A stretch of 64,000 bases of DNA from Bacillales bacterium (lineage in GTDB: Bacteria; Bacillota_I; Bacilli_A; RF39; UBA660), in assembly GCA_016288635.1 (NCBI GenBank), contig JAEEKZ010000007.1, forward strand, positions 12,649-76,648, written 5' to 3'. This document shows positions 1 to 64,000 of the stretch, one piece after another. Under the pieces are notes generated by a model. It was not told where the DNA came from. It was given only the letters and a program-made list of their open reading frames with translations, and made no database searches. The position numbers were made by a program, and so were the translations under genes. Positions within the stretch are counted from its first letter, which is position 1, and every line of letters starts with the position of its first letter.

Positions 1-1185
1 TTAGGAAGCGCTATTACTGTTATGGGTAAGATAGTTAAGTCTGAAGGCGCTGGACAGGCTTATGAATTAAAGGTAAGTAGTATAAAGCTAGAAGGTGATT
101 GTGATGATGATTATCCTTTACAAGCTAAGGGAAGACCTACTAGGGAATTCTTAAGAGAACAAGCTTATTTAAGACCTAGAACAAATTTATTCCAAGCAGT
201 ATTTAAAATTAGAAGTGTGGCTGCTCAAGCTATTCATGAATATTTTCAAAGTAATAACTATGTATATGTTCATACTCCACTTTTAACTACTGCTGATTGT
301 GAAGGTTCTGACCAAATGTTTAAAGTTACTACTTTAGATATGAATAATGTTCCTAAGAAGGATGGTAAAGCTGACTTTTCTGAAGATTTATTTGGTAAAC
401 AAACATATATAACTGGGTCTGGGCAATTACATGGTGAAACATTTGCTATGGCATTTAAAAAGATATATACTTTTGGACCTACATTTAGAACTGAAAATTC
501 AAATACTAAGACACATGCAAATGAGTTCTGGATGATTGAACCAGAAATGGCTTTCATGCATTTAGATGATTTAATGAATGTTGAAGAAGAAATGCTAAAG
601 AGTGTTGTTTCTAAAGTTCTAGATACATGTGGTGATGAGCTTGCTTTCTTAGATAAATTTGTTTCTAATGGATTAATTGATAAATTAAAGAAATTAGTTA
701 GCGATAAATTTGTTAGAATTACTCATCATGATGCAATAGAATTATTAATTAACTCAGGAGAAAAATTTGAGTTTACTCCAAGTTATGAAGATGATATTGC
801 AAAAGAACATGAAAAATGGATTACAGAACACTTTAATGCTCCAGTATTTATTTATAACTGGCCAAAAGATATTAAAGCCTGGTATATGAAACTTAATGAT
901 GATGGAAAAACAGTTGCTGCTGTAGACTTGGAAGTATTAGGTTCTGGAGAATTAATGGGCGGCTCTGAAAGAGAAGTTGATCCTGCTAAACTTGATGAAT
1001 TAGTAAAAAAACATAATGTTGATAGAGAACAAATTGAATGGTACTTAAATTTACGTAAGTTTGGAGGATGTTATCATTCAGGATTTGGAATGGGATTTGA
1101 AAGACTTATAATGTATCTAACAGGTATAGAAAATATAAGAGATGTTATCCCTTATCCAAGAACTCCAGGTAGCTGCGAATACTAA
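1..1185 (+). CDS. asnS: Asparaginyl-tRNA synthetase, 5' end outside window
   Basis: The frame of ORF 22..1185 stays open back to nt 1. Class II aaRS blocks FRTENSNTKTHANEFWMIEPEMAF and GFGMGFERLIMY are present. Confidence 0.9.
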   Translation, partial: LGSAITVMGKIVKSEGAGQAYELKVSSIKLEGDCDDDYPLQAKGRPTREFLREQAYLRPRTNLFQAVFKIRSVAAQAIHEYFQSNNYVYVHTPLLTTADCEGSDQMFKVTTLDMNNVPKKDGKADFSEDLFGKQTYITGSGQLHGETFAMAFKKIYTFGPTFRTENSNTKTHANEFWMIEPEMAFMHLDDLMNVEEEMLKSVVSKVLDTCGDELAFLDKFVSNGLIDKLKKLVSDKFVRITHHDAIELLINSGEKFEFTPSYEDDIAKEHEKWITEHFNAPVFIYNWPKDIKAWYMKLNDDGKTVAAVDLEVLGSGELMGGSEREVDPAKLDELVKKHNVDREQIEWYLNLRKFGGCYHSGFGMGFERLIMYLTGIENIRDVIPYPRTPGSCEY

Positions 1186-1231
1186 AATTTAAAGAATAAT
1201 TAATAAAACGAACAAAAAGCAAACAAAAAAA

Positions 1232-1260
1232 TTGACAATTTGTTCGTTTTTTGTTATTAT
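1232..1260 (+). promoter_or_regulatory. sigmaA-type promoter TTGACA-17-TATTAT
   Basis: TTGACA at 1232-1237, a 17-nt spacer and TATTAT at 1255-1260. It lies inside the loop and 3' arm of the asnS terminator-like hairpin (arms 1206-1216 and 1239-1249). Confidence 0.5.
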
Positions 1261-1293
1261 AAAGCCGTTCTTTTTGAGAAAGGAAGAAAAAAG

Positions 1294-2103
1294 TTGAAAA
1301 ATCTGCAACTAGGCCACTCGCTAAAATTATTTGGTGGGTTGACTATCATCAGTGTATTAACCGTAGTGGTAATAATTACAATTAGTCTAAGAGGTGTATT
1401 TTTTAGAAATAAAACAATTCCCGAATCTGCTAATACTGTAGCCGTATTGACGAATGAAGATATTGTTAATAACTTCATTAACTCCAATCAATATTTTTTA
1501 AAATTTTATGCCGATACTTTTCAAATTGAAGAGAGTTATTTAGAAGAACTTCTTAGAAATCGTAACGTGAATTCATTTGACGAGATTGATATATTCAATA
1601 CTGGGAATGAATATGCCAATAAGGACCAAGCTGTAATTGGTTTCCTTATGGATCTAGAGAAGAGTAATAAGGACTTATTTAGTACCGAAGTTACTCCATG
1701 TACGTGCTCAAAAGAATACATGTTGGCGCTTATTGATTATTTTTCAAGCATATATCCAGATGTTGATGCTTCAATAGCTAAGTCTATTGCAAAAGTGGAG
1801 TCAGGATTTAAAAGCAGCCATATGTTAAAAAAGAATAATATTTTTGGGGGTATGAGTAGCAAGGGGTTGATAGTTTATAGAAATATAAACTATGGTATAC
1901 TTAGGTATATTAAGCTACTAAATGATTTGTATTTTAAAAAGGGACTCACGAGTGTGGAAAAGATAGGTTACAAATATAATCCAGTCGTAGTGGATGGAGT
2001 CAAAAAGGCTAGTCCAACATGGGTGGTTAATGTTAATCGTAACTTAGAAAAGTATCAGGAAAGTACAGTTTATAGCTTTAAAGAATTGTTAGAAATGAAA
2101 TAG
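1294..2103 (+). CDS. Membrane-anchored protein with a possible SLT/lytic-transglycosylase-like C-terminal domain
   Basis: The track ORF 1240..2103 starts inside the promoter. A TTG at 1294 follows GGAAG and gives MKNLQLGHSLKLFGG plus one TM. The segment AKVESGFKS...IFGGM...NYGILRYIKLL resembles the SLT ES..F/G.M motif order. Confidence 0.45.
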   Translation: MKNLQLGHSLKLFGGLTIISVLTVVVIITISLRGVFFRNKTIPESANTVAVLTNEDIVNNFINSNQYFLKFYADTFQIEESYLEELLRNRNVNSFDEIDIFNTGNEYANKDQAVIGFLMDLEKSNKDLFSTEVTPCTCSKEYMLALIDYFSSIYPDVDASIAKSIAKVESGFKSSHMLKKNNIFGGMSSKGLIVYRNINYGILRYIKLLNDLYFKKGLTSVEKIGYKYNPVVVDGVKKASPTWVVNVNRNLEKYQESTVYSFKELLEMK

Positions 2104-2163
2104 GGTGACCTATTTTTTTCTTTATCTTAATTTAAAAATATGATACTATTTAATAGAGGTGAA

Positions 2164-3765
2164 ATGATGAAATTTATAAAAAATGTATTTAATGATATTG
2201 TTGGAAAAATCAAGAAAGTATATCAAATAGCACCAGTTACTATTATTAGTATGCTTGTTCTAACAATCATTACAGTTATTTGTTTTGACAACTTTAATAA
2301 GGTAACAGATTATGTAGTTGTATTTCTTATATTTTTAACTATTGGTTCATTTTTAACGGAATCATTAAATAAGCAAAAAATTATTGGATATTCTTTATCT
2401 TCAGTAATTGCTTTGATATTTACAATATTATTTAACAAAGAAGGTGGTCCAGGTTTTTGGACTGGAATGTATGCCATATGTTATGGTAGTGTAGCTTCAA
2501 TATTAGGTGTCTATTTTAGATATAAAGCTAGTAATAAAGACTTACAAAATTATGTAACAGGAGCATTTGTAAGTATATGCAAATTATCAGTTATATATGG
2601 AGTTATATCAATTGGGGTTTTAATTATTTATTTACTTGTTAATTACTTATTATTAGAAGATTTGGATACAATTGATTTCTTAGAAAGAATAGAATTATTT
2701 ATTTTAGGGGCTTATTATGGACCTAGTATAATTTATTCTATATTTATTCCTGATAATGAAACAGAAGGATTCTTTAAGATTTTAATTAAATATGTATTAA
2801 ATATTCTTGTATTAATATACTTTGTAGTAATTTATCTATATATCATTAAGATTATATTTTCTGGTGATTTACCGTCAAATGAAATATTCTCAATTATATC
2901 ATTCTTATTTGCAGTAGGTTTACCAGTATGGACAATGGCTCAATCATATAATCAAAAGAAGTTAGTTTTCTTAGATAAAACTAATAACATAATGCCATAT
3001 TTATTTGCTCCATTTATTGGTTTGCAAACATATGCAATGATGTTAAGAGTGTTTTCTTATGGTTTAACGACTTCAAGATATTTAGGTTTAATGCTTATTG
3101 TAGTTGAAGTAGCATATATTGTTTTATATAGTCTAAAGAAAGCTGATAAGACATTCTTAGTTTTAGTTGCTATTGTTGTTGTAAGTACAATTATTCCATT
3201 TATAAATGCTAATTCTTTATCAAATTATTCTCAAAGTTTGGTAATTAAAGATTATGATATGAATGCCAATTATAGTTCAGAAGAAATGAGTCGTTTTAAA
3301 TCTGCTTATTCATATTTACTTCATAGTGAAGATGGAGTTGCATATATTAATAAATATTTAACTGCTGAAGAAAAGGCAAAGATAGAAAAATCTACTTATT
3401 ATTATGATGATTATAAAGATTTAGTATATTTACATGCTAGTCGTTCTAGTTATGGTTTAACTATTGATGTTGATGGTTATAGTAAAATGTATGAAATGAA
3501 TATAAATGGCTATGATTCAAGAGGAACTAGTATAGATAAATATTTTAAGGAAATTCAATTTAATAATGAAAGTTATAATATTTATCCTCTTGTTGAAAGA
3601 TACATTGATCATAAAGATAATTTAAACCGTTATTTTTCTGATAATTATGAATATATTGTAGACGAAAATACAAAAATAATACTTAAGAGTTTTGATTTAG
3701 ATTATAATTCTACAAATAACACTATTAGTTCAGTTTATATTGAAGGATATGTTTTAAAGAAATAA
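2164..3765 (+). CDS. Polytopic membrane protein (DUF4153-like?), function unknown
   Basis: Long ORF with many hydrophobic segments and a soluble C-terminal part. The start was moved to ATGATG after AGAGGTG. Confidence 0.6.
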   Translation: MMKFIKNVFNDIVGKIKKVYQIAPVTIISMLVLTIITVICFDNFNKVTDYVVVFLIFLTIGSFLTESLNKQKIIGYSLSSVIALIFTILFNKEGGPGFWTGMYAICYGSVASILGVYFRYKASNKDLQNYVTGAFVSICKLSVIYGVISIGVLIIYLLVNYLLLEDLDTIDFLERIELFILGAYYGPSIIYSIFIPDNETEGFFKILIKYVLNILVLIYFVVIYLYIIKIIFSGDLPSNEIFSIISFLFAVGLPVWTMAQSYNQKKLVFLDKTNNIMPYLFAPFIGLQTYAMMLRVFSYGLTTSRYLGLMLIVVEVAYIVLYSLKKADKTFLVLVAIVVVSTIIPFINANSLSNYSQSLVIKDYDMNANYSSEEMSRFKSAYSYLLHSEDGVAYINKYLTAEEKAKIEKSTYYYDDYKDLVYLHASRSSYGLTIDVDGYSKMYEMNINGYDSRGTSIDKYFKEIQFNNESYNIYPLVERYIDHKDNLNRYFSDNYEYIVDENTKIILKSFDLDYNSTNNTISSVYIEGYVLKK

Positions 3766-3781
3766 TATAGGAGGCATTATT

Positions 3782-4315
3782 ATGAAAATATTTGTTGCTT
3801 GCTCTGCAAGTAATAATATTCCTCAAAAGTATTTAGAAGAATCTAGATATGTTCTTGAAAGAATTCTAAAAAAGAACGACTTAGTCTTTGGAGCTTATTA
3901 CGATGGTTTAATGGGTATGTCTCATGATATTGCTCTAAAGAATGGTAGAAGTGTCATTGGTGTATGTACAGAAGCTGAAAAAGATGATTTAAAAAGGTTG
4001 AAATGTACTAAAGAAATAACAACATACACTGTTGCCGGTAGAACAGATGAGCTTATTAATGAGAGCGATGTTATTCTTTTCTTACCTGGTGGAATTGGTA
4101 CAATGTATGAACTCTTTAGATCATTAAAAAGCAAGAGTTGTAATGAGTTTAATAAGCCAATGATTGTATTTAATTGTTGTGGTTTCTATGATAATTGGAT
4201 AAAACTAATGGAACAAATCTATTCGGAAAAATTTACTGAAAAAGATGTATCTGAAAATTATATAGTTGTAAATAATAAAGATGATGTTATTAAACTTATA
4301 GAGAGGATGCAATAA
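3782..4315 (+). CDS. LOG/TIGR00730-family Rossmann-fold nucleotide-binding protein
   Basis: PGGIGTMYELF motif, ~177 aa, RBS AGGAGG upstream. Confidence 0.75.
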   Translation: MKIFVACSASNNIPQKYLEESRYVLERILKKNDLVFGAYYDGLMGMSHDIALKNGRSVIGVCTEAEKDDLKRLKCTKEITTYTVAGRTDELINESDVILFLPGGIGTMYELFRSLKSKSCNEFNKPMIVFNCCGFYDNWIKLMEQIYSEKFTEKDVSENYIVVNNKDDVIKLIERMQ

Positions 4316-4320
4316 TATGG

Positions 4321-4349
4321 GGTTAACAAGTAATTGTTAACCTTTTTTT
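4321..4349 (+). terminator. Intrinsic terminator
   Basis: GGTTAACAA-gtaa-TTGTTAACC followed by T7. Confidence 0.8.
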
Positions 4350-4385
4350 GTAGAGTAATGTATTGTCAAAGAACTGTCAATGACC

Positions 4386-4414
4386 TTGATTTCTACCTTG
4401 ACTTTTGGTATAAT
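4386..4414 (+). promoter_or_regulatory. sigmaA-type promoter TTGATT-17-TATAAT (TGn extended -10)
   Basis: TTGATT at 4386-4391, a 17-nt spacer ending in tgg, and TATAAT at 4409-4414. Confidence 0.65.
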
Positions 4415-4420
4415 TTAATT

Positions 4421-4597
4421 GTCTAAAGTGATCGTGTATTATAAAAACCGACTATGGATAAATTTAGGGGGACTAATTAGTAAATGATGTTGAAAGCTTA
4501 TCCAATAAGTGAATAAGAATCCTAAAGTTTATTATGTGTCCTACCACCTGCGAGCGAGCGGGATTTTTATCAGCATAGGTTACTTTAGATTTTTTTT
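4421..4597 (+). promoter_or_regulatory. ~175-nt structured leader with terminator upstream of tcdA, class unknown
   Basis: There is no credible ORF. A GC-rich hairpin CCTGC-gagcga-GCGGG sits inside a longer helix CTAAAGT(4522-4528)/ACTTTAG(4582-4588), followed by T8 just before the tcdA RBS. Confidence 0.45.
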
Positions 4598-4608
4598 GGA
4601 GTAAAAAT

Positions 4609-5283
4609 ATGTTTGAAAGAATTTTAGAATTAATTGGAGAAACCGAAGTAGAAAAACTTAGGAAAACTAATATTTTATTAGTAGGTTTAGGTGGTGTTGG
4701 GGGCATTGCTCTTGAAACACTTGTTAGATGTGGAATAGGACATATTACCATTGTTGATCATGATACTTTTGAAAAATCAAATTTAAATAGACAGATACTT
4801 TCTTTAGAAAGTAATCTTGGGCAAAATAAAGTATTGATTGCAAAAAATAGAATGTTAGATATTAATCCTAATTTAGACATAACAGATTTACCAATATTTT
4901 TGGACAAATCTAATATAGATATGTTAGGCGATTATGATTATATAATTGATGCTTGTGATACAGTTAAAACTAAAGTCTTATTAATCAAATATGCTCTAGA
5001 AAAGAATATAAAGATTATATCCTCAATGGGGATGGGAAATAGAATTGATCCCAGAAATATTGAAATAACTAAGTTAAATAGAACAATTAATGATCCTCTT
5101 GCTAAGAAGTTAAGAAATCTTCTTAAAGATGAGAATGTTCCTTTAAATATTCCTGTAGTTTGTTCTAGTGCACTACCAATTAAAAGAGATAAACACATTT
5201 CTTCAATGATAATGGTTCCTGCAACTGCTGGTATATATATGGCATATTATGTTATAAATGATATTTTAGATATTGAACAATAA
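4609..5283 (+). CDS. tcdA: tRNA threonylcarbamoyladenosine dehydratase (ThiF/MoeB/HesA family)
   Basis: LVGLGGVGGIALETLVRCGIGHITIVDHDTFEKSNLNRQ nucleotide-binding fold, ~224 aa. Confidence 0.8.
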   Translation: MFERILELIGETEVEKLRKTNILLVGLGGVGGIALETLVRCGIGHITIVDHDTFEKSNLNRQILSLESNLGQNKVLIAKNRMLDINPNLDITDLPIFLDKSNIDMLGDYDYIIDACDTVKTKVLLIKYALEKNIKIISSMGMGNRIDPRNIEITKLNRTINDPLAKKLRNLLKDENVPLNIPVVCSSALPIKRDKHISSMIMVPATAGIYMAYYVINDILDIEQ

Positions 5284-5429
5284 TGTCGAATTAAAGGGTA
5301 TTAATTGTCTTGAAATATATATATTAATAATTAAAATAGTAATTGTGACATACAAGCCTCTAATAACTTATTAATTAATATAAGAGTTATTTTATTAGCT
5401 CAGTTATTAAAGCACTGTCATATTTTAAA

Positions 5430-5455
5430 AAGCATACCATTGGTGTGCTTTTTTC
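5430..5455 (+). terminator. Intrinsic terminator
   Basis: AGCATACC-attg-GGTGTGCT (one G-U pair) followed by T6. Confidence 0.6.
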
Positions 5456-5464
5456 TTCGCTCTA

Positions 5465-5493
5465 TTGATATTAAGATTCAAAAATGTTAAAAT
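5465..5493 (+). promoter_or_regulatory. sigmaA-type promoter TTGATA-17-TAAAAT (TGn)
   Basis: Hexamers at 5465-5470 and 5488-5493, with the spacer ending in tgt. Confidence 0.6.
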
Positions 5494-5518
5494 AGAAACG
5501 TCGTTTGAGGTGATTTTT

Positions 5519-5764
5519 ATGAACGATAAAACAAGTATTTTTAGTTTAAAAGATTTAAGAAATGGACTATTATTAAATACTCTTGATGAAGTAATAGAAT
5601 CTCTTGAAAAGAATGGTTATAATGCTACATCTCAAATAGTTGGCTATTTAACAACAGGGGATTTAACTTATATAACTAGTCATGATAGATCAAGACAAAA
5701 GATAAAAAAATATGATAGAGTAGAAATATTAGCGGCTCTTTTAAAATATTATAGAGGAGAATAA
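5519..5764 (+). CDS. ireB: IreB-family regulatory phosphoprotein (UPF0297)
   Basis: ATG at 5519 follows GAGGTGA. The block NATSQIVGYLTTGDLTYITSHDRSRQKI is typical of the family, and the gene has the conserved position before ruvX. Confidence 0.8.
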   Translation: MNDKTSIFSLKDLRNGLLLNTLDEVIESLEKNGYNATSQIVGYLTTGDLTYITSHDRSRQKIKKYDRVEILAALLKYYRGE

Positions 5765-6204
5765 TGAGATATTTAGGATTAGATTTAGGTACAAGAAGTT
5801 GTGGAATAGCTATAACTGATAAAACTAATACAATATGTACTCCAAAGAGTCCTATTTTTTTCAACCATGAAGAATATGATAAGTTGTTAGAAGAATTAAA
5901 ACCTATGATAGAAGAAAATGAGATTACAGATGTTGTTATAGGACTTCCTAAGAACATGGATGGATCTATGGGATTTGCTGCTGAAAGAAGTATTAATTTT
6001 GCTAATCTTTTAAAAGAATTAAATGTAAAAGTTCATTTTATAGATGAGAGACTTACTTCTGTTGAAGCTTTGAGTGTTTTACATTTTACGGGTAAGACTG
6101 CAAAAGATGGTAAAAAGGTTATTGACTCTGTATCAGCAAATATTATTCTAGATACTTATCTAAGGAGTTTAAAAAATGAAAAACAAGATGATAGTCAAGC
6201 ATAG
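5764..6204 (+). CDS. ruvX: Holliday junction resolvase-like RuvX/YqgF
   Basis: MRYLGLDLGTRSCGIAITD N-terminus and synteny. Confidence 0.9.
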   Translation: MRYLGLDLGTRSCGIAITDKTNTICTPKSPIFFNHEEYDKLLEELKPMIEENEITDVVIGLPKNMDGSMGFAAERSINFANLLKELNVKVHFIDERLTSVEALSVLHFTGKTAKDGKKVIDSVSANIILDTYLRSLKNEKQDDSQA

Positions 6205-6409
6205 CGAAGGGCAAGAAAACTTCAAATGCTTATATACAATCGAAGCAAACGATTGTTCGTATTACATTTTTACAAAAAAGGAATATATTGATGATGCTTT
6301 AGTTGTTTATGCATCAAAATCTAAAGATGGCAAAAAATTTTATGATTTAACAAAAAAAGAAGATAAATTGATTGAATCAATTTTAGATAAAATGGATAGG
6401 AATATTTAA
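6176..6409 (+). CDS. DUF1292-family small protein
   Basis: Conserved position between ruvX and mltG. AAGGAG lies 8 nt upstream of the ATG. Confidence 0.7.
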   Translation: MKNKMIVKHSEGQENFKCLYTIEANDCSYYIFTKKEYIDDALVVYASKSKDGKKFYDLTKKEDKLIESILDKMDRNI

Positions 6410-6411
6410 AT

Positions 6412-7455
6412 ATGAAAATAAAAAGAATATTAGTAGGTATATTACTTATACTTGTTGCTACTGCAATAGGGGGATACATTTATTATTCTAGTGAAATAAA
6501 AACTGTAGTTGATAGCAATAGTTCTGATAAAGAATTAATTGTTATAAACGCTGGAACAAGTAGAGTAGATATAGTAAAAAAATTAGTGAATGATGGATTT
6601 ATTAAAAACGAAATAGTGGGTATAGCTTATGTATATGTTAATAATTTAAATCTACAAGCTGGAGAATATCACATATCTAAGTCACAATCGCTTGAAGAAA
6701 TACTAAATCACATTCATGAAGGTGAAGTTAAAAAGAAAGAGGAAATTAAAGTAACTTTCATTGAAGGTAAGAGAATTCCTGATTACGCTAAAGTAATTTC
6801 TGAGAAATTCCCAAACTATACATATGAAGAAGTATTAGCTAAATTTAAAGATAGAGATTATGCTAAAAAGTTAATTGCAAGTCATAGTATATTAGATGAT
6901 GAAATATTGGATTCTGAAATATATTATCCTCTTGAAGGATATTTATATCCTGATACATATTCATTTTTTACAGATGCAACTCTAGAAGATATTATAGAGA
7001 AGCTAGTTACTACAATGGAGCAAAAACTAAGTAAATATAATCAAAATATTGAAGATAGAGGATTAACATATCATGAATTGTTAAGTGCGGCATCTATTGT
7101 GGAAATGGAAGGTACTAATGCTACAAATAGAGCAAAAGTGTCACAAGTAATCTATAAGAGATTATCTATAGGTATGAACTTAGGAATGGATGTTACAACT
7201 TATTATGCTGTGCAAAAAGAAATGAAGGAACCATTAACTAAACAAGATCTAGCATCAACAAGTAAGTATAATACTAGATTAATGAGCTATTTGGGATTAC
7301 CTGTTGGACCAATTTGTAGTCCATCAATGGAATCTATTATTGCAACATTAAATCCAAGTGATACAGATTATATATATTTTTATGCAAGTAAAACTGGGGA
7401 AATTAAGTTTACTGCAAATTATAGCGAATTTTTACAATTCATAAGAGAAGGTTAG
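6412..7455 (+). CDS. mltG: Endolytic murein transglycosylase MltG (YceG family)
   Basis: N-terminal TM, then YceG-like blocks (EGYLYPDTY, ASIVEMEG, YNTR...GLPVGPICSP). Confidence 0.9.
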   Translation: MKIKRILVGILLILVATAIGGYIYYSSEIKTVVDSNSSDKELIVINAGTSRVDIVKKLVNDGFIKNEIVGIAYVYVNNLNLQAGEYHISKSQSLEEILNHIHEGEVKKKEEIKVTFIEGKRIPDYAKVISEKFPNYTYEEVLAKFKDRDYAKKLIASHSILDDEILDSEIYYPLEGYLYPDTYSFFTDATLEDIIEKLVTTMEQKLSKYNQNIEDRGLTYHELLSAASIVEMEGTNATNRAKVSQVIYKRLSIGMNLGMDVTTYYAVQKEMKEPLTKQDLASTSKYNTRLMSYLGLPVGPICSPSMESIIATLNPSDTDYIYFYASKTGEIKFTANYSEFLQFIREG

Positions 7456-7465
7456 GTGTTTTTAA

Positions 7466-8062
7466 ATGAAACAACAATTATTAGAAATGGAAGAATATGC
7501 TCTTGAGAATAACGTTCCCATTATAGAGAAAGATTCTATAGCTTTTATAATGAAGTTTATTAAAACTAATGGGATTAAAAGTGTTTTAGAAATAGGATCA
7601 GCAATTGGATATTCTGCGATACTTATGGCATCAAGTAGTGCTGATGTAACAGTTACTACAATTGAAAGAGATGAATCTCGTTATATGGAATGCCTTAAGA
7701 ATGTAAAAAAATGTGGATTAGATAAAAAGATTAACGTTGTATATCAAGATGCTTTAGAGGTTAATTTACCAAATGAAGTTAAATATGATTTAATATTTAT
7801 TGATGCTGCTAAAGCACAAAATACAAAATTTTTCGAGAAGTTTAAATATTTCTTAACTGATGATGGTGCAATAATAACAGATAATATTAATTTTCATGGT
7901 TATGTTGGAGAATCTAAAATGCTAGATAAGTCTAATTTAAAGAGTCTAGTTGAAAAAATTGAAGAATATGTAGAATTTTTAAAGACAAATCCTGAATTTG
8001 ATACAAAATTCTATGATTACGGTGATGGTTTAGCTGTCAGCGTTTGGAAAAATGAAAAATAA
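7466..8062 (+). CDS. trmR: Class I SAM-dependent O-methyltransferase (YrrM/TrmR-type)
   Basis: VLEIGSAIGYS SAM-binding motif. Synteny with two U32 genes, as in the Bacillus yrrMNO arrangement. Confidence 0.7.
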   Translation: MKQQLLEMEEYALENNVPIIEKDSIAFIMKFIKTNGIKSVLEIGSAIGYSAILMASSSADVTVTTIERDESRYMECLKNVKKCGLDKKINVVYQDALEVNLPNEVKYDLIFIDAAKAQNTKFFEKFKYFLTDDGAIITDNINFHGYVGESKMLDKSNLKSLVEKIEEYVEFLKTNPEFDTKFYDYGDGLAVSVWKNEK

Positions 8063-8816
8063 TTATTTAGTCTTAATTCAAAATAAGAGTATTGCGGATC
8101 AATTAGTTCAAAATGGTGTAACACTAGCTTATCCACTTAAGGACTTTTGTGTTGGTTTTAACAATACTTTTTTACTTGAAGAAATTCCAACAGATGCTTA
8201 CATTTATGTAAATAGAGTATTAGACTGTGAATCTTTAGATAAATTAAAAGAAGTATTAAAGAATGTTAATCAAAAAGGAATAATATTTGAGGATTTAGGG
8301 GTAATTGAAATAACTAAGTCTTTATCAATAGAAAAAATATTGTTCCAAAACCATCAATTAACAAATTATGAATCTGTTAATGAATATTTAAAATATGTTG
8401 ATTCATTATTAATATCTACTGATATAACTAATGAAGAAGCAAAAGAAATATTAGATAAAGCTGATAAAAAGTTAGTTATTTATACTTTAGGATATGTTAA
8501 TATTATGTATTCTAGAAGAAATCTAATTAAGAATTATCATACTCATTATGATTTAGATGATGAGGATAGAATAGACTTAGAAGTTGAAGATAAGAAATTA
8601 ATCGCAGTAGAAAACCAATATGGTACTTATTTTTATGATTCACTTCCTTTATATAATGGATTAGATCATAAGAATATTCTTTATAAGTTTATTAATACAG
8701 CATTATTAAGTGATGAAGATGTATTAGAATTTATTAAGAATGGTAAAATTAATTTCGAGACTAATGAAGGTTTTACTAAAACTAAGACAATCTTCAAGAT
8801 AAAGGAGGAAAAGTAA
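8052..8816 (+). CDS. U32-family peptidase-like protein (YrrN-type, divergent)
   Basis: Position between the O-methyltransferase and a canonical U32 gene. Sequence similarity to U32 is weak by eye. Confidence 0.45.
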   Translation: MKNNYLVLIQNKSIADQLVQNGVTLAYPLKDFCVGFNNTFLLEEIPTDAYIYVNRVLDCESLDKLKEVLKNVNQKGIIFEDLGVIEITKSLSIEKILFQNHQLTNYESVNEYLKYVDSLLISTDITNEEAKEILDKADKKLVIYTLGYVNIMYSRRNLIKNYHTHYDLDDEDRIDLEVEDKKLIAVENQYGTYFYDSLPLYNGLDHKNILYKFINTALLSDEDVLEFIKNGKINFETNEGFTKTKTIFKIKEEK

Positions 8817-10006
8817 TGAAAAATGTAGAATTACTTGCTCCTGCTGGAGATTTAGAAAGATTAAAAATGGCTTTTCACTACGGAGCAGATGCTGTTTACT
8901 TAGGTGGAAAGAAGTTTTCATTAAGAGCTAATGCTAAGAACTTAACTAATGAAGAGTTAAAAGAGGCTGCATACATAGCTAGAACATTAAATAAGTCATT
9001 ATATATAACAGTTAATATATTATTCCATAACGATGATTTAGAGGGCTTAGACGAGTATTTAAAGTATTTAGATACGATTGGTATAACTGGTGTTATTTCA
9101 AGTGATATCGTAGTTATAAAGAAGATTAGAGAACTAAATCTAAATTTAAATGTTGTATTATCTACTCAATCAAGTACTTTAAATTATGGAGCAGTTATGT
9201 TCTGGAAGTCTTTAGGAGTAAAAAGGGTAGTTTTAGCAAGAGAAGCATCTAGAGAAGATGTTAAGAGAATTATTGATGAAACTGGTATAGAAGTAGAAAC
9301 ATTTATTCATGGAGCTATGTGTACTTCAATAAGTGGTAAATGTGTATTATCAAACTATTTAACTAATAGAGATTCTAATCGTGGTGGATGTGTTCAAGCA
9401 TGTCGTTGGTGTTTTAAAAATAAAGATAATCCAGAGTTTACTATGACTAGTAAAGATTTAAATATGGTATCTAATATAAAAGATATGATTGAACTAGGGG
9501 TAGCTTCATTTAAAGTTGAAGGAAGAATGCGTTCAAGTTATTATATTGCAACTGTTATTCTTGCTTATAGAAAAATGATTGATAAGGTAATGAATGGCAC
9601 TTTAACGGAAGACGAAACCAAGTATTATTTAAATGTTTTAAATAGATGTGCTAATAGAGATTCTAAACCACAGTTTTATAATAATCCTACAACGGAAGAA
9701 GATGAATATTGGTTAGGAAGAAATGAAGTAACTAATAAAGATTTTCTTGGTATTGTACTAGATTATGATGAAGAAACACATATAGCTACTATAGAGCAAA
9801 GAAATTATTTTGAACCAGGTACTGTAGCACAAATATTTGGACCTGAAATAGATACTTTTGACTATACAATTGGTAAAATTTATGATGAAGAAATGAATGA
9901 AATTGAGGTTGCAAATCACCCTCAAATGATTGTAAAACTAGAAATCATAAATAAAGTTTATAAAGATGATATAATTCGTTTAAAAGTGTTTGACAAAATA
10001 GCATAA
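8816..10006 (+). CDS. Peptidase U32 family protein (YrrO/TrhP-type, tRNA ho5U-associated)
   Basis: LLAPAGDLERLKMAFHYGADAVYLGG N-terminus, Cys-rich centre (CTSISGKCVLS...GGCVQACRW) and EGRMRS block. Confidence 0.8.
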   Translation: MKNVELLAPAGDLERLKMAFHYGADAVYLGGKKFSLRANAKNLTNEELKEAAYIARTLNKSLYITVNILFHNDDLEGLDEYLKYLDTIGITGVISSDIVVIKKIRELNLNLNVVLSTQSSTLNYGAVMFWKSLGVKRVVLAREASREDVKRIIDETGIEVETFIHGAMCTSISGKCVLSNYLTNRDSNRGGCVQACRWCFKNKDNPEFTMTSKDLNMVSNIKDMIELGVASFKVEGRMRSSYYIATVILAYRKMIDKVMNGTLTEDETKYYLNVLNRCANRDSKPQFYNNPTTEEDEYWLGRNEVTNKDFLGIVLDYDEETHIATIEQRNYFEPGTVAQIFGPEIDTFDYTIGKIYDEEMNEIEVANHPQMIVKLEIINKVYKDDIIRLKVFDKIA

Positions 10007-10064
10007 TTATAGTACACTTTTAAGCGTTATATGTTTTTTTAAAAAAGGAGAAATTGTATATAAA

Positions 10065-10529
10065 ATGACAGATAGTATAGTATTAACGCCAGAGGGTTAT
10101 TTAGAGTTAGAACAAGAGTTAAATGAACTTAAAAATGTTCGCCGCCCTGAAATTATTAGAGCATTAAAAGAAGCTCGTGCTCAAGGTGATTTATCAGAGA
10201 ATGCTGATTATGATGCAGCAAGAAATGATCAAGCTAAAGTTGAAGCTCAAATTAAAGAATTAGAATATCAATTAGAACATGCTATTATCGCAGATAATAA
10301 AAAGACTGCTGGTAAAGTTTCTATTGGATGTACAGTAACAATAGCTTATGCTGAAGATGATACTGAAGATTTTAAATTAGTGGGAGCTACAGAAGCTGAT
10401 ATATTTAATAATAAAATTTCTAATGACTCTCCTTTAGGAAAAGCTATCTTTAATCATAAAAAGGGCGATAAAGTTATGGTTGAAAGTCCTAATGGTGGAT
10501 ACGAAGTAACTATTGTAAACATAGCTTAA
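10065..10529 (+). CDS. greA: Transcription elongation factor GreA
   Basis: LTPEGYLELEQEL...AREQGDLSENADYDAAR coiled-coil signature. Confidence 0.95.
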   Translation: MTDSIVLTPEGYLELEQELNELKNVRRPEIIRALKEARAQGDLSENADYDAARNDQAKVEAQIKELEYQLEHAIIADNKKTAGKVSIGCTVTIAYAEDDTEDFKLVGATEADIFNNKISNDSPLGKAIFNHKKGDKVMVESPNGGYEVTIVNIA

Positions 10530-10560
10530 TGCTATGTTTTTTTGTTAAAAAGAGGTATAT

Positions 10561-11166
10561 ATGCGTGAATTAATAATAAATGATGAAAAGAAGTTTTATT
10601 CAAAGATTTGGCTATATAGATCATTTATTTATAAAAACACTAAGTTTATTAGTAAAATTAAAGATTTTCAAGTAAATGAATGTATTAAGGCTTTAAATAT
10701 AAAGAATAGTAAAGATAGAATTAGCTTTATTATTGATTCAGCATGTGATTTTATAGATAATAAACATAAAAGAGAAAACATATGTGGTTTTAAAGATTGC
10801 AAATGTTTTATTCAAAGATTAAAAAAGAAAAACCAAGTTAATGGTTGTTGTAGATATTGTAAGTATGTAAGTAATAAAGGCTGTACATCTAAATCAGTTG
10901 CTTGCAAGCTATTTAATTGTAGTGAAGTAACTAGTAGATATGATATGGTAGAGTATAAAGATTTAAAGATGTTAAAAGTATTATCGCCTCAAAGAAGAAT
11001 GATTATTAAACATGGATTATTTACACCAAAAGAACAAATGATGAAAATATTGGCACCTAATTTACTTATATACGGAACTGCAAGACTTTTAATAGGTAGT
11101 GTATTACTAAATATATTACCTAACTTTATTAAGTCTAAGAGAGGTAAAAATGCAAGAAAAGCTTAG
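10561..11166 (+). CDS. Cys-rich hypothetical protein with hydrophobic C-terminus
   Basis: 201-aa ORF with the cluster CGFKDCKC...NGCCRYCKY...C...C...C and a C-terminal hydrophobic segment. It overlaps the uvrC start. Confidence 0.5.
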   Translation: MRELIINDEKKFYSKIWLYRSFIYKNTKFISKIKDFQVNECIKALNIKNSKDRISFIIDSACDFIDNKHKRENICGFKDCKCFIQRLKKKNQVNGCCRYCKYVSNKGCTSKSVACKLFNCSEVTSRYDMVEYKDLKMLKVLSPQRRMIIKHGLFTPKEQMMKILAPNLLIYGTARLLIGSVLLNILPNFIKSKRGKNARKA

Positions 11167-12934
11167 TTTAATTCCTCATAAACCTGGTTCTTATCAATAT
11201 TATGATAAGACTGGTAAGATTATTTATGTTGGTAAGGCAAAAGATTTAAATAAACGTGTTCATAGTTATTTTAATAGGCCCCAGTTTGGTAAAACAGCTA
11301 AATTAGTAAGCGAAATATGTGATTTAACATATACTATTACTGATACGGAAACAGAAGCCTTCTTATTGGAAATAAACTTAATTAAAAAATATAATCCTAA
11401 ATATAATATTTTATTAAAGGATGATAAAACATATCCATACATAGAATACATTTCTAAGCCTTTTCCAAGGCTTAAAGTATCAAGATATACAAATATTAAG
11501 AAAAGTGATAAAAAAGAGTTATTTGGGCCTTATACAAATGCATATGCAGCTAAGTCTATAGTTAATCTTATAAATAGATTATATCCACTTAAAAAATGTG
11601 AGGGAATGCCTAAAGAAACCTGTTTATATTATTCAATTGGAGAATGTTTAGGATATTGTACTAAAAATGTTGATCAAGATAAGTTAAAAAATATGGAAGA
11701 TGAAATATTAGGATTCTTAAAGGGAAATGATTCTATTTTAAAGAATAAAGTTATGGAAAAAATAGAATATTATAGTAATTCCTTAAATTATGAGGCGGCA
11801 TTAGAATTAACTAATGAATTAAAACATATTGATATTGTTTTAAATAAACAGAAGATTGATTTAAATGATTTTGTAGATAGAGATATTATTGGTATTTACC
11901 AGGATAAAGGAATGGTTGGTATTCAAATATTATTCTTAAGAAATGGTAAACTACTTGGAGGGAATAATAATATCTTCTATGTTGTAAGCGATGTTACAGA
12001 TGAAGTTACGTCTTATTTAATTTCTTTTTATGAAACTCATGAAAAACCAAAAGAAATATTAATTAGTAATCATATAAATGGTGATATATTATCCTCAATT
12101 GTGGATACTAAAGTACTAATACCACAAAAAGGTATAAAGAAGAATTTAGTTAATATGGCAATTGAGAATGCAAAAATAGCTATTGAAAATGAGTATGGTT
12201 CCATTCTTAGAAGCGAAGAAAAAAGTGTTAATGCTAATGAAAGATTGGCTAATATCTTAGGTTTACCAAATATTCATAGAATAGATGCTTTTGATAACTC
12301 TAACCTATTTGGAACATATTCTGTAAGTGGTATGGTAGTATTCATAAATGGATTACCTGCAAAGAAAGAATATCGCAAGTATAAAATTGAACAAGATAAG
12401 AATGATGATTATGCAATGATGAAAGAGGTTATTTATCGCCGTTATTATCGAGTTTTATTAGAAAAACAAGAAATACCTGATTTAATACTGGTAGATGGCG
12501 GATTAAATCAAATAAATGCTTGTAAAGAAATACTAGAAGCTTTAAATTTACCTATTAAAGTATGCGGATTAAGAAAGAATGATAAACATAGAACTAACGA
12601 TTTAATTGATGGTGATACTTTAAAAGTAATTGAAATGGAACCTGATGATAAAGTATTCTTATATTTAACGAGAATTCAAGATGAAGTACATAGATATACA
12701 ATTAATTATCATAAACAAATTAGAAGTAAAGGCGCTATAGCATCAGTTCTAGATAATGTTACAGGAATAGGTTCTGCTAGAAAGAAAGAACTAATTAAAA
12801 AGTATGGCTCCATAAAAAGAATTGAAGAAACTAGTGTTGAGGAATTAAAAGAAATACTTCCAGAAGAAGTAGCTAATAATTTAAAGAAATACCTACTTAT
12901 GAGAAAAGAAGATAAAGAAAAACAAGATAATTAG
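11150..12934 (+). CDS. uvrC: Excinuclease ABC subunit C
   Basis: GIY-YIG N-terminus (GSYQYYDKTGKIIYVGKAKDLNKRV), UVR domain and C-terminal HhH. Confidence 0.95.
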   Translation: MQEKLSLIPHKPGSYQYYDKTGKIIYVGKAKDLNKRVHSYFNRPQFGKTAKLVSEICDLTYTITDTETEAFLLEINLIKKYNPKYNILLKDDKTYPYIEYISKPFPRLKVSRYTNIKKSDKKELFGPYTNAYAAKSIVNLINRLYPLKKCEGMPKETCLYYSIGECLGYCTKNVDQDKLKNMEDEILGFLKGNDSILKNKVMEKIEYYSNSLNYEAALELTNELKHIDIVLNKQKIDLNDFVDRDIIGIYQDKGMVGIQILFLRNGKLLGGNNNIFYVVSDVTDEVTSYLISFYETHEKPKEILISNHINGDILSSIVDTKVLIPQKGIKKNLVNMAIENAKIAIENEYGSILRSEEKSVNANERLANILGLPNIHRIDAFDNSNLFGTYSVSGMVVFINGLPAKKEYRKYKIEQDKNDDYAMMKEVIYRRYYRVLLEKQEIPDLILVDGGLNQINACKEILEALNLPIKVCGLRKNDKHRTNDLIDGDTLKVIEMEPDDKVFLYLTRIQDEVHRYTINYHKQIRSKGAIASVLDNVTGIGSARKKELIKKYGSIKRIEETSVEELKEILPEEVANNLKKYLLMRKEDKEKQDN

Positions 12935-13287
12935 TCTTGTTTTTTTATTACTTCTTTTGCGCTATTCATATATGCTCTTAGTAAGTTACCAGCTCCTAGC
13001 TTAGTACCACCAAAATACCTTACTACTGCAATAAATTTGTTTTCTAAGTTATTATATTCCATGATGTTATAAATTGGTGTTCCTGCAGTCCCGGATGGTT
13101 CTTTATCATCTGATCTTCCAGCAGTATTAGTTAGTTTATAAGCATATGGTATATGTTTTGCTTTTTTATGTTCTTCTTTTAAATTATTTATTACTTCTTT
13201 AACCTCATCTTGAGTCGTTACTTCATAGTAATAAGCAATAAATTTTGATTTTTTAATAATTAGTTCATATGTATTAATTAACTTCAT
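12931..13287 (-). CDS. YigZ/IMPACT-family N-terminal domain protein (short)
   Basis: KKSKFIAYY...GEPSGTAG...RYFGGTKLGAGNLLRAY blocks. The start was moved to the ATG after GAGGT (MKLINTY). Confidence 0.7.
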   Translation of the reverse strand: MKLINTYELIIKKSKFIAYYYEVTTQDEVKEVINNLKEEHKKAKHIPYAYKLTNTAGRSDDKEPSGTAGTPIYNIMEYNNLENKFIAVVRYFGGTKLGAGNLLRAYMNSAKEVIKKQD

Positions 13288-13407
13288 AATAAACCTCATC
13301 TATTTATAAGTATATCAAATTGTTTTATTTAAATACAATAGAGAGTTTTTTGACAGAAAACGATATAAATTTATTAAATATTATGGTATGATTTAGTTGT
13401 GGTTAAA

Positions 13408-13662
13408 ATGAAAGAAGAAGAATATTTCAATAATGCAACTGAACTTTATCAAAGAGTATTTCCTGCGCTTAAAACCAAGAAAGACGAGATTAATCTTGAG
13501 TTTAAATGTAATGTGAAAGAAATTGAAATATGGCAATATATGCGAAACAGAATATGGAAAGAAACTGTAGATTTAACACTAGGAGATATTATTGAAGATA
13601 TTCTTAATACTAAAAATGACGATATATATTTTTATATCAAGAATAATAGGAGTGATAATTAA
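13408..13662 (+). CDS. Small conserved protein upstream of relA (ComN/YrzD-like?)
   Basis: ORF abutting the relA start. The function assignment is tentative. Confidence 0.35.
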   Translation: MKEEEYFNNATELYQRVFPALKTKKDEINLEFKCNVKEIEIWQYMRNRIWKETVDLTLGDIIEDILNTKNDDIYFYIKNNRSDN

Positions 13663-15773
13663 TGGTTACTATAGATGATTTGTTGAAGAAGTTAAATTCT
13701 GAAGAAGATAAAGAACAAGTCAAAAAAGCTTATGAATTCGCTGAAAAAGTTCATAAGGGAATGAAAAGATTAACAAAAGATGATTATATAACACATCCAC
13801 TAGAAGTGGCTAATATAGTAATGGATTTGAATGTTGATGTAACAACAATTGTGTCAGCATTATTACATGAAACAATCAATAATGGTAATGTAACCAAAGA
13901 AGAGTTAGAAGAAGAATTTGGTGAGGAAGTTGCTAAGATTGTTGAATCTGTAAGTAGAATAAATAAGCTAGAATTACCAGATGATTCTGAATCTAGTAAA
14001 ATATATTTAAGAAAAATACTTGTAGGTATGAGTGAAGATGTTAGAGTTTTATATATAAAATTAGCTGATAGACTTCATAATATGCGAACAAACTGGGCAG
14101 TTAATCCAGTTAAACAAAAGCAAAAAGCTCGCGAAACAATGGATATTTTAATTCCAATTGCTCATCGTTTAGGTATTAACTCAATCAAATCTGAACTAGA
14201 AAACTTATGTTTATTCTATTTAAAACCAGATGTTTACAATGATATTTTGGAAAAGTTAAATAGTTCTGTACTAGAATTAAATGATTCTTTAAATGATATG
14301 AAAACTTCATTAATTGATTTAATGAATGAAAATGATATTAAGTTTGAAATTAAAGGAAGAGTTAAAAGCGTATATAGTATTTATAATAAACTTAATAATG
14401 GAAAAAAATGGAATGATATTTATGATATCCTAGCCTTAAGAATTTACGTTGAAAAGGTAAGTGATTGTTATGCTGCGATTGGATTAATTCATTCTAAGTT
14501 TAAACCTGTTCCTAAGAGATTTAAGGATTATATTGCTCAGCCTAAAGAAAATATGTATCAAAGCTTACATACAACTGTTTATGGTGTAGATGGTAAGATA
14601 TTTGAGATTCAAGTTAGAACATATGAAATGGATGAAATTGCGGAAAAAGGTATAGCATCTCACTGGTCTTATAAAGAAAAAGGAACTAAGAAGATTCAAA
14701 ATGCTATGGAGCAAAAGTTAGAAATATATCGTAATATAATTGATTCTAATAAAGATAAAGAAGATGTTAATTATGAAGAAGAGATTATTTCCGATATGAT
14801 TTATGTATATACTCCAAAGGGAGACGTTATGGAACTCCCTAAAGGTTCTACACCAATAGATTTTGCTTATCGTATTCATACTAATGTTGGTAATACTGCA
14901 GTTGGCGCTATAGTTAATGATTTAATTGTTCCATTTAGTTATGAATTGCAAGATGGTGATGTAGTTAAAATTAAGACAAATGCTTCATCAGCACCAAATA
15001 AAGATTGGCTAAATATAGTAAAAACTACACAAGCTATTTCAAAGATTAAATCTTATTTTAGTAAAAAAGATCATGAAGAATATGTAAATAAAGGTAAAGA
15101 TTATTTAGAAAAAGAATTAAGAAAGAGACATCTTGCTTTTGCGGATGTATTTAATACTGATTCAATTAATAAAGTAATAAATGAATTAAAGTTTAAAGAT
15201 GAAGAAGATTTATATTTATCCATTGGTTCATTTAGATATACTGCAGGATTTATAATTAATCTTGCTACAGAAGATAATAAAGATGCTGTAGATCCATTTA
15301 TTGATAAGAAGAAAGAAAATACTAAGAAGATAGATCATAAGGGAGCTATTCTAGTAGATGGTATAGATAATATTTTAGTTAATATAGCTAAATGTTGTAA
15401 ACCTATTAAGGGGGATCCAATTGTTGGCTATATCACTAAGACTTCAGGAATATCAATTCATAAAGCAAATTGTATAAATATGCAAGAAATTACTGAAAGA
15501 AAAGTAGATGTTACATGGAATGATGCGTCAGATAATTTCTATTTAACTAATTTATATGTACATGTTAATAAAGAAGAAAATATTCTTTCAGATATAATTG
15601 AAATAGTTTCTAAACAAAATATTTATGTCCCTTCATTTAATACAATTGATATGAATAATAAAACTATTTATGAAATTGTTGTTAGAGTAAAGAATGTAGA
15701 TGATTTACAAAATGTAATAAATGCTATTTCAAGACTTGCTCATGTTAAAGAAGTTACAAGGGAGTTTAAATAA
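13662..15773 (+). CDS. relA: Bifunctional (p)ppGpp synthetase/hydrolase RelA/SpoT
   Basis: HD domain (HPLEVANIV), RelA/SpoT synthetase domain, and TGS and ACT-like C-terminal regions. 703 aa. Confidence 0.95.
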   Translation: MVTIDDLLKKLNSEEDKEQVKKAYEFAEKVHKGMKRLTKDDYITHPLEVANIVMDLNVDVTTIVSALLHETINNGNVTKEELEEEFGEEVAKIVESVSRINKLELPDDSESSKIYLRKILVGMSEDVRVLYIKLADRLHNMRTNWAVNPVKQKQKARETMDILIPIAHRLGINSIKSELENLCLFYLKPDVYNDILEKLNSSVLELNDSLNDMKTSLIDLMNENDIKFEIKGRVKSVYSIYNKLNNGKKWNDIYDILALRIYVEKVSDCYAAIGLIHSKFKPVPKRFKDYIAQPKENMYQSLHTTVYGVDGKIFEIQVRTYEMDEIAEKGIASHWSYKEKGTKKIQNAMEQKLEIYRNIIDSNKDKEDVNYEEEIISDMIYVYTPKGDVMELPKGSTPIDFAYRIHTNVGNTAVGAIVNDLIVPFSYELQDGDVVKIKTNASSAPNKDWLNIVKTTQAISKIKSYFSKKDHEEYVNKGKDYLEKELRKRHLAFADVFNTDSINKVINELKFKDEEDLYLSIGSFRYTAGFIINLATEDNKDAVDPFIDKKKENTKKIDHKGAILVDGIDNILVNIAKCCKPIKGDPIVGYITKTSGISIHKANCINMQEITERKVDVTWNDASDNFYLTNLYVHVNKEENILSDIIEIVSKQNIYVPSFNTIDMNNKTIYEIVVRVKNVDDLQNVINAISRLAHVKEVTREFK

Positions 15774-16219
15774 TGAGAGTTATTGTACAAAGATCACAAG
15801 AAGCATGTGTTAAAGTAGATGGAAAGGCAGTTGGTAAAATATCTAATGGTTTAGTTCTACTTGTTGGGTTTACTCATGAAGATGATGAAACTGTTATTCC
15901 TAAGATGGTTAAGAAAATAGTTAACTTAAGAATATTTGATGATGAAAATGGTGTTATGAATAAATCTATTCTTGATGCTGGTGGCGAAATATTATCAATT
16001 AGTCAATTTACTTTATATGCAGATGCAACAAAGGGAAATAGACCAAGTTATGTTCATGCAATGCCAGGAGAACAATCAAGTAAGTTATATGATAAGTTTA
16101 ATGAAGAAATTAACCAAATAGTACATACAGAAACGGGTATATTTGGTGCAGATATGAAAATAACTTTTACAGCAGATGGACCTGTAACAATATGTTTAGA
16201 AATTAATAAAAATAACTAG
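15773..16219 (+). CDS. dtd: D-aminoacyl-tRNA deacylase
   Basis: MRVIVQR...SQFTLYADATKGNRPS signature. Follows relA as in Bacillus. Confidence 0.95.
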   Translation: MRVIVQRSQEACVKVDGKAVGKISNGLVLLVGFTHEDDETVIPKMVKKIVNLRIFDDENGVMNKSILDAGGEILSISQFTLYADATKGNRPSYVHAMPGEQSSKLYDKFNEEINQIVHTETGIFGADMKITFTADGPVTICLEINKNN

Positions 16220-16239
16220 TAATTGCTAGTTATTTTTTT
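16213..16239 (+). terminator. Intrinsic terminator
   Basis: TAACTAG-taattg-CTAGTTA followed by T7. Confidence 0.75.
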
Positions 16240-16273
16240 ATGTAATATTGTATAATATATTCAAGAGGATATT

Positions 16274-17179
16274 ATGAAAATACAGAAAGATTATAGTTTA
16301 TTAGATGATAATATTAATAAGTATTTAGATTATTTAAAATATGAACGTAAATTAAGTGAAAATACCTATAAATCATATTTAGATAATTTATATAAACTTA
16401 GTGAATATTTTAATAAAAATAAAGATTCTATTAGAGATACTTCTACATTTAGTGAAGATGAATTAAGAGAGTTCTTTTATAAACTAGATTTAAATAGTAA
16501 ATCCAAAGCTCATTATTTAACAGTAATTAACTCTTATTATAATTTTTTGGTTAGAGAAAAAGTAATTGAAAAGAACCCTGTTGCTTCAATTAAAATGCCT
16601 AAATTAGATAAAAAATTGCCAAATTATCTAACTATTGATGAGGTTGATAAATTACTTGATATAAAACTTACTAAACCAAATGATTATCGTAATAAAGCTA
16701 TGTTAGAACTATTATATGGTTCTGGTCTTCGTATATCTGAATTAATTAATTTGAAAATGGAACAAATAGATTTTCAAGAAGAATTAGTTAGAGTAATGGG
16801 GAAGGGTAAAAAAGAAAGAATTATACCTTTAAATAATTATTCTATTAGATGCTTGAAAGAATATGTTTATAATCATAGAAATTTTTTGCTTAAGACTAAA
16901 TCAAGTGAGTATTTATTTATAAATAATATGGGATCTAATATTTCTAGACAAGGATTTTTTAAAATATTAAAGGCGTTAGCAAAAGATGCAGGAATAACTA
17001 AGGAAATATCCCCACATACTTTAAGACACTCATTTGCAACACATATGCTTAATAATGGGGCAGATTTAAGGGTTGTTCAAGAGTTATTAGGCCATGAGAA
17101 TTTAGTCACTACAGAAATATATACTCATTTAGAGAATGCAAAGATAAAAGATGATTATCAAAATCATCCGCATGCCTAG
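16274..17179 (+). CDS. xerD: Site-specific tyrosine recombinase, XerD/XerC family
   Basis: R...HxLRHSFATHML...LGHENLVTTEIYTH catalytic blocks, 301 aa. Confidence 0.85.
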   Translation: MKIQKDYSLLDDNINKYLDYLKYERKLSENTYKSYLDNLYKLSEYFNKNKDSIRDTSTFSEDELREFFYKLDLNSKSKAHYLTVINSYYNFLVREKVIEKNPVASIKMPKLDKKLPNYLTIDEVDKLLDIKLTKPNDYRNKAMLELLYGSGLRISELINLKMEQIDFQEELVRVMGKGKKERIIPLNNYSIRCLKEYVYNHRNFLLKTKSSEYLFINNMGSNISRQGFFKILKALAKDAGITKEISPHTLRHSFATHMLNNGADLRVVQELLGHENLVTTEIYTHLENAKIKDDYQNHPHA

Positions 17180-17253
17180 TATTTATGCCTATTTGTTGAC
17201 TATAAACTATAAAAATGTTAATATTTATTCGTTAAACGAAATTGTGTGATATT

Positions 17254-17907
17254 ATGGAAAAATTCAAAAAATTTATAATAGTATTTACTATGACTTTTTT
17301 ACTAGGCTGCTTGCTTGGTTATGCAATTGAATTAGTATGGTACTTAGTAAAACATGGAATACTCATGGGTAAACCTGGTTTATTGTATGGCCCGCTTAAG
17401 CCAATATATGGTTTGGGGTTCTCTGCGATGGCTGGATTATATTATTTACTTAAAGATGTAAAATCAATATTATTATTTGTTATTGGCTTTATCTTTGGTG
17501 GAGTTTTTGAATATTTAATGGCTGTTATAGAAGAAAAACTATTAAATGCCTACTCATGGACATATGCTTCATTTAACATGAATATTGGGGGAAAAGTTTA
17601 TATTCCGTATTGTTTTGTATGGGGGTTATTATTTATTTTATTTATTAAGTTATTATATCCTAAAATAGAAAAAATAATATTAAAGACGCCGTTTGTGCTC
17701 GCTTTAATTATTAATATTTTATTACTTATAGATGGGGTGTTAACTTCAATTGCTATTATTCAATATTCTAATAGGGTTCATAAAATACCTACAACAAATA
17801 GTGTTTTAAAAATAATTGATGAGAAATATGACAATGATTATATGAAGAAGAAATTTCCAAATTTAAGAATAATAAAGGAAAAAAAGGAAGTGAAGAAAAA
17901 TGGCTAA
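17254..17907 (+). CDS. Polytopic membrane protein (function unknown)
   Basis: Six or more hydrophobic segments. Overlaps the mnmA start. Confidence 0.55.
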   Translation: MEKFKKFIIVFTMTFLLGCLLGYAIELVWYLVKHGILMGKPGLLYGPLKPIYGLGFSAMAGLYYLLKDVKSILLFVIGFIFGGVFEYLMAVIEEKLLNAYSWTYASFNMNIGGKVYIPYCFVWGLLFILFIKLLYPKIEKIILKTPFVLALIINILLLIDGVLTSIAIIQYSNRVHKIPTTNSVLKIIDEKYDNDYMKKKFPNLRIIKEKKEVKKNG

Positions 17908-19018
17908 AGTAATTATAGGAATGTCTGGTGGAGTAGATTCTGCTGTTGCGGCATATCTACTTAAAAACGAAGGATATGAAGTAGAAGGATTATTTATGAG
18001 AAACTGGGATAGTTCCTTAAATAATGAGTTAAATAATGAAAACTTTGATGATATATGCCCTCAAGAAAAAGACTATAATGATGCTTTAGAGGTATGTAAA
18101 AATCTTGGTATTCCTTTACATAGAGTGGATTTTATTAAAGAGTATTGGGATTATGTATTTAAATACTTCTTGGAGGAATTAAAAAAGGGAAGAACTCCAA
18201 ATCCAGATCTTTTATGTAATAAGTTTATAAAATTTGATTATTTTAAAAAGGAAGCATTAAAACTGGGTGCTGATTATATTGCAACTGGTCATTATGCCAA
18301 GTTTGATGGTAAACATTTATTAAGAGCTAAAGATTTAAATAAAGATCAATCATACTTTCTAGCAGATTTAAAAGAAGAACAACTTAAGAATGTATTATTT
18401 CCGGTTGGCGATTATACAAAGCCTGAAGTTAGACAAATAGCTAAAGATAATAATTTATATGTAGCGGAAAAGAAAGATTCTACAGGTATATGTTTTATTG
18501 GTGAAAGAAATTATCAAAAGTTTATTAGTAATTATTTAAAGCCTAATCCTGGAGATATTATTGATGTTGAAACTAAAGAAGTTATAGGACAACATAAAGG
18601 ATTAATGAATTACACAATTGGTCAGAGAAGAAATGTTGGTATAAGTGGTAATTTAGAAAGACATTATGTATGTGGTAAAGATGTTAAAAAGAATGTCTTA
18701 TATGTTGCTTTTGGAGACTCTGAATATTTATATTCTGATTCATGTACTCTAGATAATGTTAATATTATTAATGATCAGGAATTGCCTAAGAAATGTACTG
18801 CTAAATTTAGATATCGTGGAGAGGATTATCCGGTTGAGATAGAATATTTAGATGATGGTAAATTATTAGTTAAATATCCAAGCAATACTGTTAAATCAGT
18901 TACTCCTGGTCAAGCATGTGTATTATATGATGGAGATGTGTGCTTAGGATGTGGGTTCATCAATAAAGTTTATAAAAATAATGAACCACTTTGGTATTTA
19001 AATCCAAGCGAAGATTAA
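17900..19018 (+). CDS. mnmA: tRNA 2-thiouridine(34) synthase
   Basis: GMSGGVDSAVAAYLL PP-loop and overall MnmA blocks. Confidence 0.95.
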   Translation: MAKVIIGMSGGVDSAVAAYLLKNEGYEVEGLFMRNWDSSLNNELNNENFDDICPQEKDYNDALEVCKNLGIPLHRVDFIKEYWDYVFKYFLEELKKGRTPNPDLLCNKFIKFDYFKKEALKLGADYIATGHYAKFDGKHLLRAKDLNKDQSYFLADLKEEQLKNVLFPVGDYTKPEVRQIAKDNNLYVAEKKDSTGICFIGERNYQKFISNYLKPNPGDIIDVETKEVIGQHKGLMNYTIGQRRNVGISGNLERHYVCGKDVKKNVLYVAFGDSEYLYSDSCTLDNVNIINDQELPKKCTAKFRYRGEDYPVEIEYLDDGKLLVKYPSNTVKSVTPGQACVLYDGDVCLGCGFINKVYKNNEPLWYLNPSED

Positions 19019-19043
19019 AATAGATAGAAATATCTATTTTTTT
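19017..19043 (+). terminator. Intrinsic terminator
   Basis: AATAGATA-gaa-TATCTATT followed by a T run. Confidence 0.75.
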
Positions 19044-19077
19044 ATTTATTTTGTGATATTATATTATTGGTGATGAT

Positions 19078-19860
19078 ATGAAATTATTTGAAAAGAAATG
19101 CCCTAATTGTGGTGCTCAAATGTCTTTTAAAAAGGACGATAAAGAAGTAACATGTGGGTATTGTAGAAAAAGTTTTATTATAGAGAATGATAATCCGGAA
19201 GGAGTATTTGACGTAGAAAGTTTTAAATTAATAAATAATACTATGGGAATTATGTCCGGAATGCATTTTGTTATTTTTGGTATAGCCTTGTTCATGATAG
19301 TCGGTATTTCTGTTGCTATGTTTAATAATATAAAGAATAATAAGATAAATAATAACCCTCAGCCTATAATTAATAATGGAGGTACAAAGAATAATACTGA
19401 AAAGGATTCTAATTACTTAACTAAGTATAGTGAAATTGGACAGGATTTAATTGATTTAAATCGTGAAGGGGGAATTAATGCTCTTGATAATACTATTAAT
19501 TTCTATGTAGAACATTTCATGCCTAAAATTGTAAATAGCTGGGAATATGTAGGAAGTTATTTCTTAGTAAGAAATGAAACATCTTCACGTATGCAACATA
19601 ATATTTTGTATGATATATATAGTATTACTTATAAGATAGATGGGGAAAACAAAACTTATTATGGGGTTGTTGTTAATAGTGATTTTATGAGATCTGGAGA
19701 TAAAATAGTAACACTGGGCAATACATTGCCAGCTGTTCCTAGAAATGATTTGAAAGATGGAAAAATTGCATTTGGTTACATTAGTTTAGATTCTGTATTT
19801 AATGAATTAGTAGGAAAGAATATTGATTTTACAATTGAAACAAATACATTTGAAGGCTAG
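19078..19860 (+). CDS. Zinc-ribbon plus single-TM protein, unknown function
   Basis: CPNCGA...CGYC N-terminal ribbon, one TM (FVIFGIALFMIVGISVAMF), and an Asn-rich linker. Confidence 0.55.
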   Translation: MKLFEKKCPNCGAQMSFKKDDKEVTCGYCRKSFIIENDNPEGVFDVESFKLINNTMGIMSGMHFVIFGIALFMIVGISVAMFNNIKNNKINNNPQPIINNGGTKNNTEKDSNYLTKYSEIGQDLIDLNREGGINALDNTINFYVEHFMPKIVNSWEYVGSYFLVRNETSSRMQHNILYDIYSITYKIDGENKTYYGVVVNSDFMRSGDKIVTLGNTLPAVPRNDLKDGKIAFGYISLDSVFNELVGKNIDFTIETNTFEG

Positions 19861-19940
19861 TTAAAAAACTAGTCTTTTTTAGTTATCTAATCTTTTATTA
19901 TATCATCGTAATAATTTCTTAGAATAACAGTTGTTATTGC

Positions 19941-19970
19941 TTGACAGTAAAGTATTTGTTTATGTATAAT
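19941..19970 (+). promoter_or_regulatory. sigmaA-type promoter TTGACA-18-TATAAT
   Basis: TTGACA at 19941-19946 and TATAAT at 19965-19970. Confidence 0.65.
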
Positions 19971-20005
19971 TATTATGTAAAGTCGAGAAAGAAAGAAGGC
20001 TTAAT

Positions 20006-20779
20006 ATGAAATATTTAAATAATTTATTACAAGATTTGGGAATTACAAAAGTTAAATTAGCAAAATATCTAGGCGTTTCTAGACAAATGATATATAACTA
20101 TTTGACATTTGATTCAGTAGATAAATGGCCAAAGGAGAAGAAAATATTATTAATGCAATTATTAGATGTTAATGATATTACTGAGAAAGACATTAAGGCT
20201 ATTAAGGTTGATTCAAACTATATGATTCAGGTTGAACAAAAACTTAATAATTCTTTGAAATCTTCTAATTGTAATGAGTCTGTTATAGATTTTAAGGGAT
20301 TAAATAAAGAATCTAAACAATTACTTAGTGATATAACTAATCTATTAAGAGATAAGCTAGGGGATGATAAGACTAAAGAAAACCTTTATGAGGTTAAGTA
20401 TTTGTACTACTTCCTTCAATCAATGGATAATATCCCTGAGATTAAGTATATTCTTGGATATATGGCTAAGTCTAATGGATTTGTTAAGCCAGATGTTTAT
20501 GTATTTAGCGAAGAAAAACAATTCTTATTTGAAGCAATTTTATATTCTGCGTTTACACTATATAGCAGTGGGGGATCTTCTAAGAGTAAGATAATTGAAA
20601 GACATAAACGTTTTGAACAAGAAATCGAACAAAAGAAGGAAGAAATACTTGGTAGAACTGAGCAATTAACTACAACAAAGATTCAAGCTTTAAGAGAACT
20701 TGGATATAGTGAAGTTAATTCAAAGAATTATCAAGAAGTATTAGAGAAGATGGCGGAGATTGAATCTAGAAAGATTTAA
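20006..20779 (+). CDS. XRE-family helix-turn-helix transcriptional regulator with unknown C-terminal domain
   Basis: LGITKVKLAKYLGVSRQMIYNYL HTH. The ~190-aa helical remainder is unassigned. Confidence 0.7.
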   Translation: MKYLNNLLQDLGITKVKLAKYLGVSRQMIYNYLTFDSVDKWPKEKKILLMQLLDVNDITEKDIKAIKVDSNYMIQVEQKLNNSLKSSNCNESVIDFKGLNKESKQLLSDITNLLRDKLGDDKTKENLYEVKYLYYFLQSMDNIPEIKYILGYMAKSNGFVKPDVYVFSEEKQFLFEAILYSAFTLYSSGGSSKSKIIERHKRFEQEIEQKKEEILGRTEQLTTTKIQALRELGYSEVNSKNYQEVLEKMAEIESRKI

Positions 20780-20789
20780 TCTCTTTTTT
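20756..20789 (+). terminator. Intrinsic terminator overlapping the stop codon
   Basis: GAGATTGAATC-tagaaa-GATTTAATCTC (11 bp, one G-U pair) followed by T6. Confidence 0.7.
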
Positions 20790-20948
20790 ATAGAATTTAG
20801 TGGGGGAGTTTAAAAAAATGGGGTGTTCTTTTATATATACCATATATAAATATAGTATTTATGATAACCCCTCTTTTAGTTGGTAGGTAATAATGGTTAA
20901 ATTTAACTAAAAATACATATTTTTAATAAGATAGTTAAATTTCTAAAG

Positions 20949-21026
20949 CCCCCTTTCGTACCGACATCTTCGAAAGTGGGAGAGTAACCCCTCTTGTTAT
21001 GTGCGTTATATATATTACGCGCACAT
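20949..21026. other. Two GC-rich hairpins in an AT-rich spacer
   Basis: CCCCCTTTCG-12 nt-CGAAAGTGGG (20949-20980) and ATGTGCG-14 nt-CGCACAT (20999-21026). Confidence 0.5.
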
Positions 21027-21033
21027 GTATTAT

Positions 21034-21098
21034 TACCTTATAAATATAAGGTATTTATTACGTACGCGTATATATCCTTATTTATATATATAATAAGG
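21034..21098. promoter_or_regulatory. Two palindromes sharing the half-site CCTTAT (candidate operators)
   Basis: TACCTTATA-aa-TATAAGGTA (21034-21053) and CCTTATT-tatatatat-AATAAGG (21076-21098). A TATAAT follows at about 21100. Confidence 0.4.
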
Positions 21099-21468
21099 TT
21101 ATAATATACATAATCAAATTTAAATTATGAATTTGAATTTTTGTGTTGTCTGTATTATGCATTTCATACACACATTCATGACAGAAGTGATGCTCAAGTA
21201 ATGAGGCATGACATTCGAGTTATCTAAGCATATTAATGCATCTTTTTAAGATGATATTCAACTACTAATAATTAATATTATGTTAACTTTGTTCTGGGAA
21301 ATATTTCCATTTAATTAGAAATATATAAGTAATTATCTATTCTCTTTTCTTTTTCTCTCTCTATATTTTTATTTATATATTTATGAATTATAATCATTAA
21401 TTTATAATTTTTATAAATCAAGTTTTAATTTTTTATTTAATTTTTTTAAATTTCTTTATTGTATTTAA

Positions 21469-21503
21469 AAATCCATTACTGTTTAGTAATGGATTTTGTT
21501 TTT
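21469..21503. terminator. Bidirectional terminator-like hairpin
   Basis: AAATCCATTACT-gttt-AGTAATGGATTT (12 bp perfect), flanked by an A run on the left and a T-rich run on the right. Confidence 0.6.
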
Positions 21504-21625
21504 ATATTAATCATATTTATATTTATTATTAATCTATTTTGAAGAGTAACTCCCCTTCTCTATTAATTGCATACATTTATTTATATGATGCCTTAAATCG
21601 CTTAAAAACAACTAATTAGAGCATT

Positions 21626-23476
21626 CTAGTTATTGTTTTCTGTTAATTGATACCAATTGCTTTCTAATTCATTTAATTTACTAGTTAAATCCTCTAATTC
21701 TTTATTTAGATTATTTATTTTTTCATATTCATTATAGTTATCTTGGCTATATAGTTCTTCATTTATTTCCTTTATTCTATTAGATACTTTTTCCATTTCT
21801 TTTTCTATTTTTTTAATTGAATTATTATCTTGTTTAATAGATTCTTTTTTTATAGGTTTGTTTGCTTTAATAGTATCTATTTCTTTAGTATTTTTCTTTT
21901 TCTCTATATATTCAGAATAACCATGTCGAAAATGCTCTATATTATTATTTTCAATAACAAGTAGTTCATCTGCTAGTTGGCTAACAAAGTATCTATCATG
22001 ACTTACAAATACTATAGTTTCTGGATAATCTTTTAATATTTTTTCTAGTTTTTCTTTATTTAAAATATCTAAGTGATTAGTTGGTTCATCTAAGAATATT
22101 AAATTAGGTTTAGCAAAGAATATTTCACATAATAATAATCTTACTTTTTCTCCGCCTGATAATACTTTTAATTCTTTATCACTATCCATGCCTGTGAATA
22201 GAAAGGCTCCAAGTGCACTTTTAGCTTCTTCAATAGTTAGATCAGGATATTTATATCTAAATTCTTCTAGAATAGTTCCATCAGTTTCAAATTCAAGATT
22301 CTGATCAAAATAAGCATAGTTAACATTATATCCATAACTGACTGTTCCTTTAAGTGGCTTAATTATCTTACTTAGAGTTTTTAGTAGTGTAGACTTACCT
22401 ATTCCATTTGGGCCAATTATACCTAGTTTTTTACCTCTATCAAGATTAAAACTAATATTACCTAAAGATTTATCATAACCAAATTCTAAGTCTTTAACAC
22501 TTAGTACATCTTTACCTGACTTAGATATGTTCTTATTATCGGTTTTAAAGGTTCTAGAATCGCTTTTTCTGGGTTTGTCGATAATTTGCATTCTCTCAAT
22601 CATTTTGAGTCTAGAAAGTGCCATTTTGGCCTTCTTTGGCTTAGATCTAAATCTTTCATATAGAGCTGTTAATCTTTTAATCTCTTCTTGTTGGAATTTA
22701 TAGTCTTTTAATAGTTTATTATATCTTTCTTCTTTTAATTCTACATACTTTGTATAATTACCTACATACCTAATTGTTTCACCATATTCAATATCATATA
22801 TGACATTAACTATATTATCTAAAAACATTCTATCGTGAGATACCACTATGAATGAGCCTTTATATTTATTTAAATATTCTTCTAGCCATTCAATAGTATT
22901 AATATCTAAGTGATTTGTAGGTTCATCAAGAATTAATAAATCTGGATTAGATAATAATAATTTCATAAAAGATATTTTCATTTTTTCTCCACCAGAGAAA
23001 TTTTTAATTAGTTTAGATTTATCAAGAGTGGAGAATCCAAACTTATTTATCATTACTTCGATGGTTTTCTTATAGCTATATCCCCCACTATTTTCGAAAC
23101 GCTCCATTAATTTTGAATATTCTTTAATGTTATTGTCATTTGTTAAATCTAAAGATAATTTTTCAATCTTTTTTTCTAGAGTTAATAATTCACTAAAGGC
23201 TTCAATTAGTTCCTCATACAATGTCTTATTATCATCAATTTTAACTTGTTCTAAATAGCCTATTTTAAAATTACCAATCTTTTGTATTTCAAATGGCAAA
23301 TCCCCAATACCTTCTCTAAAAGTATTATTAATAATGGCATTTAAAAGAGTTGTTTTACCAGCCCCATTTTTACCAACGATTGCTATATGATCGTTATCAT
23401 TTATTTCAAAATTAACATTTTCTAATATATCATTGCCATCTATTTCAACAGCACCATTTTGTATCCTTAATTTCAT
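21626..23476 (-). CDS. ABC-F family ATPase (two NBDs, no TM domain)
   Basis: Two Walker A motifs (GKNGAGKTT, GPNGIGKST), two LSGGE signatures and a C-terminal coiled coil. Confidence 0.9.
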   Translation of the reverse strand: MKLRIQNGAVEIDGNDILENVNFEINDNDHIAIVGKNGAGKTTLLNAIINNTFREGIGDLPFEIQKIGNFKIGYLEQVKIDDNKTLYEELIEAFSELLTLEKKIEKLSLDLTNDNNIKEYSKLMERFENSGGYSYKKTIEVMINKFGFSTLDKSKLIKNFSGGEKMKISFMKLLLSNPDLLILDEPTNHLDINTIEWLEEYLNKYKGSFIVVSHDRMFLDNIVNVIYDIEYGETIRYVGNYTKYVELKEERYNKLLKDYKFQQEEIKRLTALYERFRSKPKKAKMALSRLKMIERMQIIDKPRKSDSRTFKTDNKNISKSGKDVLSVKDLEFGYDKSLGNISFNLDRGKKLGIIGPNGIGKSTLLKTLSKIIKPLKGTVSYGYNVNYAYFDQNLEFETDGTILEEFRYKYPDLTIEEAKSALGAFLFTGMDSDKELKVLSGGEKVRLLLCEIFFAKPNLIFLDEPTNHLDILNKEKLEKILKDYPETIVFVSHDRYFVSQLADELLVIENNNIEHFRHGYSEYIEKKKNTKEIDTIKANKPIKKESIKQDNNSIKKIEKEMEKVSNRIKEINEELYSQDNYNEYEKINNLNKELEDLTSKLNELESNWYQLTENNN

Positions 23477-23535
23477 ATTAATTTCCTCATTACGTTATTA
23501 TTTTATATAATTACTAAAGTAAAGTCTATATTTAA

Positions 23536-23566
23536 TAAAAAAATAGTTTAAATTAATAAACTATTT
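23536..23566 (-). terminator. Intrinsic terminator of map
   Basis: On the minus strand, AAATAGTTTA-ttaatt-TAAACTATTT followed by T8. Confidence 0.75.
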
Positions 23567-24320
23567 AATCATCTAATCTTGGAGTTAGTATTTCATATCC
23601 AGTATCTGTAACTAGTACTGTGTGTTCATAATGCGCAGCATCTAGACCATCCGCTGTGATAACTGTCCAACCATCACTTAATAGATATACTTTTTCTCCC
23701 CCGAAGGTTAACATGGGTTCAATACATATAACCATTCCTGGCTTTAATCTAGGCCCAGAATTTTTACTACCAAAGTTAGGTACATCTGGTTCTTCATGCA
23801 TTTCTGTACCTATTCCATGTCCACATAATTCTCTTACTATTCCTAAATTATGTTTTTTAGCGTATTTTTCTATGGCATTAGAGATATCACCCACTCTATT
23901 ACCTGGCTTAACCATCTTTAATCCTTCATATAGTGCTTTTTCTGTATGTTCCATTAGATATTTCTTATCTTCATCTATTTCTCCTACAGCATATGTCCAG
24001 GCTGCATCTCCTTGATATCCTTTATAACCTATTACAACATCTATGGTAATAATATCGCCATTTTTTAATTTAGTTTTGCCAGGTATTCCGTGAACAACTT
24101 GATTATTAACACTTGTACATAAAGCGCATGGAAATCCTTCGTATCCTTTACATGTAGGAACCCCGCCATTTTCTATGATGAAATCTTCACATAGTTTATC
24201 TAACTCTTTTGTTGTTATTCCTTCTTTAATAAATGGTTTTATATATTTATGCATTAATGATACAAGCATACCAGCTTTTCTCATTAATTCTATTTCTTCT
24301 TCACTTTTTATGGTAATCAT
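23565..24320 (-). CDS. map: Type I methionine aminopeptidase
   Basis: Metal-ligand blocks (DIVIGYKGYQGD, HGIGTEMHEEP, EPML, EHT). Confidence 0.95.
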   Translation of the reverse strand: MITIKSEEEIELMRKAGMLVSLMHKYIKPFIKEGITTKELDKLCEDFIIENGGVPTCKGYEGFPCALCTSVNNQVVHGIPGKTKLKNGDIITIDVVIGYKGYQGDAAWTYAVGEIDEDKKYLMEHTEKALYEGLKMVKPGNRVGDISNAIEKYAKKHNLGIVRELCGHGIGTEMHEEPDVPNFGSKNSGPRLKPGMVICIEPMLTFGGEKVYLLSDGWTVITADGLDAAHYEHTVLVTDTGYEILTPRLDD

Positions 24321-24462
24321 TTTTGCCTCCTTTTTAATTTTATCACAAATAAAAAAAATCTTAAATTTAATATTAAGATTTAGCGTAAAATATTTGATGT
24401 TATACCACTTGAATAAGAAGTAAAAATATGGTAAATTAGTTTCATTGAAAGTGGTGATTGTA

Positions 24463-24579
24463 ATGTCAAAATCAAAGAAGAAAAAAATAGCTGGTAAAGT
24501 GTTTGTATGGTTATGTCTATTATTATTTATAGTAAGTTCTATTGGTACAATAATTGCTTATTATGTTAATACTAGATAG
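24463..24579 (+). CDS. Possible 38-aa single-TM peptide
   Basis: ATG follows GGTGA. The product MSKSKKKKIAGKVFVWLCLLLFIVSSIGTIIAYYVNTR has a basic N-terminus and one TM. It is below the track size cutoff and has no further support. Confidence 0.3.
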   Translation: MSKSKKKKIAGKVFVWLCLLLFIVSSIGTIIAYYVNTR

Positions 24580-25357
24580 AAAACAATAGTATTAAAATAT
24601 TATTAAATTTTTCAAAATAAACGAAGACTATAAATAAGGCCCCTACTAAGAATGGACCGAATGGTACTTCGTTATTTTTTGTGATTAAAAGTGAAGCTAC
24701 AGAAACTGGAAGAGCTAGGAAAGCAGATAATATTATGGCAATAAATGACATTTTAATGCCAAGTATCATACCTAATACAAAGGAAAACTTTATATCTCCT
24801 CCACCAAGGGCTTCTTTTTTAAATATCTTAGAACATACAGTCCCAAAGATGTACATTATTGCAAATATTAATAAACCTGTTCCAACTGATTTTAAAGCCC
24901 CAATAAAGCCTAAACTATACCATTTAATTATAAATACTAATATTGATGATATTACTAATGGTGAATCAAGAATCATTAAGTATTTAAAGTCAGTTATAAA
25001 GATAATTACTACTAAACTAGCTATTATTAATCCTATGAAAGTATTTGTAGTAAAACCTAATGTAGTTGCAGGATTATAGAATGAATAATATATAAAGGCA
25101 AATATTATACCAGTAAACATTTCTATTAAGAAATTAATTGATGGTATTTTGCATTTACATATTGGGCATTTTCTTAAGAATAAATAAGAAAAAAGTGGTA
25201 TCAACTGATACCACTTTAATATTGCTTTACAATTGTCGCAGTGAGATCTTGATACTAATACGTCTTCATTCTTTGGTAATCTTGTTGCAATAACGAGATA
25301 AAATGATCCCATTATTGCTCCAAAATAGAACAATATAATCATCATAGATATCAACAT
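24572..25357 (-). CDS. pilD: Prepilin peptidase (A24 family, PilD/ComC)
   Basis: CDNC...CPIC zinc motif, ITDFKYLMILD and GGGDIKF aspartate blocks. The start was moved to the ATG 6 nt after AGGAGG (MLISMM). Confidence 0.85.
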   Translation of the reverse strand: MLISMMIILFYFGAIMGSFYLVIATRLPKNEDVLVSRSHCDNCKAILKWYQLIPLFSYLFLRKCPICKCKIPSINFLIEMFTGIIFAFIYYSFYNPATTLGFTTNTFIGLIIASLVVIIFITDFKYLMILDSPLVISSILVFIIKWYSLGFIGALKSVGTGLLIFAIMYIFGTVCSKIFKKEALGGGDIKFSFVLGMILGIKMSFIAIILSAFLALPVSVASLLITKNNEVPFGPFLVGALFIVFVYFEKFNNILILLFSI

Positions 25358-25370
25358 CTCAAACCTCCTA

Positions 25371-26903
25371 TTACATATTAACGTTGTTGTACATTTCAAA
25401 CATTGGAACTAGGATTGCTAATACAATTATACCAACTATTATAGTTAAGAATACGATAATAACTGGTTCTAGGAATGTTTTTAAGTTTCCAACAATTGCT
25501 TTGTGTTCTTTTGAATAGTAATCCGAAACCTTAGCCATCATTGTAGCTAATTGACCAGTAGACTCACCTGTTACAATCATATAATATGCTATATCAGGAA
25601 CAGCCCAGTGATTTCTAAACGCTTCAGATATCTTATCACCTTTAATGATATTATTAATTGTTTTAAATAATATTGCTTTATATACTTCGTTTGTAGTAAT
25701 CTTACTCAAAATATCTACACTCTCTGTAATATATACGTTATTCTTTAACAAAGATGCAAATGTTTTTGAGAAAATTGTTAATTCGTTATAGATTAATACG
25801 TTTTTAAATAATGGTAAATGCATTAATCCCATTTGTACCATTACCTTAAATCCTTTGATGTATTTATATAATGAAACAAATATACCAACTATTACACCAA
25901 TTATCGCTATTATATAGAACCAATTGGCTTTCAGGAAGTCACTGGCGTCAAATACTACTTTAGTAAGACCTCCAATTTCCATTCCGTTTCCATCATAAAT
26001 ACCTCTAAATTGAGGAACTACATATACACAGATGAATACTGATACACCTATTGCAAATACAGATATTAATGCTGGATATGTAATAGCACTAATCATAGCT
26101 TTCTTAGTATCATTTAATTCTGTGTAGTAATTTGACATATCTTCTAGTGTTTCTTCCAAAGTACCACTGGCTTCTGCAGCCTTAACCATATTAATTAACA
26201 ATGGTGGGAACATATCCCCTTGTTTCTTCATGGCTTCTGAGAAAGTTTCACCAATTGATAACTCATAACTTAAACTCTTAAATGCGTTTTCTACAGCTTT
26301 ATTTGTTCTCATTTGAGTTGTTAAGATTCTAACTCCTTCGTTTAATGTAATACCTGCTCTTAAATAAGTAGTTAACTGTGTTAACCAGAAGATTAATTCT
26401 TTTGTCTTTAATCTTGGAGCAAATACTTTACCATATACGAATTCGATTTGTTTAGATGTCTCAATTGAGAATACTTTATATCCTTCACTAACTAGGAATG
26501 TATTAATATCAACTTTTGATGTTCCTTTAATGGATCCTGTTATTAATTTACCTTGTGGATTTAAAGCCCTAAACTGGAATGTATGCGGTTCTGCAGTTCT
26601 TAGCGCTCCAGCACCTTTTAAGTCTTGAACTAATGCCGCTTGTTGTTGTTCCAACTCTTTCATCTTAGTAGCATTAATTTTTTGAGGCTTAACCTCTTTT
26701 TGTTTTCCTCTAATAGCTTCATACATGAATTCGCTATCATCAATGTGACTATTATAATAACTTATTCCATCTTTAATTTTGGCTTTTGTTACTAAGAATA
26801 GTGCAATCCACATTTCAAAAAAGACGAACTTTGCCCCAGTAACTAAGTATTTACCAAGTGCTAACGGGAAAAAATCCATTATAGTTTTCTTTGCTGTATC
26901 CAC
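25371..26903 (-). CDS. pilC: Type IV pilus/T2SS platform protein (GspF/PilC family) with ~105-aa N-terminal extension
   Basis: Two GspF repeats. The canonical N-terminal block F.F.A....G....G begins near residue 108 (HTFQFRALNPQGKLITGSIKG). A GTG start follows AAAGGTGA. Confidence 0.8.
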   Translation of the reverse strand: MDTAKKTIMDFFPLALGKYLVTGAKFVFFEMWIALFLVTKAKIKDGISYYNSHIDDSEFMYEAIRGKQKEVKPQKINATKMKELEQQQAALVQDLKGAGALRTAEPHTFQFRALNPQGKLITGSIKGTSKVDINTFLVSEGYKVFSIETSKQIEFVYGKVFAPRLKTKELIFWLTQLTTYLRAGITLNEGVRILTTQMRTNKAVENAFKSLSYELSIGETFSEAMKKQGDMFPPLLINMVKAAEASGTLEETLEDMSNYYTELNDTKKAMISAITYPALISVFAIGVSVFICVYVVPQFRGIYDGNGMEIGGLTKVVFDASDFLKANWFYIIAIIGVIVGIFVSLYKYIKGFKVMVQMGLMHLPLFKNVLIYNELTIFSKTFASLLKNNVYITESVDILSKITTNEVYKAILFKTINNIIKGDKISEAFRNHWAVPDIAYYMIVTGESTGQLATMMAKVSDYYSKEHKAIVGNLKTFLEPVIIVFLTIIVGIIVLAILVPMFEMYNNVNM

Positions 26904-26939
26904 AAAATCACCTTTTCTACTTTTAATATCTTCTTATAC

Positions 26940-26968
26940 ATTATAATATATATTAAACGTAAATTCAA
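26940..26968 (-). promoter_or_regulatory. sigmaA-type promoter TTGAAT-17-TATAAT for pilC-pilD
   Basis: On the minus strand, -35 at 26968-26963 and -10 at 26945-26940. Confidence 0.6.
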
Positions 26969-27014
26969 TTTATTAATTAAAATTTTTACATTAAAATTAC
27001 TACTTTTTAATAAT

Positions 27015-27046
27015 AAAAAAAGTTAGTACTATATTTAATACTAACT
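27015..27046 (-). terminator. Intrinsic terminator after trmK
   Basis: AGTTAGTA-10 nt-TACTAACT followed by T7 on the minus strand. Confidence 0.7.
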
Positions 27047-27672
27047 TAACATTTCTTTAGTAAATCATTTATTTGATTTAGTTGTCTTTTTATTTCGTTA
27101 TTTTTATCTTCTGGAACATTTTTTATTATTTTTTCAAACTTTGTTTTTAAATGGTTTAAGTAAGATTTATCGTAAGAAATTCCAAAGTGCAATTCTGAAT
27201 CATTTAATATTTGATTTCCTTTTACAAATTTGATAATTGAATAATAAATTTTACCTTCATAAACGATTATTTCTTTTTCAATTTTGTAACCATTATCATT
27301 AAAAAATTTTCTTAATTCATATAAATCATTGTTTGATTGAATAATATATGTATCTAAGAATAAATTTTTATTTAAGATTTTTTTTATGGTTTCTGTTCCC
27401 ATTCCTGAGATCGTTATTACATTATAATCTTTGGGAATATCTTTTATTCCATCTGTCAAAAAGGTTTTTATTTTACCTGATAAGCTATATTTATTGATGT
27501 TTGATATTGCTTGAAGAATTGCCCCTTCTGCAATGTCTGATGCATATACATATTTAGCAATTTTGTTTTTTATTAAGTATATTGGTAAATATGCATGATC
27601 AGTACCTATATCTAAAACAAAAGCATCATTAGGAACTAATGATGCAATAGCTTCAATTCTTTTTAAAGCCAT
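27046..27672 (-). CDS. trmK: tRNA (adenine22-N1)-methyltransferase TrmK (YqfN)
   Basis: VLDIGTDHAYLPIYL motif. Position after rpoD as in Bacillus. Confidence 0.8.
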   Translation of the reverse strand: MALKRIEAIASLVPNDAFVLDIGTDHAYLPIYLIKNKIAKYVYASDIAEGAILQAISNINKYSLSGKIKTFLTDGIKDIPKDYNVITISGMGTETIKKILNKNLFLDTYIIQSNNDLYELRKFFNDNGYKIEKEIIVYEGKIYYSIIKFVKGNQILNDSELHFGISYDKSYLNHLKTKFEKIIKNVPEDKNNEIKRQLNQINDLLKKC

Positions 27673-29009
27673 TATCCCTCCATGAAGTCTTTTAATTTTT
27701 TTGCTCTAGAAGGATGTCTCAATTTTCTCAAGGCTTTTGCTTCAATTTGTCTAATTCTTTCTCTTGTTACATTAAATTTCTTTCCAACTTCTTCAAGAGT
27801 ATGACAAGTACCATCTTTTAAACCAAATCTTAATTCTAGAACTTCTTGTTCTCTTGGTTGTAATGATGCTAATACTTCTTTTATTTCTTCTTTTAATATT
27901 TCATTTTCAGTATACTCTTCTGGAGATAAACTTGATTCATCTTTTAAGAATTCACCTAAATGTGAATCATCTTCTTCACCAATTGGAGTTTCTAGAGATA
28001 CTGGATCTTGACTTATTTTCATTACATCTCTAACTTTATCTACACCAATACCCATTTTCTTAGCTATTTCTTCTTCAGTTGGTTCTCTATTTAATTCAAG
28101 AGTTAATTGTCTTTGAATTCTAGCCATTTTATTAATTGTTTCTACCATGTGAACTGGTACACGAATTGTTCTAGCTTGGTCTGCTAGTGCACGAGTAATT
28201 GCTTGTCTAATCCACCATGTTGCATATGTAGAAAATTTATATCCTTTGTAATAATCAAATTTATCTACGGCTTTCATTAAACCAATGTTACCTTCTTGAA
28301 TTAAATCAAGGAATAATAATCCACGTCCAACGTATCTTTTAGCAATTGATACTACAAGACGTAGGTTTGATTCAGCAAGTAATCTTTTTGCTTCTTCATC
28401 GCCTTGTGCAGAACGAATACTTAAATTCATTTCTTCTTCCATTGTTAGAAGAGGAATTTTACCTATCTCTTTTAAGTACATTCTTACTGGATCGTTAATA
28501 TTTACGTCTTTAGTTATATCTTCATCACTTAGCAATGTAGGTTCTTCTAAATCACTAAGGTTTGGTTCTTCAGATAAATTCTTATCACTTTCATTTATTG
28601 CTGGAATATTATTTTCCATTAAGAAATTATATAAATTACCTAATACGTCATTTAGTAAATCATTATCTATATTGTATTTTTTTAATGTATCCGCTAAGTA
28701 TTCAAATGTAATATATCCGTCTTTTTTACCAGTTTCTAATAACTCGTTTTTAATATCATCTAATTGACTGTTATCATTTATTTCACTTGCTTCTACATCA
28801 TTAATTTCTAAATCTAAATCTTCAATTGTCTCTTCAGTTGGAGTTTCTTCTATTTTTTTCTTAGTAGTTTTCTTTTTTGTTTCTTTTTTCTCTACTTCTT
28901 TTATTTCTTCTTTATTTTTCTTTTTTGTTTTTTTCTTTGGTTTTTCTACAACTAGTTCTTCGATAGTTGATTCTTCTATATTTGTTTCTTTTTTAGTCGC
29001 CTTTTTCAT
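27672..29009 (-). CDS. rpoD: Primary RNA polymerase sigma factor
   Basis: Regions 1.2, 2, 3 and 4 ([13 protein letters not shown]; [20 protein letters not shown]). Lys/Glu-rich N-terminus. The start was placed at the 4th codon of the track ORF. Confidence 0.95.
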
Positions 29010-30759
29010 TATCCACACATCCTTTTTTTAATTTAGCCAATTTTTCAATTAATTTTACTTTGGCATCAATATCCATTTCGGATTTTACTTGTTTCTTGGT
29101 CTTTTCTAGTTCGATTTTGTTCATTTCTTTTTTCATAAGAGAAATGTACTCAATAAATGAATCATAATTAAGTTCTTCATCATTATTTTCATTTAAACAT
29201 TCATTTACCATCTCGGATAACTCTTGATTACCATTTATGTGAGTAATAAAATCTGCCAAAAAAACATCTTGATTATTCTTGTAAAAATAATTTATCTCAT
29301 TAAAGAGCTCCCTTTCCTTCTTTTCTTCAAAGTACCCAATTTCTTGTCTAAAAACATTAATATATTTTACACCATTTAGCAAATAAAACAAGATTTTTTT
29401 GCATAAAATGTCATATTTACTACGTTTTTTTGAAATATTCGTTCGCCTTTTTTGATCTAAAGAATCTATTCTTTTTTCAGATACTAAATTATTTCTTAAT
29501 TCATTTTTAATTATTTCGACACTTACAGTGGTGTTATTTTCTAATTTAGATAGGATAACATCTTGTGTAACAGCATCTACTGATTTAAGAAGTTTAGCTA
29601 CTTCTTTAATAAAATCGGCAACATCAATTGAACTATTGAAGTTAGTGTTGCTAATTAAATAGTTTATTTTAAAGTCTACAAAAGTGGTGGCATTATTTAT
29701 ATTACTTATTAATGCTTCTACCCCATTGCCTCTTATATACTCATCTGGATCTTTATATCCAGTTAATCTTACAACTTTTGTTTCTATGCCATAATTATGT
29801 AATAATTCACCATTTTTTAGTGTGGCATTTAATCCTGCTGCATCATTATCTAGCATAACTATTACGGGTATATTTAATTTTTTAAAGACATCTAAATGGA
29901 ATTTGGTTAGACTTGTACCTTGTAATGCTACAACGTTTTTAATGCCACTAGCAAACATCTTTATTGCGTCCATATTTCCTTCTACGACAATAATTTGTTT
30001 TTCTTGTTTTGCATAGTTTTTTGCTTTATCAAAGTTAAAGATTATTTCGCTTTTTTTGAATATTACTGTTTCTTTTGAATTAACATATTTTGCTTGATCT
30101 TCATTGTGATATATTCTTCCTGTAAAACCTACTACTTGACCATTAATGTTTTTTATAGGAATCATTATTCTATTTAAGAATGTGTCGTAAACATCCACCC
30201 CATTTTTATTAACTAAACCTATATTATCAATGGTTTGCAAGTCTACTCCTTGTTTAGTTAAAAAATCATATAAAGATGTTCTATTTTGAGTAGATAAACC
30301 TATTTCAAATTCTTTAATTATTTCATCATCTATGCCACGATCTAATAAATATTTCTTTGCTTCTACCCCATTCTTGGTATTAAGATTGTTTAAGTAGAAT
30401 TTGCAGGCTAAATCCATTGTTTCAAATTCTTTTTTATATGTTTCTGATTTAGCATTTTTATTATTATATTTAAAATCTATTCCTACTTTATCTGCGACAG
30501 TTTTAACTGCCTCAAGAAATCCAACCCCTTGATAATCCATGATAAAACTAAAGACATTTCCACCTTTATTACATGCAAAACAATTAAATATTTGTTTATC
30601 TTTTGATACTGTAAAGCTTGGGGTTCTTTCTTGACCACTTTTATGAAAAGGACAAGGTGCTACATAATTATTTCCTTTTTTTGTTAGAGGAATGTAATCG
30701 GAAATAATATCTACAATATTAGCGGCTTGTCTAATTGCTTCTATTTCTTCGTTGCGCAT
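28993..30759 (-). CDS. dnaG: DNA primase
   Basis: Zinc finger [16 protein letters not shown]...CFAC and TOPRIM (VVEGNMD, DNDAAG). The start was placed at MRNEEIEAI. Confidence 0.95.
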
Positions 30760-30830
30760 ACTTCTTATTCCTTTCAAGTCATTTGATTACATTATACAAA
30801 ATTATTGCTAAAAATTAAATAGATAATGCA

Positions 30831-30857
30831 AATAAAAAAGTATGAAATTCATACTTT
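30831..30857 (-). terminator. Intrinsic terminator ending the rnfC-like to lipoprotein operon
   Basis: On the minus strand, AAGTATGAA/TTCATACTT hairpin followed by T6. Confidence 0.7.
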
Positions 30858-31589
30858 TTATCTATTCTTATTAGCTGCTTTTGCGCTTACTATCATTCCG
30901 ATTGCAATTACTAGTACGAAGCCCACCGCAATAGAACTTCCAATCAGTGTATTTTTAATTTGTTCGTCTCTTGGTATTTCTGGTTTTGGTGGTAATTCAG
31001 GCTTTTCCTCTATTTCTGGTTTTGGATCTTCCTCAACAGGAACTGGTTCTTCAATTGGGTCTTCTGTTGGTTCCTCCCCTTCACCATAGCTTATTTTACA
31101 ATTTACATTTGGAATATTGTCTTCCGTAAAAACCCAAACAAGATAATCACCAGATGTACTAAAATTATTACATTCTTTAATTTCTCCATCTGCTTTGATT
31201 TTTAATGTGAATTTATCGGCTTGTTCTAATTCTTCTTTGCAATCAAAATTTTCCATTTCGATTATATAATTCTGACTTTTTTTATCAGCTTCTATTTTAA
31301 TGTTTTTAAAACAATGTGCTGTAATACTATCTTTCGAAAATTCATCAATATTAAATGAGGCACTATATCTATATCCGTTTGATAATTTGTCTATTTTATA
31401 CTCCTCTTTTACCCCCACTAAATTTGCTAAAGCAATATATTCTTTTGTGAAGTCTTTGTCTTTTGTTTCTCCATCAAAGGTTAGTACTTCATTGACAGTT
31501 GCTTCATCTATTTCTAAAACTGATTCTGTTGTGCATCCGCATAACAATATTATTCCCATTAATATGATTACTAATTTTATATTTTTCAT
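30858..31589 (-). CDS. Lipoprotein with acidic/Pro-rich linker and C-terminal TM anchor (paralog A)
   Basis: Lipobox LLCGC after a signal peptide, EEPTEDPIEEPVPVEEDPKPEIEEKPELPPKPEIP linker, and a terminal TM plus KAANKNR. Confidence 0.7.
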   Translation of the reverse strand: MKNIKLVIILMGIILLCGCTTESVLEIDEATVNEVLTFDGETKDKDFTKEYIALANLVGVKEEYKIDKLSNGYRYSASFNIDEFSKDSITAHCFKNIKIEADKKSQNYIIEMENFDCKEELEQADKFTLKIKADGEIKECNNFSTSGDYLVWVFTEDNIPNVNCKISYGEGEEPTEDPIEEPVPVEEDPKPEIEEKPELPPKPEIPRDEQIKNTLIGSSIAVGFVLVIAIGMIVSAKAANKNR

Positions 31590-31610
31590 TTTTAATGTTC
31601 CTTTTGTTTA

Positions 31611-32351
31611 TTATTTATTTTTATTTGCTTTAAATATACTTATGAAGAAAGCAACAAGAACAATTAATACGAATCCTCCGACAATACCTGCAAGAAGTAG
31701 TAATTGTTGTTTTGATTTTTCTTCCATTTCTTTTTGTTTCTTTTCTTCTTCTATATTTACCCAATCGCCATCTTCTCTTTGATAGTATCCAGCATCTTCT
31801 GGGCCAGTTGCCTCTTCAGTGCTTTGTGGCTGTTCTTTATGACTAATTGTAAAATAAATGTATTGATCTTTATAATTGTCTTTTGTGAATGTCCAAATAA
31901 GTTCGCCATTATCTTCTACCGCTTTATTACTATTGATTATTATGCCATCTGTTTTGATTATAAAATCCAATTTATCGATTTGTTCTAATTCTTCTTCACA
32001 TCTAAAATTTCCAATCATAAAAGTATAGGCTTCGTTGTCTTCATCTTTTAATATTTTGGCATATCTAAAGCAGTTGTCTATAATACTATTTTCAGTTATT
32101 TTTGTATCATTTTGATATTCTTCAAATGAAAAAGATTTGGTAAATTTGTTTTCTTCTTCATTTATCTCATAGCCATAGTCTGATTCGAGTATATATTTAT
32201 ATAATTTAACATCATCTTTATTTGGTGTTTCGCCTTCAAATGATAGTGTTTCATTTATTGACGAATTATTTATTTCTAAAACCATTTTTGAATTACATCC
32301 GCATAATAGAAATATGCTGAATAATAGAATAATTATTTTGACTTTTTTCAT
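31611..32351 (-). CDS. Lipoprotein with C-terminal TM anchor (paralog B)
   Basis: The start was moved to MKKVKIIILLFSIFLLCGC (AAAGGA RBS). It aligns with paralog A (VLEI....NE.L.F.GET, F.CEEELEQ.DK). C-terminal TM plus KANKNK. Confidence 0.7.
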   Translation of the reverse strand: MKKVKIIILLFSIFLLCGCNSKMVLEINNSSINETLSFEGETPNKDDVKLYKYILESDYGYEINEEENKFTKSFSFEEYQNDTKITENSIIDNCFRYAKILKDEDNEAYTFMIGNFRCEEELEQIDKLDFIIKTDGIIINSNKAVEDNGELIWTFTKDNYKDQYIYFTISHKEQPQSTEEATGPEDAGYYQREDGDWVNIEEEKKQKEMEEKSKQQLLLLAGIVGGFVLIVLVAFFISIFKANKNK

Positions 32352-32379
32352 ATTTATTCCTTTCTTTTTTATTATGCTT

Positions 32380-34857
32380 TTATTTTGTAACCGCAATAGC
32401 TTTATTTGAAGGCTTTAGAACTGCATCTGCTGGTAATCCATCGTTTGATGATGAACCGTTTTTTCCAACAGAAGCGCCTGCAATTATTAATTTATCATCT
32501 GCTGTAATTCCTATAATTGTCACAAAATGTCCGTTGTTACTAAACACACAAAATCCTTTTCTTTGAAGTGAAGGATTCCCATTGCATGTTAACCCGTAAT
32601 ATTCACTATATGGATTTCCATTTTGCCTATCGCCACCAGCTATTACAACGTTACCGGCAGCAAGAGTCTTTCGTATTGCTGCTATTTTATCAGATGTAGA
32701 TGTTTTGTAATTTTGCCATAACCATCCCCCACTTTGCTTTAATCCTGCATGTTCTAAAATTTTTGTGACTGATGTCCATCCTGTTTGTTCATATGTTATT
32801 CTTGTATTAGACCATGAAGCAAGATTTTGCGGAGTATTTCCACTTGTTTTTCCAAGTTTTTTTGCTGAGTTTGCTACGGCAACTAGTGAGCAGCCTGATC
32901 CACAAATTGTTTCATCTTTTCCAGCTTTATATATTCTCCATTTTATATTTTTTATAGTATCTTGGCATGAAGACCAGTATCCGCTTGAACTCTGTGATCC
33001 TAATTTTCCGCTTGTAGATGTTGGTCCTGGTGATGGTGGATCTTCTCCAGGTGGGTCTTCTCCACCAGGTGGGTTGCATACTTCATTTCCTGGCTTTGTG
33101 CTGTTTAAATAATTTGAACACATATAATACCCATTATATTTTCCGCCAGTTATTTTTACCCATCCATCTGTACAGGCTGAACTAGATGAATCATGTAATG
33201 GAGTTTTACAAACTTCTATTTCAGTTCCACAATCTAATTCGGCAATTCTTTTGCCACTTGTAGCTGGTTGTTCACGAACTCTTACTTCTTTATTATTAGT
33301 ATATTTTTTTACGCTTTCAGTACATTCTTCTTCAGTATATTCTCCGAAAAAGTCTGCACATACATAACATCCTGGCCAATAAGCATCCTTATTATCCTCT
33401 ACTTTATACCATCCTTTTTGACATTCTCCAGATGTATCTGGTTCTAGTTTATTTTCTACTTTTATTATTTCTTTAAGATGCACTTTTCTTCCGCATATTT
33501 CTGTTTGGCTTACTTTCATTTCTTTTCTTACGTTTACTTTATCTTCAATGGCTTGAATTCTAACTATGTTATGTTCTGGGTCTTCTTCTCCTTGAGTACT
33601 ACATTCCATTAGATCTCTAGCGTCTTCTTTTCCGACTGCTACGGCGACATACATATATTTAACAACATCGTGTGCATCCATGCGCCATCCATTTGTTCCG
33701 CTTCTACTTACCATAGCATTTGCAACAGTAAAAGTGTTATCTTCATATGCTGCTACTATTGTAACATAGTGCCCAAAATTGGTAAAAGTACAAGTTCCTG
33801 TATTTTCTTCACAGCCATCATCTCCTCTTTTACCGCTTGCAATTACTGCATAACCACTTGCTAAAGCTTGTTTGACATATTGGATTTTTTCATCATCATC
33901 TTTAGCTGTTGGTGCTGATGTAAAATGTTTAGGGTCATTATTATCAAATAAAGGTACTTTTTTTAAATTATAATGATCAATCATTTCTTCTGTTTTATTC
34001 CAGTCTGCATTACCTTCGAATCTAGCTATATTGTAGGTCCAATCTGCTGTTCCTTTAACTGTTGCTTCAACTTCAAGCATATGACAGGCATTAACAACTG
34101 CTAATAATGAGCATCCTGAAACTTGAACGATTTCGTCTGCAGGATTTTCTGAATGTTTCCATAAAGTGTTTGCCCATGTATCATCGTGGTCGCTCTTTTT
34201 TTGAATTTCTAAATCAGTGAATGCATCAACATCTGTCCAACCGCATCCATTAGAACATTCACAATCATTAAATAATTCGTCCAAGTTTATTCCTTCGGTA
34301 TCTGCTTCACAATGTTCAAAAAATTTAACATCATCCTCACAAATATAACCATGTACTTCACCATGTTCATATATTGATCGCATTATGAATTCTCCAAGGA
34401 ATTTTTTATTCCAATATTTTTTTGCGTCTTCTTCGTCCACAGGGTAACTTACTCTGATATATGTTGGGCATAAATGATGTTCTTCTCTTATGTCGACAAA
34501 GGCTTCTTCCTCTTCTACTTGCTTTGGATCGTTTACATCATAATTGAAGCAAAAACCTTCTGGAACTCTTGCACAGCTATATTCATATATAGTGTTGAAA
34601 AGTGGGCTGCTTTGCCAAAAGCCAATATATTCATTATAAAATGGGCAAAATAATGTTTCTTTTTCTGTAATTACAGTACTCATATCCGGCTTTGTTTGAG
34701 GGGGGTCCGCCTTTTGTGATGGACTTAATCCAAAAATTAAAATCAATAATAAAGTTATTATTACTGTTATAATTATAACCCATAATAATATTTTTGCATC
34801 TGCTGCATTTAGTTTTGATGAATCTTTATTTTTTGATTCACTACTATTGCTACTCAT
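32380..34857 (-). CDS. Membrane-anchored Cys-rich protein with two Cys/His peptidase-like (C39-like/papain-fold) domains and two SH3b-like repeats
   Basis: N-terminal TM. The pairs SGCSLLAVVNA...FGHYVTIVAA and GSGCSLVAVANS...NGHFVTIIGI are each candidate Cys/His dyads. GWYKVED... and GWVKITGGKYNGYY are SH3b-like. Linker GGEDPPGEDPPSPGP. Confidence 0.6.
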   Translation of the reverse strand: MSSNSSESKNKDSSKLNAADAKILLWVIIITVIITLLLILIFGLSPSQKADPPQTKPDMSTVITEKETLFCPFYNEYIGFWQSSPLFNTIYEYSCARVPEGFCFNYDVNDPKQVEEEEAFVDIREEHHLCPTYIRVSYPVDEEDAKKYWNKKFLGEFIMRSIYEHGEVHGYICEDDVKFFEHCEADTEGINLDELFNDCECSNGCGWTDVDAFTDLEIQKKSDHDDTWANTLWKHSENPADEIVQVSGCSLLAVVNACHMLEVEATVKGTADWTYNIARFEGNADWNKTEEMIDHYNLKKVPLFDNNDPKHFTSAPTAKDDDEKIQYVKQALASGYAVIASGKRGDDGCEENTGTCTFTNFGHYVTIVAAYEDNTFTVANAMVSRSGTNGWRMDAHDVVKYMYVAVAVGKEDARDLMECSTQGEEDPEHNIVRIQAIEDKVNVRKEMKVSQTEICGRKVHLKEIIKVENKLEPDTSGECQKGWYKVEDNKDAYWPGCYVCADFFGEYTEEECTESVKKYTNNKEVRVREQPATSGKRIAELDCGTEIEVCKTPLHDSSSSACTDGWVKITGGKYNGYYMCSNYLNSTKPGNEVCNPPGGEDPPGEDPPSPGPTSTSGKLGSQSSSGYWSSCQDTIKNIKWRIYKAGKDETICGSGCSLVAVANSAKKLGKTSGNTPQNLASWSNTRITYEQTGWTSVTKILEHAGLKQSGGWLWQNYKTSTSDKIAAIRKTLAAGNVVIAGGDRQNGNPYSEYYGLTCNGNPSLQRKGFCVFSNNGHFVTIIGITADDKLIIAGASVGKNGSSSNDGLPADAVLKPSNKAIAVTK

Positions 34858-34916
34858 ATTTTCACATCCTACTTTTAAAGTATATCATTTTTTGATTTGT
34901 ATTGCATTAAAAAAAA

Positions 34917-35807
34917 TTATTCTTTTGGAATAATTTTTGATTTATTTTTCTTTCTTGTAAATATTCTATCTATAGCCCTACTTATAATGGAACAACTTAG
35001 TATTGAAATAAATGCTCCTTCATATGGGAATATACTATTTAGGAATATTGCTAAAAATACTAAGAAGATACAATAGAATATTTTGCCTATTCTTGTATAT
35101 GAAGAATGTTTAAAACTTGCTCCAAATATTATGAAGGCGGCAATTGTACCCGCAAAATTAATAAATATTGTTGAATCTTTTTCTATAAAATAAATTGTAA
35201 AAATGCATATTGAATATAATGATGTAGAAATAATTGCTATGCTTTTTTTATAATTTCCTGATAAACATAGTATTATAAATGTTATAAAAGCACATAATAA
35301 GCTTGTTGCAGACATTCCCCCGATACTTCTTCCCATTGCTAAGTCAACGAAGGAAAAGTCATATAAATGATTTGCTTCTTGAAGATTCCAATATGAATAA
35401 CTACCTATATAATATAGGGCTAATACAAGTATTAGTTTAATTAAACTACCTTTATTAAATTCTAATGGTATTAAATCTATAATTGGAATTAGAACTAATA
35501 ATGCAACAGAGTATTTCAATAAACTTGTTTCTGGAGGCATAAATATACCAATCGCGGTATAGTAAAATGCATCAATATTAAGTTTTAATTTTCTTTCTTT
35601 AATAAGTGAATATAGCATATATATAGCAAATGGTATTATGCAAAATAGTATTGGTCTAAATATTCCATAAAAAGGAACATATTTATTTAGATATAACAAT
35701 ACTCCATTTTTATATGTGCCATATAATACTAAAGGTATTAAACTTAATAAATATATTAGAGTAATTCGATTAATATTTTTTCTTGTATGATTAAATACTT
35801 TATTCAT
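34917..35807 (-). CDS. RnfD/NqrB-like polytopic membrane protein, cofactor motif not seen
   Basis: The N-terminal block NHTRKNINRITLIYLLSLIPL, the block GRSIGGMSATSLLCAF and the C-terminal block align with RnfD. No SGAT-type FMN-attachment motif was found. The start follows AAGGTGA. Confidence 0.6.
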   Translation of the reverse strand: MNKVFNHTRKNINRITLIYLLSLIPLVLYGTYKNGVLLYLNKYVPFYGIFRPILFCIIPFAIYMLYSLIKERKLKLNIDAFYYTAIGIFMPPETSLLKYSVALLVLIPIIDLIPLEFNKGSLIKLILVLALYYIGSYSYWNLQEANHLYDFSFVDLAMGRSIGGMSATSLLCAFITFIILCLSGNYKKSIAIISTSLYSICIFTIYFIEKDSTIFINFAGTIAAFIIFGASFKHSSYTRIGKIFYCIFLVFLAIFLNSIFPYEGAFISILSCSIISRAIDRIFTRKKNKSKIIPKE

Positions 35808-36948
35808 TTTTATCACCTTTTAAGTATTTTCTTAGGTTTATAAAACTTGGACATACATAACTGCATAAACCACAATCAATACATCTTTTGCTTGTTATTT
35901 TATGATCCATTAGTCTTTTAGGATCTATTCTCATTGGGCAAACTTCTAAGCATGCACCACAGTAAAGACATTTTTGTTCTTTAACCTCTTCTTTTTTCAT
36001 AATAAATAAAGCTTCAGTATTACCGTCGATTATTTCGTTAAATGAGGTTATTTTTGATCCGGTCATTAAACCGTTTTTAATAAATTGACTACCTGTTTCA
36101 TATTTAATTCCATTCATTAAATCTAATGCTAGTGAATATAATTTTATATCTTTTACTATTGGTGTACTAGTGTTATTACCTACAATAGTAACATATTTAG
36201 TATTAGGTTTTCTTTTATATTTCATTGCATAATAAATCTTGTATAAATCACTAGGTTTTACAACTAGAGTTCTATTCTTATCTAGTCCCATATGGGCACA
36301 TAGGAAATCTTTTCGTTCTAATAAATATAAGTCATCTAATAATTTAATTTGGATATTTGGATACATACCATTAAAGTCTATTAATGATGTTATGTTAGAT
36401 GAATCAACATTCTTAACAGTTATAAGAATTTTTGATGCTTTATAAACTTTACCTACTAAATCAAGTGTATCTAATATTTCAGCACTATTATTTATAAAGT
36501 AGAATGTTTCATTCATTATAAATGGCTCATCTACAAATAGATTTAAAATTAAAGTGTCAACTTTTCCTACAACAAATCTTTTAGATAATTGTTCATCATC
36601 AATATTGTTTAATAGTCTATTTAAATCATCTAGTTTTTTTATTTCACGAACATCAAATCTAACCTTTTTTTCTTTAAAGTTATTTTCTATTCTAATTGCT
36701 TTAATCTTCTTGTTATTATGATATAAACCTTCACATATAGATACAACTTTACCAGATATACTTGAATACAAATAAACATCGCCATTTGTAGCGACTTTTT
36801 GGCTCATAGAAACACTATCGCCAATATCCACTAAAGGTTTAAAATTTTTATGCAAAGGAATATATATATAATCTACATCATATAATTCTTTTTTTTCAGT
36901 TGGTACAACGATATCTTTTGGTTTGTCTATACGTATTAGTTTTTTCAT
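35800..36948 (-). CDS. RnfC-like protein (barrel N-domain, SLBB-like, 2x[4Fe-4S]) lacking a recognisable NADH/FMN loop
   Basis: IPLHKNFKPLVDIGDSVSMSQKVA...SISGKVVSI matches the RnfC_N pattern. LILNLFVDEPF replaces IINGAECEPY. CLYCGACLEVCP and CIDCGLCSYVCP are present. No GGAGFPT-type loop was seen. Confidence 0.6.
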   Translation of the reverse strand: MKKLIRIDKPKDIVVPTEKKELYDVDYIYIPLHKNFKPLVDIGDSVSMSQKVATNGDVYLYSSISGKVVSICEGLYHNNKKIKAIRIENNFKEKKVRFDVREIKKLDDLNRLLNNIDDEQLSKRFVVGKVDTLILNLFVDEPFIMNETFYFINNSAEILDTLDLVGKVYKASKILITVKNVDSSNITSLIDFNGMYPNIQIKLLDDLYLLERKDFLCAHMGLDKNRTLVVKPSDLYKIYYAMKYKRKPNTKYVTIVGNNTSTPIVKDIKLYSLALDLMNGIKYETGSQFIKNGLMTGSKITSFNEIIDGNTEALFIMKKEEVKEQKCLYCGACLEVCPMRIDPKRLMDHKITSKRCIDCGLCSYVCPSFINLRKYLKGDKNE

Positions 36949-36962
36949 AAATCATCAAATTA

Positions 36963-36991
36963 ATTGTATCAAAATATTACTTTTTTATCAA
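36963..36991 (-). promoter_or_regulatory. sigmaA-type promoter TTGATA-17-TACAAT for the rnfC-like operon
   Basis: On the minus strand, -35 at 36991-36986 and -10 at 36968-36963. Confidence 0.6.
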
Positions 36992-36993
36992 TT

Positions 36994-37017
36994 AAAAACC
37001 GGTTAAATAAACCGGTA
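36994..37017 (-). terminator. Intrinsic terminator of aspS
   Basis: ACCGGTT-tattt-AACCGGT followed by T5 on the minus strand. Confidence 0.75.
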
Positions 37018-37020
37018 TTT

Positions 37021-38772
37021 TTAATCTTCTTTCTTAATTATAAGTCCTAATTCTTTTAGTTGAATATCAGTAAGTTCACTTGGAGAACCCATCATTAAGT
37101 CTTGCCCACTTGCTGATGGTGGGAATGCTTGAACTTCTCTTAAGTTTGGTTCATCTTGAATTAACATAATTAATCTATCAATTCCAGGTGCCATTCCACC
37201 ATGTGGAGGACATCCATATTTAAATGATGTGAAGATTGATTTAAATCTTTGTTCTACTTCTTCCCTTCCATAACCCACTACTTCGAAGCCTTTTGCTAAA
37301 CTATCTAAGTCATGGTTTCTTATTGCACCACTAGCCATTTCGTTACCATTACATACAAAGTCAAATTGATAAGCTAGGATATCTTCTGTTTTCTTATTCT
37401 TATAATCATCAATTCCACCATGAGGTAAACTAAATGGATTATGACAGAAATCCCATTTATTTAGATATTCATCCCATTCAAACATTGGGAAGTCATTGAT
37501 TATGCATAGTTCTAGTCTATCTTTATCAATCATGTTCATATCTTCAGCAACTTTGATTCTTACTTGTCCTAATGCTGATTTTACAATTTTTTTGTTTCCA
37601 GAAATAATTAGAACTAAGTCATTATTTTCAATTTTTAATGTTTTCTTTAAGGCGATAAGTTCATCTTCTGTAACTACTTTAGCAATACTTCCAGTTATCT
37701 CTTCATTAAATTTTAAGTATGCTAAACCAGATGCTTTTTTAGATTTAGCAAAATCAGTTAAGTTATCTAAATCTTTACGAGAATATTTATCAGCACAATT
37801 CTTTGCAACAATTGCATTAATGATTCCATTTTGCTCTAGAACAGTTTTAAATACAACAAATTCACTGTTTTTGAATACATCAGTTACATCTGAAATAGTC
37901 ATATCATATCTTAAGTCTGGTTTATCTGTTCCATATAGATCAATTGCATCTCTATAAGCAATTCTTCTAAATGGTCTTGGAGATACCTTCTTATTTGAAA
38001 ATTTTGTAAATGTATCATAGAAGATTTCTTCACCAACATTAAGTATTTCATCTTCTTCAGCAAAAGACATTTCTAAGTCTAATTGATAGAATTCTAATGT
38101 ACGGTCCGCTCTAGCATCTTCATCTCTAAAGCATGGTGCTATTTGGAAATATTTTTCGAATCCACCTACCATAAGCAATTCTTTATAGATTTGAGGAGCT
38201 TGTGGTAAAGCATAGAACTTTCCTTTAAATAATCTTGATGGAACAACAAAGTCTCTTGCACCCTCTGGACTTGATGCTGTCAAAATTGGAGTTTGTACTT
38301 CAATGAATCCTAAATCATGCATTTTATTTCTTAAATAATTTAGAATTTCACTTCTTAAGAATAAGTTGTTTTTTAGTTTATTTCTTCTGATATCTAAATA
38401 TCTATATTTTAAACGAGTATCTTCTAAGGCATTAGTATTATCATCTATTGTAAATGGTAATTCATCACAAGTATTTAATACTTCTAATTCATCTACCTCT
38501 ATTTCGATATCTCCAGTAGCAATATTTTTATTTTTGCTTTCTCTTTCAGATACTTTACCAGTTACTTTTAAGACATATTCATTCTTTAAACCATTTGCTA
38601 CTTCATAGTATTTATTTTCAGGTCTAACAACAATTTGTACTATTCCGGATCTATCTCTTAGGTCAATAAATATTAAGCCACCTAAGTCTCTTTTCTTTTG
38701 TACCCATCCATACACTTCTACATTTTCACCGACATTTTTAATGTTTAATGAATTGTTCATAATTTTTTTCAT
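37021..38772 (-). CDS. aspS: Aspartyl-tRNA synthetase
   Basis: OB-fold N-terminus and class II motifs (FRDEDARADR, GGMAPGIDRL). 583 aa. Confidence 0.95.
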   Translation of the reverse strand: MKKIMNNSLNIKNVGENVEVYGWVQKKRDLGGLIFIDLRDRSGIVQIVVRPENKYYEVANGLKNEYVLKVTGKVSERESKNKNIATGDIEIEVDELEVLNTCDELPFTIDDNTNALEDTRLKYRYLDIRRNKLKNNLFLRSEILNYLRNKMHDLGFIEVQTPILTASSPEGARDFVVPSRLFKGKFYALPQAPQIYKELLMVGGFEKYFQIAPCFRDEDARADRTLEFYQLDLEMSFAEEDEILNVGEEIFYDTFTKFSNKKVSPRPFRRIAYRDAIDLYGTDKPDLRYDMTISDVTDVFKNSEFVVFKTVLEQNGIINAIVAKNCADKYSRKDLDNLTDFAKSKKASGLAYLKFNEEITGSIAKVVTEDELIALKKTLKIENNDLVLIISGNKKIVKSALGQVRIKVAEDMNMIDKDRLELCIINDFPMFEWDEYLNKWDFCHNPFSLPHGGIDDYKNKKTEDILAYQFDFVCNGNEMASGAIRNHDLDSLAKGFEVVGYGREEVEQRFKSIFTSFKYGCPPHGGMAPGIDRLIMLIQDEPNLREVQAFPPSASGQDLMMGSPSELTDIQLKELGLIIKKED

Positions 38773-38990
38773 AAAAATTCTCCTTTCAACAAAAAAGAAC
38801 TTACTAATTTAAGGACGGTTATTCCGCGGTGCCACCTTAATTCATAAATTCTTATGCTCTTTAAACTATAACGCCGTTAAGCGATTTACTATAATTTGCT
38901 ATCTTCATATTTAACTTATTTACTAGTTTTCACCAAACACTAGCTCTCTATAAAATAGTTAGATACTACTCCGTCAAATAAATAAATTAC
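38773..38990 (-). promoter_or_regulatory. T-box riboswitch leader of aspS (Asp specifier GAU tentative)
   Basis: On the minus strand: AGAGAG, then the hairpin CTAGT-gtttGGTGAAA-ACTAG, then GAAGAUAGC (GAU followed by A), then the T-box sequence AATTAAGGTGGCACCGCGG at 38842-38824. Confidence 0.85.
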
Positions 38991-38996
38991 AAGTTG

Positions 38997-39025
38997 ATTA
39001 TACACTTTAGCTTAAAATATTTCAA
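38997..39025 (-). promoter_or_regulatory. sigmaA-type promoter TTGAAA-17-TATAAT for the aspS leader
   Basis: On the minus strand, -35 at 39025-39020 and -10 at 39002-38997. Confidence 0.65.
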
Positions 39026-39088
39026 TAATAATATGCCTAAATGTTTGTAATAATTCTTTGATTAAGGTATAATATTTTTGTGATTTAA

Positions 39089-40282
39089 ATGGAAATACTT
39101 GCAAATATTTTAAGACCAACAAAAATTGAAGATGTTATTGGTCAGCAACATTTATTAGGTAAAAATAAAATAATATATAACTTAGTTAAAAATAAAAAGT
39201 TATTTTCAATGATTTTATATGGTAATCCTGGGATTGGTAAAACATCTATTGCTAATGCTATAGCCTGTGAACTTGATTGTCCATATCGTTTTTTAAATGC
39301 TGTAATTAATAAAAAAGAAGATTTTGATATGGTTATTAATGAGGCAATATTTTCTGGAGAAATTATTCTTATTGTAGATGAAATTCATAGAATGAATAAA
39401 GATAAGCAAGATATTCTTTTGCCCTATATAGAAAATGGAAAAATAATATTAATTGGTTTAACTACTGCTAATCCCTATCATAAAATTAATCCTGCGATTA
39501 GAAGTAGATGTCAGATATTTGAACTTAAAAGTTTAACAACTGATGATATTAAACTGGGTATTGATAAAGCTAAGAGTAGTTTACCTAAAATTAAGTTAGA
39601 TGATGATGCTAAAGAATATATTGCTAAGTTAGCTAATGGCGATTTAAGATTTGCTTTAAATTTATTAGAAGTTTCTTATTACTCTTCTAATTCAAAACAT
39701 ATTACATTAAAACATGTTAGTGAAATTAATTCTAAGCCGGCATTCTTTGTTGATCAAAATGAAACTGGTCATTATGATTTATTAAGTGCTTTACAAAAGT
39801 CTATTCGTGGTAGTGATCCCGATGCTGCTTTACATTATGCAGCAAGACTTGTTGAACAAGGTGATTTAGAATCGTTATTTAGAAGATTAAGTGTTATTGC
39901 TTATGAAGATATAGGTATGGCTAATCCCGGAATTGGGCCTAGATTAGATGCTGCAATAAATGCTGCTGAAAGAGTTGGAATGCCTGAGGCTAGAATACCT
40001 ATTGGGCAAATTGTTACAGAAATGGCTATATCGCCTAAGAGTAATACTTCACATGTTGCATTTGATATGGCAATAAATGATATTCATAAAGGTGATTTTG
40101 GTGATGTACCCGATAATATTAGAATAGATACAAAAACTTACAAGTATCCTCATGATTATCCAAATGCATATGTTAAACAAGAGTATATGCCTAGTAAATT
40201 AAAAGGAAAAGTATATTATAGGCCAAAGAATAATGGCGTTGAAGGAAATTTATATAAAGTTTATAAGGAGATAACAAAATGA
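39089..40282 (+). CDS. rarA: Replication-associated recombination protein A (MgsA/RarA AAA+ ATPase)
   Basis: Walker A GNPGIGKTS, VDEIHR, and a C-terminal MgsA domain (SIRGSDPDAALHY). Confidence 0.9.
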   Translation: MEILANILRPTKIEDVIGQQHLLGKNKIIYNLVKNKKLFSMILYGNPGIGKTSIANAIACELDCPYRFLNAVINKKEDFDMVINEAIFSGEIILIVDEIHRMNKDKQDILLPYIENGKIILIGLTTANPYHKINPAIRSRCQIFELKSLTTDDIKLGIDKAKSSLPKIKLDDDAKEYIAKLANGDLRFALNLLEVSYYSSNSKHITLKHVSEINSKPAFFVDQNETGHYDLLSALQKSIRGSDPDAALHYAARLVEQGDLESLFRRLSVIAYEDIGMANPGIGPRLDAAINAAERVGMPEARIPIGQIVTEMAISPKSNTSHVAFDMAINDIHKGDFGDVPDNIRIDTKTYKYPHDYPNAYVKQEYMPSKLKGKVYYRPKNNGVEGNLYKVYKEITK

Positions 40283-41241
40283 ATATAAGTATAATTGGAA
40301 CTGGGGTTTATGGTTTAGCTTTAGCTAATGTAGCTAGAAAAAATGGAAATACAATTAAAATGTGGACTGAGAATCCTGATGTTGCTAAAGAATATAAAGA
40401 TACAGGAATGCTTAAGTCTATTTATGATATTGAATTAAAAAGAATTAGCGTTAGTAATGATTTAGAATATGTTATGGAAGATGCTGATTTAATTATTATT
40501 GTTACAGCTTCTAAATATGTTGATATTACTGCTAGAAACATGAAAGAATATTATAAAGGTACCCCTATTTGTATTGCTTCTAAAGGTTTAGAAGATACAA
40601 CCGGTGAATTATTAAGTGAGGTTGTTAAAAAAATACTTAATACAAGAAATATTGCGGTATTATCTGGTCCCACTTTTGCAAAAGATTTACTAACCGGACA
40701 AATTGGATCTTTAGCTCTTGCTAGTTATTGTAGAAAGACTAAAAAGATAGTTATGAATGCTCTAATGGGAAGTCAAATAAAGATTAGAGAAAGTAGCGAT
40801 ATAATTGGTTTACAAATATGTGGTTGTGTAAAAAATGTTTATGCCATAGGTTCTGGTATACTTGATGGACTTGGTTATTCAAATTCAACTCAAGCATTTT
40901 TAATTACCGAAGCTATTCATGATATGAAAGATATTATTTATTATATGGGTGGTAGTAAAAAGACTGTATTATCTTATGCAGGAATTGGTGATTTAATTCT
41001 TACATGTACTAGTATTAAATCAAGAAATTATAGTTTTGGTAAATTACTTGCAGAGGATAAGAAAAAAGCCCAAAAGTATTTAATGGATACCACTGTTGAA
41101 GGATATCATGCATTAAATGTTGTATATCAATTATTACAAAGAAAAAGAGTTCATTTACCATTAATAGAAATGTTATACGATATTGTATATAATGAAGTTG
41201 ATCCTGAAAAACTAATTGAATTATTATTAAGTTCAAAATAA
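40279..41241 (+). CDS. gpsA: NAD(P)H-dependent glycerol-3-phosphate dehydrogenase
   Basis: IIGTGVYGLALA dinucleotide fold and GpsA blocks (LSGPTFAKD, KNVYAIGSG). Confidence 0.9.
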   Translation: MNISIIGTGVYGLALANVARKNGNTIKMWTENPDVAKEYKDTGMLKSIYDIELKRISVSNDLEYVMEDADLIIIVTASKYVDITARNMKEYYKGTPICIASKGLEDTTGELLSEVVKKILNTRNIAVLSGPTFAKDLLTGQIGSLALASYCRKTKKIVMNALMGSQIKIRESSDIIGLQICGCVKNVYAIGSGILDGLGYSNSTQAFLITEAIHDMKDIIYYMGGSKKTVLSYAGIGDLILTCTSIKSRNYSFGKLLAEDKKKAQKYLMDTTVEGYHALNVVYQLLQRKRVHLPLIEMLYDIVYNEVDPEKLIELLLSSK

Positions 41242-41268
41242 AAAGAATATTTAAAATATTCTTTTTTT
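41239..41268. terminator. Bidirectional terminator between gpsA and miaA
   Basis: AAGAATATT-taa-AATATTCTT, flanked by an A run and a T run. Confidence 0.75.
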
Positions 41269-42115
41269 ATTTGCTTTCAATATAATTTATTACGGAATCA
41301 ATAGTTTCATTAAAATTATTTAGGTTAACATCAAACCATTTAACATCCATCTTATTATTAAACCAAGTATATTGTCTTTTAGCATAATGTCTAGAATTCT
41401 TCTTTATTAAGTCTTTAGTTTCATCTAGAGTTATTTTGCCATCTAGATAATCCATTACTTCTTTATAACCAATTGCACTAGATAAGACTCTTGCTTTATC
41501 TTTTAAGTTATATAATGATTTAACTTCTTCAAGTAAACCATCTTCAAACATCTTATCTACTCTTTTATTAATTCTTTCATATAAAATATCTCTAGGTAAA
41601 GTTAAACCTATAAAGGTACATGGGTATAATTGTTTATCTTCGTTATGACTTTCATTTGTTTTAGTTAGATATCTTTCTAATCTAATTCTATTATTCATAT
41701 GAATTTCCATATCAGGATTTTTTTCTTTAGCCATGTTATATAGTTCTTCATTTGTAAATTTACTAAAGTCTTTTTTCTCATCTTCAAAGAATTCATAATC
41801 AAATAGTCCAGCACATAGATATAGACCTGTACCACCAACAATTACTATATTTCTATCTTTATATTTATCAAGTATTTCTCTTAAGTCTTTTTGATAATCT
41901 TTAACTGTGTAATCTTCTGTTACATCTTTAATATCAAATAGTAAATGTTCTACATTTTCTTTTTCTTCTTCAGTTGGTTTTGCACTACCAATATCTAGTT
42001 TTCTATATACTTGCACGGCATCACAGTTTACAATAACAGCATCATACTTTTGAGCTAGTTTAACGCTTAGTTTAGTTTTACCTACACCAGTTGGACCAAC
42101 GATAGCTAAAATCAT
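41267..42115 (-). CDS. miaA: tRNA dimethylallyltransferase
   Basis: IVGPTGVGKT P-loop and MiaA blocks. Confidence 0.9.
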   Translation of the reverse strand: MILAIVGPTGVGKTKLSVKLAQKYDAVIVNCDAVQVYRKLDIGSAKPTEEEKENVEHLLFDIKDVTEDYTVKDYQKDLREILDKYKDRNIVIVGGTGLYLCAGLFDYEFFEDEKKDFSKFTNEELYNMAKEKNPDMEIHMNNRIRLERYLTKTNESHNEDKQLYPCTFIGLTLPRDILYERINKRVDKMFEDGLLEEVKSLYNLKDKARVLSSAIGYKEVMDYLDGKITLDETKDLIKKNSRHYAKRQYTWFNNKMDVKWFDVNLNNFNETIDSVINYIESK

Positions 42116-42212
42116 TTATATCACCTCTTTTAGATGTCTCACGAGTGAATAATACCAAATATTTTTGAAAAAGTAAATTAAATATGATATTATGGGACTT
42201 GCGAGGTAACAT

Positions 42213-43328
42213 ATGGAAATAATTGGTTTAGTTGCGGAATATAATCCTTTTCATAATGGGCATACTTATCATATTAATAAAATAAAAGAATTATATCCTG
42301 ATTCATTATTAGTTTTAGTATTAAATGGTTACTTTATGGAACGTGGAGAAATATCTTTGTTATCTAAAGAAGATAAGATAAGAATAGCTTTAGATAATGG
42401 TGTTGATCTAGTTATTGAATTACCTGCCCTATTTGGTACTCAAAGTGCAGATACATTTGCTAATACATCAATTAGATTATTAAATGAATTAAAGGTAAAA
42501 AAGATTGTGTTTGGTAGCGAAATAGATGATATAAAGAAACTAGAAGATATTGCAGATAAACAATTAAATGATGATAGTTTTAACGATAAAGTTAAAGAGT
42601 ATTTAAAAACAGGATTAAATTACCCTACTGCCCTTTCTAAGGCTATAGGAATTGATTTTGAATATAATCCTAATGATTTACTAGGAATATCTTATATTAA
42701 AGCTATAAAGGCTAATAATTATGAAATAGAACCTGTTTGTATTAAAAGAACTAGTGAATACCATGATTTAGATAGTACTAGTGATATTATTAGTGCTTCT
42801 AATATTAGAAATAAGTTTAATAATAATGAAGATATTAAGAAATATTTACCTATTGAATCATATAAATTATTAAAGAAATGTGATGAAGATGAGTTATTTA
42901 ATTTACTTAAATATCATATTGTTTTAAATAATAATATATCTAATTATTTAGATGTTTCTGAAGGAATTGATTATTTACTAAAAGAGCAAATTTTAAAGTC
43001 TGATTCATTAAAAGAATTAATAGATAATGTTAAATCAAAAAGATATACCTATAATAAAATTAGTAGAATGTTAACACATATTCTTCTTGGTATAACTAAG
43101 GAAGATGCTAAAGAAGATTTAAAATATATGACTATTTTAGGGTTTAATAAAGCTGGTAAGAAATATTTAAATTCTATTAAGAAAGATATTACATTGCCTA
43201 TTAAGAAAGATTTTGATAGTGTTCAATATAAATTGGAATATAATGCGGCATTTATATATGATATTGTAATGAATACTAGTTCATTTGATTTTGAAAAACA
43301 GAATAAACCAATATTTGTAGAAAAATAA
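42213..43328 (+). CDS. tmcAL: tRNA(Met) cytidine acetate ligase (YlbM/TmcAL nucleotidyltransferase)
   Basis: GLVAEYNPFHNGHTYH signature N-terminus, ~371 aa. Confidence 0.8.
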   Translation: MEIIGLVAEYNPFHNGHTYHINKIKELYPDSLLVLVLNGYFMERGEISLLSKEDKIRIALDNGVDLVIELPALFGTQSADTFANTSIRLLNELKVKKIVFGSEIDDIKKLEDIADKQLNDDSFNDKVKEYLKTGLNYPTALSKAIGIDFEYNPNDLLGISYIKAIKANNYEIEPVCIKRTSEYHDLDSTSDIISASNIRNKFNNNEDIKKYLPIESYKLLKKCDEDELFNLLKYHIVLNNNISNYLDVSEGIDYLLKEQILKSDSLKELIDNVKSKRYTYNKISRMLTHILLGITKEDAKEDLKYMTILGFNKAGKKYLNSIKKDITLPIKKDFDSVQYKLEYNAAFIYDIVMNTSSFDFEKQNKPIFVEK

Positions 43329-43356
43329 AAAGATTGTATAATACAATCTTTTTTTA
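43327..43356. terminator. Bidirectional terminator between tmcAL and truB
   Basis: AAGATTGTAT/ATACAATCTT palindrome, flanked by an A run and a T run. Confidence 0.75.
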
Positions 43357-44193
43357 AAACTTAATTTTTATTTTACCCTCTTTATTTAGAAAACTATATA
43401 TTGCTTCATCTTGATTATTTATTTTTATTAAATAATCCCCATCTTCGATATCTAAGTTAAGTTTATTTCCATTCATAACTAATTTTGCATTGCTATCGTT
43501 TAAATTTAATACCTTTAAATCAAGTACTTCTTCGATGTTTAATGACTTATAGTTATTATTTTCTATATCTTCAAGAGAATAAGCTTCTTCGATACTAAAC
43601 TTTCCTTGTTTTGTTCTTATTAGATCAGCCATTGTTCCATAGGTGTTTAGTTTATTACATATATCATTTATTAAACTTCTAATATAAGTTCCTTTAGAGA
43701 CTTTAGTTCTAAATTTAAAACCATCTTTATTAAACTCTAATAATTCTAGTTCATATATTGATACTTCTCTTTTTGGGAGATTTATTTCAATATTTTCTCT
43801 AGCATATTCGTATAGTTTTTTTCCATTTATTTTAACTGCAGAATATTTAGGAACTTCTTGTAAGTAACTACCTATAAAACTATTAAAGACTTCTTTTATT
43901 TGAGATTCTGTTGTATGGTAATCTTTTTTATCTAGAACATTACCTGTTATATCAAGGGTATCTGTTAAGATTCCAAGTTTTACTGTAGCAATATATTCTT
44001 TATCTAAACTAACAATATGATCTACTAATTTAGTATATTTTCCTACGCATATGACTAATACACCAGATGCAATTGGATCAAGGGTACCAGTATGGCCAAT
44101 TTTCTTAGTTCCAAGTATTTTGTTTAATTTATTTACGACATCTCTACTGGTCATACCAGATTCTTTATTTACGATAATTATTTTATTCATCAT
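43354..44193 (-). CDS. truB: tRNA pseudouridine(55) synthase
   Basis: GHTGTLDPIASGVL catalytic block. Confidence 0.95.
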   Translation of the reverse strand: MMNKIIIVNKESGMTSRDVVNKLNKILGTKKIGHTGTLDPIASGVLVICVGKYTKLVDHIVSLDKEYIATVKLGILTDTLDITGNVLDKKDYHTTESQIKEVFNSFIGSYLQEVPKYSAVKINGKKLYEYARENIEINLPKREVSIYELELLEFNKDGFKFRTKVSKGTYIRSLINDICNKLNTYGTMADLIRTKQGKFSIEEAYSLEDIENNNYKSLNIEEVLDLKVLNLNDSNAKLVMNGNKLNLDIEDGDYLIKINNQDEAIYSFLNKEGKIKIKF

Positions 44194-44536
44194 CTGTTTT
44201 ACTGTGTATTTTTTCGATTAAATCCTCAATTCTTTTACCATATTCAATTGAGTCGTCAAATACAAATGTTAGTTCAGGAGTATTTCTTATATCTAATTTT
44301 TCACTTAATCTTCCACGAATAAAGCTGCTTGCTTCATTCATTTCTTTTTCTAATTCTTTTTTATCTCTATCAAGAATAGATGTGAAATATATTTTAGCAT
44401 ATCCTAAATCACTTGATATTTTACAAGATGTAATTGTAATAGTTTTTAAAAACTCATCTCTTGCTTCTTCAAGTAATATTTGTGAAATATACTTTTGCAT
44501 ATCAGATGCAATTCTATCTAATTTATGACTAGACAT
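44183..44536 (-). CDS. rbfA: Ribosome-binding factor A
   Basis: [15 protein letters not shown]...ITSCKISSDLGYAKIY. The ATG overlaps the infB stop codon. Confidence 0.9.
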   Translation of the reverse strand: MSSHKLDRIASDMQKYISQILLEEARDEFLKTITITSCKISSDLGYAKIYFTSILDRDKKELEKEMNEASSFIRGRLSEKLDIRNTPELTFVFDDSIEYGKRIEDLIEKIHSKTDDE

Positions 44537-46640
44537 TTTTAACCTCAACTAATTCATATAGTTCTAAAGAGTCGCCAACTTTTATATCATTATATGATTC
44601 TAGTGTAATACCACATTCAAAGCCTTTTTTAACTTCTTTTACAGAGTCTTTTTCTCTTTGAACACTATTGATTACATCTTCTGCGATAATAATACCATCT
44701 CTTATGATTCTAACTTTAGATCCTACTTTTACAATTCCATCTGTTACATATGAACCAGCAATATTTCCAACTTTAGAGAATTTAAATATTTTTCTAATTT
44801 CTGCTGAACCAATTACTTTTTCTTCAAATTCTGGTTCTAACATACCTTTCATAGCCGCTTCCATATCTTCAACTAATTTATAGATAATTGAATATAATCT
44901 TATATCAACTGAATATTCTTTAGCTATTTCTTTAGTTATATGACTAGGTACTACATTAAATCCAATTATTATGGCATTTCCAGCATTAGCTAGTACTACA
45001 TCTGATTCAGTAATAGTACCAATACCACTTCTTATAACTCTAACTCTAACGTCGCCAACTTCAATTTTCTCTAAGGCTTGTTTAACAGCTTCTTCTGAAC
45101 CACGTACATCACATTTTAGGATAACATTAATTTCTTTTTGTCCGCCTTGGATTCTTGCAAATAAGTCGTCTAAAGAAACTACTTCTTTCTTATTCTTTTG
45201 TTCTTCTTCTGCTAATCTACGTTTTTCAGCTACTTTCTTAGCTTCGGCTTCTGTTTCAAAAGCCATGAATTTATCACCTGCTGATGGGTTATCAGTTAAG
45301 CCTGTAATTTCTACTGGAGTAGATGGACCAGCTTCTAGAATATTTATACCCAAGTCATTTTTCATTGTTCTAACCTTAGCATAACTTGTTCCAACTACAA
45401 CTGGGTCACCAATTCTTAATGTTCCATTTTTAATTAAGAATGATGCTATTCCACCAACGTTTTTATCTAATTTTGACTCGATTACAGCACCAACTGCATA
45501 TCTATTTGGATTAGCCTTATAATCATTAACTTCTGCAATTGCTAAGATTGTGTCAAGTAGTAGAGGCACTCCTTCACCTGTTTTAGCAGAAATGTTAATG
45601 AATGGTACATTTCCTCCCCATGCTTCTGGTGTTACATTTATTTCGGCCATTTCCGTCATAACTCTATCTGGATTTGAATCAGGCTTATCTATTTTATTTA
45701 CAGCTACAATGATTGGAACATTGGCATTTAATGCATGATCTACTGCTTCTTTAGTTTGAGGCATTACACCATCATCTGCAGCAACTATAATAATAGCAAT
45801 ATCTGTTACACTAGCTCCTCTTGCTCTCATAGCGGTAAATGCAGCATGGCCTGGAGTATCAATGAATGTAATCTTTTTATCGTTATATTCTATTTGATAT
45901 GCGCCAATAGCTTGAGTAATACCACCAGCTTCTCCTTCAACAACATGTGTTTCACGGATATAATCAAGTAATGATGTTTTACCATGGTCTACGTGTCCCA
46001 TAATAGTTACAATAGGTGGACGAGACACCAAATCATTTTCATTATCTATTACCTCATAATTATCAAAATCAGTTACATCTTGAGTTTCCGCTCTTTTTAG
46101 AGTTTTACTGTAATCTGAAACAAGTATTTCAGCTGTATCATAATCAATTTTATCGTTCATTGTGATCATCATACCTAAACCAATTAATTTCTTAATTAAT
46201 TCAGCTGGGTTTACTTGCATTTTTTGAGCAAGTTCATATAGAGTCATTCCTTCATCATAAAGAATAACATCTTCTACAACGCTATTTGTTTTTAACTTAC
46301 TCTTATTTTTATACATTTGTTTCTTTAATGTATTAAATTCACTATTATTCTTAATATTATCTTTCTTTTTTAATTTTTGTTTAGATGTTGCGTTTACTAT
46401 ATCTCTTTGAATATTTTCAATACTAATAATTTCATCTACTTTTTCATCAATTTCGTCTTCTTCTTCTAAAGTAGTTTCTTCATTAGCACTAATTATATTG
46501 ATAGTGTTATCTAGCATAATTATATCGTCATCATCAAGCATATATTCTGCATCTGTTGCATTAATTCCTAATTCTTTACATTTCTTTAATATTTCCGCAA
46601 CAGATAAATTAACATCTTTCGCATAATCTTTTACTAACAT
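44529..46640 (-). CDS. infB: Translation initiation factor IF-2
   Basis: GTPase block [23 protein letters not shown]. 703 aa. Confidence 0.95.
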
Positions 46641-46667
46641 AATATTCCACCTTTCGTATTAGTTTAT

Positions 46668-47129
46668 TTATTTTTTCCTTGTTCTTACATACTGTTTCAT
46701 TGCAATTCCAGCTTGTTGTGCCATTTCTATTGAATTGCTATTATAAGATCCTTCATAAACAACTTCTTTTATTCCAGCATTTATTATAGAACCCATGCAT
46801 TGATTACAAGGGCATGTGTTTACATATAATGTTGCTCCTTCAGTTGATATTCCGTATCTAGCCGCAAAGTTTATTGCATTTTGTTCAGCGTGTACTGCTC
46901 TACATTTGTCTAGATATTTTCCACTTTCATAGTCTGGCATTTTTCTTCTAGCACAGCCACCTATTTCACCACAGTGTTCTAGTCCTGCAGCTGGGCCATT
47001 GAAGCCTTTTGAAATAATATGTGTATCTTTAGCTATTACAGCTCCAACTTTTCTTGATTCACATGTACTCATTTCGCTAGCTAAAACAGCTTCATTCATT
47101 AAGTGTTCTTCCCATGTTGGTCTATCCAT
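46668..47129 (-). CDS. dCMP/cytidine deaminase family zinc enzyme (ComEB-like)
   Basis: HAEQNAI and PCNQC zinc motifs. The start ATG (MDRPTWEEH) overlaps the ylxR stop codon. Confidence 0.8.
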   Translation of the reverse strand: MDRPTWEEHLMNEAVLASEMSTCESRKVGAVIAKDTHIISKGFNGPAAGLEHCGEIGGCARRKMPDYESGKYLDKCRAVHAEQNAINFAARYGISTEGATLYVNTCPCNQCMGSIINAGIKEVVYEGSYNSNSIEMAQQAGIAMKQYVRTRKK

Positions 47130-47388
47130 TTTCAATCGCACTCCTAATATTATCGTATACGCTAGGATCAATTTCACATTCAAACACACTATTTAATATT
47201 TTATTCTTTTCTAATTTTTCTAAAACACCTAAGTCTTTTTTTATATAGCAACCATGTCCATTAACTTTACCTGTTAAATCTGGTACTATTCCCTCTTCTG
47301 TTTTTACTATTCTAAGTAATTCTTTTTTTGGAAATCTTTCACGAGTAACTATACACATTCTCATAGGTATTTTTTTTATATGATTCAT
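47122..47388 (-). CDS. ylxR: YlxR-family RNA-binding protein (DUF448)
   Basis: PMRMCIVTRE motif. Position after nusA. Confidence 0.85.
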   Translation of the reverse strand: MNHIKKIPMRMCIVTRERFPKKELLRIVKTEEGIVPDLTGKVNGHGCYIKKDLGVLEKLEKNKILNSVFECEIDPSVYDNIRSAIENG

Positions 47389-48491
47389 TATAGATTTCCT
47401 TTTTGTGTTTCTTCCTCTAATGATTTGATTTCTAGTTCATATTTAGTTAACTTACTTGCTAAACGAACATTGCTCCATTTCTTACCAATGGCAAGTTTTA
47501 AGTTATCATTATTTACGAAACATACAGCATGTTTATCATCTACAATTGAAACAATTACGTCTTTTGCTGGAGCTAAAGCATTCTTAATAAATTCTTCTGG
47601 ATTTTTGCTATATAGAACTAAATCAATCTTTTCACCATTTAATTCTTTTAAAATTCCAGCAATTCTTGAACCTTTTTCACCAATGCAAGCCCCTATTGCG
47701 TCGATTCTTTCGTTTTCAGAGTAGATAGCTACTTTACTTCTTACACCAGCTTCTCTTGCTACGCCATATACTAGAACATCACCAGATTGAATTTCTGGAA
47801 TTTCATGTTCAAATAATCTTTTAACAAAACCAAATTGTTTTCTTGATAATTTGATAATTGGTCCTTTAGGTCCTTCAGTAATCTTTGTAATATATACTTT
47901 GATATTAGATCCCATTTCAATTGTTTCACCAGGAATAATATCATCCTTTGGTAAAATTCCTCTTGCTTTACCTAGATCAATATAATAGTTGTATGCATCT
48001 TCTAGAGCAACCATACCAATCATTAATTCATATTGTTTATCTCTAAATTCTTCATTTACTATTTCTTTTTCAGCTTCTCTTAATTTTTGTTTAATAACTT
48101 GTTTTGCTGTACTAGCTGCTAATCTACCAAAATCAGTTGGTGTAACTTCGATTTCAATTTCATCACCAATTTTAGCATCTTTCTTATATTCTTTAGCTTC
48201 TTCAAGTAATATTTGTGCATCTGGATTGATTTCAGGAGGAATAACTACTTTGTTACCTTCTTCATCAACTGTTTCAGTTCCATCATCATAGTCATCTACA
48301 ACAACCATATATGAATAAACTTTAATATCTCCAGTTTCACGATCAATATTAATTTTTACATTTGTTTTTGATTCAAAATTCTTTTTATAGGCACTAGCTA
48401 ATGCACTTTCTAATGCATCATATATAAAGTCTTTTGAAATTCCTTTTTCTTCTACAATCAAGTCTATTGCTTTTACTAATTCTGTATTCAT
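47388..48491 (-). CDS. nusA: Transcription termination/antitermination factor NusA
   Basis: N-terminal domain, S1 and two KH domains (GACIGEKGSRI). Confidence 0.95.
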   Translation of the reverse strand: MNTELVKAIDLIVEEKGISKDFIYDALESALASAYKKNFESKTNVKINIDRETGDIKVYSYMVVVDDYDDGTETVDEEGNKVVIPPEINPDAQILLEEAKEYKKDAKIGDEIEIEVTPTDFGRLAASTAKQVIKQKLREAEKEIVNEEFRDKQYELMIGMVALEDAYNYYIDLGKARGILPKDDIIPGETIEMGSNIKVYITKITEGPKGPIIKLSRKQFGFVKRLFEHEIPEIQSGDVLVYGVAREAGVRSKVAIYSENERIDAIGACIGEKGSRIAGILKELNGEKIDLVLYSKNPEEFIKNALAPAKDVIVSIVDDKHAVCFVNNDNLKLAIGKKWSNVRLASKLTKYELEIKSLEEETQKGNL

Positions 48492-48492
48492 T

Positions 48493-48744
48493 TTATCTCT
48501 CCTTACTTATACAATCTAAAATATAGTCTTCAATAGGTAAATCCAATTTATCGATTATTGGGTTAATAATATGAGTTGCTTCGACAATTGTATCTAGATC
48601 TATTCCACCTATTTTGTCTAATACAACTGTTAGAAACTTATTTTTTCCTTGCTCATAATATGTAACTTCATCAACGATTATTTCTAAATCGTTAAGACTT
48701 TTTTGCAATTCTTCCTTGATTAATTTAAACCATTTAGTTTCCAC
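48493..48744 (-). CDS. rimP: RimP N-terminal domain only (~83 aa, truncated relative to usual ~150 aa)
   Basis: GTG start follows GGAGGTG. The block EIIVDEVTYYEQGKNKFLTVVLDK...DLDTIVEATHIINPIID is RimP-N-like. The ORF ends 1 nt before the nusA start, where the C-terminal domain would normally begin. Confidence 0.65.
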   Translation of the reverse strand: METKWFKLIKEELQKSLNDLEIIVDEVTYYEQGKNKFLTVVLDKIGGIDLDTIVEATHIINPIIDKLDLPIEDYILDCISKER

Positions 48745-48768
48745 GAAACACCTCCAATAAAATAACAA

Positions 48769-48790
48769 AAGTGGGAATTGCTGCCCACTT
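48769..48790 (-). promoter_or_regulatory. Leader hairpin of the rimP-nusA operon (possible attenuator)
   Basis: On the minus strand, AAGTGGG-8 nt-CCCACTT followed by TTGTTATTTTATT, located between the promoter and the rimP RBS. Confidence 0.45.
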
Positions 48791-48804
48791 AAAATGTCAC
48801 AAGT

Positions 48805-48833
48805 ATTTTAACATATTATTTTTAAAAAGTAAA
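48805..48833 (-). promoter_or_regulatory. sigmaA-type promoter TTTACT-17-TAAAAT (TGn)
   Basis: On the minus strand, -35 at 48833-48828 and -10 at 48810-48805. Confidence 0.5.
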
Positions 48834-48862
48834 ACATTATTTTTATACATATAAATAGGCAT

Positions 48863-48889
48863 AAAAAAGAAAAGATTTAACTCTTTTCT
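48863..48889 (-). terminator. Intrinsic terminator of the EAL gene
   Basis: AGAAAAGA-gttaaa-TCTTTTCT followed by T6 on the minus strand. Confidence 0.75.
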
Positions 48890-56416: not shown

Positions 56417-57610
56417 TTAGTCATTACTATAGTTTGTGAAATATCTTTGAATTAATACTACTGGAGTTCCTTTATCTCCACTTCCACTAGTTAAATCGCA
56501 TAGACTTCCAATTAAATCTGTATATCTTCTTGGAGTTGTTCCTTGAGAAGCCATAGTTCCTTTTAATGCAGAATCTTTAGATTTAATTTCGTTTATCATG
56601 GCTTGTTTTAATTCATTACCATGTAAATCTTTAAATTTGTTTTCACTAAAGTATTTAAGCTTGATTTCGTTAGGACTTCCCTCTAATCCTTTAGTATATG
56701 CTGGGCTTACTACTGGATCAGCTAATTCCCATATTTTTCCAACTGGATCTTTAAATGCTCCGTCTCCATATACCATTACTTCGATAGTTTTTCCTGTCTT
56801 TTCTTTTAAGATTTTTTGAATTTTATTTACTAATTCGTTACCACTTCTTGGGAACAATTTAACTCTTTCCTCTGTAGAACGGTTACTTCCTAATAAACCA
56901 TATTCAGAGAATCCGCTTCCATCTACACTCTTATTTAGAATATCACTCATCATTAATACATTTGCATTTTTATCTTTAGCAAGTATTTTCTTTTTTGTGT
57001 TTTCTCTAGTGTGAATATCACATACAATTACATCTTTAGTATATTTTAAAATATCTTCAGGATTGTTTGAGAATACCATTTGGCATTCTGCACCTTCTTT
57101 TTTAACGATATCTTTATAAATATCATAGTAATTTACACCAGTAAAGATATGTTTAAAATGACCAAATTTCTTTTTGTAATCTTCATCACTAATTAAATCT
57201 TTTGATGGATTAACATTATATTTTACTAAATCATCTACAAACATAATGTCATTTCCAACTTCATCAGAAGGATAACTTGATAAAATTGTTATCTTCTTTG
57301 TAGATCTAGCCATTGCTGATAATAATACGGCAAATCTATTTCTACTTAAAATTGGAAATACTATACCAATATGATTTGAATTTTTTAATTTGTTTTTAAT
57401 ATCTTTTGCAATTTGATCTAATGTTGCAAAGTTTCCTTCACTAATACCTACAACTGCTTCAGTAATTGCTATTACGTCTTTATTTTCTAATTGAAATTTT
57501 TCACTCTTGCTTGCTTTTAGTACTGAATTAACTACTATGTTAGCAAGATCGTCACCTTCTTTAATGATTGGTGTTCTTATTCCCCTAACGATTGTTCCTA
57601 CGTTTCTCAT
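56417..57610 (-). CDS. CofE-like (F420-0:gamma-glutamyl ligase family) protein, long form
   Basis: N-terminal [17 protein letters not shown]...[14 protein letters not shown] resembles the CofE fold. 397 aa, longer than canonical CofE. Confidence 0.55.
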
Positions 57611-57631
57611 TTTTCACTCTCCTACTTTTTC

Positions 57632-57683
57632 ATTATAGCATTAACTTTTAATTGAGTAAATTGTTTTTATTTTACTCAATTAA
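57632..57683 (-). promoter_or_regulatory. Promoter TTTACT-17-TATAAT overlapped by a 13-bp perfect inverted repeat
   Basis: -10 at 57637-57632 and -35 at 57660-57655. The inverted repeat is TTAATTGAGTAAA (57648-57660), 10 nt, TTTACTCAATTAA (57671-57683). Confidence 0.55.
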
Positions 57684-57694
57684 GATTGTATCAT

Positions 57695-57722
57695 AAAAAA
57701 ATCAAGATACAAATCTTGATTT
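57695..57722 (-). terminator. Intrinsic terminator after the metal ABC permease gene
   Basis: AATCAAGAT-ttgt-ATCTTGATT followed by T7 on the minus strand. Confidence 0.8.
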
Positions 57723-57737
57723 AATCACTTTACATGC

Positions 57738-58559
57738 TTATTTCTTTTTTTGAAAAAGTATGGAATATATATAACTTATTATAAATGCTATTAGGTTTAC
57801 TATAACAATTGTTGCACCTGTTGGTGTTGCTATATAATATGATAATGTTAATCCAGTAGTAAATGTAATAATGGATATAATAACTGATGATATTACTACT
57901 GTTTTAAATTTTTTAAATATATTTATCGATGTAAGTGTTGGGAATATTATTAATGAACTAATTAATAATGATCCAACTAATCTCATTCCTAATACTACAA
58001 TTATTGAACATAATGTTGAAAATATCATGTTATATAGATTTACATTAATACCTATTGATTTTGCAAATGTATCATCGAATGTAATAGCAAATATTTTGTT
58101 ATATGAAATTATATACAATATAATTACAAACAATGATAATATGACGGAAAAAATCATATCGCTTTTATCAAGTGATAAGATGCTTCCAAATAAATAACTA
58201 TTTATATCTATATTTACGCCTTTGATGGAAACTAAGAATGTTCCAATTGCTAGTGATGATGCTGATATTATTGCTATTAGAGAATCTCCTGAAATCTTTG
58301 AATTATTATTTATTTTTAATACTAAAAAAGAAACAATAATAACTAGAGGTATTGAAAATTCAATTGGAGCTATACCTAAGATAGTTGCAAGTGCTACACT
58401 TCCAAAAGCAACGTGTGATAAACCATCACCAATCATTGAATATCTTCTTAAAACAAGTGATACACCTACTAAAGCAGCACATAGTGATATTAATATACCA
58501 ACTATAAATGCTCTTTGCATAAATGTGTACGAAAACATTTCTATAATACTATCTATCAT
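57738..58559 (-). CDS. znuB: Metal ABC transporter permease (ABC-3/ZnuB family)
   Basis: About 8 TM segments with ABC-3-type sequence blocks. Overlaps the upstream ATPase gene. Confidence 0.8.
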   Translation of the reverse strand: MIDSIIEMFSYTFMQRAFIVGILISLCAALVGVSLVLRRYSMIGDGLSHVAFGSVALATILGIAPIEFSIPLVIIVSFLVLKINNNSKISGDSLIAIISASSLAIGTFLVSIKGVNIDINSYLFGSILSLDKSDMIFSVILSLFVIILYIISYNKIFAITFDDTFAKSIGINVNLYNMIFSTLCSIIVVLGMRLVGSLLISSLIIFPTLTSINIFKKFKTVVISSVIISIITFTTGLTLSYYIATPTGATIVIVNLIAFIISYIYSILFQKKK

Positions 58560-59235
58560 GATGAATCACCTTTACATAGTTTTCTACTGTGCCATAATAG
58601 AAGTCATCTTCTTTTATTGATAATAAGTGTTTACCAATTAAATTTGAATGATCTAAATCATGAGTAACCATGATAATAGATATGCAATCTATTTCGTTTA
58701 GTTCTTTTAATATTTCATATAGTTTTTTCCTTGAATTATAATCTAGGTTATTTGATGGTTCATCTAGAATTAATAGTTTAGATGTTGCACATAAAGCTCT
58801 CGCTATAAGTACTTTTTGTCTTTGCCCACCAGATAGATCTGCGAATGATTTATCTTTTAAATTATATATTTTAAGTTTTTTTAATGCGTTATCAGCTTTT
58901 TCTTTTTGTTCATTATTATAAAAAGATAGTAACCCCACACTGTTTAAAGTGCCTGATAGTACTATTTCATATACTGATGCTGGGAAATGCTTACTAACAG
59001 TTGTTTCTTGCGGTATATAGCCAATATTCTTTTGTTTAAGATCATTATACTGAATTTTTCCATTCATTGGTTTAATAAGCCCTAAAATGCCTTTAATAAG
59101 AGTAGATTTACCTGAACCGTTTTCTCCTACTACACATAGAAAGTCATTTTCATATAAATCAAAGCTTAACTTATCTATTATTTTTCTTCCTTCGTATCCT
59201 AATGTAAGATTACTTACTTCAATAAGTTTTTTCAT
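58549..59235 (-). CDS. znuC: Metal ABC transporter ATP-binding protein (ZnuC family)
   Basis: Walker A GENGSGKST, LSGGQRQ, LILDEP. Confidence 0.85.
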   Translation of the reverse strand: MKKLIEVSNLTLGYEGRKIIDKLSFDLYENDFLCVVGENGSGKSTLIKGILGLIKPMNGKIQYNDLKQKNIGYIPQETTVSKHFPASVYEIVLSGTLNSVGLLSFYNNEQKEKADNALKKLKIYNLKDKSFADLSGGQRQKVLIARALCATSKLLILDEPSNNLDYNSRKKLYEILKELNEIDCISIIMVTHDLDHSNLIGKHLLSIKEDDFYYGTVENYVKVIHHDR

Positions 59236-59250
59236 TATATCTCCCCCCTT

Positions 59251-59643
59251 TTAGTTCTCTTTATAACATTTATTACAAGTTCCATCTATAATAATGTTTT
59301 TTGTATTTATATAAAAGTTATGATTATTCTTGACTATATCTATAAATTCATTTATACAATCACAATCTATATGAATCATTTTTCCACATTTATTACATTT
59401 TAAATAAAAATGGTTATCGTGATTACATTCCTCAATATAATGATATATAACTTTTTTATTCTTAGTAAATTTTTTTACTCTTTCTTCTTTAATTAATTCA
59501 TCTAAATATCTATATATAGTTGTTAAGCCTATTTCTTTATTTAATACATTATATATATCATTAATAGCAAAGTCCGAATTATAATTTCTAATAACTTCTA
59601 GTAATCTTTCTTTTTGTTTTGTAGAATAAGTATTTCTTTTCAT
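59251..59643 (-). CDS. Fur-family metalloregulator (Zur/PerR-like)
   Basis: Winged-helix N-terminus, HDNHFYLKCNKCGKMIHI...CNKC Cys pairs. The start was moved to MKRNTYST because the track start lies inside the promoter. Confidence 0.75.
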   Translation of the reverse strand: MKRNTYSTKQKERLLEVIRNYNSDFAINDIYNVLNKEIGLTTIYRYLDELIKEERVKKFTKNKKVIYHYIEECNHDNHFYLKCNKCGKMIHIDCDCINEFIDIVKNNHNFYINTKNIIIDGTCNKCYKEN

Positions 59644-59662
59644 ATAAATACCCCTTTCAATT

Positions 59663-59677
59663 TGAAAATCTTTTTCA
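59663..59677. promoter_or_regulatory. Fur-family-type 7-1-7 box TGAAAAAGATTTTCA
   Basis: Near-palindrome between the -10 and the RBS of the Fur-family gene. Compare the classical TGATAATnATTATCA box. Confidence 0.45.
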
Positions 59678-59683
59678 CATTCG

Positions 59684-59712
59684 ATATTATTACTTTTGCT
59701 CTTTTTTGTCAA
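59684..59712 (-). promoter_or_regulatory. sigmaA-type promoter TTGACA-17-TAATAT
   Basis: On the minus strand, -35 at 59712-59707 and -10 at 59689-59684. Confidence 0.6.
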
Positions 59713-59713
59713 T

Positions 59714-59740
59714 AAAAAACTAAGATATTTAAATCTTAGT
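59714..59740 (-). terminator. Intrinsic terminator of the 177-aa gene
   Basis: ACTAAGAT-ttaaat-ATCTTAGT followed by T6 on the minus strand. Confidence 0.75.
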
Positions 59741-60274
59741 CTATTTCTTTCTTCTTTTAAATATTGTTCTTATTCTTTGACCAAATCTTACTTTTCTTTG
59801 ATACTCTTCATCTTGTTGTTGATCGTCTAATGCAAGATAATCTAAAGAAATTCTGACAGATACAGCCTCATCAAATAAACCATTATTTAGTAGTTCTTGT
59901 TCTGTGGATTCAAAGAATTCTCTAAAAGCTAGAATTTGTTCTGGAGATAATTTACATGCTGGAATTGCTACTCGTATGTGTGTAACAGGTTGTACATGTA
60001 CGTTGCAAGAAACTTCATCTACTCCTTCTGAATTACATGACTTTAATGCGTTACAATTCCAAAAGATGTAATTATCTCTTGAATTAGCGTCTCCGTCACA
60101 TAATTGTATACCAATTTCACTTTTTCCGTTTATCATTCTAGAATAAACAAGACACTTTCCCATTGGATTTAAATCCATTGTTTCAAAAAAACTTGGAACT
60201 ATATCGAATACTTTTGTTAAATCGATGCATTCACAAATTCCATCACTGTTTATTTTTTGAAAATTGCTTCCCAT
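59741..60274 (-). CDS. Hypothetical Cys-containing protein with basic C-terminal tail (177 aa)
   Basis: GGGGGAGG RBS. No family recognised. The tail is RKVRFGQRIRTIFKRRKK. Confidence 0.55.
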   Translation of the reverse strand: MGSNFQKINSDGICECIDLTKVFDIVPSFFETMDLNPMGKCLVYSRMINGKSEIGIQLCDGDANSRDNYIFWNCNALKSCNSEGVDEVSCNVHVQPVTHIRVAIPACKLSPEQILAFREFFESTEQELLNNGLFDEAVSVRISLDYLALDDQQQDEEYQRKVRFGQRIRTIFKRRKK

Positions 60275-60406
60275 TTTTTATTCCTCCCCCTGTTTTTATT
60301 TTTTTATAAATAAGTGGAAACTTGAATACCAATATTAATTACTAGTTTGGGGAACATTATATATTATAAGCTACACCCTCTCAACTAATCAAGGTACTAA
60401 GTTTCC
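60275..60406 (-). promoter_or_regulatory. Structured 5' leader, class unknown
   Basis: A closing helix UGGAAACUU...AAGUUUCCA spans about 100 nt. An internal UUCCCC is complementary to the GGGGGAGG SD, and a competing GAGGG is also present. Confidence 0.4.
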
Positions 60407-60412
60407 AACTGT

Positions 60413-60441
60413 AATATACCATAATTTGCGTATATTTACAA
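60413..60441 (-). promoter_or_regulatory. sigmaA-type promoter TTGTAA-17-TATATT (TGn)
   Basis: On the minus strand, -35 at 60441-60436 and -10 at 60418-60413. Confidence 0.55.
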
Positions 60442-60446
60442 TATTT

Positions 60447-60641
60447 TTATGATCTTTCTATTCTAATATAATTATTTAAATCTACTCCTAATTTTTCTGC
60501 TTCAATAATTAATTCTTCATTTGAAGCAATTTTTATATCTTCAACTGTTAATGCTGCAGCACCATAGCCTGCAACATGAAAACCTCCTTCATAGAAATTC
60601 ATTAAATCCTGTCTTAATCCTTCATAATCAATATTGTCCAT
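60447..60641 (-). CDS. Small hypothetical protein (64 aa)
   Basis: ORF directly downstream of the GGGtGRT gene. No family recognised. Confidence 0.45.
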   Translation of the reverse strand: MDNIDYEGLRQDLMNFYEGGFHVAGYGAAALTVEDIKIASNEELIIEAEKLGVDLNNYIRIERS

Positions 60642-60710
60642 AATTTCTCCTTCAATAAAAATATAGGATTTATTATAACATAAAAAAGATTAAACGGAAG
60701 AGTTTAATCT

Positions 60711-61715
60711 TTATTTATTCATAGCTTCTTGAACTGCTACACTAACTGCAACTGTTGCACCAACCATTGGGTTATTACCCATTCCAATTAGTCCCATCAT
60801 TTCTACATGTGCTGGAACTGATGAAGAACCGGCAAATTGAGCATCACTATGCATTCTTCCCATAGTATCTGTCATACCATATGAAGCTGGTCCTGCAGCC
60901 ATATTATCTGGATGTAATGTTCTTCCTGTTCCACCACCGGATGCAACTGAGAAGAATTTCTTTCCTGCTTCAAATCTTTCTTTCTTATATGTACCCATGA
61001 CTGGATGTTGGAATCTAGTTGGGTTTGTAGAGTTACCAGTGATTGCAACATCTACATCTTCATGCCACATGATTGCAACACCTTCTCTAACATCATCTGC
61101 ACCATAGCATTTAACTTTAGATCTTTCTCCAGTTGAGTATGGTATTTCTTCGACAATTTCTAATTTACCTGTAAAATAATCAAATTGAGTTCTTACATAA
61201 GTAAATCCATTTATTCTTGAAATGATTTGTGCAGCATCTTTTCCTAATCCGTTAAGAATAACTCTTAAAGGATTCTTTCTAACTTTATTTGCTGATGTTG
61301 CAATACCAATTGCACCTTCTGCAGCAGCAAAACTTTCATGTCCTGCAGTAAATGCAAAACATTTTGTGTCTTCTGATAAAAGCATAGCTCCTAGATTTCC
61401 GTGTCCTAATCCCACTTTACGATCATCCGCAACTGAACCTGGAATACAAAATGCTTGTAATCCTTCTCCAATTGCTGTTGCAGCATCACTAGCTTTTGTA
61501 CATCCTTTTTTTATTGCTATTGCAGCGCCTAATGTATAAGCCCAAGCTGCATTATCAAAACAAATTGATTGAATACCTTTAGTAATTTCAAATGGATTAA
61601 ATCCTTTATCAGTACAAATCTTTAATGCATCATCAAAATCTTTAATTCCATATTTATCCATTACTGGCTTAATTTGATCTATTCTTCTTTCATAATTTTC
61701 AAAAGTAACTGCCAT
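60711..61715 (-). CDS. GGGtGRT-family protein (function unknown)
   Basis: Contains the eponymous SVASGGGTGRTLHP motif. 334 aa, which matches my recollection of the family size. Confidence 0.75.
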   Translation of the reverse strand: MAVTFENYERRIDQIKPVMDKYGIKDFDDALKICTDKGFNPFEITKGIQSICFDNAAWAYTLGAAIAIKKGCTKASDAATAIGEGLQAFCIPGSVADDRKVGLGHGNLGAMLLSEDTKCFAFTAGHESFAAAEGAIGIATSANKVRKNPLRVILNGLGKDAAQIISRINGFTYVRTQFDYFTGKLEIVEEIPYSTGERSKVKCYGADDVREGVAIMWHEDVDVAITGNSTNPTRFQHPVMGTYKKERFEAGKKFFSVASGGGTGRTLHPDNMAAGPASYGMTDTMGRMHSDAQFAGSSSVPAHVEMMGLIGMGNNPMVGATVAVSVAVQEAMNK

Positions 61716-61718
61716 AAT

Positions 61719-62411
61719 CTATTCCTCTCTTGGATCTATATATTTAACAGCTTCATCGTATCTTCCGAATGTTCCTGTTGCTTTTTCAATAGCTTCTTTT
61801 GGATCCATTCCTTTCTTAATATTTTCCATCATTTTTCCTGTATGAACATATTTGAAACCAATTATTTGATTATCTTTATCTAATGCTTGTTCTAGGATAT
61901 ATCCTTGAGTTAATTCTAGGTATCTAGGTCCTTTAACTGTTGTACTATAAATAGTACCAATTTGACTAGTTTTACCTTTTCCTAAGTCTTCCATACCTGA
62001 ACCAATTGGTAATCCGTCTTCTGAGAAAGCAGTTTGTGTTCTACCATAAACAATTTGTAAGAATAATTCTCTCATTGCAACATTAATTGCATCACATACT
62101 AAGTCAGTATTTAATGCTTCTAATAATGTTTTTCCTGGTAGTATTTCTCCAGCCATTGCGGCACTATGAGTCATACCAGAGCATCCAATTGTTTCCACTA
62201 ATGCTTCTTGAATGATTCCATCTTTTACATTTAATGTTAGCTTGCATGCACCTTGTTGAGGAGCGCACCAGCCAATTCCGTGAGTTAAACCAGAAATATC
62301 TTTTATTTCTTTGGCATTAACCCATTTTCCTTCTTCAGGAATTGGAGCAGATTTATGATCTACACCTTTTTTTACAATACACATATCTTCTAATTCTTTT
62401 GTATATTTCAT
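61719..62411 (-). CDS. NifU/IscU-like scaffold-domain protein with C-terminal extension
   Basis: GACKLTLNVKDGIIQEALVETIGCSGMTHSAAMAGEILPGKTLLEAL follows the IscU pattern (C...GC...C), with about 100 extra C-terminal residues. Confidence 0.65.
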   Translation of the reverse strand: MKYTKELEDMCIVKKGVDHKSAPIPEEGKWVNAKEIKDISGLTHGIGWCAPQQGACKLTLNVKDGIIQEALVETIGCSGMTHSAAMAGEILPGKTLLEALNTDLVCDAINVAMRELFLQIVYGRTQTAFSEDGLPIGSGMEDLGKGKTSQIGTIYSTTVKGPRYLELTQGYILEQALDKDNQIIGFKYVHTGKMMENIKKGMDPKEAIEKATGTFGRYDEAVKYIDPREE

Positions 62412-62458
62412 TTAAATCGTCCTTTCTGAAAATGTATATTTTCTTTATGATTAATATT

Positions 62459-62514
62459 TATTTGCAAATATTATCACCTTATTAAATTATAACATATTAT
62501 TATTTTCTTGTTAA
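62459..62514 (-). promoter_or_regulatory. Promoter TTAACA-17-TATAAT plus 12-bp palindrome TATTTGCAAATA in the leader
   Basis: -35 at 62514-62509, -10 at 62491-62486, and the perfect palindrome at 62459-62470. Confidence 0.5.
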
Positions 62515-62543
62515 TTTTTTATGAAATAATTTATTCTATTGCA

Positions 62544-62570
62544 TAAAAAAATATAGATATTAATCTATAT
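62544..62570 (-). terminator. Intrinsic terminator of the surface-protein gene
   Basis: ATATAGAT-atta-ATCTATAT hairpin followed by T7 on the minus strand. Confidence 0.7.
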
Positions 62571-64000
62571 CTTTTTTATAATTTTCTTTTTTTGTGAAAT
62601 GTATGCTATAGCCCACGCAATTGTTATTATCGTTATTCCCACCATTATTGATAGTTGTATTCCAGTTTTTGGATTATCTATTGGCTTTTCAGTTTCTGTT
62701 TGATTCTCATCTGGTACCGTATTTTCTGGTTGAGTCGTTACAGTTTGATTTTCTTCATTTTCTTCTGCTAATGCATAAGTACTGAAGTGATTTGTTTTAA
62801 ACGTAGCATATCCATTTTCTTTTACAACTTCAAATTGTTCTGGCGCTTCGTTATTTTCTTGAATATAAAATACTTTTAATTTTTTATCTTTTAACGATGT
62901 TGGAATTGGTATTCTAATTGAAAATTCTCCATTATCTAATTTTGCTATATTTGTTTCTTTATTTTTTGAGTATAGACTAATGTTGAAAGCTATATAATTA
63001 TCTGTTTTAACTATTTCTTTTATTGTATCATTGCTAATTGCTTCAACATTTACTTTTGTATCTAATGGTATGGATGAATCATTACTTTGAATTGTTATGT
63101 CATTTTCTAAATTTGATCCTATATAAACAGGTTGTTTTAATTTTGAATCATCTGCTTTTACAACATAAAATTTGTAAGATCTATTTGCTATTGTTATATT
63201 GTAATAATTCCCATCTGTATTATAAGTATCTACTGGGTCATATAGCAAATCTTCGTCAAGGTTTGATATTAAACCTCCGTATGATACGGTTACATTCGTA
63301 TTATTTCCAAAATATTCATTAAGTCTTTTTTGAACTGCAGTAATATATGCTTCTCTTGTATTATCTGTGTTTTCTGGAATATATATTACATTTTTTGCAT
63401 ATAATGCAGCTGTTGAAGTTGCATATACATAATCCATATATTTTATTATAACAAATCCGTCTGCATAAAAGCCCAAACCTTCAAGATTTGCATCCCCTTC
63501 CATTGGAAGAAAAACATATGAAAAATTTGCGCCTTTTACTATATTATTTATTGTAGAAAATTTAATTGCTATACTAGCATCGTTCCATTTATCTTCTACT
63601 TTAACTGTTGAATAATAATTTAGAATTGATAAATCTTCTAATCTATACCATTCTTCTTTGTTTTCTGGGGGCACCATTGTATGTGGTAAATTAGATATTA
63701 GATTATTAACTATTCCTTGTGTTTCGCTTGATGGTTCGTCAAATTCTGCTGTAAAATCATGATCTTCGCTTGTGATATATGTCTCGCTGCAATCATCTGT
63801 AATCTTTTTGCAATAAATTCTCATTTTGCATGATGCGATTTTTTTATTATCTTCACAGTATGCAGTTGCTTCATATTTGTCACTATTTATCATTTCGTTT
63901 ATTAATACTGTTGTAATTGATTCGCTATCAATTCCGTCTTTAGGTACAATTGATTTTAAAACAACTTTTCCGTTGCTTGGAATGATTTTACTATAGAGCT
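62565..64000 (-). CDS. Cell-wall-anchored surface protein, NPKTG sorting signal (N-terminus outside window)
   Basis: I checked codon by codon that the frame stays open upstream of the track ATG (63893) to the window edge. The C-terminus is NPKTG, then a TM, then KKKIIKKI. Confidence 0.75.
   Translation of the reverse strand, partial: LYSKIIPSNGKVVLKSIVPKDGIDSESITTVLINEMINSDKYEATAYCEDNKKIASCKMRIYCKKITDDCSETYITSEDHDFTAEFDEPSSETQGIVNNLISNLPHTMVPPENKEEWYRLEDLSILNYYSTVKVEDKWNDASIAIKFSTINNIVKGANFSYVFLPMEGDANLEGLGFYADGFVIIKYMDYVYATSTAALYAKNVIYIPENTDNTREAYITAVQKRLNEYFGNNTNVTVSYGGLISNLDEDLLYDPVDTYNTDGNYYNITIANRSYKFYVVKADDSKLKQPVYIGSNLENDITIQSNDSSIPLDTKVNVEAISNDTIKEIVKTDNYIAFNISLYSKNKETNIAKLDNGEFSIRIPIPTSLKDKKLKVFYIQENNEAPEQFEVVKENGYATFKTNHFSTYALAEENEENQTVTTQPENTVPDENQTETEKPIDNPKTGIQLSIMVGITIITIAWAIAYISQKKKIIKKI

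Follow-up and report, generated by a model that had tools for sequence, protein, structure and literature searches.

A Rnf-derived gene pair and a genus-restricted surface cassette, probably two separate modules, in one locus of an RF39 genome

Five consecutive genes, coding for an RnfC-like and an RnfD-like protein, an 825-aa peptidase-like protein and two lipoproteins, raise the question of whether they make up one functional system. A sequence-only reading of the locus had proposed so, describing an exapted Rnf scaffold in the service of exoproteins, and had stated that these parts are not brought together in any described system. The second statement is judged correct; the first is addressed below. 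The analysed DNA, referred to as the window, is a stretch of 64,000 nucleotides, and all features described lie on its minus strand.

Layout and transcription signals

The upstream boundary of the unit is the intrinsic terminator hairpin of aspS (36998..37016; a 7-bp GC-rich stem with dG -10.3, followed by a T run), kept in two relatives, L089 and L091. Directly 3' of it lies the promoter-like sequence TTGATA-17-TACAAT (36963..36991; 10 of 12 matches, with a TG ahead of the -10), both hexamers of which are kept in the same two relatives. The rnfC-like gene follows (35800..36948; 382 aa in the ORF list), overlapping by 8 nt the rnfD-like gene (34917..35807): the ORF list spans 34917-35816 for the latter, and the start at ATG 35807, giving 296 aa, agrees with public gene calls. 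Next come the gene of the 825-aa protein (32380..34857 in the ORF list), lipoprotein B (31611..32351; 246 aa from ATG 32351, identical to the public P0068) and lipoprotein A (30858..31589; 243 aa). The unit is closed by an intrinsic terminator (30831..30857; dG -8.9 kcal/mol, z -5.25), whose 11-bp perfect stem precedes a U run; L089 has this hairpin too. The ORF coordinates leave intergenic gaps of 59, 28 and 21 nt, none of which contains a fold in this window. Reading frames, gaps, overlap, promoter and flanking terminators, as originally described, were all confirmed in place.

The 59-nt gap, between the rnfD-like gene and that of the 825-aa protein, includes an extended -10 element, TGATATACT (34879..34887). 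It had been noted as a possible extra promoter, a suggestion judged correct; TGnTATACT is perfectly conserved in the sister species, and the whole segment from TGATATACT to the ATG of the 825-aa gene is 100% conserved in L089, L091 and L003. Promoter-like hexamer pairs are not enriched in this AT-rich region (41 found vs 41.4 expected in shuffles), and promoter assignments therefore rest on position and on conservation in relatives, not on statistics. In L089, the sister species, a terminator hairpin is inserted just upstream of the extended -10, parting the rnfD-like from the peptidase gene. The element is likely the envelope cassette's own promoter. As the window features no hairpin between these two genes, the five may here form a single transcript, probably by read-through from the rnfC promoter.

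One system or two modules

The five-gene order is shared only with three very close relatives (L089, L090 and L091), whose RnfC-like proteins are 85-96% identical to that of the window. The pair, in contrast, is widespread: matches are found by tblastn in 389 species genomes, and the family comprises about 810 clusters at 50% identity (E<=1e-30). The two genes are adjacent in 82 of 83 other non-redundant loci, which come from MAGs of the "Mycoplasma sp. CAG:472" type, representing uncultured Bacilli of gut and rumen; they overlap or abut, and are fused in some genomes. For about 20 of 48 loci the slot behind the rnfD-like gene is empty, with dnaG only 27-110 nt away; elsewhere it is occupied by a SpaA/TED pilin and a sortase, or by the series TM2-RodA-unknown-frr. 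Homologues of the peptidase and lipoprotein genes are absent from the 80 other species loci which keep the pair and, outside the genus, from 5.8 billion proteins. Beyond the genus, the association tested by gene neighbourhood essentially does not recur: 82 of the 83 more distant loci keep the pair, and none has a homologue of the peptidase or the lipoproteins.

The two groups of genes differ also in evolutionary rate. dN/dS is 0.045-0.088 for the RnfC-like and 0.045-0.095 for the RnfD-like gene, similar to rpoD and trmK, and indicates that both are under strong purifying selection. For the envelope cassette it is 0.17-0.38 overall (0.32-0.38 for the 825-aa gene, 0.27 for lipoprotein A), these genes evolving 3-8 times faster than the pair.

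The locus is best explained, with good probability, as made up of two modules, each with its own history: a Rnf-derived pair and a genus-specific surface cassette. The pair is a conserved two-subunit Rnf derivative, characteristic of Bacilli of the "Mycoplasma sp. CAG:472"/RF39 type, uncultured inhabitants of gut and rumen; the cassette is a fast-evolving, recombining, genus-specific set of cell-surface genes, lodged in a variable slot between the rnfD-like gene and the dnaG-rpoD operon. Co-transcription of the two would reflect position rather than common function. Against the two-module view stand the lack of a hairpin in the window and the order kept in three relatives.

According to the proposal of a single five-gene envelope system, a Rnf-like Fe-S/membrane scaffold would give electrons, or a platform, for the processing or redox maintenance of the exoprotein and lipoproteins. 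Shared orientation, short gaps free of internal hairpins, terminators at both ends and the order common to the three relatives are all in line with it, as are the many invariant residues among the 29 cysteines of the 825-aa protein, and the fact that other clades also place envelope genes behind the rnfD-like one. Yet the genus-only cassette, the often empty slot, the L089 hairpin together with the conserved extended -10, and the disparity in rates make the proposal unlikely. Moreover, a flavinylation motif and a thioredoxin-like domain are absent from all five proteins, and the RnfD-like protein has lost the covalent FMN that faces outward and would offer electrons their natural way out. The five-gene system originally put forward is thus not supported: two unrelated modules, one widespread and one confined to the genus, are placed side by side.

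In three clades, envelope genes follow the rnfD-like gene (peptidase and lipoproteins; pilin and sortase; TM2 and RodA). Their presence in the slot could hint at a loose connection of the pair with the envelope.

The RnfC-like/RnfD-like pair

Of the two modules, the pair is the more interesting. The domain assignments made from the sequence were borne out by profile searches, for these two proteins (RnfC_N, 4Fe-4S, PF03116) as for the 825-aa one (Peptidase_C39_2, SH3_3). The RnfC-like protein, the cytoplasmic Fe-S subunit, matches RnfC_N, two 4Fe-4S motifs and, below threshold, Complex1_51K; with TIGR01945 it scores 97 bits, where the cut-off is 246. Its two CxxCxxCxxxCP motifs (C327-C337 and C356-C366), each binding a [4Fe-4S] cluster by prediction, are present in 86 of 86 RnfC-like sequences, all eight cysteines being invariant. 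The AlphaFold model (pLDDT 90.7) finds its best Foldseek matches in RnfC of A. woodii, A. vinelandii and C. tetanomorphum (TM 0.82-0.86), followed by NqrA (TM 0.66); as modelled, the RnfC fold is retained whole. In alignments with canonical RnfC, the G-rich loop which holds FMN/NADH (GxGGAGFPT) is deleted, and GxGGxxFP is found in none of the 86 sequences.

The RnfD-like protein, a polytopic membrane protein, matches PF03116 (NQR2_RnfD_RnfE) with 32 bits (cut-off 27.7), in its C-terminal half only. Its profile matches 7zc6_D only from residue 171 onward; this half reaches E 4e-17 with RnfD chains, and E 1e-11 is obtained with NqrB chains. Conserved residues specific to the family are YKNG (32-35), N141, E144, D155, G159, GG163-164 and K187. 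The RnfD flavinylation site, [ST]GA[ST], occurs in 0 of 84 sequences. The original description of the pair as degenerate is correct. Natural C-D fusions, of 612-705 aa, feature both the RnfC and the RnfD Pfam domains.

The Rnf-Nqr, FMN_bind and ApbE families are missing among the window's ORFs of at least 120 aa, and also by synteny with the L089 gene calls; the conserved neighbours in 83 loci of 21 kb include no other Rnf gene or ApbE. The pair is an undescribed minimal, two-subunit, flavin-less derivative of Rnf.

Rnf itself (RnfCDGEAB, the Na+/H+-translocating ferredoxin:NAD+ oxidoreductase; 7ZC6, 8AHX, 9ERI) shares with the pair the RnfC fold, RnfC_N, the two [4Fe-4S] motifs, the PF03116 membership of the D subunit and the order of C before D with overlapping genes. 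The pair, however, has two of the six subunits, and its RnfC-like member is 382 aa long, vs about 435-496 aa in solved RnfC chains. Electrons in Rnf pass from the FMN of RnfG to that of RnfD, to riboflavin, to the RnfC Fe-S clusters, to FMN and to NAD+, the FMN of RnfC and the covalent FMN of RnfD linking RnfG to NAD+ (PMC12174285). This established path cannot run in the pair, which, having lost the FMN/NADH loop and the covalent-FMN threonine motif, with RnfG, E, A, B and ApbE not nearby, cannot be a ferredoxin:NAD+ oxidoreductase. The same losses, being family-wide, weigh against the pair belonging to a complete canonical Rnf as divergent subunits, with G, E, A and B encoded elsewhere in the genome. 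The kept fold and both Fe-S clusters would suit this possibility, and the census of other subunits covers the 21-kb loci and the 64-kb window; yet none of their families appears there, and the lineages named as preserving Rnf are Izemoplasmatales and a wastewater group, RF39 not being named among them (Wang et al. 2020, PMC7301438). A complete Rnf is accordingly improbable.

As for the idea, also raised from the sequence, that the rnf-like genes no longer function and are what is left of a decayed rnfCDGEAB operon, it would account for the loss of both cofactor sites, the absence of four subunit genes and the low scores against curated RnfC and RnfD models. It is nonetheless effectively refuted by the purifying selection, the invariant Fe-S cysteines, reading frames intact in all loci, the size of the family (810 clusters), a confident structure model and maintained C-D fusions, and retains hardly any probability.

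Other relatives of Rnf offer partial parallels. In Na+-NQR, a flavin-less cytoplasmic RnfC-type subunit, NqrA, is likewise docked on a RnfD-type membrane subunit, NqrB. NqrA, however, carries no cofactor at all, while the RnfC-like protein keeps both Fe-S clusters; NqrB binds FMN covalently and has extra N-terminal helices with a quinone site, and NqrC, D, E and F are absent from the locus. With PrdC (TIGR04481), an RnfC-like protein that transfers electrons for proline reductase, there is a precedent for the use of an RnfC homologue outside a full Rnf. PrdC is soluble and is not known to have a RnfD partner. The RnfC-like protein matches its model weakly (E 5.6e-8, 32 bits vs a cut-off of 490), and proline reductase genes are absent here. 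Reduced derivatives, built on a NqrB/RnfD-like membrane domain and proposed to perform one-way electron transfer, are known from NQR/RNF-like flavinylation-associated clusters, where the RnfD-like domain is fused to the NqrF NAD-binding domain and accompanied by ApbE as well as by an FMN-binding protein located outside the cytosol (Meheust et al. 2021, PMC8238504). The pair, also a reduced derivative, differs in having neither the NqrF fusion nor ApbE, the FMN-binding protein or a flavinylation motif.

RF39 genomes encode PFOR and [FeFe]-hydrogenase and, for the most part, have genes for peptidoglycan (PMC7301438). As an inference only, the pair might act as a membrane-docked Fe-S module, exchanging electrons with the reduced ferredoxin of PFOR and [FeFe]-hydrogenase metabolism, an exchange possibly coupled to a non-covalent cofactor or to the cation pathway that the RnfD-like subunit has kept.

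The surface cassette

By its predicted architecture, the 825-aa protein is a type-II membrane-anchored exoprotein. A transmembrane segment (aa 23-44) is followed by a Cys-rich region (aa ~60-215), a first C39-like domain (Cys249, His363), two SH3b-type modules (aa ~430-600), a Pro-rich linker and a second C39-like domain (Cys656, His777). In Pfam, Peptidase_C39_2 is matched in two stretches (37.7 bits) along with SH3_3; each C39-like domain alone remains below threshold (23 bits vs a cut-off of 24), and the structure model reaches a pLDDT of 40. The two domains are homologous to each other: their Cys and His align, and both residues are invariant in orthologues. The family consists of only 3 clusters in the 5.8 billion proteins. 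Its central SH3b segment (33058..33576; aa ~428-600) is a mosaic block, with 91-96% nucleotide identity to L089, vs 58-73% in the flanks.

C39-like peptidases (PF13529) with SH3b modules, including gut-phage endolysins with tandem Peptidase_C39_2, are the nearest known architecture, sharing the two domains with conserved Cys/His and the cell-wall-binding SH3_3 module. The 825-aa protein differs in being chromosomal and membrane-anchored, in its novel N-terminal Cys-rich region of ~150 aa, and in having neither a glycosidase or NlpC/P60 partner domain nor phage homologues. Catalytic domains joined to SH3b modules are typical of endolysins; that the three genes are left over from the lysis cassette of a prophage, with an endolysin-like protein and membrane proteins, is nevertheless barely credible. 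A stable N-terminal anchor and a length of 825 aa are atypical, a tblastn search of 50,697 phage records gave no match, no PHROG family and no other phage gene nearby were found, and the GC3 of the cassette is like that of neighbouring genes.

As part of the genus-specific module, the 825-aa protein may rather be a cysteine peptidase with two papain-fold (C39-like) domains in tandem, tethered to the membrane and targeted to peptidoglycan by its SH3b modules, and would serve as a cell-wall or surface-protein hydrolase. Lipoproteins A and B are paralogues (34% identity, E 3e-39); both combine an LLCGC lipobox with a hydrophobic anchor at the C-terminus. In lipoprotein B the lipobox cysteines (Cys17/19) precede a globular part of ~150 aa, an acidic linker, a transmembrane segment (aa 217-235) and a basic tail; lipoprotein A has the same double-anchored architecture, with a Pro/Glu-rich linker. 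The two could be partners or regulators of the 825-aa protein.

Gene order and signals between aspS and dnaG

According to the ORF list, five co-oriented ORFs lie on the minus strand between aspS (37021-38772) and dnaG (28993-30777). The first is rnfC-like (35800-36948, 382 aa); the second, rnfD-like (from the ATG at 35807 to 34917, 296 aa, with the start used in public gene calls), overlaps it by 8 nt. These two genes, hereafter "the pair", are followed by three more, hereafter "the cassette": the gene for an 825-aa protein (32380-34857), lipoB (31611-32351, 246 aa, identical in length and sequence to the public protein cluster P0068) and lipoA (30858-31589, 243 aa). A predicted TTGATA-17-TACAAT promoter is located directly after the aspS terminator hairpin; the unit is closed by an 11-bp perfect hairpin with a U run (dG -8.9 kcal/mol, z = -5.25), and the three intergenic gaps (59, 28 and 21 nt) show no structure on folding. 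ORFs, gaps, promoter and terminators, checked by ORF list, folding and alignment, are present as described in the sequence-only reading, and its gene-by-gene description is found correct by domain searches. Promoter-like hexamer pairs are equally common in shuffled sequence (41 found, 41.4 in the shuffles): the promoter calls rest, therefore, on position and on conservation in relatives. A T-box leader, scoring 101 bits, above the gathering score, is found upstream of aspS (38808-38985, minus strand), as expected for tRNA-sensing control of an aspartyl-tRNA synthetase gene.

An additional promoter had been suspected in the 59-nt gap between rnfD-like and the 825-aa gene, where an extended -10, TGATATACT, is found at 34887-34879. 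The suspicion is supported by the intergenic alignment, in which AATGATATACTTTAAAAGTAGGATGTGAAAATATG, including the extended -10, the ribosome-binding site and the start codon, is 100% conserved in relatives. In the locus of the sister species, L089, an insertion of roughly 33 nt just upstream (L089:9905-9960) is predicted to fold as a hairpin of 11 bp with a U run behind it (dG -10.8, z = -4.09), a putative terminator for rnfCD-like; there, pair and cassette are separated by terminator and promoter. Since this hairpin is missing in the window, read-through into the cassette is likely, with the cassette promoter still present: operon connectivity would differ, therefore, between close relatives.

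Conserved pair and variable slot

The five-gene arrangement is shared with L089 and with the loci of two further close relatives, L090 and L091: in all three the order is aspS, rnfC-like, rnfD-like, 825-aa gene, lipoB, lipoA, dnaG, rpoD, trmK, and the RnfC-like proteins are 85-96% identical to that of the window. For a wider census, which covered the best 80 of 389 genome matches, 83 non-redundant loci were used, with about 21 kb visible for each; ORFs were defined by our own ORF caller and searched with the five proteins of the window. No homologue of the 825-aa protein or of the lipoproteins is found in the 83 census loci (BLASTP, E<=1e-3). The five genes had been proposed to form one conserved functional system; census and protein searches show that the association recurs only within the genus, the three cassette genes being absent elsewhere. 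The five-gene "system" is a positional accident: a clade-specific surface cassette placed in a variable slot, the region between rnfD-like and dnaG.

The order dnaG-rpoD-trmK is found downstream of rnfD-like in 49 loci, at variable distance; rnfD-like and dnaG are only 27-110 nt apart in about 20 of 48 loci, the pair lying directly 5' of the dnaG-rpoD operon. Where the slot is filled, its content changes from one group of loci to another. In one group (L005, L009, L011, L015, L024, L033, L040, L043, L052, L059, L071; about 12000-15300) it holds a SpaA/thioester-domain surface protein with hydrophobic N- and C-terminal ends and, after it, a small sortase. Genes for a TM2/zinc-ribbon protein, RodA/FtsW and an unknown protein with a C-terminal anchor, together with frr and mnmA, fill the slot in L035, L038, L046 and similar loci. 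RodA is present in 28 loci. Upstream neighbours of the pair vary as well (uvrC in 43 loci, nfo in 26, aspS in the window). As the pair is kept while the genes downstream of it vary, the conserved unit is the pair, and the slot is a variable region.

It is nonetheless true that an envelope protein gene follows rnfD-like in three different clades, with peptidase/lipoproteins, pilin/sortase and TM2/RodA, respectively. This recurrence gives residual support to the original proposal of a single envelope system, in which an exapted Rnf scaffold serves exoproteins. Neither a flavinylation motif nor a thioredoxin-type domain is present in any of the five proteins, so that nothing positive links the cassette to electron transfer. 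The single-system proposal is of low probability. The envelope genes, observed in loci that are phylogenetically non-independent, may simply reflect that insertions are tolerated at a site upstream of dnaG. The case is a caution for guilt-by-association inference from one genome.

The neighbourhood of the pair is rearranged in the window, since the uvrC block and mnmA are found at 6-19 kb, encoded by the opposite strand. The order within the uvrC block is YceG, methyltransferase, U32, U32, greA, unknown, uvrC. In relatives, the block and mnmA flank rnfCD-dnaG in the same orientation, whereas in the window they are on opposite strands (6412-19018 versus 21626-38772). Genes converge at about 21 kb (~20800-21600), where the GC skew switches sign. 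Such a layout suggests that this lineage has undergone an inversion or translocation, or that the replication terminus is close by.

The RnfC-like/RnfD-like pair

RnfC-like relatives are numerous: 62 clusters are retrieved by word search and 810 clusters at 50% identity by exhaustive profile search (E<=1e-30), and tblastn matches are present in 389 species-representative genomes. The matching records are titled "Mycoplasma sp. CAG:472" and uncultured Bacilli, Mollicutes or Tenericutes MAGs, these lineage names being those of the titles only; the MAGs come from human, mouse, rabbit, goat, sheep and chicken gut. We assign these genomes to the RF39-type lineage. Bacilli of this type, uncultured and with reduced genomes, are abundant in the gut communities of humans and animals; to our knowledge, their energy metabolism is known from annotation alone.

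In the census, covering the best 80 of the 389 genome matches, rnfD-like comes after rnfC-like in 82 of 83 loci, mostly in overlapping or abutting frames, so that translation of the cytoplasmic RnfC-like protein and of the polytopic RnfD-like protein would be coupled. Both genes are under strong selection: dN/dS is 0.088 against L089 and 0.045 against L091 for rnfC-like, 0.095 and 0.045 for rnfD-like, values comparable to those of rpoD (0.082) and trmK (0.128). A pseudogene remnant is ruled out by the low dN/dS of both genes. Exhaustive search also retrieved proteins (P0075, P0119, P0144, P0180) of 612-705 aa, in which RnfC-type (Complex1_51K, SLBB, Fer4) and RnfD-type (PF03116) domains are joined. 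These appear to be natural C-D fusions, or, for some of them, read-through artefacts of overlapping genes; the presence of both domain sets in one protein supports a physical C-D complex.

The six subunits of Rnf are represented, in the 83 loci of about 21 kb, by C-like and D-like genes only. Conserved neighbours there are uvrC, nfo, dnaG, rpoD, trmK, RodA and sortase; no other Rnf subunit, flavin transferase or FMN-binding protein is among them. The Rnf-Nqr, FMN_bind and ApbE families are likewise absent among ORFs of at least 120 aa in the 64-kb window, whose 21.6-46.6 kb stretch was read by synteny with the L089 gene calls.

The RnfC-like protein matches, in Pfam, RnfC_N and the 2x[4Fe-4S] ferredoxin domain; Complex1_51K is matched below threshold, only from profile position 27 onward, and the TIGR01945 (rnfC) score is 97 bits, the cut-off being 246. 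Each of the 86 family members has two full CxxCxxCxxxCP motifs, all eight Fe-S cysteines being invariant. The GxGGAGFPT glycine-rich FMN/NADH loop, in contrast, is found in none of the 86: on alignment with canonical RnfC, this loop and a second one, REVPSGGLP, are deleted. An AlphaFold model, built from 28 family members (pLDDT 90.7), has as best Foldseek matches 9eri_C, 8ahx_C and 7zc6_C (TM 0.82-0.86); the top matches are RnfC chains from A. woodii, A. vinelandii and C. tetanomorphum, with NqrA behind (TM 0.66). The model thus predicts that the three-dimensional fold of RnfC is retained.

The RnfD-like protein matches PF03116 (NqrB/RnfD/RnfE) at 32 bits (cut-off 27.7), in its C-terminal half only. 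A family profile is needed to detect homology to PDB chains: phmmer with the single protein yields no match among PDB sequences, while the profile matches RnfD and NqrB chains with E from 4e-17 to 3e-11. Homology to the solved chains starts only after the flavinylated threonine site, and the [ST]GA[ST] covalent-FMN motif is found in none of 84 RnfD-like sequences. In its place, the family shows conserved residues of its own: YKNG, N141, E144, D155, G159, GG and K187.

In Rnf, electrons are passed from RnfG-FMN to the covalent FMN on RnfD, to riboflavin in RnfD, to the two [4Fe-4S] of RnfC, to the FMN of RnfC and finally to NAD+ (PMC12174285, a 2025 review of Rnf/Nqr). As both ends of this chain are missing, leaving an Fe-S wire and a membrane subunit, the pair, judged from its sequences, cannot be a ferredoxin:NAD+ oxidoreductase. 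In comparison with Rnf, the fold, the Fe-S domain and the gene order are the same, whereas subunit set and cofactor sites differ; NqrA/NqrB and PrdC are also among the closest known systems. The NQR/RNF-like flavinylation-associated systems of Meheust 2021 (PMC8238504) feature an RnfD-like domain fused to the NqrF NAD-binding domain, ApbE and an FMN-binding protein: none of these features is shared by the pair, as PF00175, PF02424 and PF04205 are absent from the five proteins and their neighbours, and no flavinylation motif is present. No description of a stand-alone RnfC/RnfD pair was found in literature searches on such a module and on Rnf in RF39. By its sequence features, the RnfCD-only module is a distinct Rnf derivative, new with respect to the literature found.

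Its function may be considered against what is reported for the host lineage, which has PFOR and [FeFe]-hydrogenase and mostly keeps peptidoglycan genes; in the same study (Wang et al. 2020, PMC7301438) Rnf is well preserved in Izemoplasmatales and in a wastewater group, RF39 not being named. RnfD/NqrB proteins are, moreover, related to Amt and urea transporters (PMC12174285). The pair would be a ferredoxin-facing membrane Fe-S module, whose output could be a non-covalent cofactor in the RnfD-like subunit or the control of a cation pathway of the RnfD/NqrB type. It might serve as a cation pathway linked to ferredoxin and gated by redox state, or it might pass electrons to an acceptor in the membrane or outside the cytoplasm, possibly with a tie to envelope biogenesis. 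Our reading, a tentative one, possible but short of probable, is that the pair forms an undescribed, self-sufficient two-subunit membrane Fe-S complex, a minimal Rnf without the flavin sites and the other four subunits, kept under strong selection next to dnaG-rpoD in hundreds of Bacilli with reduced genomes from gut and rumen, for a job other than ferredoxin:NAD+ oxidoreduction.

The automatic label "electron transport complex RnfC/RnfD" would falsely imply an ion-pumping Rnf for what is a distinct, flavin-site-free family, kept while the rest of Rnf is missing nearby, and sometimes seemingly fused. The pair poses a testable question, the function of the RnfC-RnfD core alone, which bears on the modular build of Rnf and Nqr.

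The surface protein cassette and other features of the window

The 825-aa protein features an N-terminal TM helix (aa 23-44), a Cys-rich region without any family match, and two C39-like domains, separated by SH3_3 modules and a Pro-rich linker. As a whole it scores 37.7 bits with PF13529 (Peptidase_C39_2, cut-off 24), each domain alone scoring 23 bits, just below that cut-off. The two domains are mutually homologous (30% identity, E 3e-19), and their SGCS cysteines (Cys249, Cys656) and GH[YF]V histidines (His363, His777) align and are invariant in three orthologues; by analogy, these would be the catalytic residues. Architectures with Peptidase_C39_2 in tandem are reported for gut-phage lysins. 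A phage origin of the cassette was rejected, no tblastn match in phage records and no PHROG family being found. The AlphaFold model, obtained from a three-sequence alignment, is unusable (pLDDT 40). In the proposed mechanism, the protein would be a double cysteine peptidase tethered to the membrane, with SH3b modules that guide it to the wall.

LipoA and lipoB are paralogues (34% identity) with a common layout: the LLCGC lipobox is followed by a globular part, about 150 aa long, and by a linker that is acidic or rich in proline; a TM helix and a basic tail form the C-terminal end. The signal, MKK..(hydrophobic)..LLCGC, fits the lipobox L-x-[GAS]-C, and C17, G18 and C19 are invariant in all paralogues and orthologues: both genes encode predicted lipoproteins. 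These double-anchored proteins are likely partners of the 825-aa protein in the proposed mechanism. Searches against Pfam and NCBIfam give sub-threshold noise only. RnfG-like flavinylated carriers were considered and discarded, as neither a FMN_bind match nor a [ST]GA[ST] motif is present.

The cassette proteins have a narrow distribution. Among 5.8 billion proteins, the 825-aa protein is found in three clusters, itself and two at 64% and 57% identity (BLASTP), and the lipoprotein profile in five, all from the same clade; hmmsearch at E<=10 on all ORFs of the fetched loci reveals no lipoprotein homologue. dN/dS is 0.32 against L089 and 0.38 against L091 for the 825-aa gene, and, against L089, 0.17 for lipoB and 0.27 for lipoA. 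Codons 420-619 of the 825-aa gene, the SH3b part, are 91-96% identical in nucleotides to L089 (L089:10001-12475), with flanks at 58-73%; the mosaic segment (33058-33576, codons ~428-600) suggests that this surface protein gene has recently undergone recombination or gene conversion. Recent horizontal transfer of the 825-aa gene is rejected on composition, its GC3 (0.18; 0.18-0.19 for the cassette) being within the host range of 0.13-0.23; its higher GC is due to its amino-acid content. The signature is that of resident, diversifying surface proteins, and not what a partner tied to a conserved redox scaffold would show.

Elsewhere in the window, three minus-strand regions (56417-57610, 60711-62411 and 48888-50270) contain genes unusual for a reduced genome. 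They include an F420-0:gamma-glutamyl ligase-like protein, a GGGtGRT-family protein (643 bits) beside a weak NifU-like protein, and an EAL-domain protein, whose N-terminal half of about 220 aa has no family assignment. A further stretch of 1.5 kb (53885-55382, minus strand), without any convincing ORF, contains three tandem copies of a unit of about 290-300 nt, 77-95% identical and spaced by 486 and 445 nt. Rfam gives no match for them, even at E<=0.1. Each copy features a TTTACA-17-TATAAT-like promoter at its 5' side and a hairpin with a T run at its end, and in copy 2 the stem is maintained by two compensatory changes; these units may represent three copies of a novel non-coding RNA of small or medium size.

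Follow-up and report, generated by a model that had tools for sequence, protein, structure and literature searches.

An RnfC-RnfD pair without its Rnf partners in small-genome gut Bacilli

The window, a stretch of 64,000 nucleotides from a Bacillales bacterium, carries a two-gene unit encoding homologues of RnfC (C') and RnfD (D'). The best explanation, to which we would give a probability of roughly 0.55, is that the pair is what survives, on its own and maintained by selection, of the RnfC-RnfD arm of a vertically inherited Rnf and serves as a membrane-anchored Fe-S relay or sensor. Because the NADH/FMN and flavin sites are lost and RnfA, RnfE, RnfG, RnfB and ApbE are missing, the pair is unable to oxidise NADH or reduce NAD+, to use the Rnf flavin chain for moving electrons through the membrane, or to pump ions by the Rnf mechanism. 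The predicted loss of partners and of cofactor sites supports the view, put forward as likely in an earlier note on this DNA, that a stand-alone degenerate C/D pair is not an ion-pumping ferredoxin:NAD+ oxidoreductase. Literature searches on incomplete, partial or degenerate Rnf, and on RF39 and Rnf, brought up no account of such a pair.

Locus, fold and cofactor sites

The pair lies on the reverse strand of a genome that is 89.5% complete. The main features of the locus are as follows.

35800..36948, minus strand: rnfC', encoding C', a 382-aa RnfC homologue with an N-terminal barrel, a degenerate 51K-like domain, an SLBB-like region and a 2x[4Fe-4S] ferredoxin domain
34917..35807, minus strand: rnfD', encoding D', a 296-aa membrane protein of the RnfD/NqrB fold, with its ATG at 35807
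36963..36991, minus strand: promoter-like TTGATA-17-(TG)TACAAT immediately 5' of rnfC', from a consensus scan only
36998..37016, minus strand: terminator-like hairpin at the end of the upstream aspS, separating aspS from the pair

The two genes are translationally coupled. The rnfC' stop and the rnfD' start overlap by 8 nt, the ATG at 35807 being preferred over a GTG at 35816, with a GGTGA Shine-Dalgarno sequence inside rnfC', and natural C'::D' fusion proteins occur (P0038, P0089 and P0086). On relatives' contigs of 200-330 kb the pair sits between uvrC and dnaG, and in most of these relatives dnaG-rpoD comes immediately after D'. Adjacency to uvrC is ruled out as a requirement, since the upstream gene is aspS with its own terminator here and uvrC in many relatives.

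C' is a true RnfC homologue with the RnfC fold. The RnfC_N barrel noticed earlier is matched by PF13375 at 32 bits (cut-off 25.6), and two Fer4 motifs are matched as well; Complex1_51K reaches 24 bits, under its cut-off of 31.2. The score against TIGR01945 (rnfC) is 97.2 bits with a cut-off of 245.95, that against NF003761 (NqrA) is 21.8 bits with a cut-off of 450, and there is a weak match to TIGR04481 (PrdC; 32 against 490). Residues 36-378 align by phmmer with RnfC of C. tetanomorphum (7zc6_C) at E = 5e-18, and the AF2 model (pLDDT 89.8) finds RnfC 9eri_C as its best Foldseek match (TMq 0.84), followed by NqrA (0.66). The SLBB-like segment proposed in the earlier note stands at the level of the fold, from AF2 and Foldseek, and has no Pfam match in the window protein. 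The informative segments of C' are these.

36736..36861, minus strand: RnfC_N barrel-sandwich segment, residues 30-71 (IPLHKNF...SISGKVVSI), PF13375 32 bits
36562..36597, minus strand: deletion site of the canonical G(L/M)GGxxFP(T) FMN/NADH loop, residues 118-129, DEQLSKRFVVGK
36520..36552, minus strand: LILNLFVDEPF, degenerate counterpart of the canonical (I/V)xNAxECEPY
35935..35970, minus strand: first CxxCxxCxxxCP [4Fe-4S] motif, C327-P338, present in 20/20 relatives and in canonical RnfC
35848..35883, minus strand: second CxxCxxCxxxCP [4Fe-4S] motif, C356-P367, invariant in 20/20 relatives

Residues S65 and G66 of the barrel are invariant among the 20 relatives, as are the two cysteine clusters (residues 327-338 and 356-367) that had been read from the window protein. 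The GGAGFPT-type loop that could not be found there is indeed missing: the G-G-A-T-F-P-T loop of 7zc6_C falls opposite a gap, and G[LM]GG..FP is present in 20/20 outgroup RnfC vs 0/20 C'. In the same alignment AAECEPYL stands opposite NLFVDEPFI, bearing out the suggested replacement of the ECEP segment, whose cysteine is found in all 20 outgroup RnfC and in none of the 20 C' proteins. At the level of predicted cofactor sites, C' has kept those for both [4Fe-4S] clusters, with all eight cysteines, and has lost the FMN/NADH site.

D' is likewise a true RnfD homologue with the RnfD fold. PF03116 scores 32 bits (cut-off 27.7), the match covering the C-terminal half only, and the other Pfam match, DUF1118 at E 0.15, is not credible. 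A profile built from 20 D' relatives recovers RnfD 7zc6_D at E = 5.8e-19, and the AF2 model (pLDDT 84.8) gives TMq 0.71 to RnfD 9eri_D and about 0.7 to RnfD/NqrB; urea transporters and AmtB follow as weak matches (E 0.08-0.3, TMq 0.37-0.54). Four segments of D' bear on its cofactors and docking.

35748..35807, minus strand: N-terminal cytoplasmic arm, residues 1-20, from the alignment
35334..35399, minus strand: shortened five-helix linker, residues 137-158, with conserved N141, E144 and D155
35301..35333, minus strand: GRSIGGMSATS, counterpart of the canonical GxxPGxxGETS, Glu replaced
35085..35126, minus strand: FGASFKHSSYTRIG, counterpart of the canonical (F)MATDPVTSPxTxxG, riboflavin-binding Asp replaced by Ser

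About 23 residues of the linker are deleted, including the flavinylated Thr (…SS(S/A)TPL…). This Thr is carried by 30/30 outgroup RnfD and removed by the deletion in 20/20 D', so the reported lack of an FMN-attachment site holds across these relatives. The GETS Glu follows the same pattern (30/30 outgroup RnfD vs 0/20 D'). The possibility that the FMN/NADH loop of C' and the FMN-attachment segment of D' are present but shifted failed, as profile and structure-guided alignments both gave deletions. The reading of FGASFKHSSY in place of F..TDP..(S/T)P is right for the window species, where the block is degenerate, and does not extend to the family, whose consensus is still ATD..SSPY.K.G. The Asp of this block is found in 30/30 outgroup RnfD; among 20 D' the position is Asp in 9 and Glu in 3, and it is Ser in the window protein. 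Judged from these alignments, the degeneration of the block is lineage-specific, not family-wide. The ligands of riboflavin in A. woodii RnfD are N123 and D249 (PMC11889175), and the equivalent of N123 is present in the window D' and in 17/20 D'. The predicted covalent-FMN site is lost from D', and in the window species so is one of the two predicted riboflavin ligands. Among 145 D' representatives the best conserved residues are polar or charged (K33, N34, N118, N141, E144, D155 and K187 [100%]), and no His or Cys that could hold another cofactor is conserved among them. Neither C' nor D' shows a newly gained conserved motif hinting at a new partner.

Missing partners, distribution and descent

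The absence of rnfG, rnfE, rnfA and rnfB, first noticed within the window, extends to the whole genome and includes apbE, and it recurs in the 12 other pair-carrying genomes scanned for FMN_bind. Searches of the whole genome gave 0 matches to PF02508 (RnfA/E) and none to PF02424 (ApbE) or PF04205 (FMN_bind, RnfG-type), and the sole TIGR01944 (RnfB) match falls on C', in its ferredoxin domain. FMN_bind is found in 0/13 pair-carrying genomes, this one included, and is positive in the four full-Rnf relatives tested and in the relative G008; full-Rnf relatives also encode an 89-aa mini-RnfB after rnfA. The genome encodes a pyruvate:ferredoxin oxidoreductase (PFOR) of 1120 aa and, on contig C54, an 80-aa monocluster ferredoxin (Fer4_13), identified by a Fer4_7 genome scan and translation, which rules out C' as the sole ferredoxin-type protein besides PFOR. 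A motif scan for the H-cluster of [FeFe]-hydrogenase found none in the genome. PFOR was rejected as a test of co-occurrence because it is present in 194/201 genomes and is non-discriminating.

Relatives carrying the pair are metagenome-assembled genomes of uncultured gut Bacilli and 'Clostridium sp. CAG:609'. A word-indexed homologue search with D' returned only 5 close relatives, an alignment of five sequences used as query returned 14 loci, and matches to the D' profile form at least 209 clusters at 50% identity. Among 201 sampled genomes of the family, gut Bacilli with genomes of about 1 Mb, D' occurs in 43, in 21 genera; RnfA/E occurs in 23 and ApbE in 42 of the same genomes, and none of the 43 D' genomes has RnfA/E or ApbE together with D'. 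Some 130 of the relatives sampled lack Rnf and show no detectable pair, which makes the function dispensable in close kin.

Both genes are under strong purifying selection, and the pair is not decaying. Estimates of dN/dS are 0.08-0.09 for C' and 0.06-0.09 for D', compared with 0.03-0.04 for the neighbouring aspS, all approximate because dS is 0.7-1.0 and near saturation.

In the phylogenetic placement proposed in the earlier note, D' forms a single clade within the RnfD of the family itself. The monophyly of D' has an SH-aLRT of 100, and D' joins the canonical RnfD of the family to the exclusion of 30 outgroups (99). Evolution of D' has run 2-3 times faster than that of canonical RnfD, and support for the grouping of fast-evolving D' with the relative G010 may be inflated by long-branch attraction. 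Gene order points the same way as the tree: in another relative (G038) rnfC-rnfD::G-rnfE-rnfA-mini rnfB forms a full operon. It lies about 3 kb upstream of dnaG-rpoD, in the neighbourhood that the pair occupies. Members of the family form a graded series from the full operon through C + D::G only, C + D + degenerate A, and partly degenerate C/D to the C'D' pair, with G008, G010 and G019 as intermediates of Rnf loss.

Candidate roles for the pair

Structures of Rnf show RnfC enclosing the N-terminal arm of RnfD (PMC9588780). We propose that C' would dock on D' through the retained D' arm, giving a membrane-anchored di-[4Fe-4S] protein whose clusters would exchange electrons with the low-potential pool of PFOR and the 80-aa monocluster ferredoxin. 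Bound to the membrane in this way, the complex would be an Fe-S relay or redox sensor, with D' as its anchor and perhaps as a regulated element. Alternatively, the conserved cysteines of C' could reflect a purely structural need for clusters. In a more specific form, which we advance only tentatively, C'D' would be an undescribed minimal Rnf-derived device of two subunits, or in some lineages of one polypeptide, probably flavin-free, whose two [4Fe-4S] clusters read or relay the redox state of ferredoxin at the membrane and control an RnfD-type subunit, the emptied flavin cavities of which may be a gated pore or a ligand site.

A different reading, which we consider unlikely, takes D', once both flavins were lost, to have reverted towards an Amt/urea-transporter-like channel with C' as an Fe-S plug or regulator on its cytoplasmic mouth, in the manner of GlnK on AmtB. 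RnfD/NqrB are related structurally and evolutionarily to ammonium and urea transporters (PMC12174285, PMC9588780), urea transporters and AmtB come next after RnfD/NqrB in the Foldseek search, and such a redox-gated pore would suit both the polar or charged character of the top-conserved residues among the 145 D' representatives and a lid over the FMN cavity that is about 23 residues shorter in D'. However, the similarity to UT/Amt is weak, at E about 0.1 and TMq 0.4-0.5, canonical RnfD is reported to be dry and non-conducting in MD simulations (PMC11889175), and the gene neighbourhood suggests no substrate.

The retained riboflavin residues bring in a third possibility, namely a residual wire that would run from ferredoxin through the two [4Fe-4S] clusters to non-covalent riboflavin in D' and on to a membrane or surface acceptor, as NqrB riboflavin passes electrons to quinone. 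The Asn ligand is kept in the window protein and in 17/20 D', and the Asp ligand is Asp or Glu in 12/20 D' and in the basal relative G010, but the window protein has Ser in place of the Asp, 8/20 D' carry a non-acidic residue there, and D249A alone inactivates A. woodii Rnf (PMC11889175). The quinone site of NqrB is made by N-terminal amphipathic helices (PMC12174285) that D' lacks, D' also conserves no His or Cys that could serve another cofactor, and we regard such a wire as improbable.

It is very doubtful that the pair belongs to a five-gene envelope unit in which it would provide two lipoproteins and the secreted, Cys-rich double-peptidase protein encoded downstream with electrons or a membrane function. 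These genes are on the same strand, the gap from D' to the 825-aa gene is 59 nt with no terminator-like hairpin between, and a signal-peptide protein directly follows D' in several relatives; however, dnaG-rpoD takes that place in most long-contig relatives, the downstream secreted proteins vary by species, and no transmembrane electron carrier site is left in D'. A link to the downstream secreted proteins was rejected, the synteny not being conserved.

That the genes are a functionless decaying relic, or an assembly artefact masking a complete rnf operon, is exceedingly improbable: reductive Rnf loss is ongoing in the family (G008, G010, G019), D' evolves at 2-3 times the rate of canonical RnfD and 7/43 D' matches have one in-frame stop inside the aligned span, but against this stand dN/dS of 0.06-0.09, intact ORFs in 21 genera with eight invariant Cys, at least 209 clusters at 50% identity and natural fusions, and the notion that a corrected assembly would reveal rnfGEAB fails on the recurrence of the two-gene unit in the uvrC-dnaG interval of relatives' contigs of 200-330 kb and on a 96%-complete, 7-contig sister genome that has no rnfA/E, FMN_bind or apbE.

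Known systems and implications

The preferred reading, a maintained remnant of the RnfC-RnfD arm, can be set beside several known systems. C'D' resembles Rnf (RnfABCDGE; 7zc6, 9eri, 8ahx) in its homologous C and D subunits, which share the Rnf folds at TMq 0.84 and 0.71, in the order of C upstream of D, in the two [4Fe-4S] cluster motifs of C and the N-terminal arm of D, and in its descent from the family's own Rnf operon. It differs in having no RnfA, RnfE, RnfG, RnfB or ApbE, no FMN/NADH loop in C, and no flavinylated-Thr segment or GETS Glu in D, in the loss of the riboflavin Asp in the window species, and in a TIGR01945 score of 97 against a cut-off of 246. NqrA-NqrB of Na+-NQR provides a precedent for an RnfC-type subunit that loses cofactors and yet stays docked on an RnfD-type subunit (PMC12174285). 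NqrA, however, has lost all cofactors including both Fe-S clusters, where C' keeps both cluster motifs, and NqrB keeps covalent FMN and riboflavin within a six-subunit pump.

The two-subunit 'Nqr/Rnf-like' complexes of Meheust/Huang et al. (PMC11334425) are also a reduced Rnf/Nqr derivative with an RnfD-like domain that has no flavinylation Thr; in them an NAD-binding domain (PF00175) is fused C-terminally to the membrane domain, and there is an ApbE-flavinylated NqrC/RnfG-like partner. C'D' lacks FMN_bind, ApbE and the NAD domain, and its other subunit is an Fe-S protein of the RnfC type. The soluble RnfC-like proteins PduS and PrdC share with C' the architecture of a 51K-like domain, SLBB and 2x[4Fe-4S]. 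Both keep the FMN/NADH site, neither is known to have an RnfD partner, and PduS is not known to have an RnfC_N barrel. AmtB-GlnK offers an analogy of working only, in that a membrane protein of related fold is capped cytoplasmically by a regulatory protein; C' and GlnK are unrelated in sequence, and the similarity of D' to Amt/UT is weak and at the level of the fold.

A consequence for annotation is that pipelines will call these genes RnfC/RsxC and RnfD, and in metabolic models these abundant, uncultured, small-genome gut Bacilli would then be wrongly assigned an energy-conserving ferredoxin:NAD+ pump. In the family series Rnf is dissected by nature, in parallel with the transition from RnfC to NqrA: the sub-complex of RnfC and RnfD outlasts the other parts, and selection on it continues after all covalent-FMN and NADH sites are gone. 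Selection on C'D' after the loss of these sites points to a function of the RnfC-RnfD arm that is independent of ion pumping, and the pair presents it in a small system of two genes, or of one natural fusion.

Gene layout and the loss of flavin sites

The pair, C' and D', is a widespread, selectively maintained remnant of Rnf, the six-subunit membrane redox pump, in which the covalent-FMN and NADH sites have been lost and only the Fe-S motifs kept. It lies in a window of 25-33% G+C from a genome of 1.14 Mb (63 contigs, estimated completeness 89.5%), arranged as follows.

37021-38772, minus strand: aspS, the gene preceding C'
37016-36998, minus strand: terminator-like hairpin at the aspS end
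36991-36963, minus strand: promoter-like site TTGATA-17-TG-TACAAT, between the hairpin and C'
35800-36948, minus strand: C', a 382-aa ORF
34917-35807, minus strand: D', a 296-aa membrane-protein ORF, probable start ATG 35807
32380-34857, minus strand: 825-aa secreted Cys-rich protein (Peptidase_C39_2 and SH3_3 matches), directly downstream of D'

In front of the D' ATG stands GGTGA, and the D' gene starts within the last codons of C', sharing 8 nt with it. Two lipoprotein-like genes, dnaG and rpoD follow the 825-aa gene in that order on the same strand; the position of the secreted protein after D' is not kept in relatives.

C' is a genuine RnfC homologue that has lost the NADH/FMN site. Pfam detects RnfC_N (32 bits) and two 4Fe-4S motifs, with Complex1_51K under its cut-off at 24 bits, and the TIGR01945 rnfC model reaches 97 bits where its cut-off is 246. 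In phmmer, residues 36-378 align to Clostridium tetanomorphum RnfC (7zc6_C) at E = 5e-18, with the GGATFPT loop opposite a gap in C' and AAECEPYL opposite NLFVDEPFI. The G(L/M)GGxxFP loop occurs in 20/20 outgroup RnfC, in five of six other same-family RnfC and in 0/20 C' sequences; the ECEP cysteine is found in all 20 outgroup RnfC but in no C' of 20, and canonical GGPMMG has become NGLMxG. Across 20 relatives, neither the eight cysteines nor the two prolines of the paired CxxCxxCxxxCP motifs vary. An AlphaFold2 model with the 20-sequence alignment as input (pLDDT 89.8) has RnfC chains as its top PDB fold matches (TMq 0.80-0.84), then NqrA (0.66).

D' is likewise a genuine homologue of RnfD, with the covalent-FMN site missing. 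The window protein alone scores 32 bits with PF03116, which covers its C-terminal half only, and all 20 aligned relatives match this family. A profile of these relatives finds RnfD (7zc6_D) at E = 5.8e-19 and NqrB at about 1e-11, and the AF2 model (pLDDT 84.8) matches both at TMq about 0.7. Flavin sites were compared in an alignment with same-family canonical RnfD and 30 outgroup RnfD, with ligand assignments taken from PMC11889175 and PMC9588780.

Flavin-related sites of RnfD (site; outgroups; D' relatives; window D')
About 23 residues with …SS(S/A)TPL…, including the flavinylated Thr; Thr in 30/30; gap in 20/20; deleted
GETS Glu; 30/30; 0/20; Ala
ATDP Asp (riboflavin ligand D249 of A. woodii); 30/30; 9 Asp and 3 Glu of 20; Ser
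Asn equivalent to riboflavin ligand N123; 30/30; 17/20; Asn

The window species also lacks one of the two residues needed for riboflavin binding. Among 145 representatives at 50% identity the best-conserved positions are Y32, K33, N34, N118, N141, E144, D155, G159, Y186, K187 (100%) and S235-P236, with no conserved His or Cys, which makes a substitute metal or haem site less likely. The earlier note had described, from sequence alone, degenerate RnfC-like and RnfD-like proteins, the first with two intact cluster motifs but no GGAGFPT-type loop and with NLFVDEPF in place of the ECEP segment, the second with no recognisable FMN-attachment site and an altered TDP block; the profile searches and alignments confirm this observation.

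Missing subunits, distribution and selection

Profile searches of the window's own genome found no RnfA/E (PF02508), no second PF03116 protein besides D', no ApbE flavin transferase, no FMN_bind domain and no RnfB, the sole TIGR01944 match being the C' ferredoxin domain. A same-genus genome (G052, 96% complete, 7 contigs) has the same absences of RnfA/E, ApbE, FMN_bind and RnfB, and in each search positive controls were detected in related genomes and the control set.

We sampled 201 genomes of the order, all but one (G001, family f2) in a single GTDB family with genomes of 0.6-1.6 Mb; the relatives with names are 'Clostridium sp. CAG:609' and gut MAGs (Hadza, Brazilian, rabbit) entered as 'uncultured Bacilli bacterium'. 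At E <= 1e-10, a D' of some 270-330 aa occurs in 43 of the 201 (21 genera) plus the own genome, a lower bound from a single-protein query. RnfA+RnfE occur in 23 and ApbE in 42 sampled genomes, and the D' genomes overlap with neither set. Against 1.84 billion representative proteins, the D' profile finds at least 209 clusters at E <= 1e-30, almost all of 280-305 aa. A D' homologue (36% identity) also lies on contig L048, which is filed under an uncultured Muribaculaceae MAG but is probably a mis-binned piece of this Bacilli lineage.

Selection maintains the pair, which behaves as one unit. Nei-Gojobori dN/dS between the window and two metagenome contigs (~85% protein identity) is 0.08-0.09 for C', 0.06-0.09 for D' and 0.03-0.04 for adjacent aspS, values that are approximate at dS 0.7-1.0 yet far below 1. 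Among the at least 209 clusters are three C'::D' fusion proteins of 612-705 aa, with the domain order 51K-like, two Fer4, then PF03116 confirmed. In the solved complex, RnfC encloses the N-terminal arm of RnfD (PMC9588780). From the retention of this arm in D', together with the natural fusions and the start/stop overlap, we infer that C' still docks on D'.

Probable origin within Rnf operons

In full-Rnf relatives from the same GTDB family, the operon consists of rnfC, an rnfD::rnfG fusion (470-590 aa), rnfE, rnfA and an 89-aa mini-rnfB.

L028 (genome G022, contig C20), 5171-9855: full Rnf operon
L029 (genome G038, contig C3): full Rnf operon
L030 (genome G146, contig C11): full Rnf operon

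Of the RnfB model, the mini-RnfB covers the N-terminal half alone, and the G022 fusion has two FMN_bind domains and two SGATITS motifs. In relatives, the pair stands in the order cvpA-trxA-(yigZ)-uvrC-C'-D'-dnaG-rpoD-trmK, and the G038 operon lies ~3 kb upstream of dnaG-rpoD; this setting, shared by one full-Rnf relative only, suggests that the pair is an in-situ remnant of an Rnf operon. Intermediates exist. G008 (L091, contig C32, 4309-6971) has rnfC and rnfD::G followed directly by ftsK, keeps ApbE and all flavin motifs, and has rnfE/A nowhere in its genome; it may be a half-Rnf able to pass electrons from NADH on to a flavin on the extracytoplasmic side. G019 (L031, contig C9, 5572-8568) has canonical rnfC, an rnfD without G domain and Thr, and one degenerate rnfA-like gene; ApbE is absent. 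The G010 C/D pair lacks the Gly loop, Thr and GETS and keeps ATD and GGPMxG.

In a maximum-likelihood RnfD tree, D' is a single clade (SH-aLRT 100) that, with the family's other RnfD, splits from 30 outgroups (SH-aLRT 99). G010 is sister to D' (SH-aLRT 90), a placement to which long-branch attraction could contribute; D' branches have 2-3 times the length of canonical ones.

Two loci lie in other families. L093 (G244, contig C7, 3289-8372), in the same class, has rnfD-rnfG-rnfE-rnfA directly downstream of two genes judged by eye to be CydA/CydB-like, with no rnfC between the rnf and cytochrome bd-like genes. L092 (G213, contig C1, 5698-6726, minus strand) encodes a solitary 343-aa membrane protein resembling PF03116 (42 bits), without adjacent rnfC, an orphan RnfD-like type, different from D', found in complete 2.4-2.8 Mb genomes.

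Possible function of the pair

C has no NAD(H)/FMN site left, D has lost its covalent FMN along with the flavin transferase, and the RnfG shuttle, the RnfA/E [2Fe-2S] and Na+ site and the RnfB input are gone too; for these reasons the pair cannot be a ferredoxin:NAD+ oxidoreductase or Rnf-type ion pump. The earlier note had called such a role unlikely, and the lost sites and absent subunits support that judgement. What would remain is two predicted [4Fe-4S] clusters held at the membrane. NqrA, whose role is purely structural, has lost its clusters (PMC12174285), whereas all eight Cys of C' are strictly kept, which we read as a sign that the clusters are in use. A low-potential donor pool exists, since the genome has genes for PFOR and for the likely partner of PFOR, an 80-aa monocluster ferredoxin (contig C54, about 3165-3407, plus strand; Fer4_13 45 bits, acidic tail). 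We tentatively propose, at a probability of about 30%, that the pair works as an Fe-S relay or redox sensor anchored to the membrane, in which this pool would couple to the C' clusters and D' would be the anchor, possibly also a regulated element.

It is rather unlikely that the flavin-emptied, Amt/UT-related D' forms a redox-gated pore, and quite improbable that a residual riboflavin wire persists in the orthologues that retain the Asp. A role tied to the downstream secreted proteins is weakened by synteny that is not conserved, and a functionless relic is contradicted by purifying selection and breadth of distribution.

The pair has the parts list of the RnfC-RnfD arm, yet fails most defining features of Rnf. 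Unlike NqrA/NqrB, C' keeps Fe-S and D' lacks the covalent-FMN site and, in the window species, one riboflavin ligand as well. Nor is it the published two-subunit 'Nqr/Rnf-like' flavinylation-associated system, which combines a PF00175 NAD domain with an RnfG-like flavoprotein and ApbE (PMC11334425). In the literature on incomplete or degenerate Rnf, we found no description of a C'D' pair. These results correct a likely systematic mis-annotation of such C'D' genes, and in the pair a role of the RnfC-RnfD arm that does not depend on pumping could be studied in a compact experimental system.
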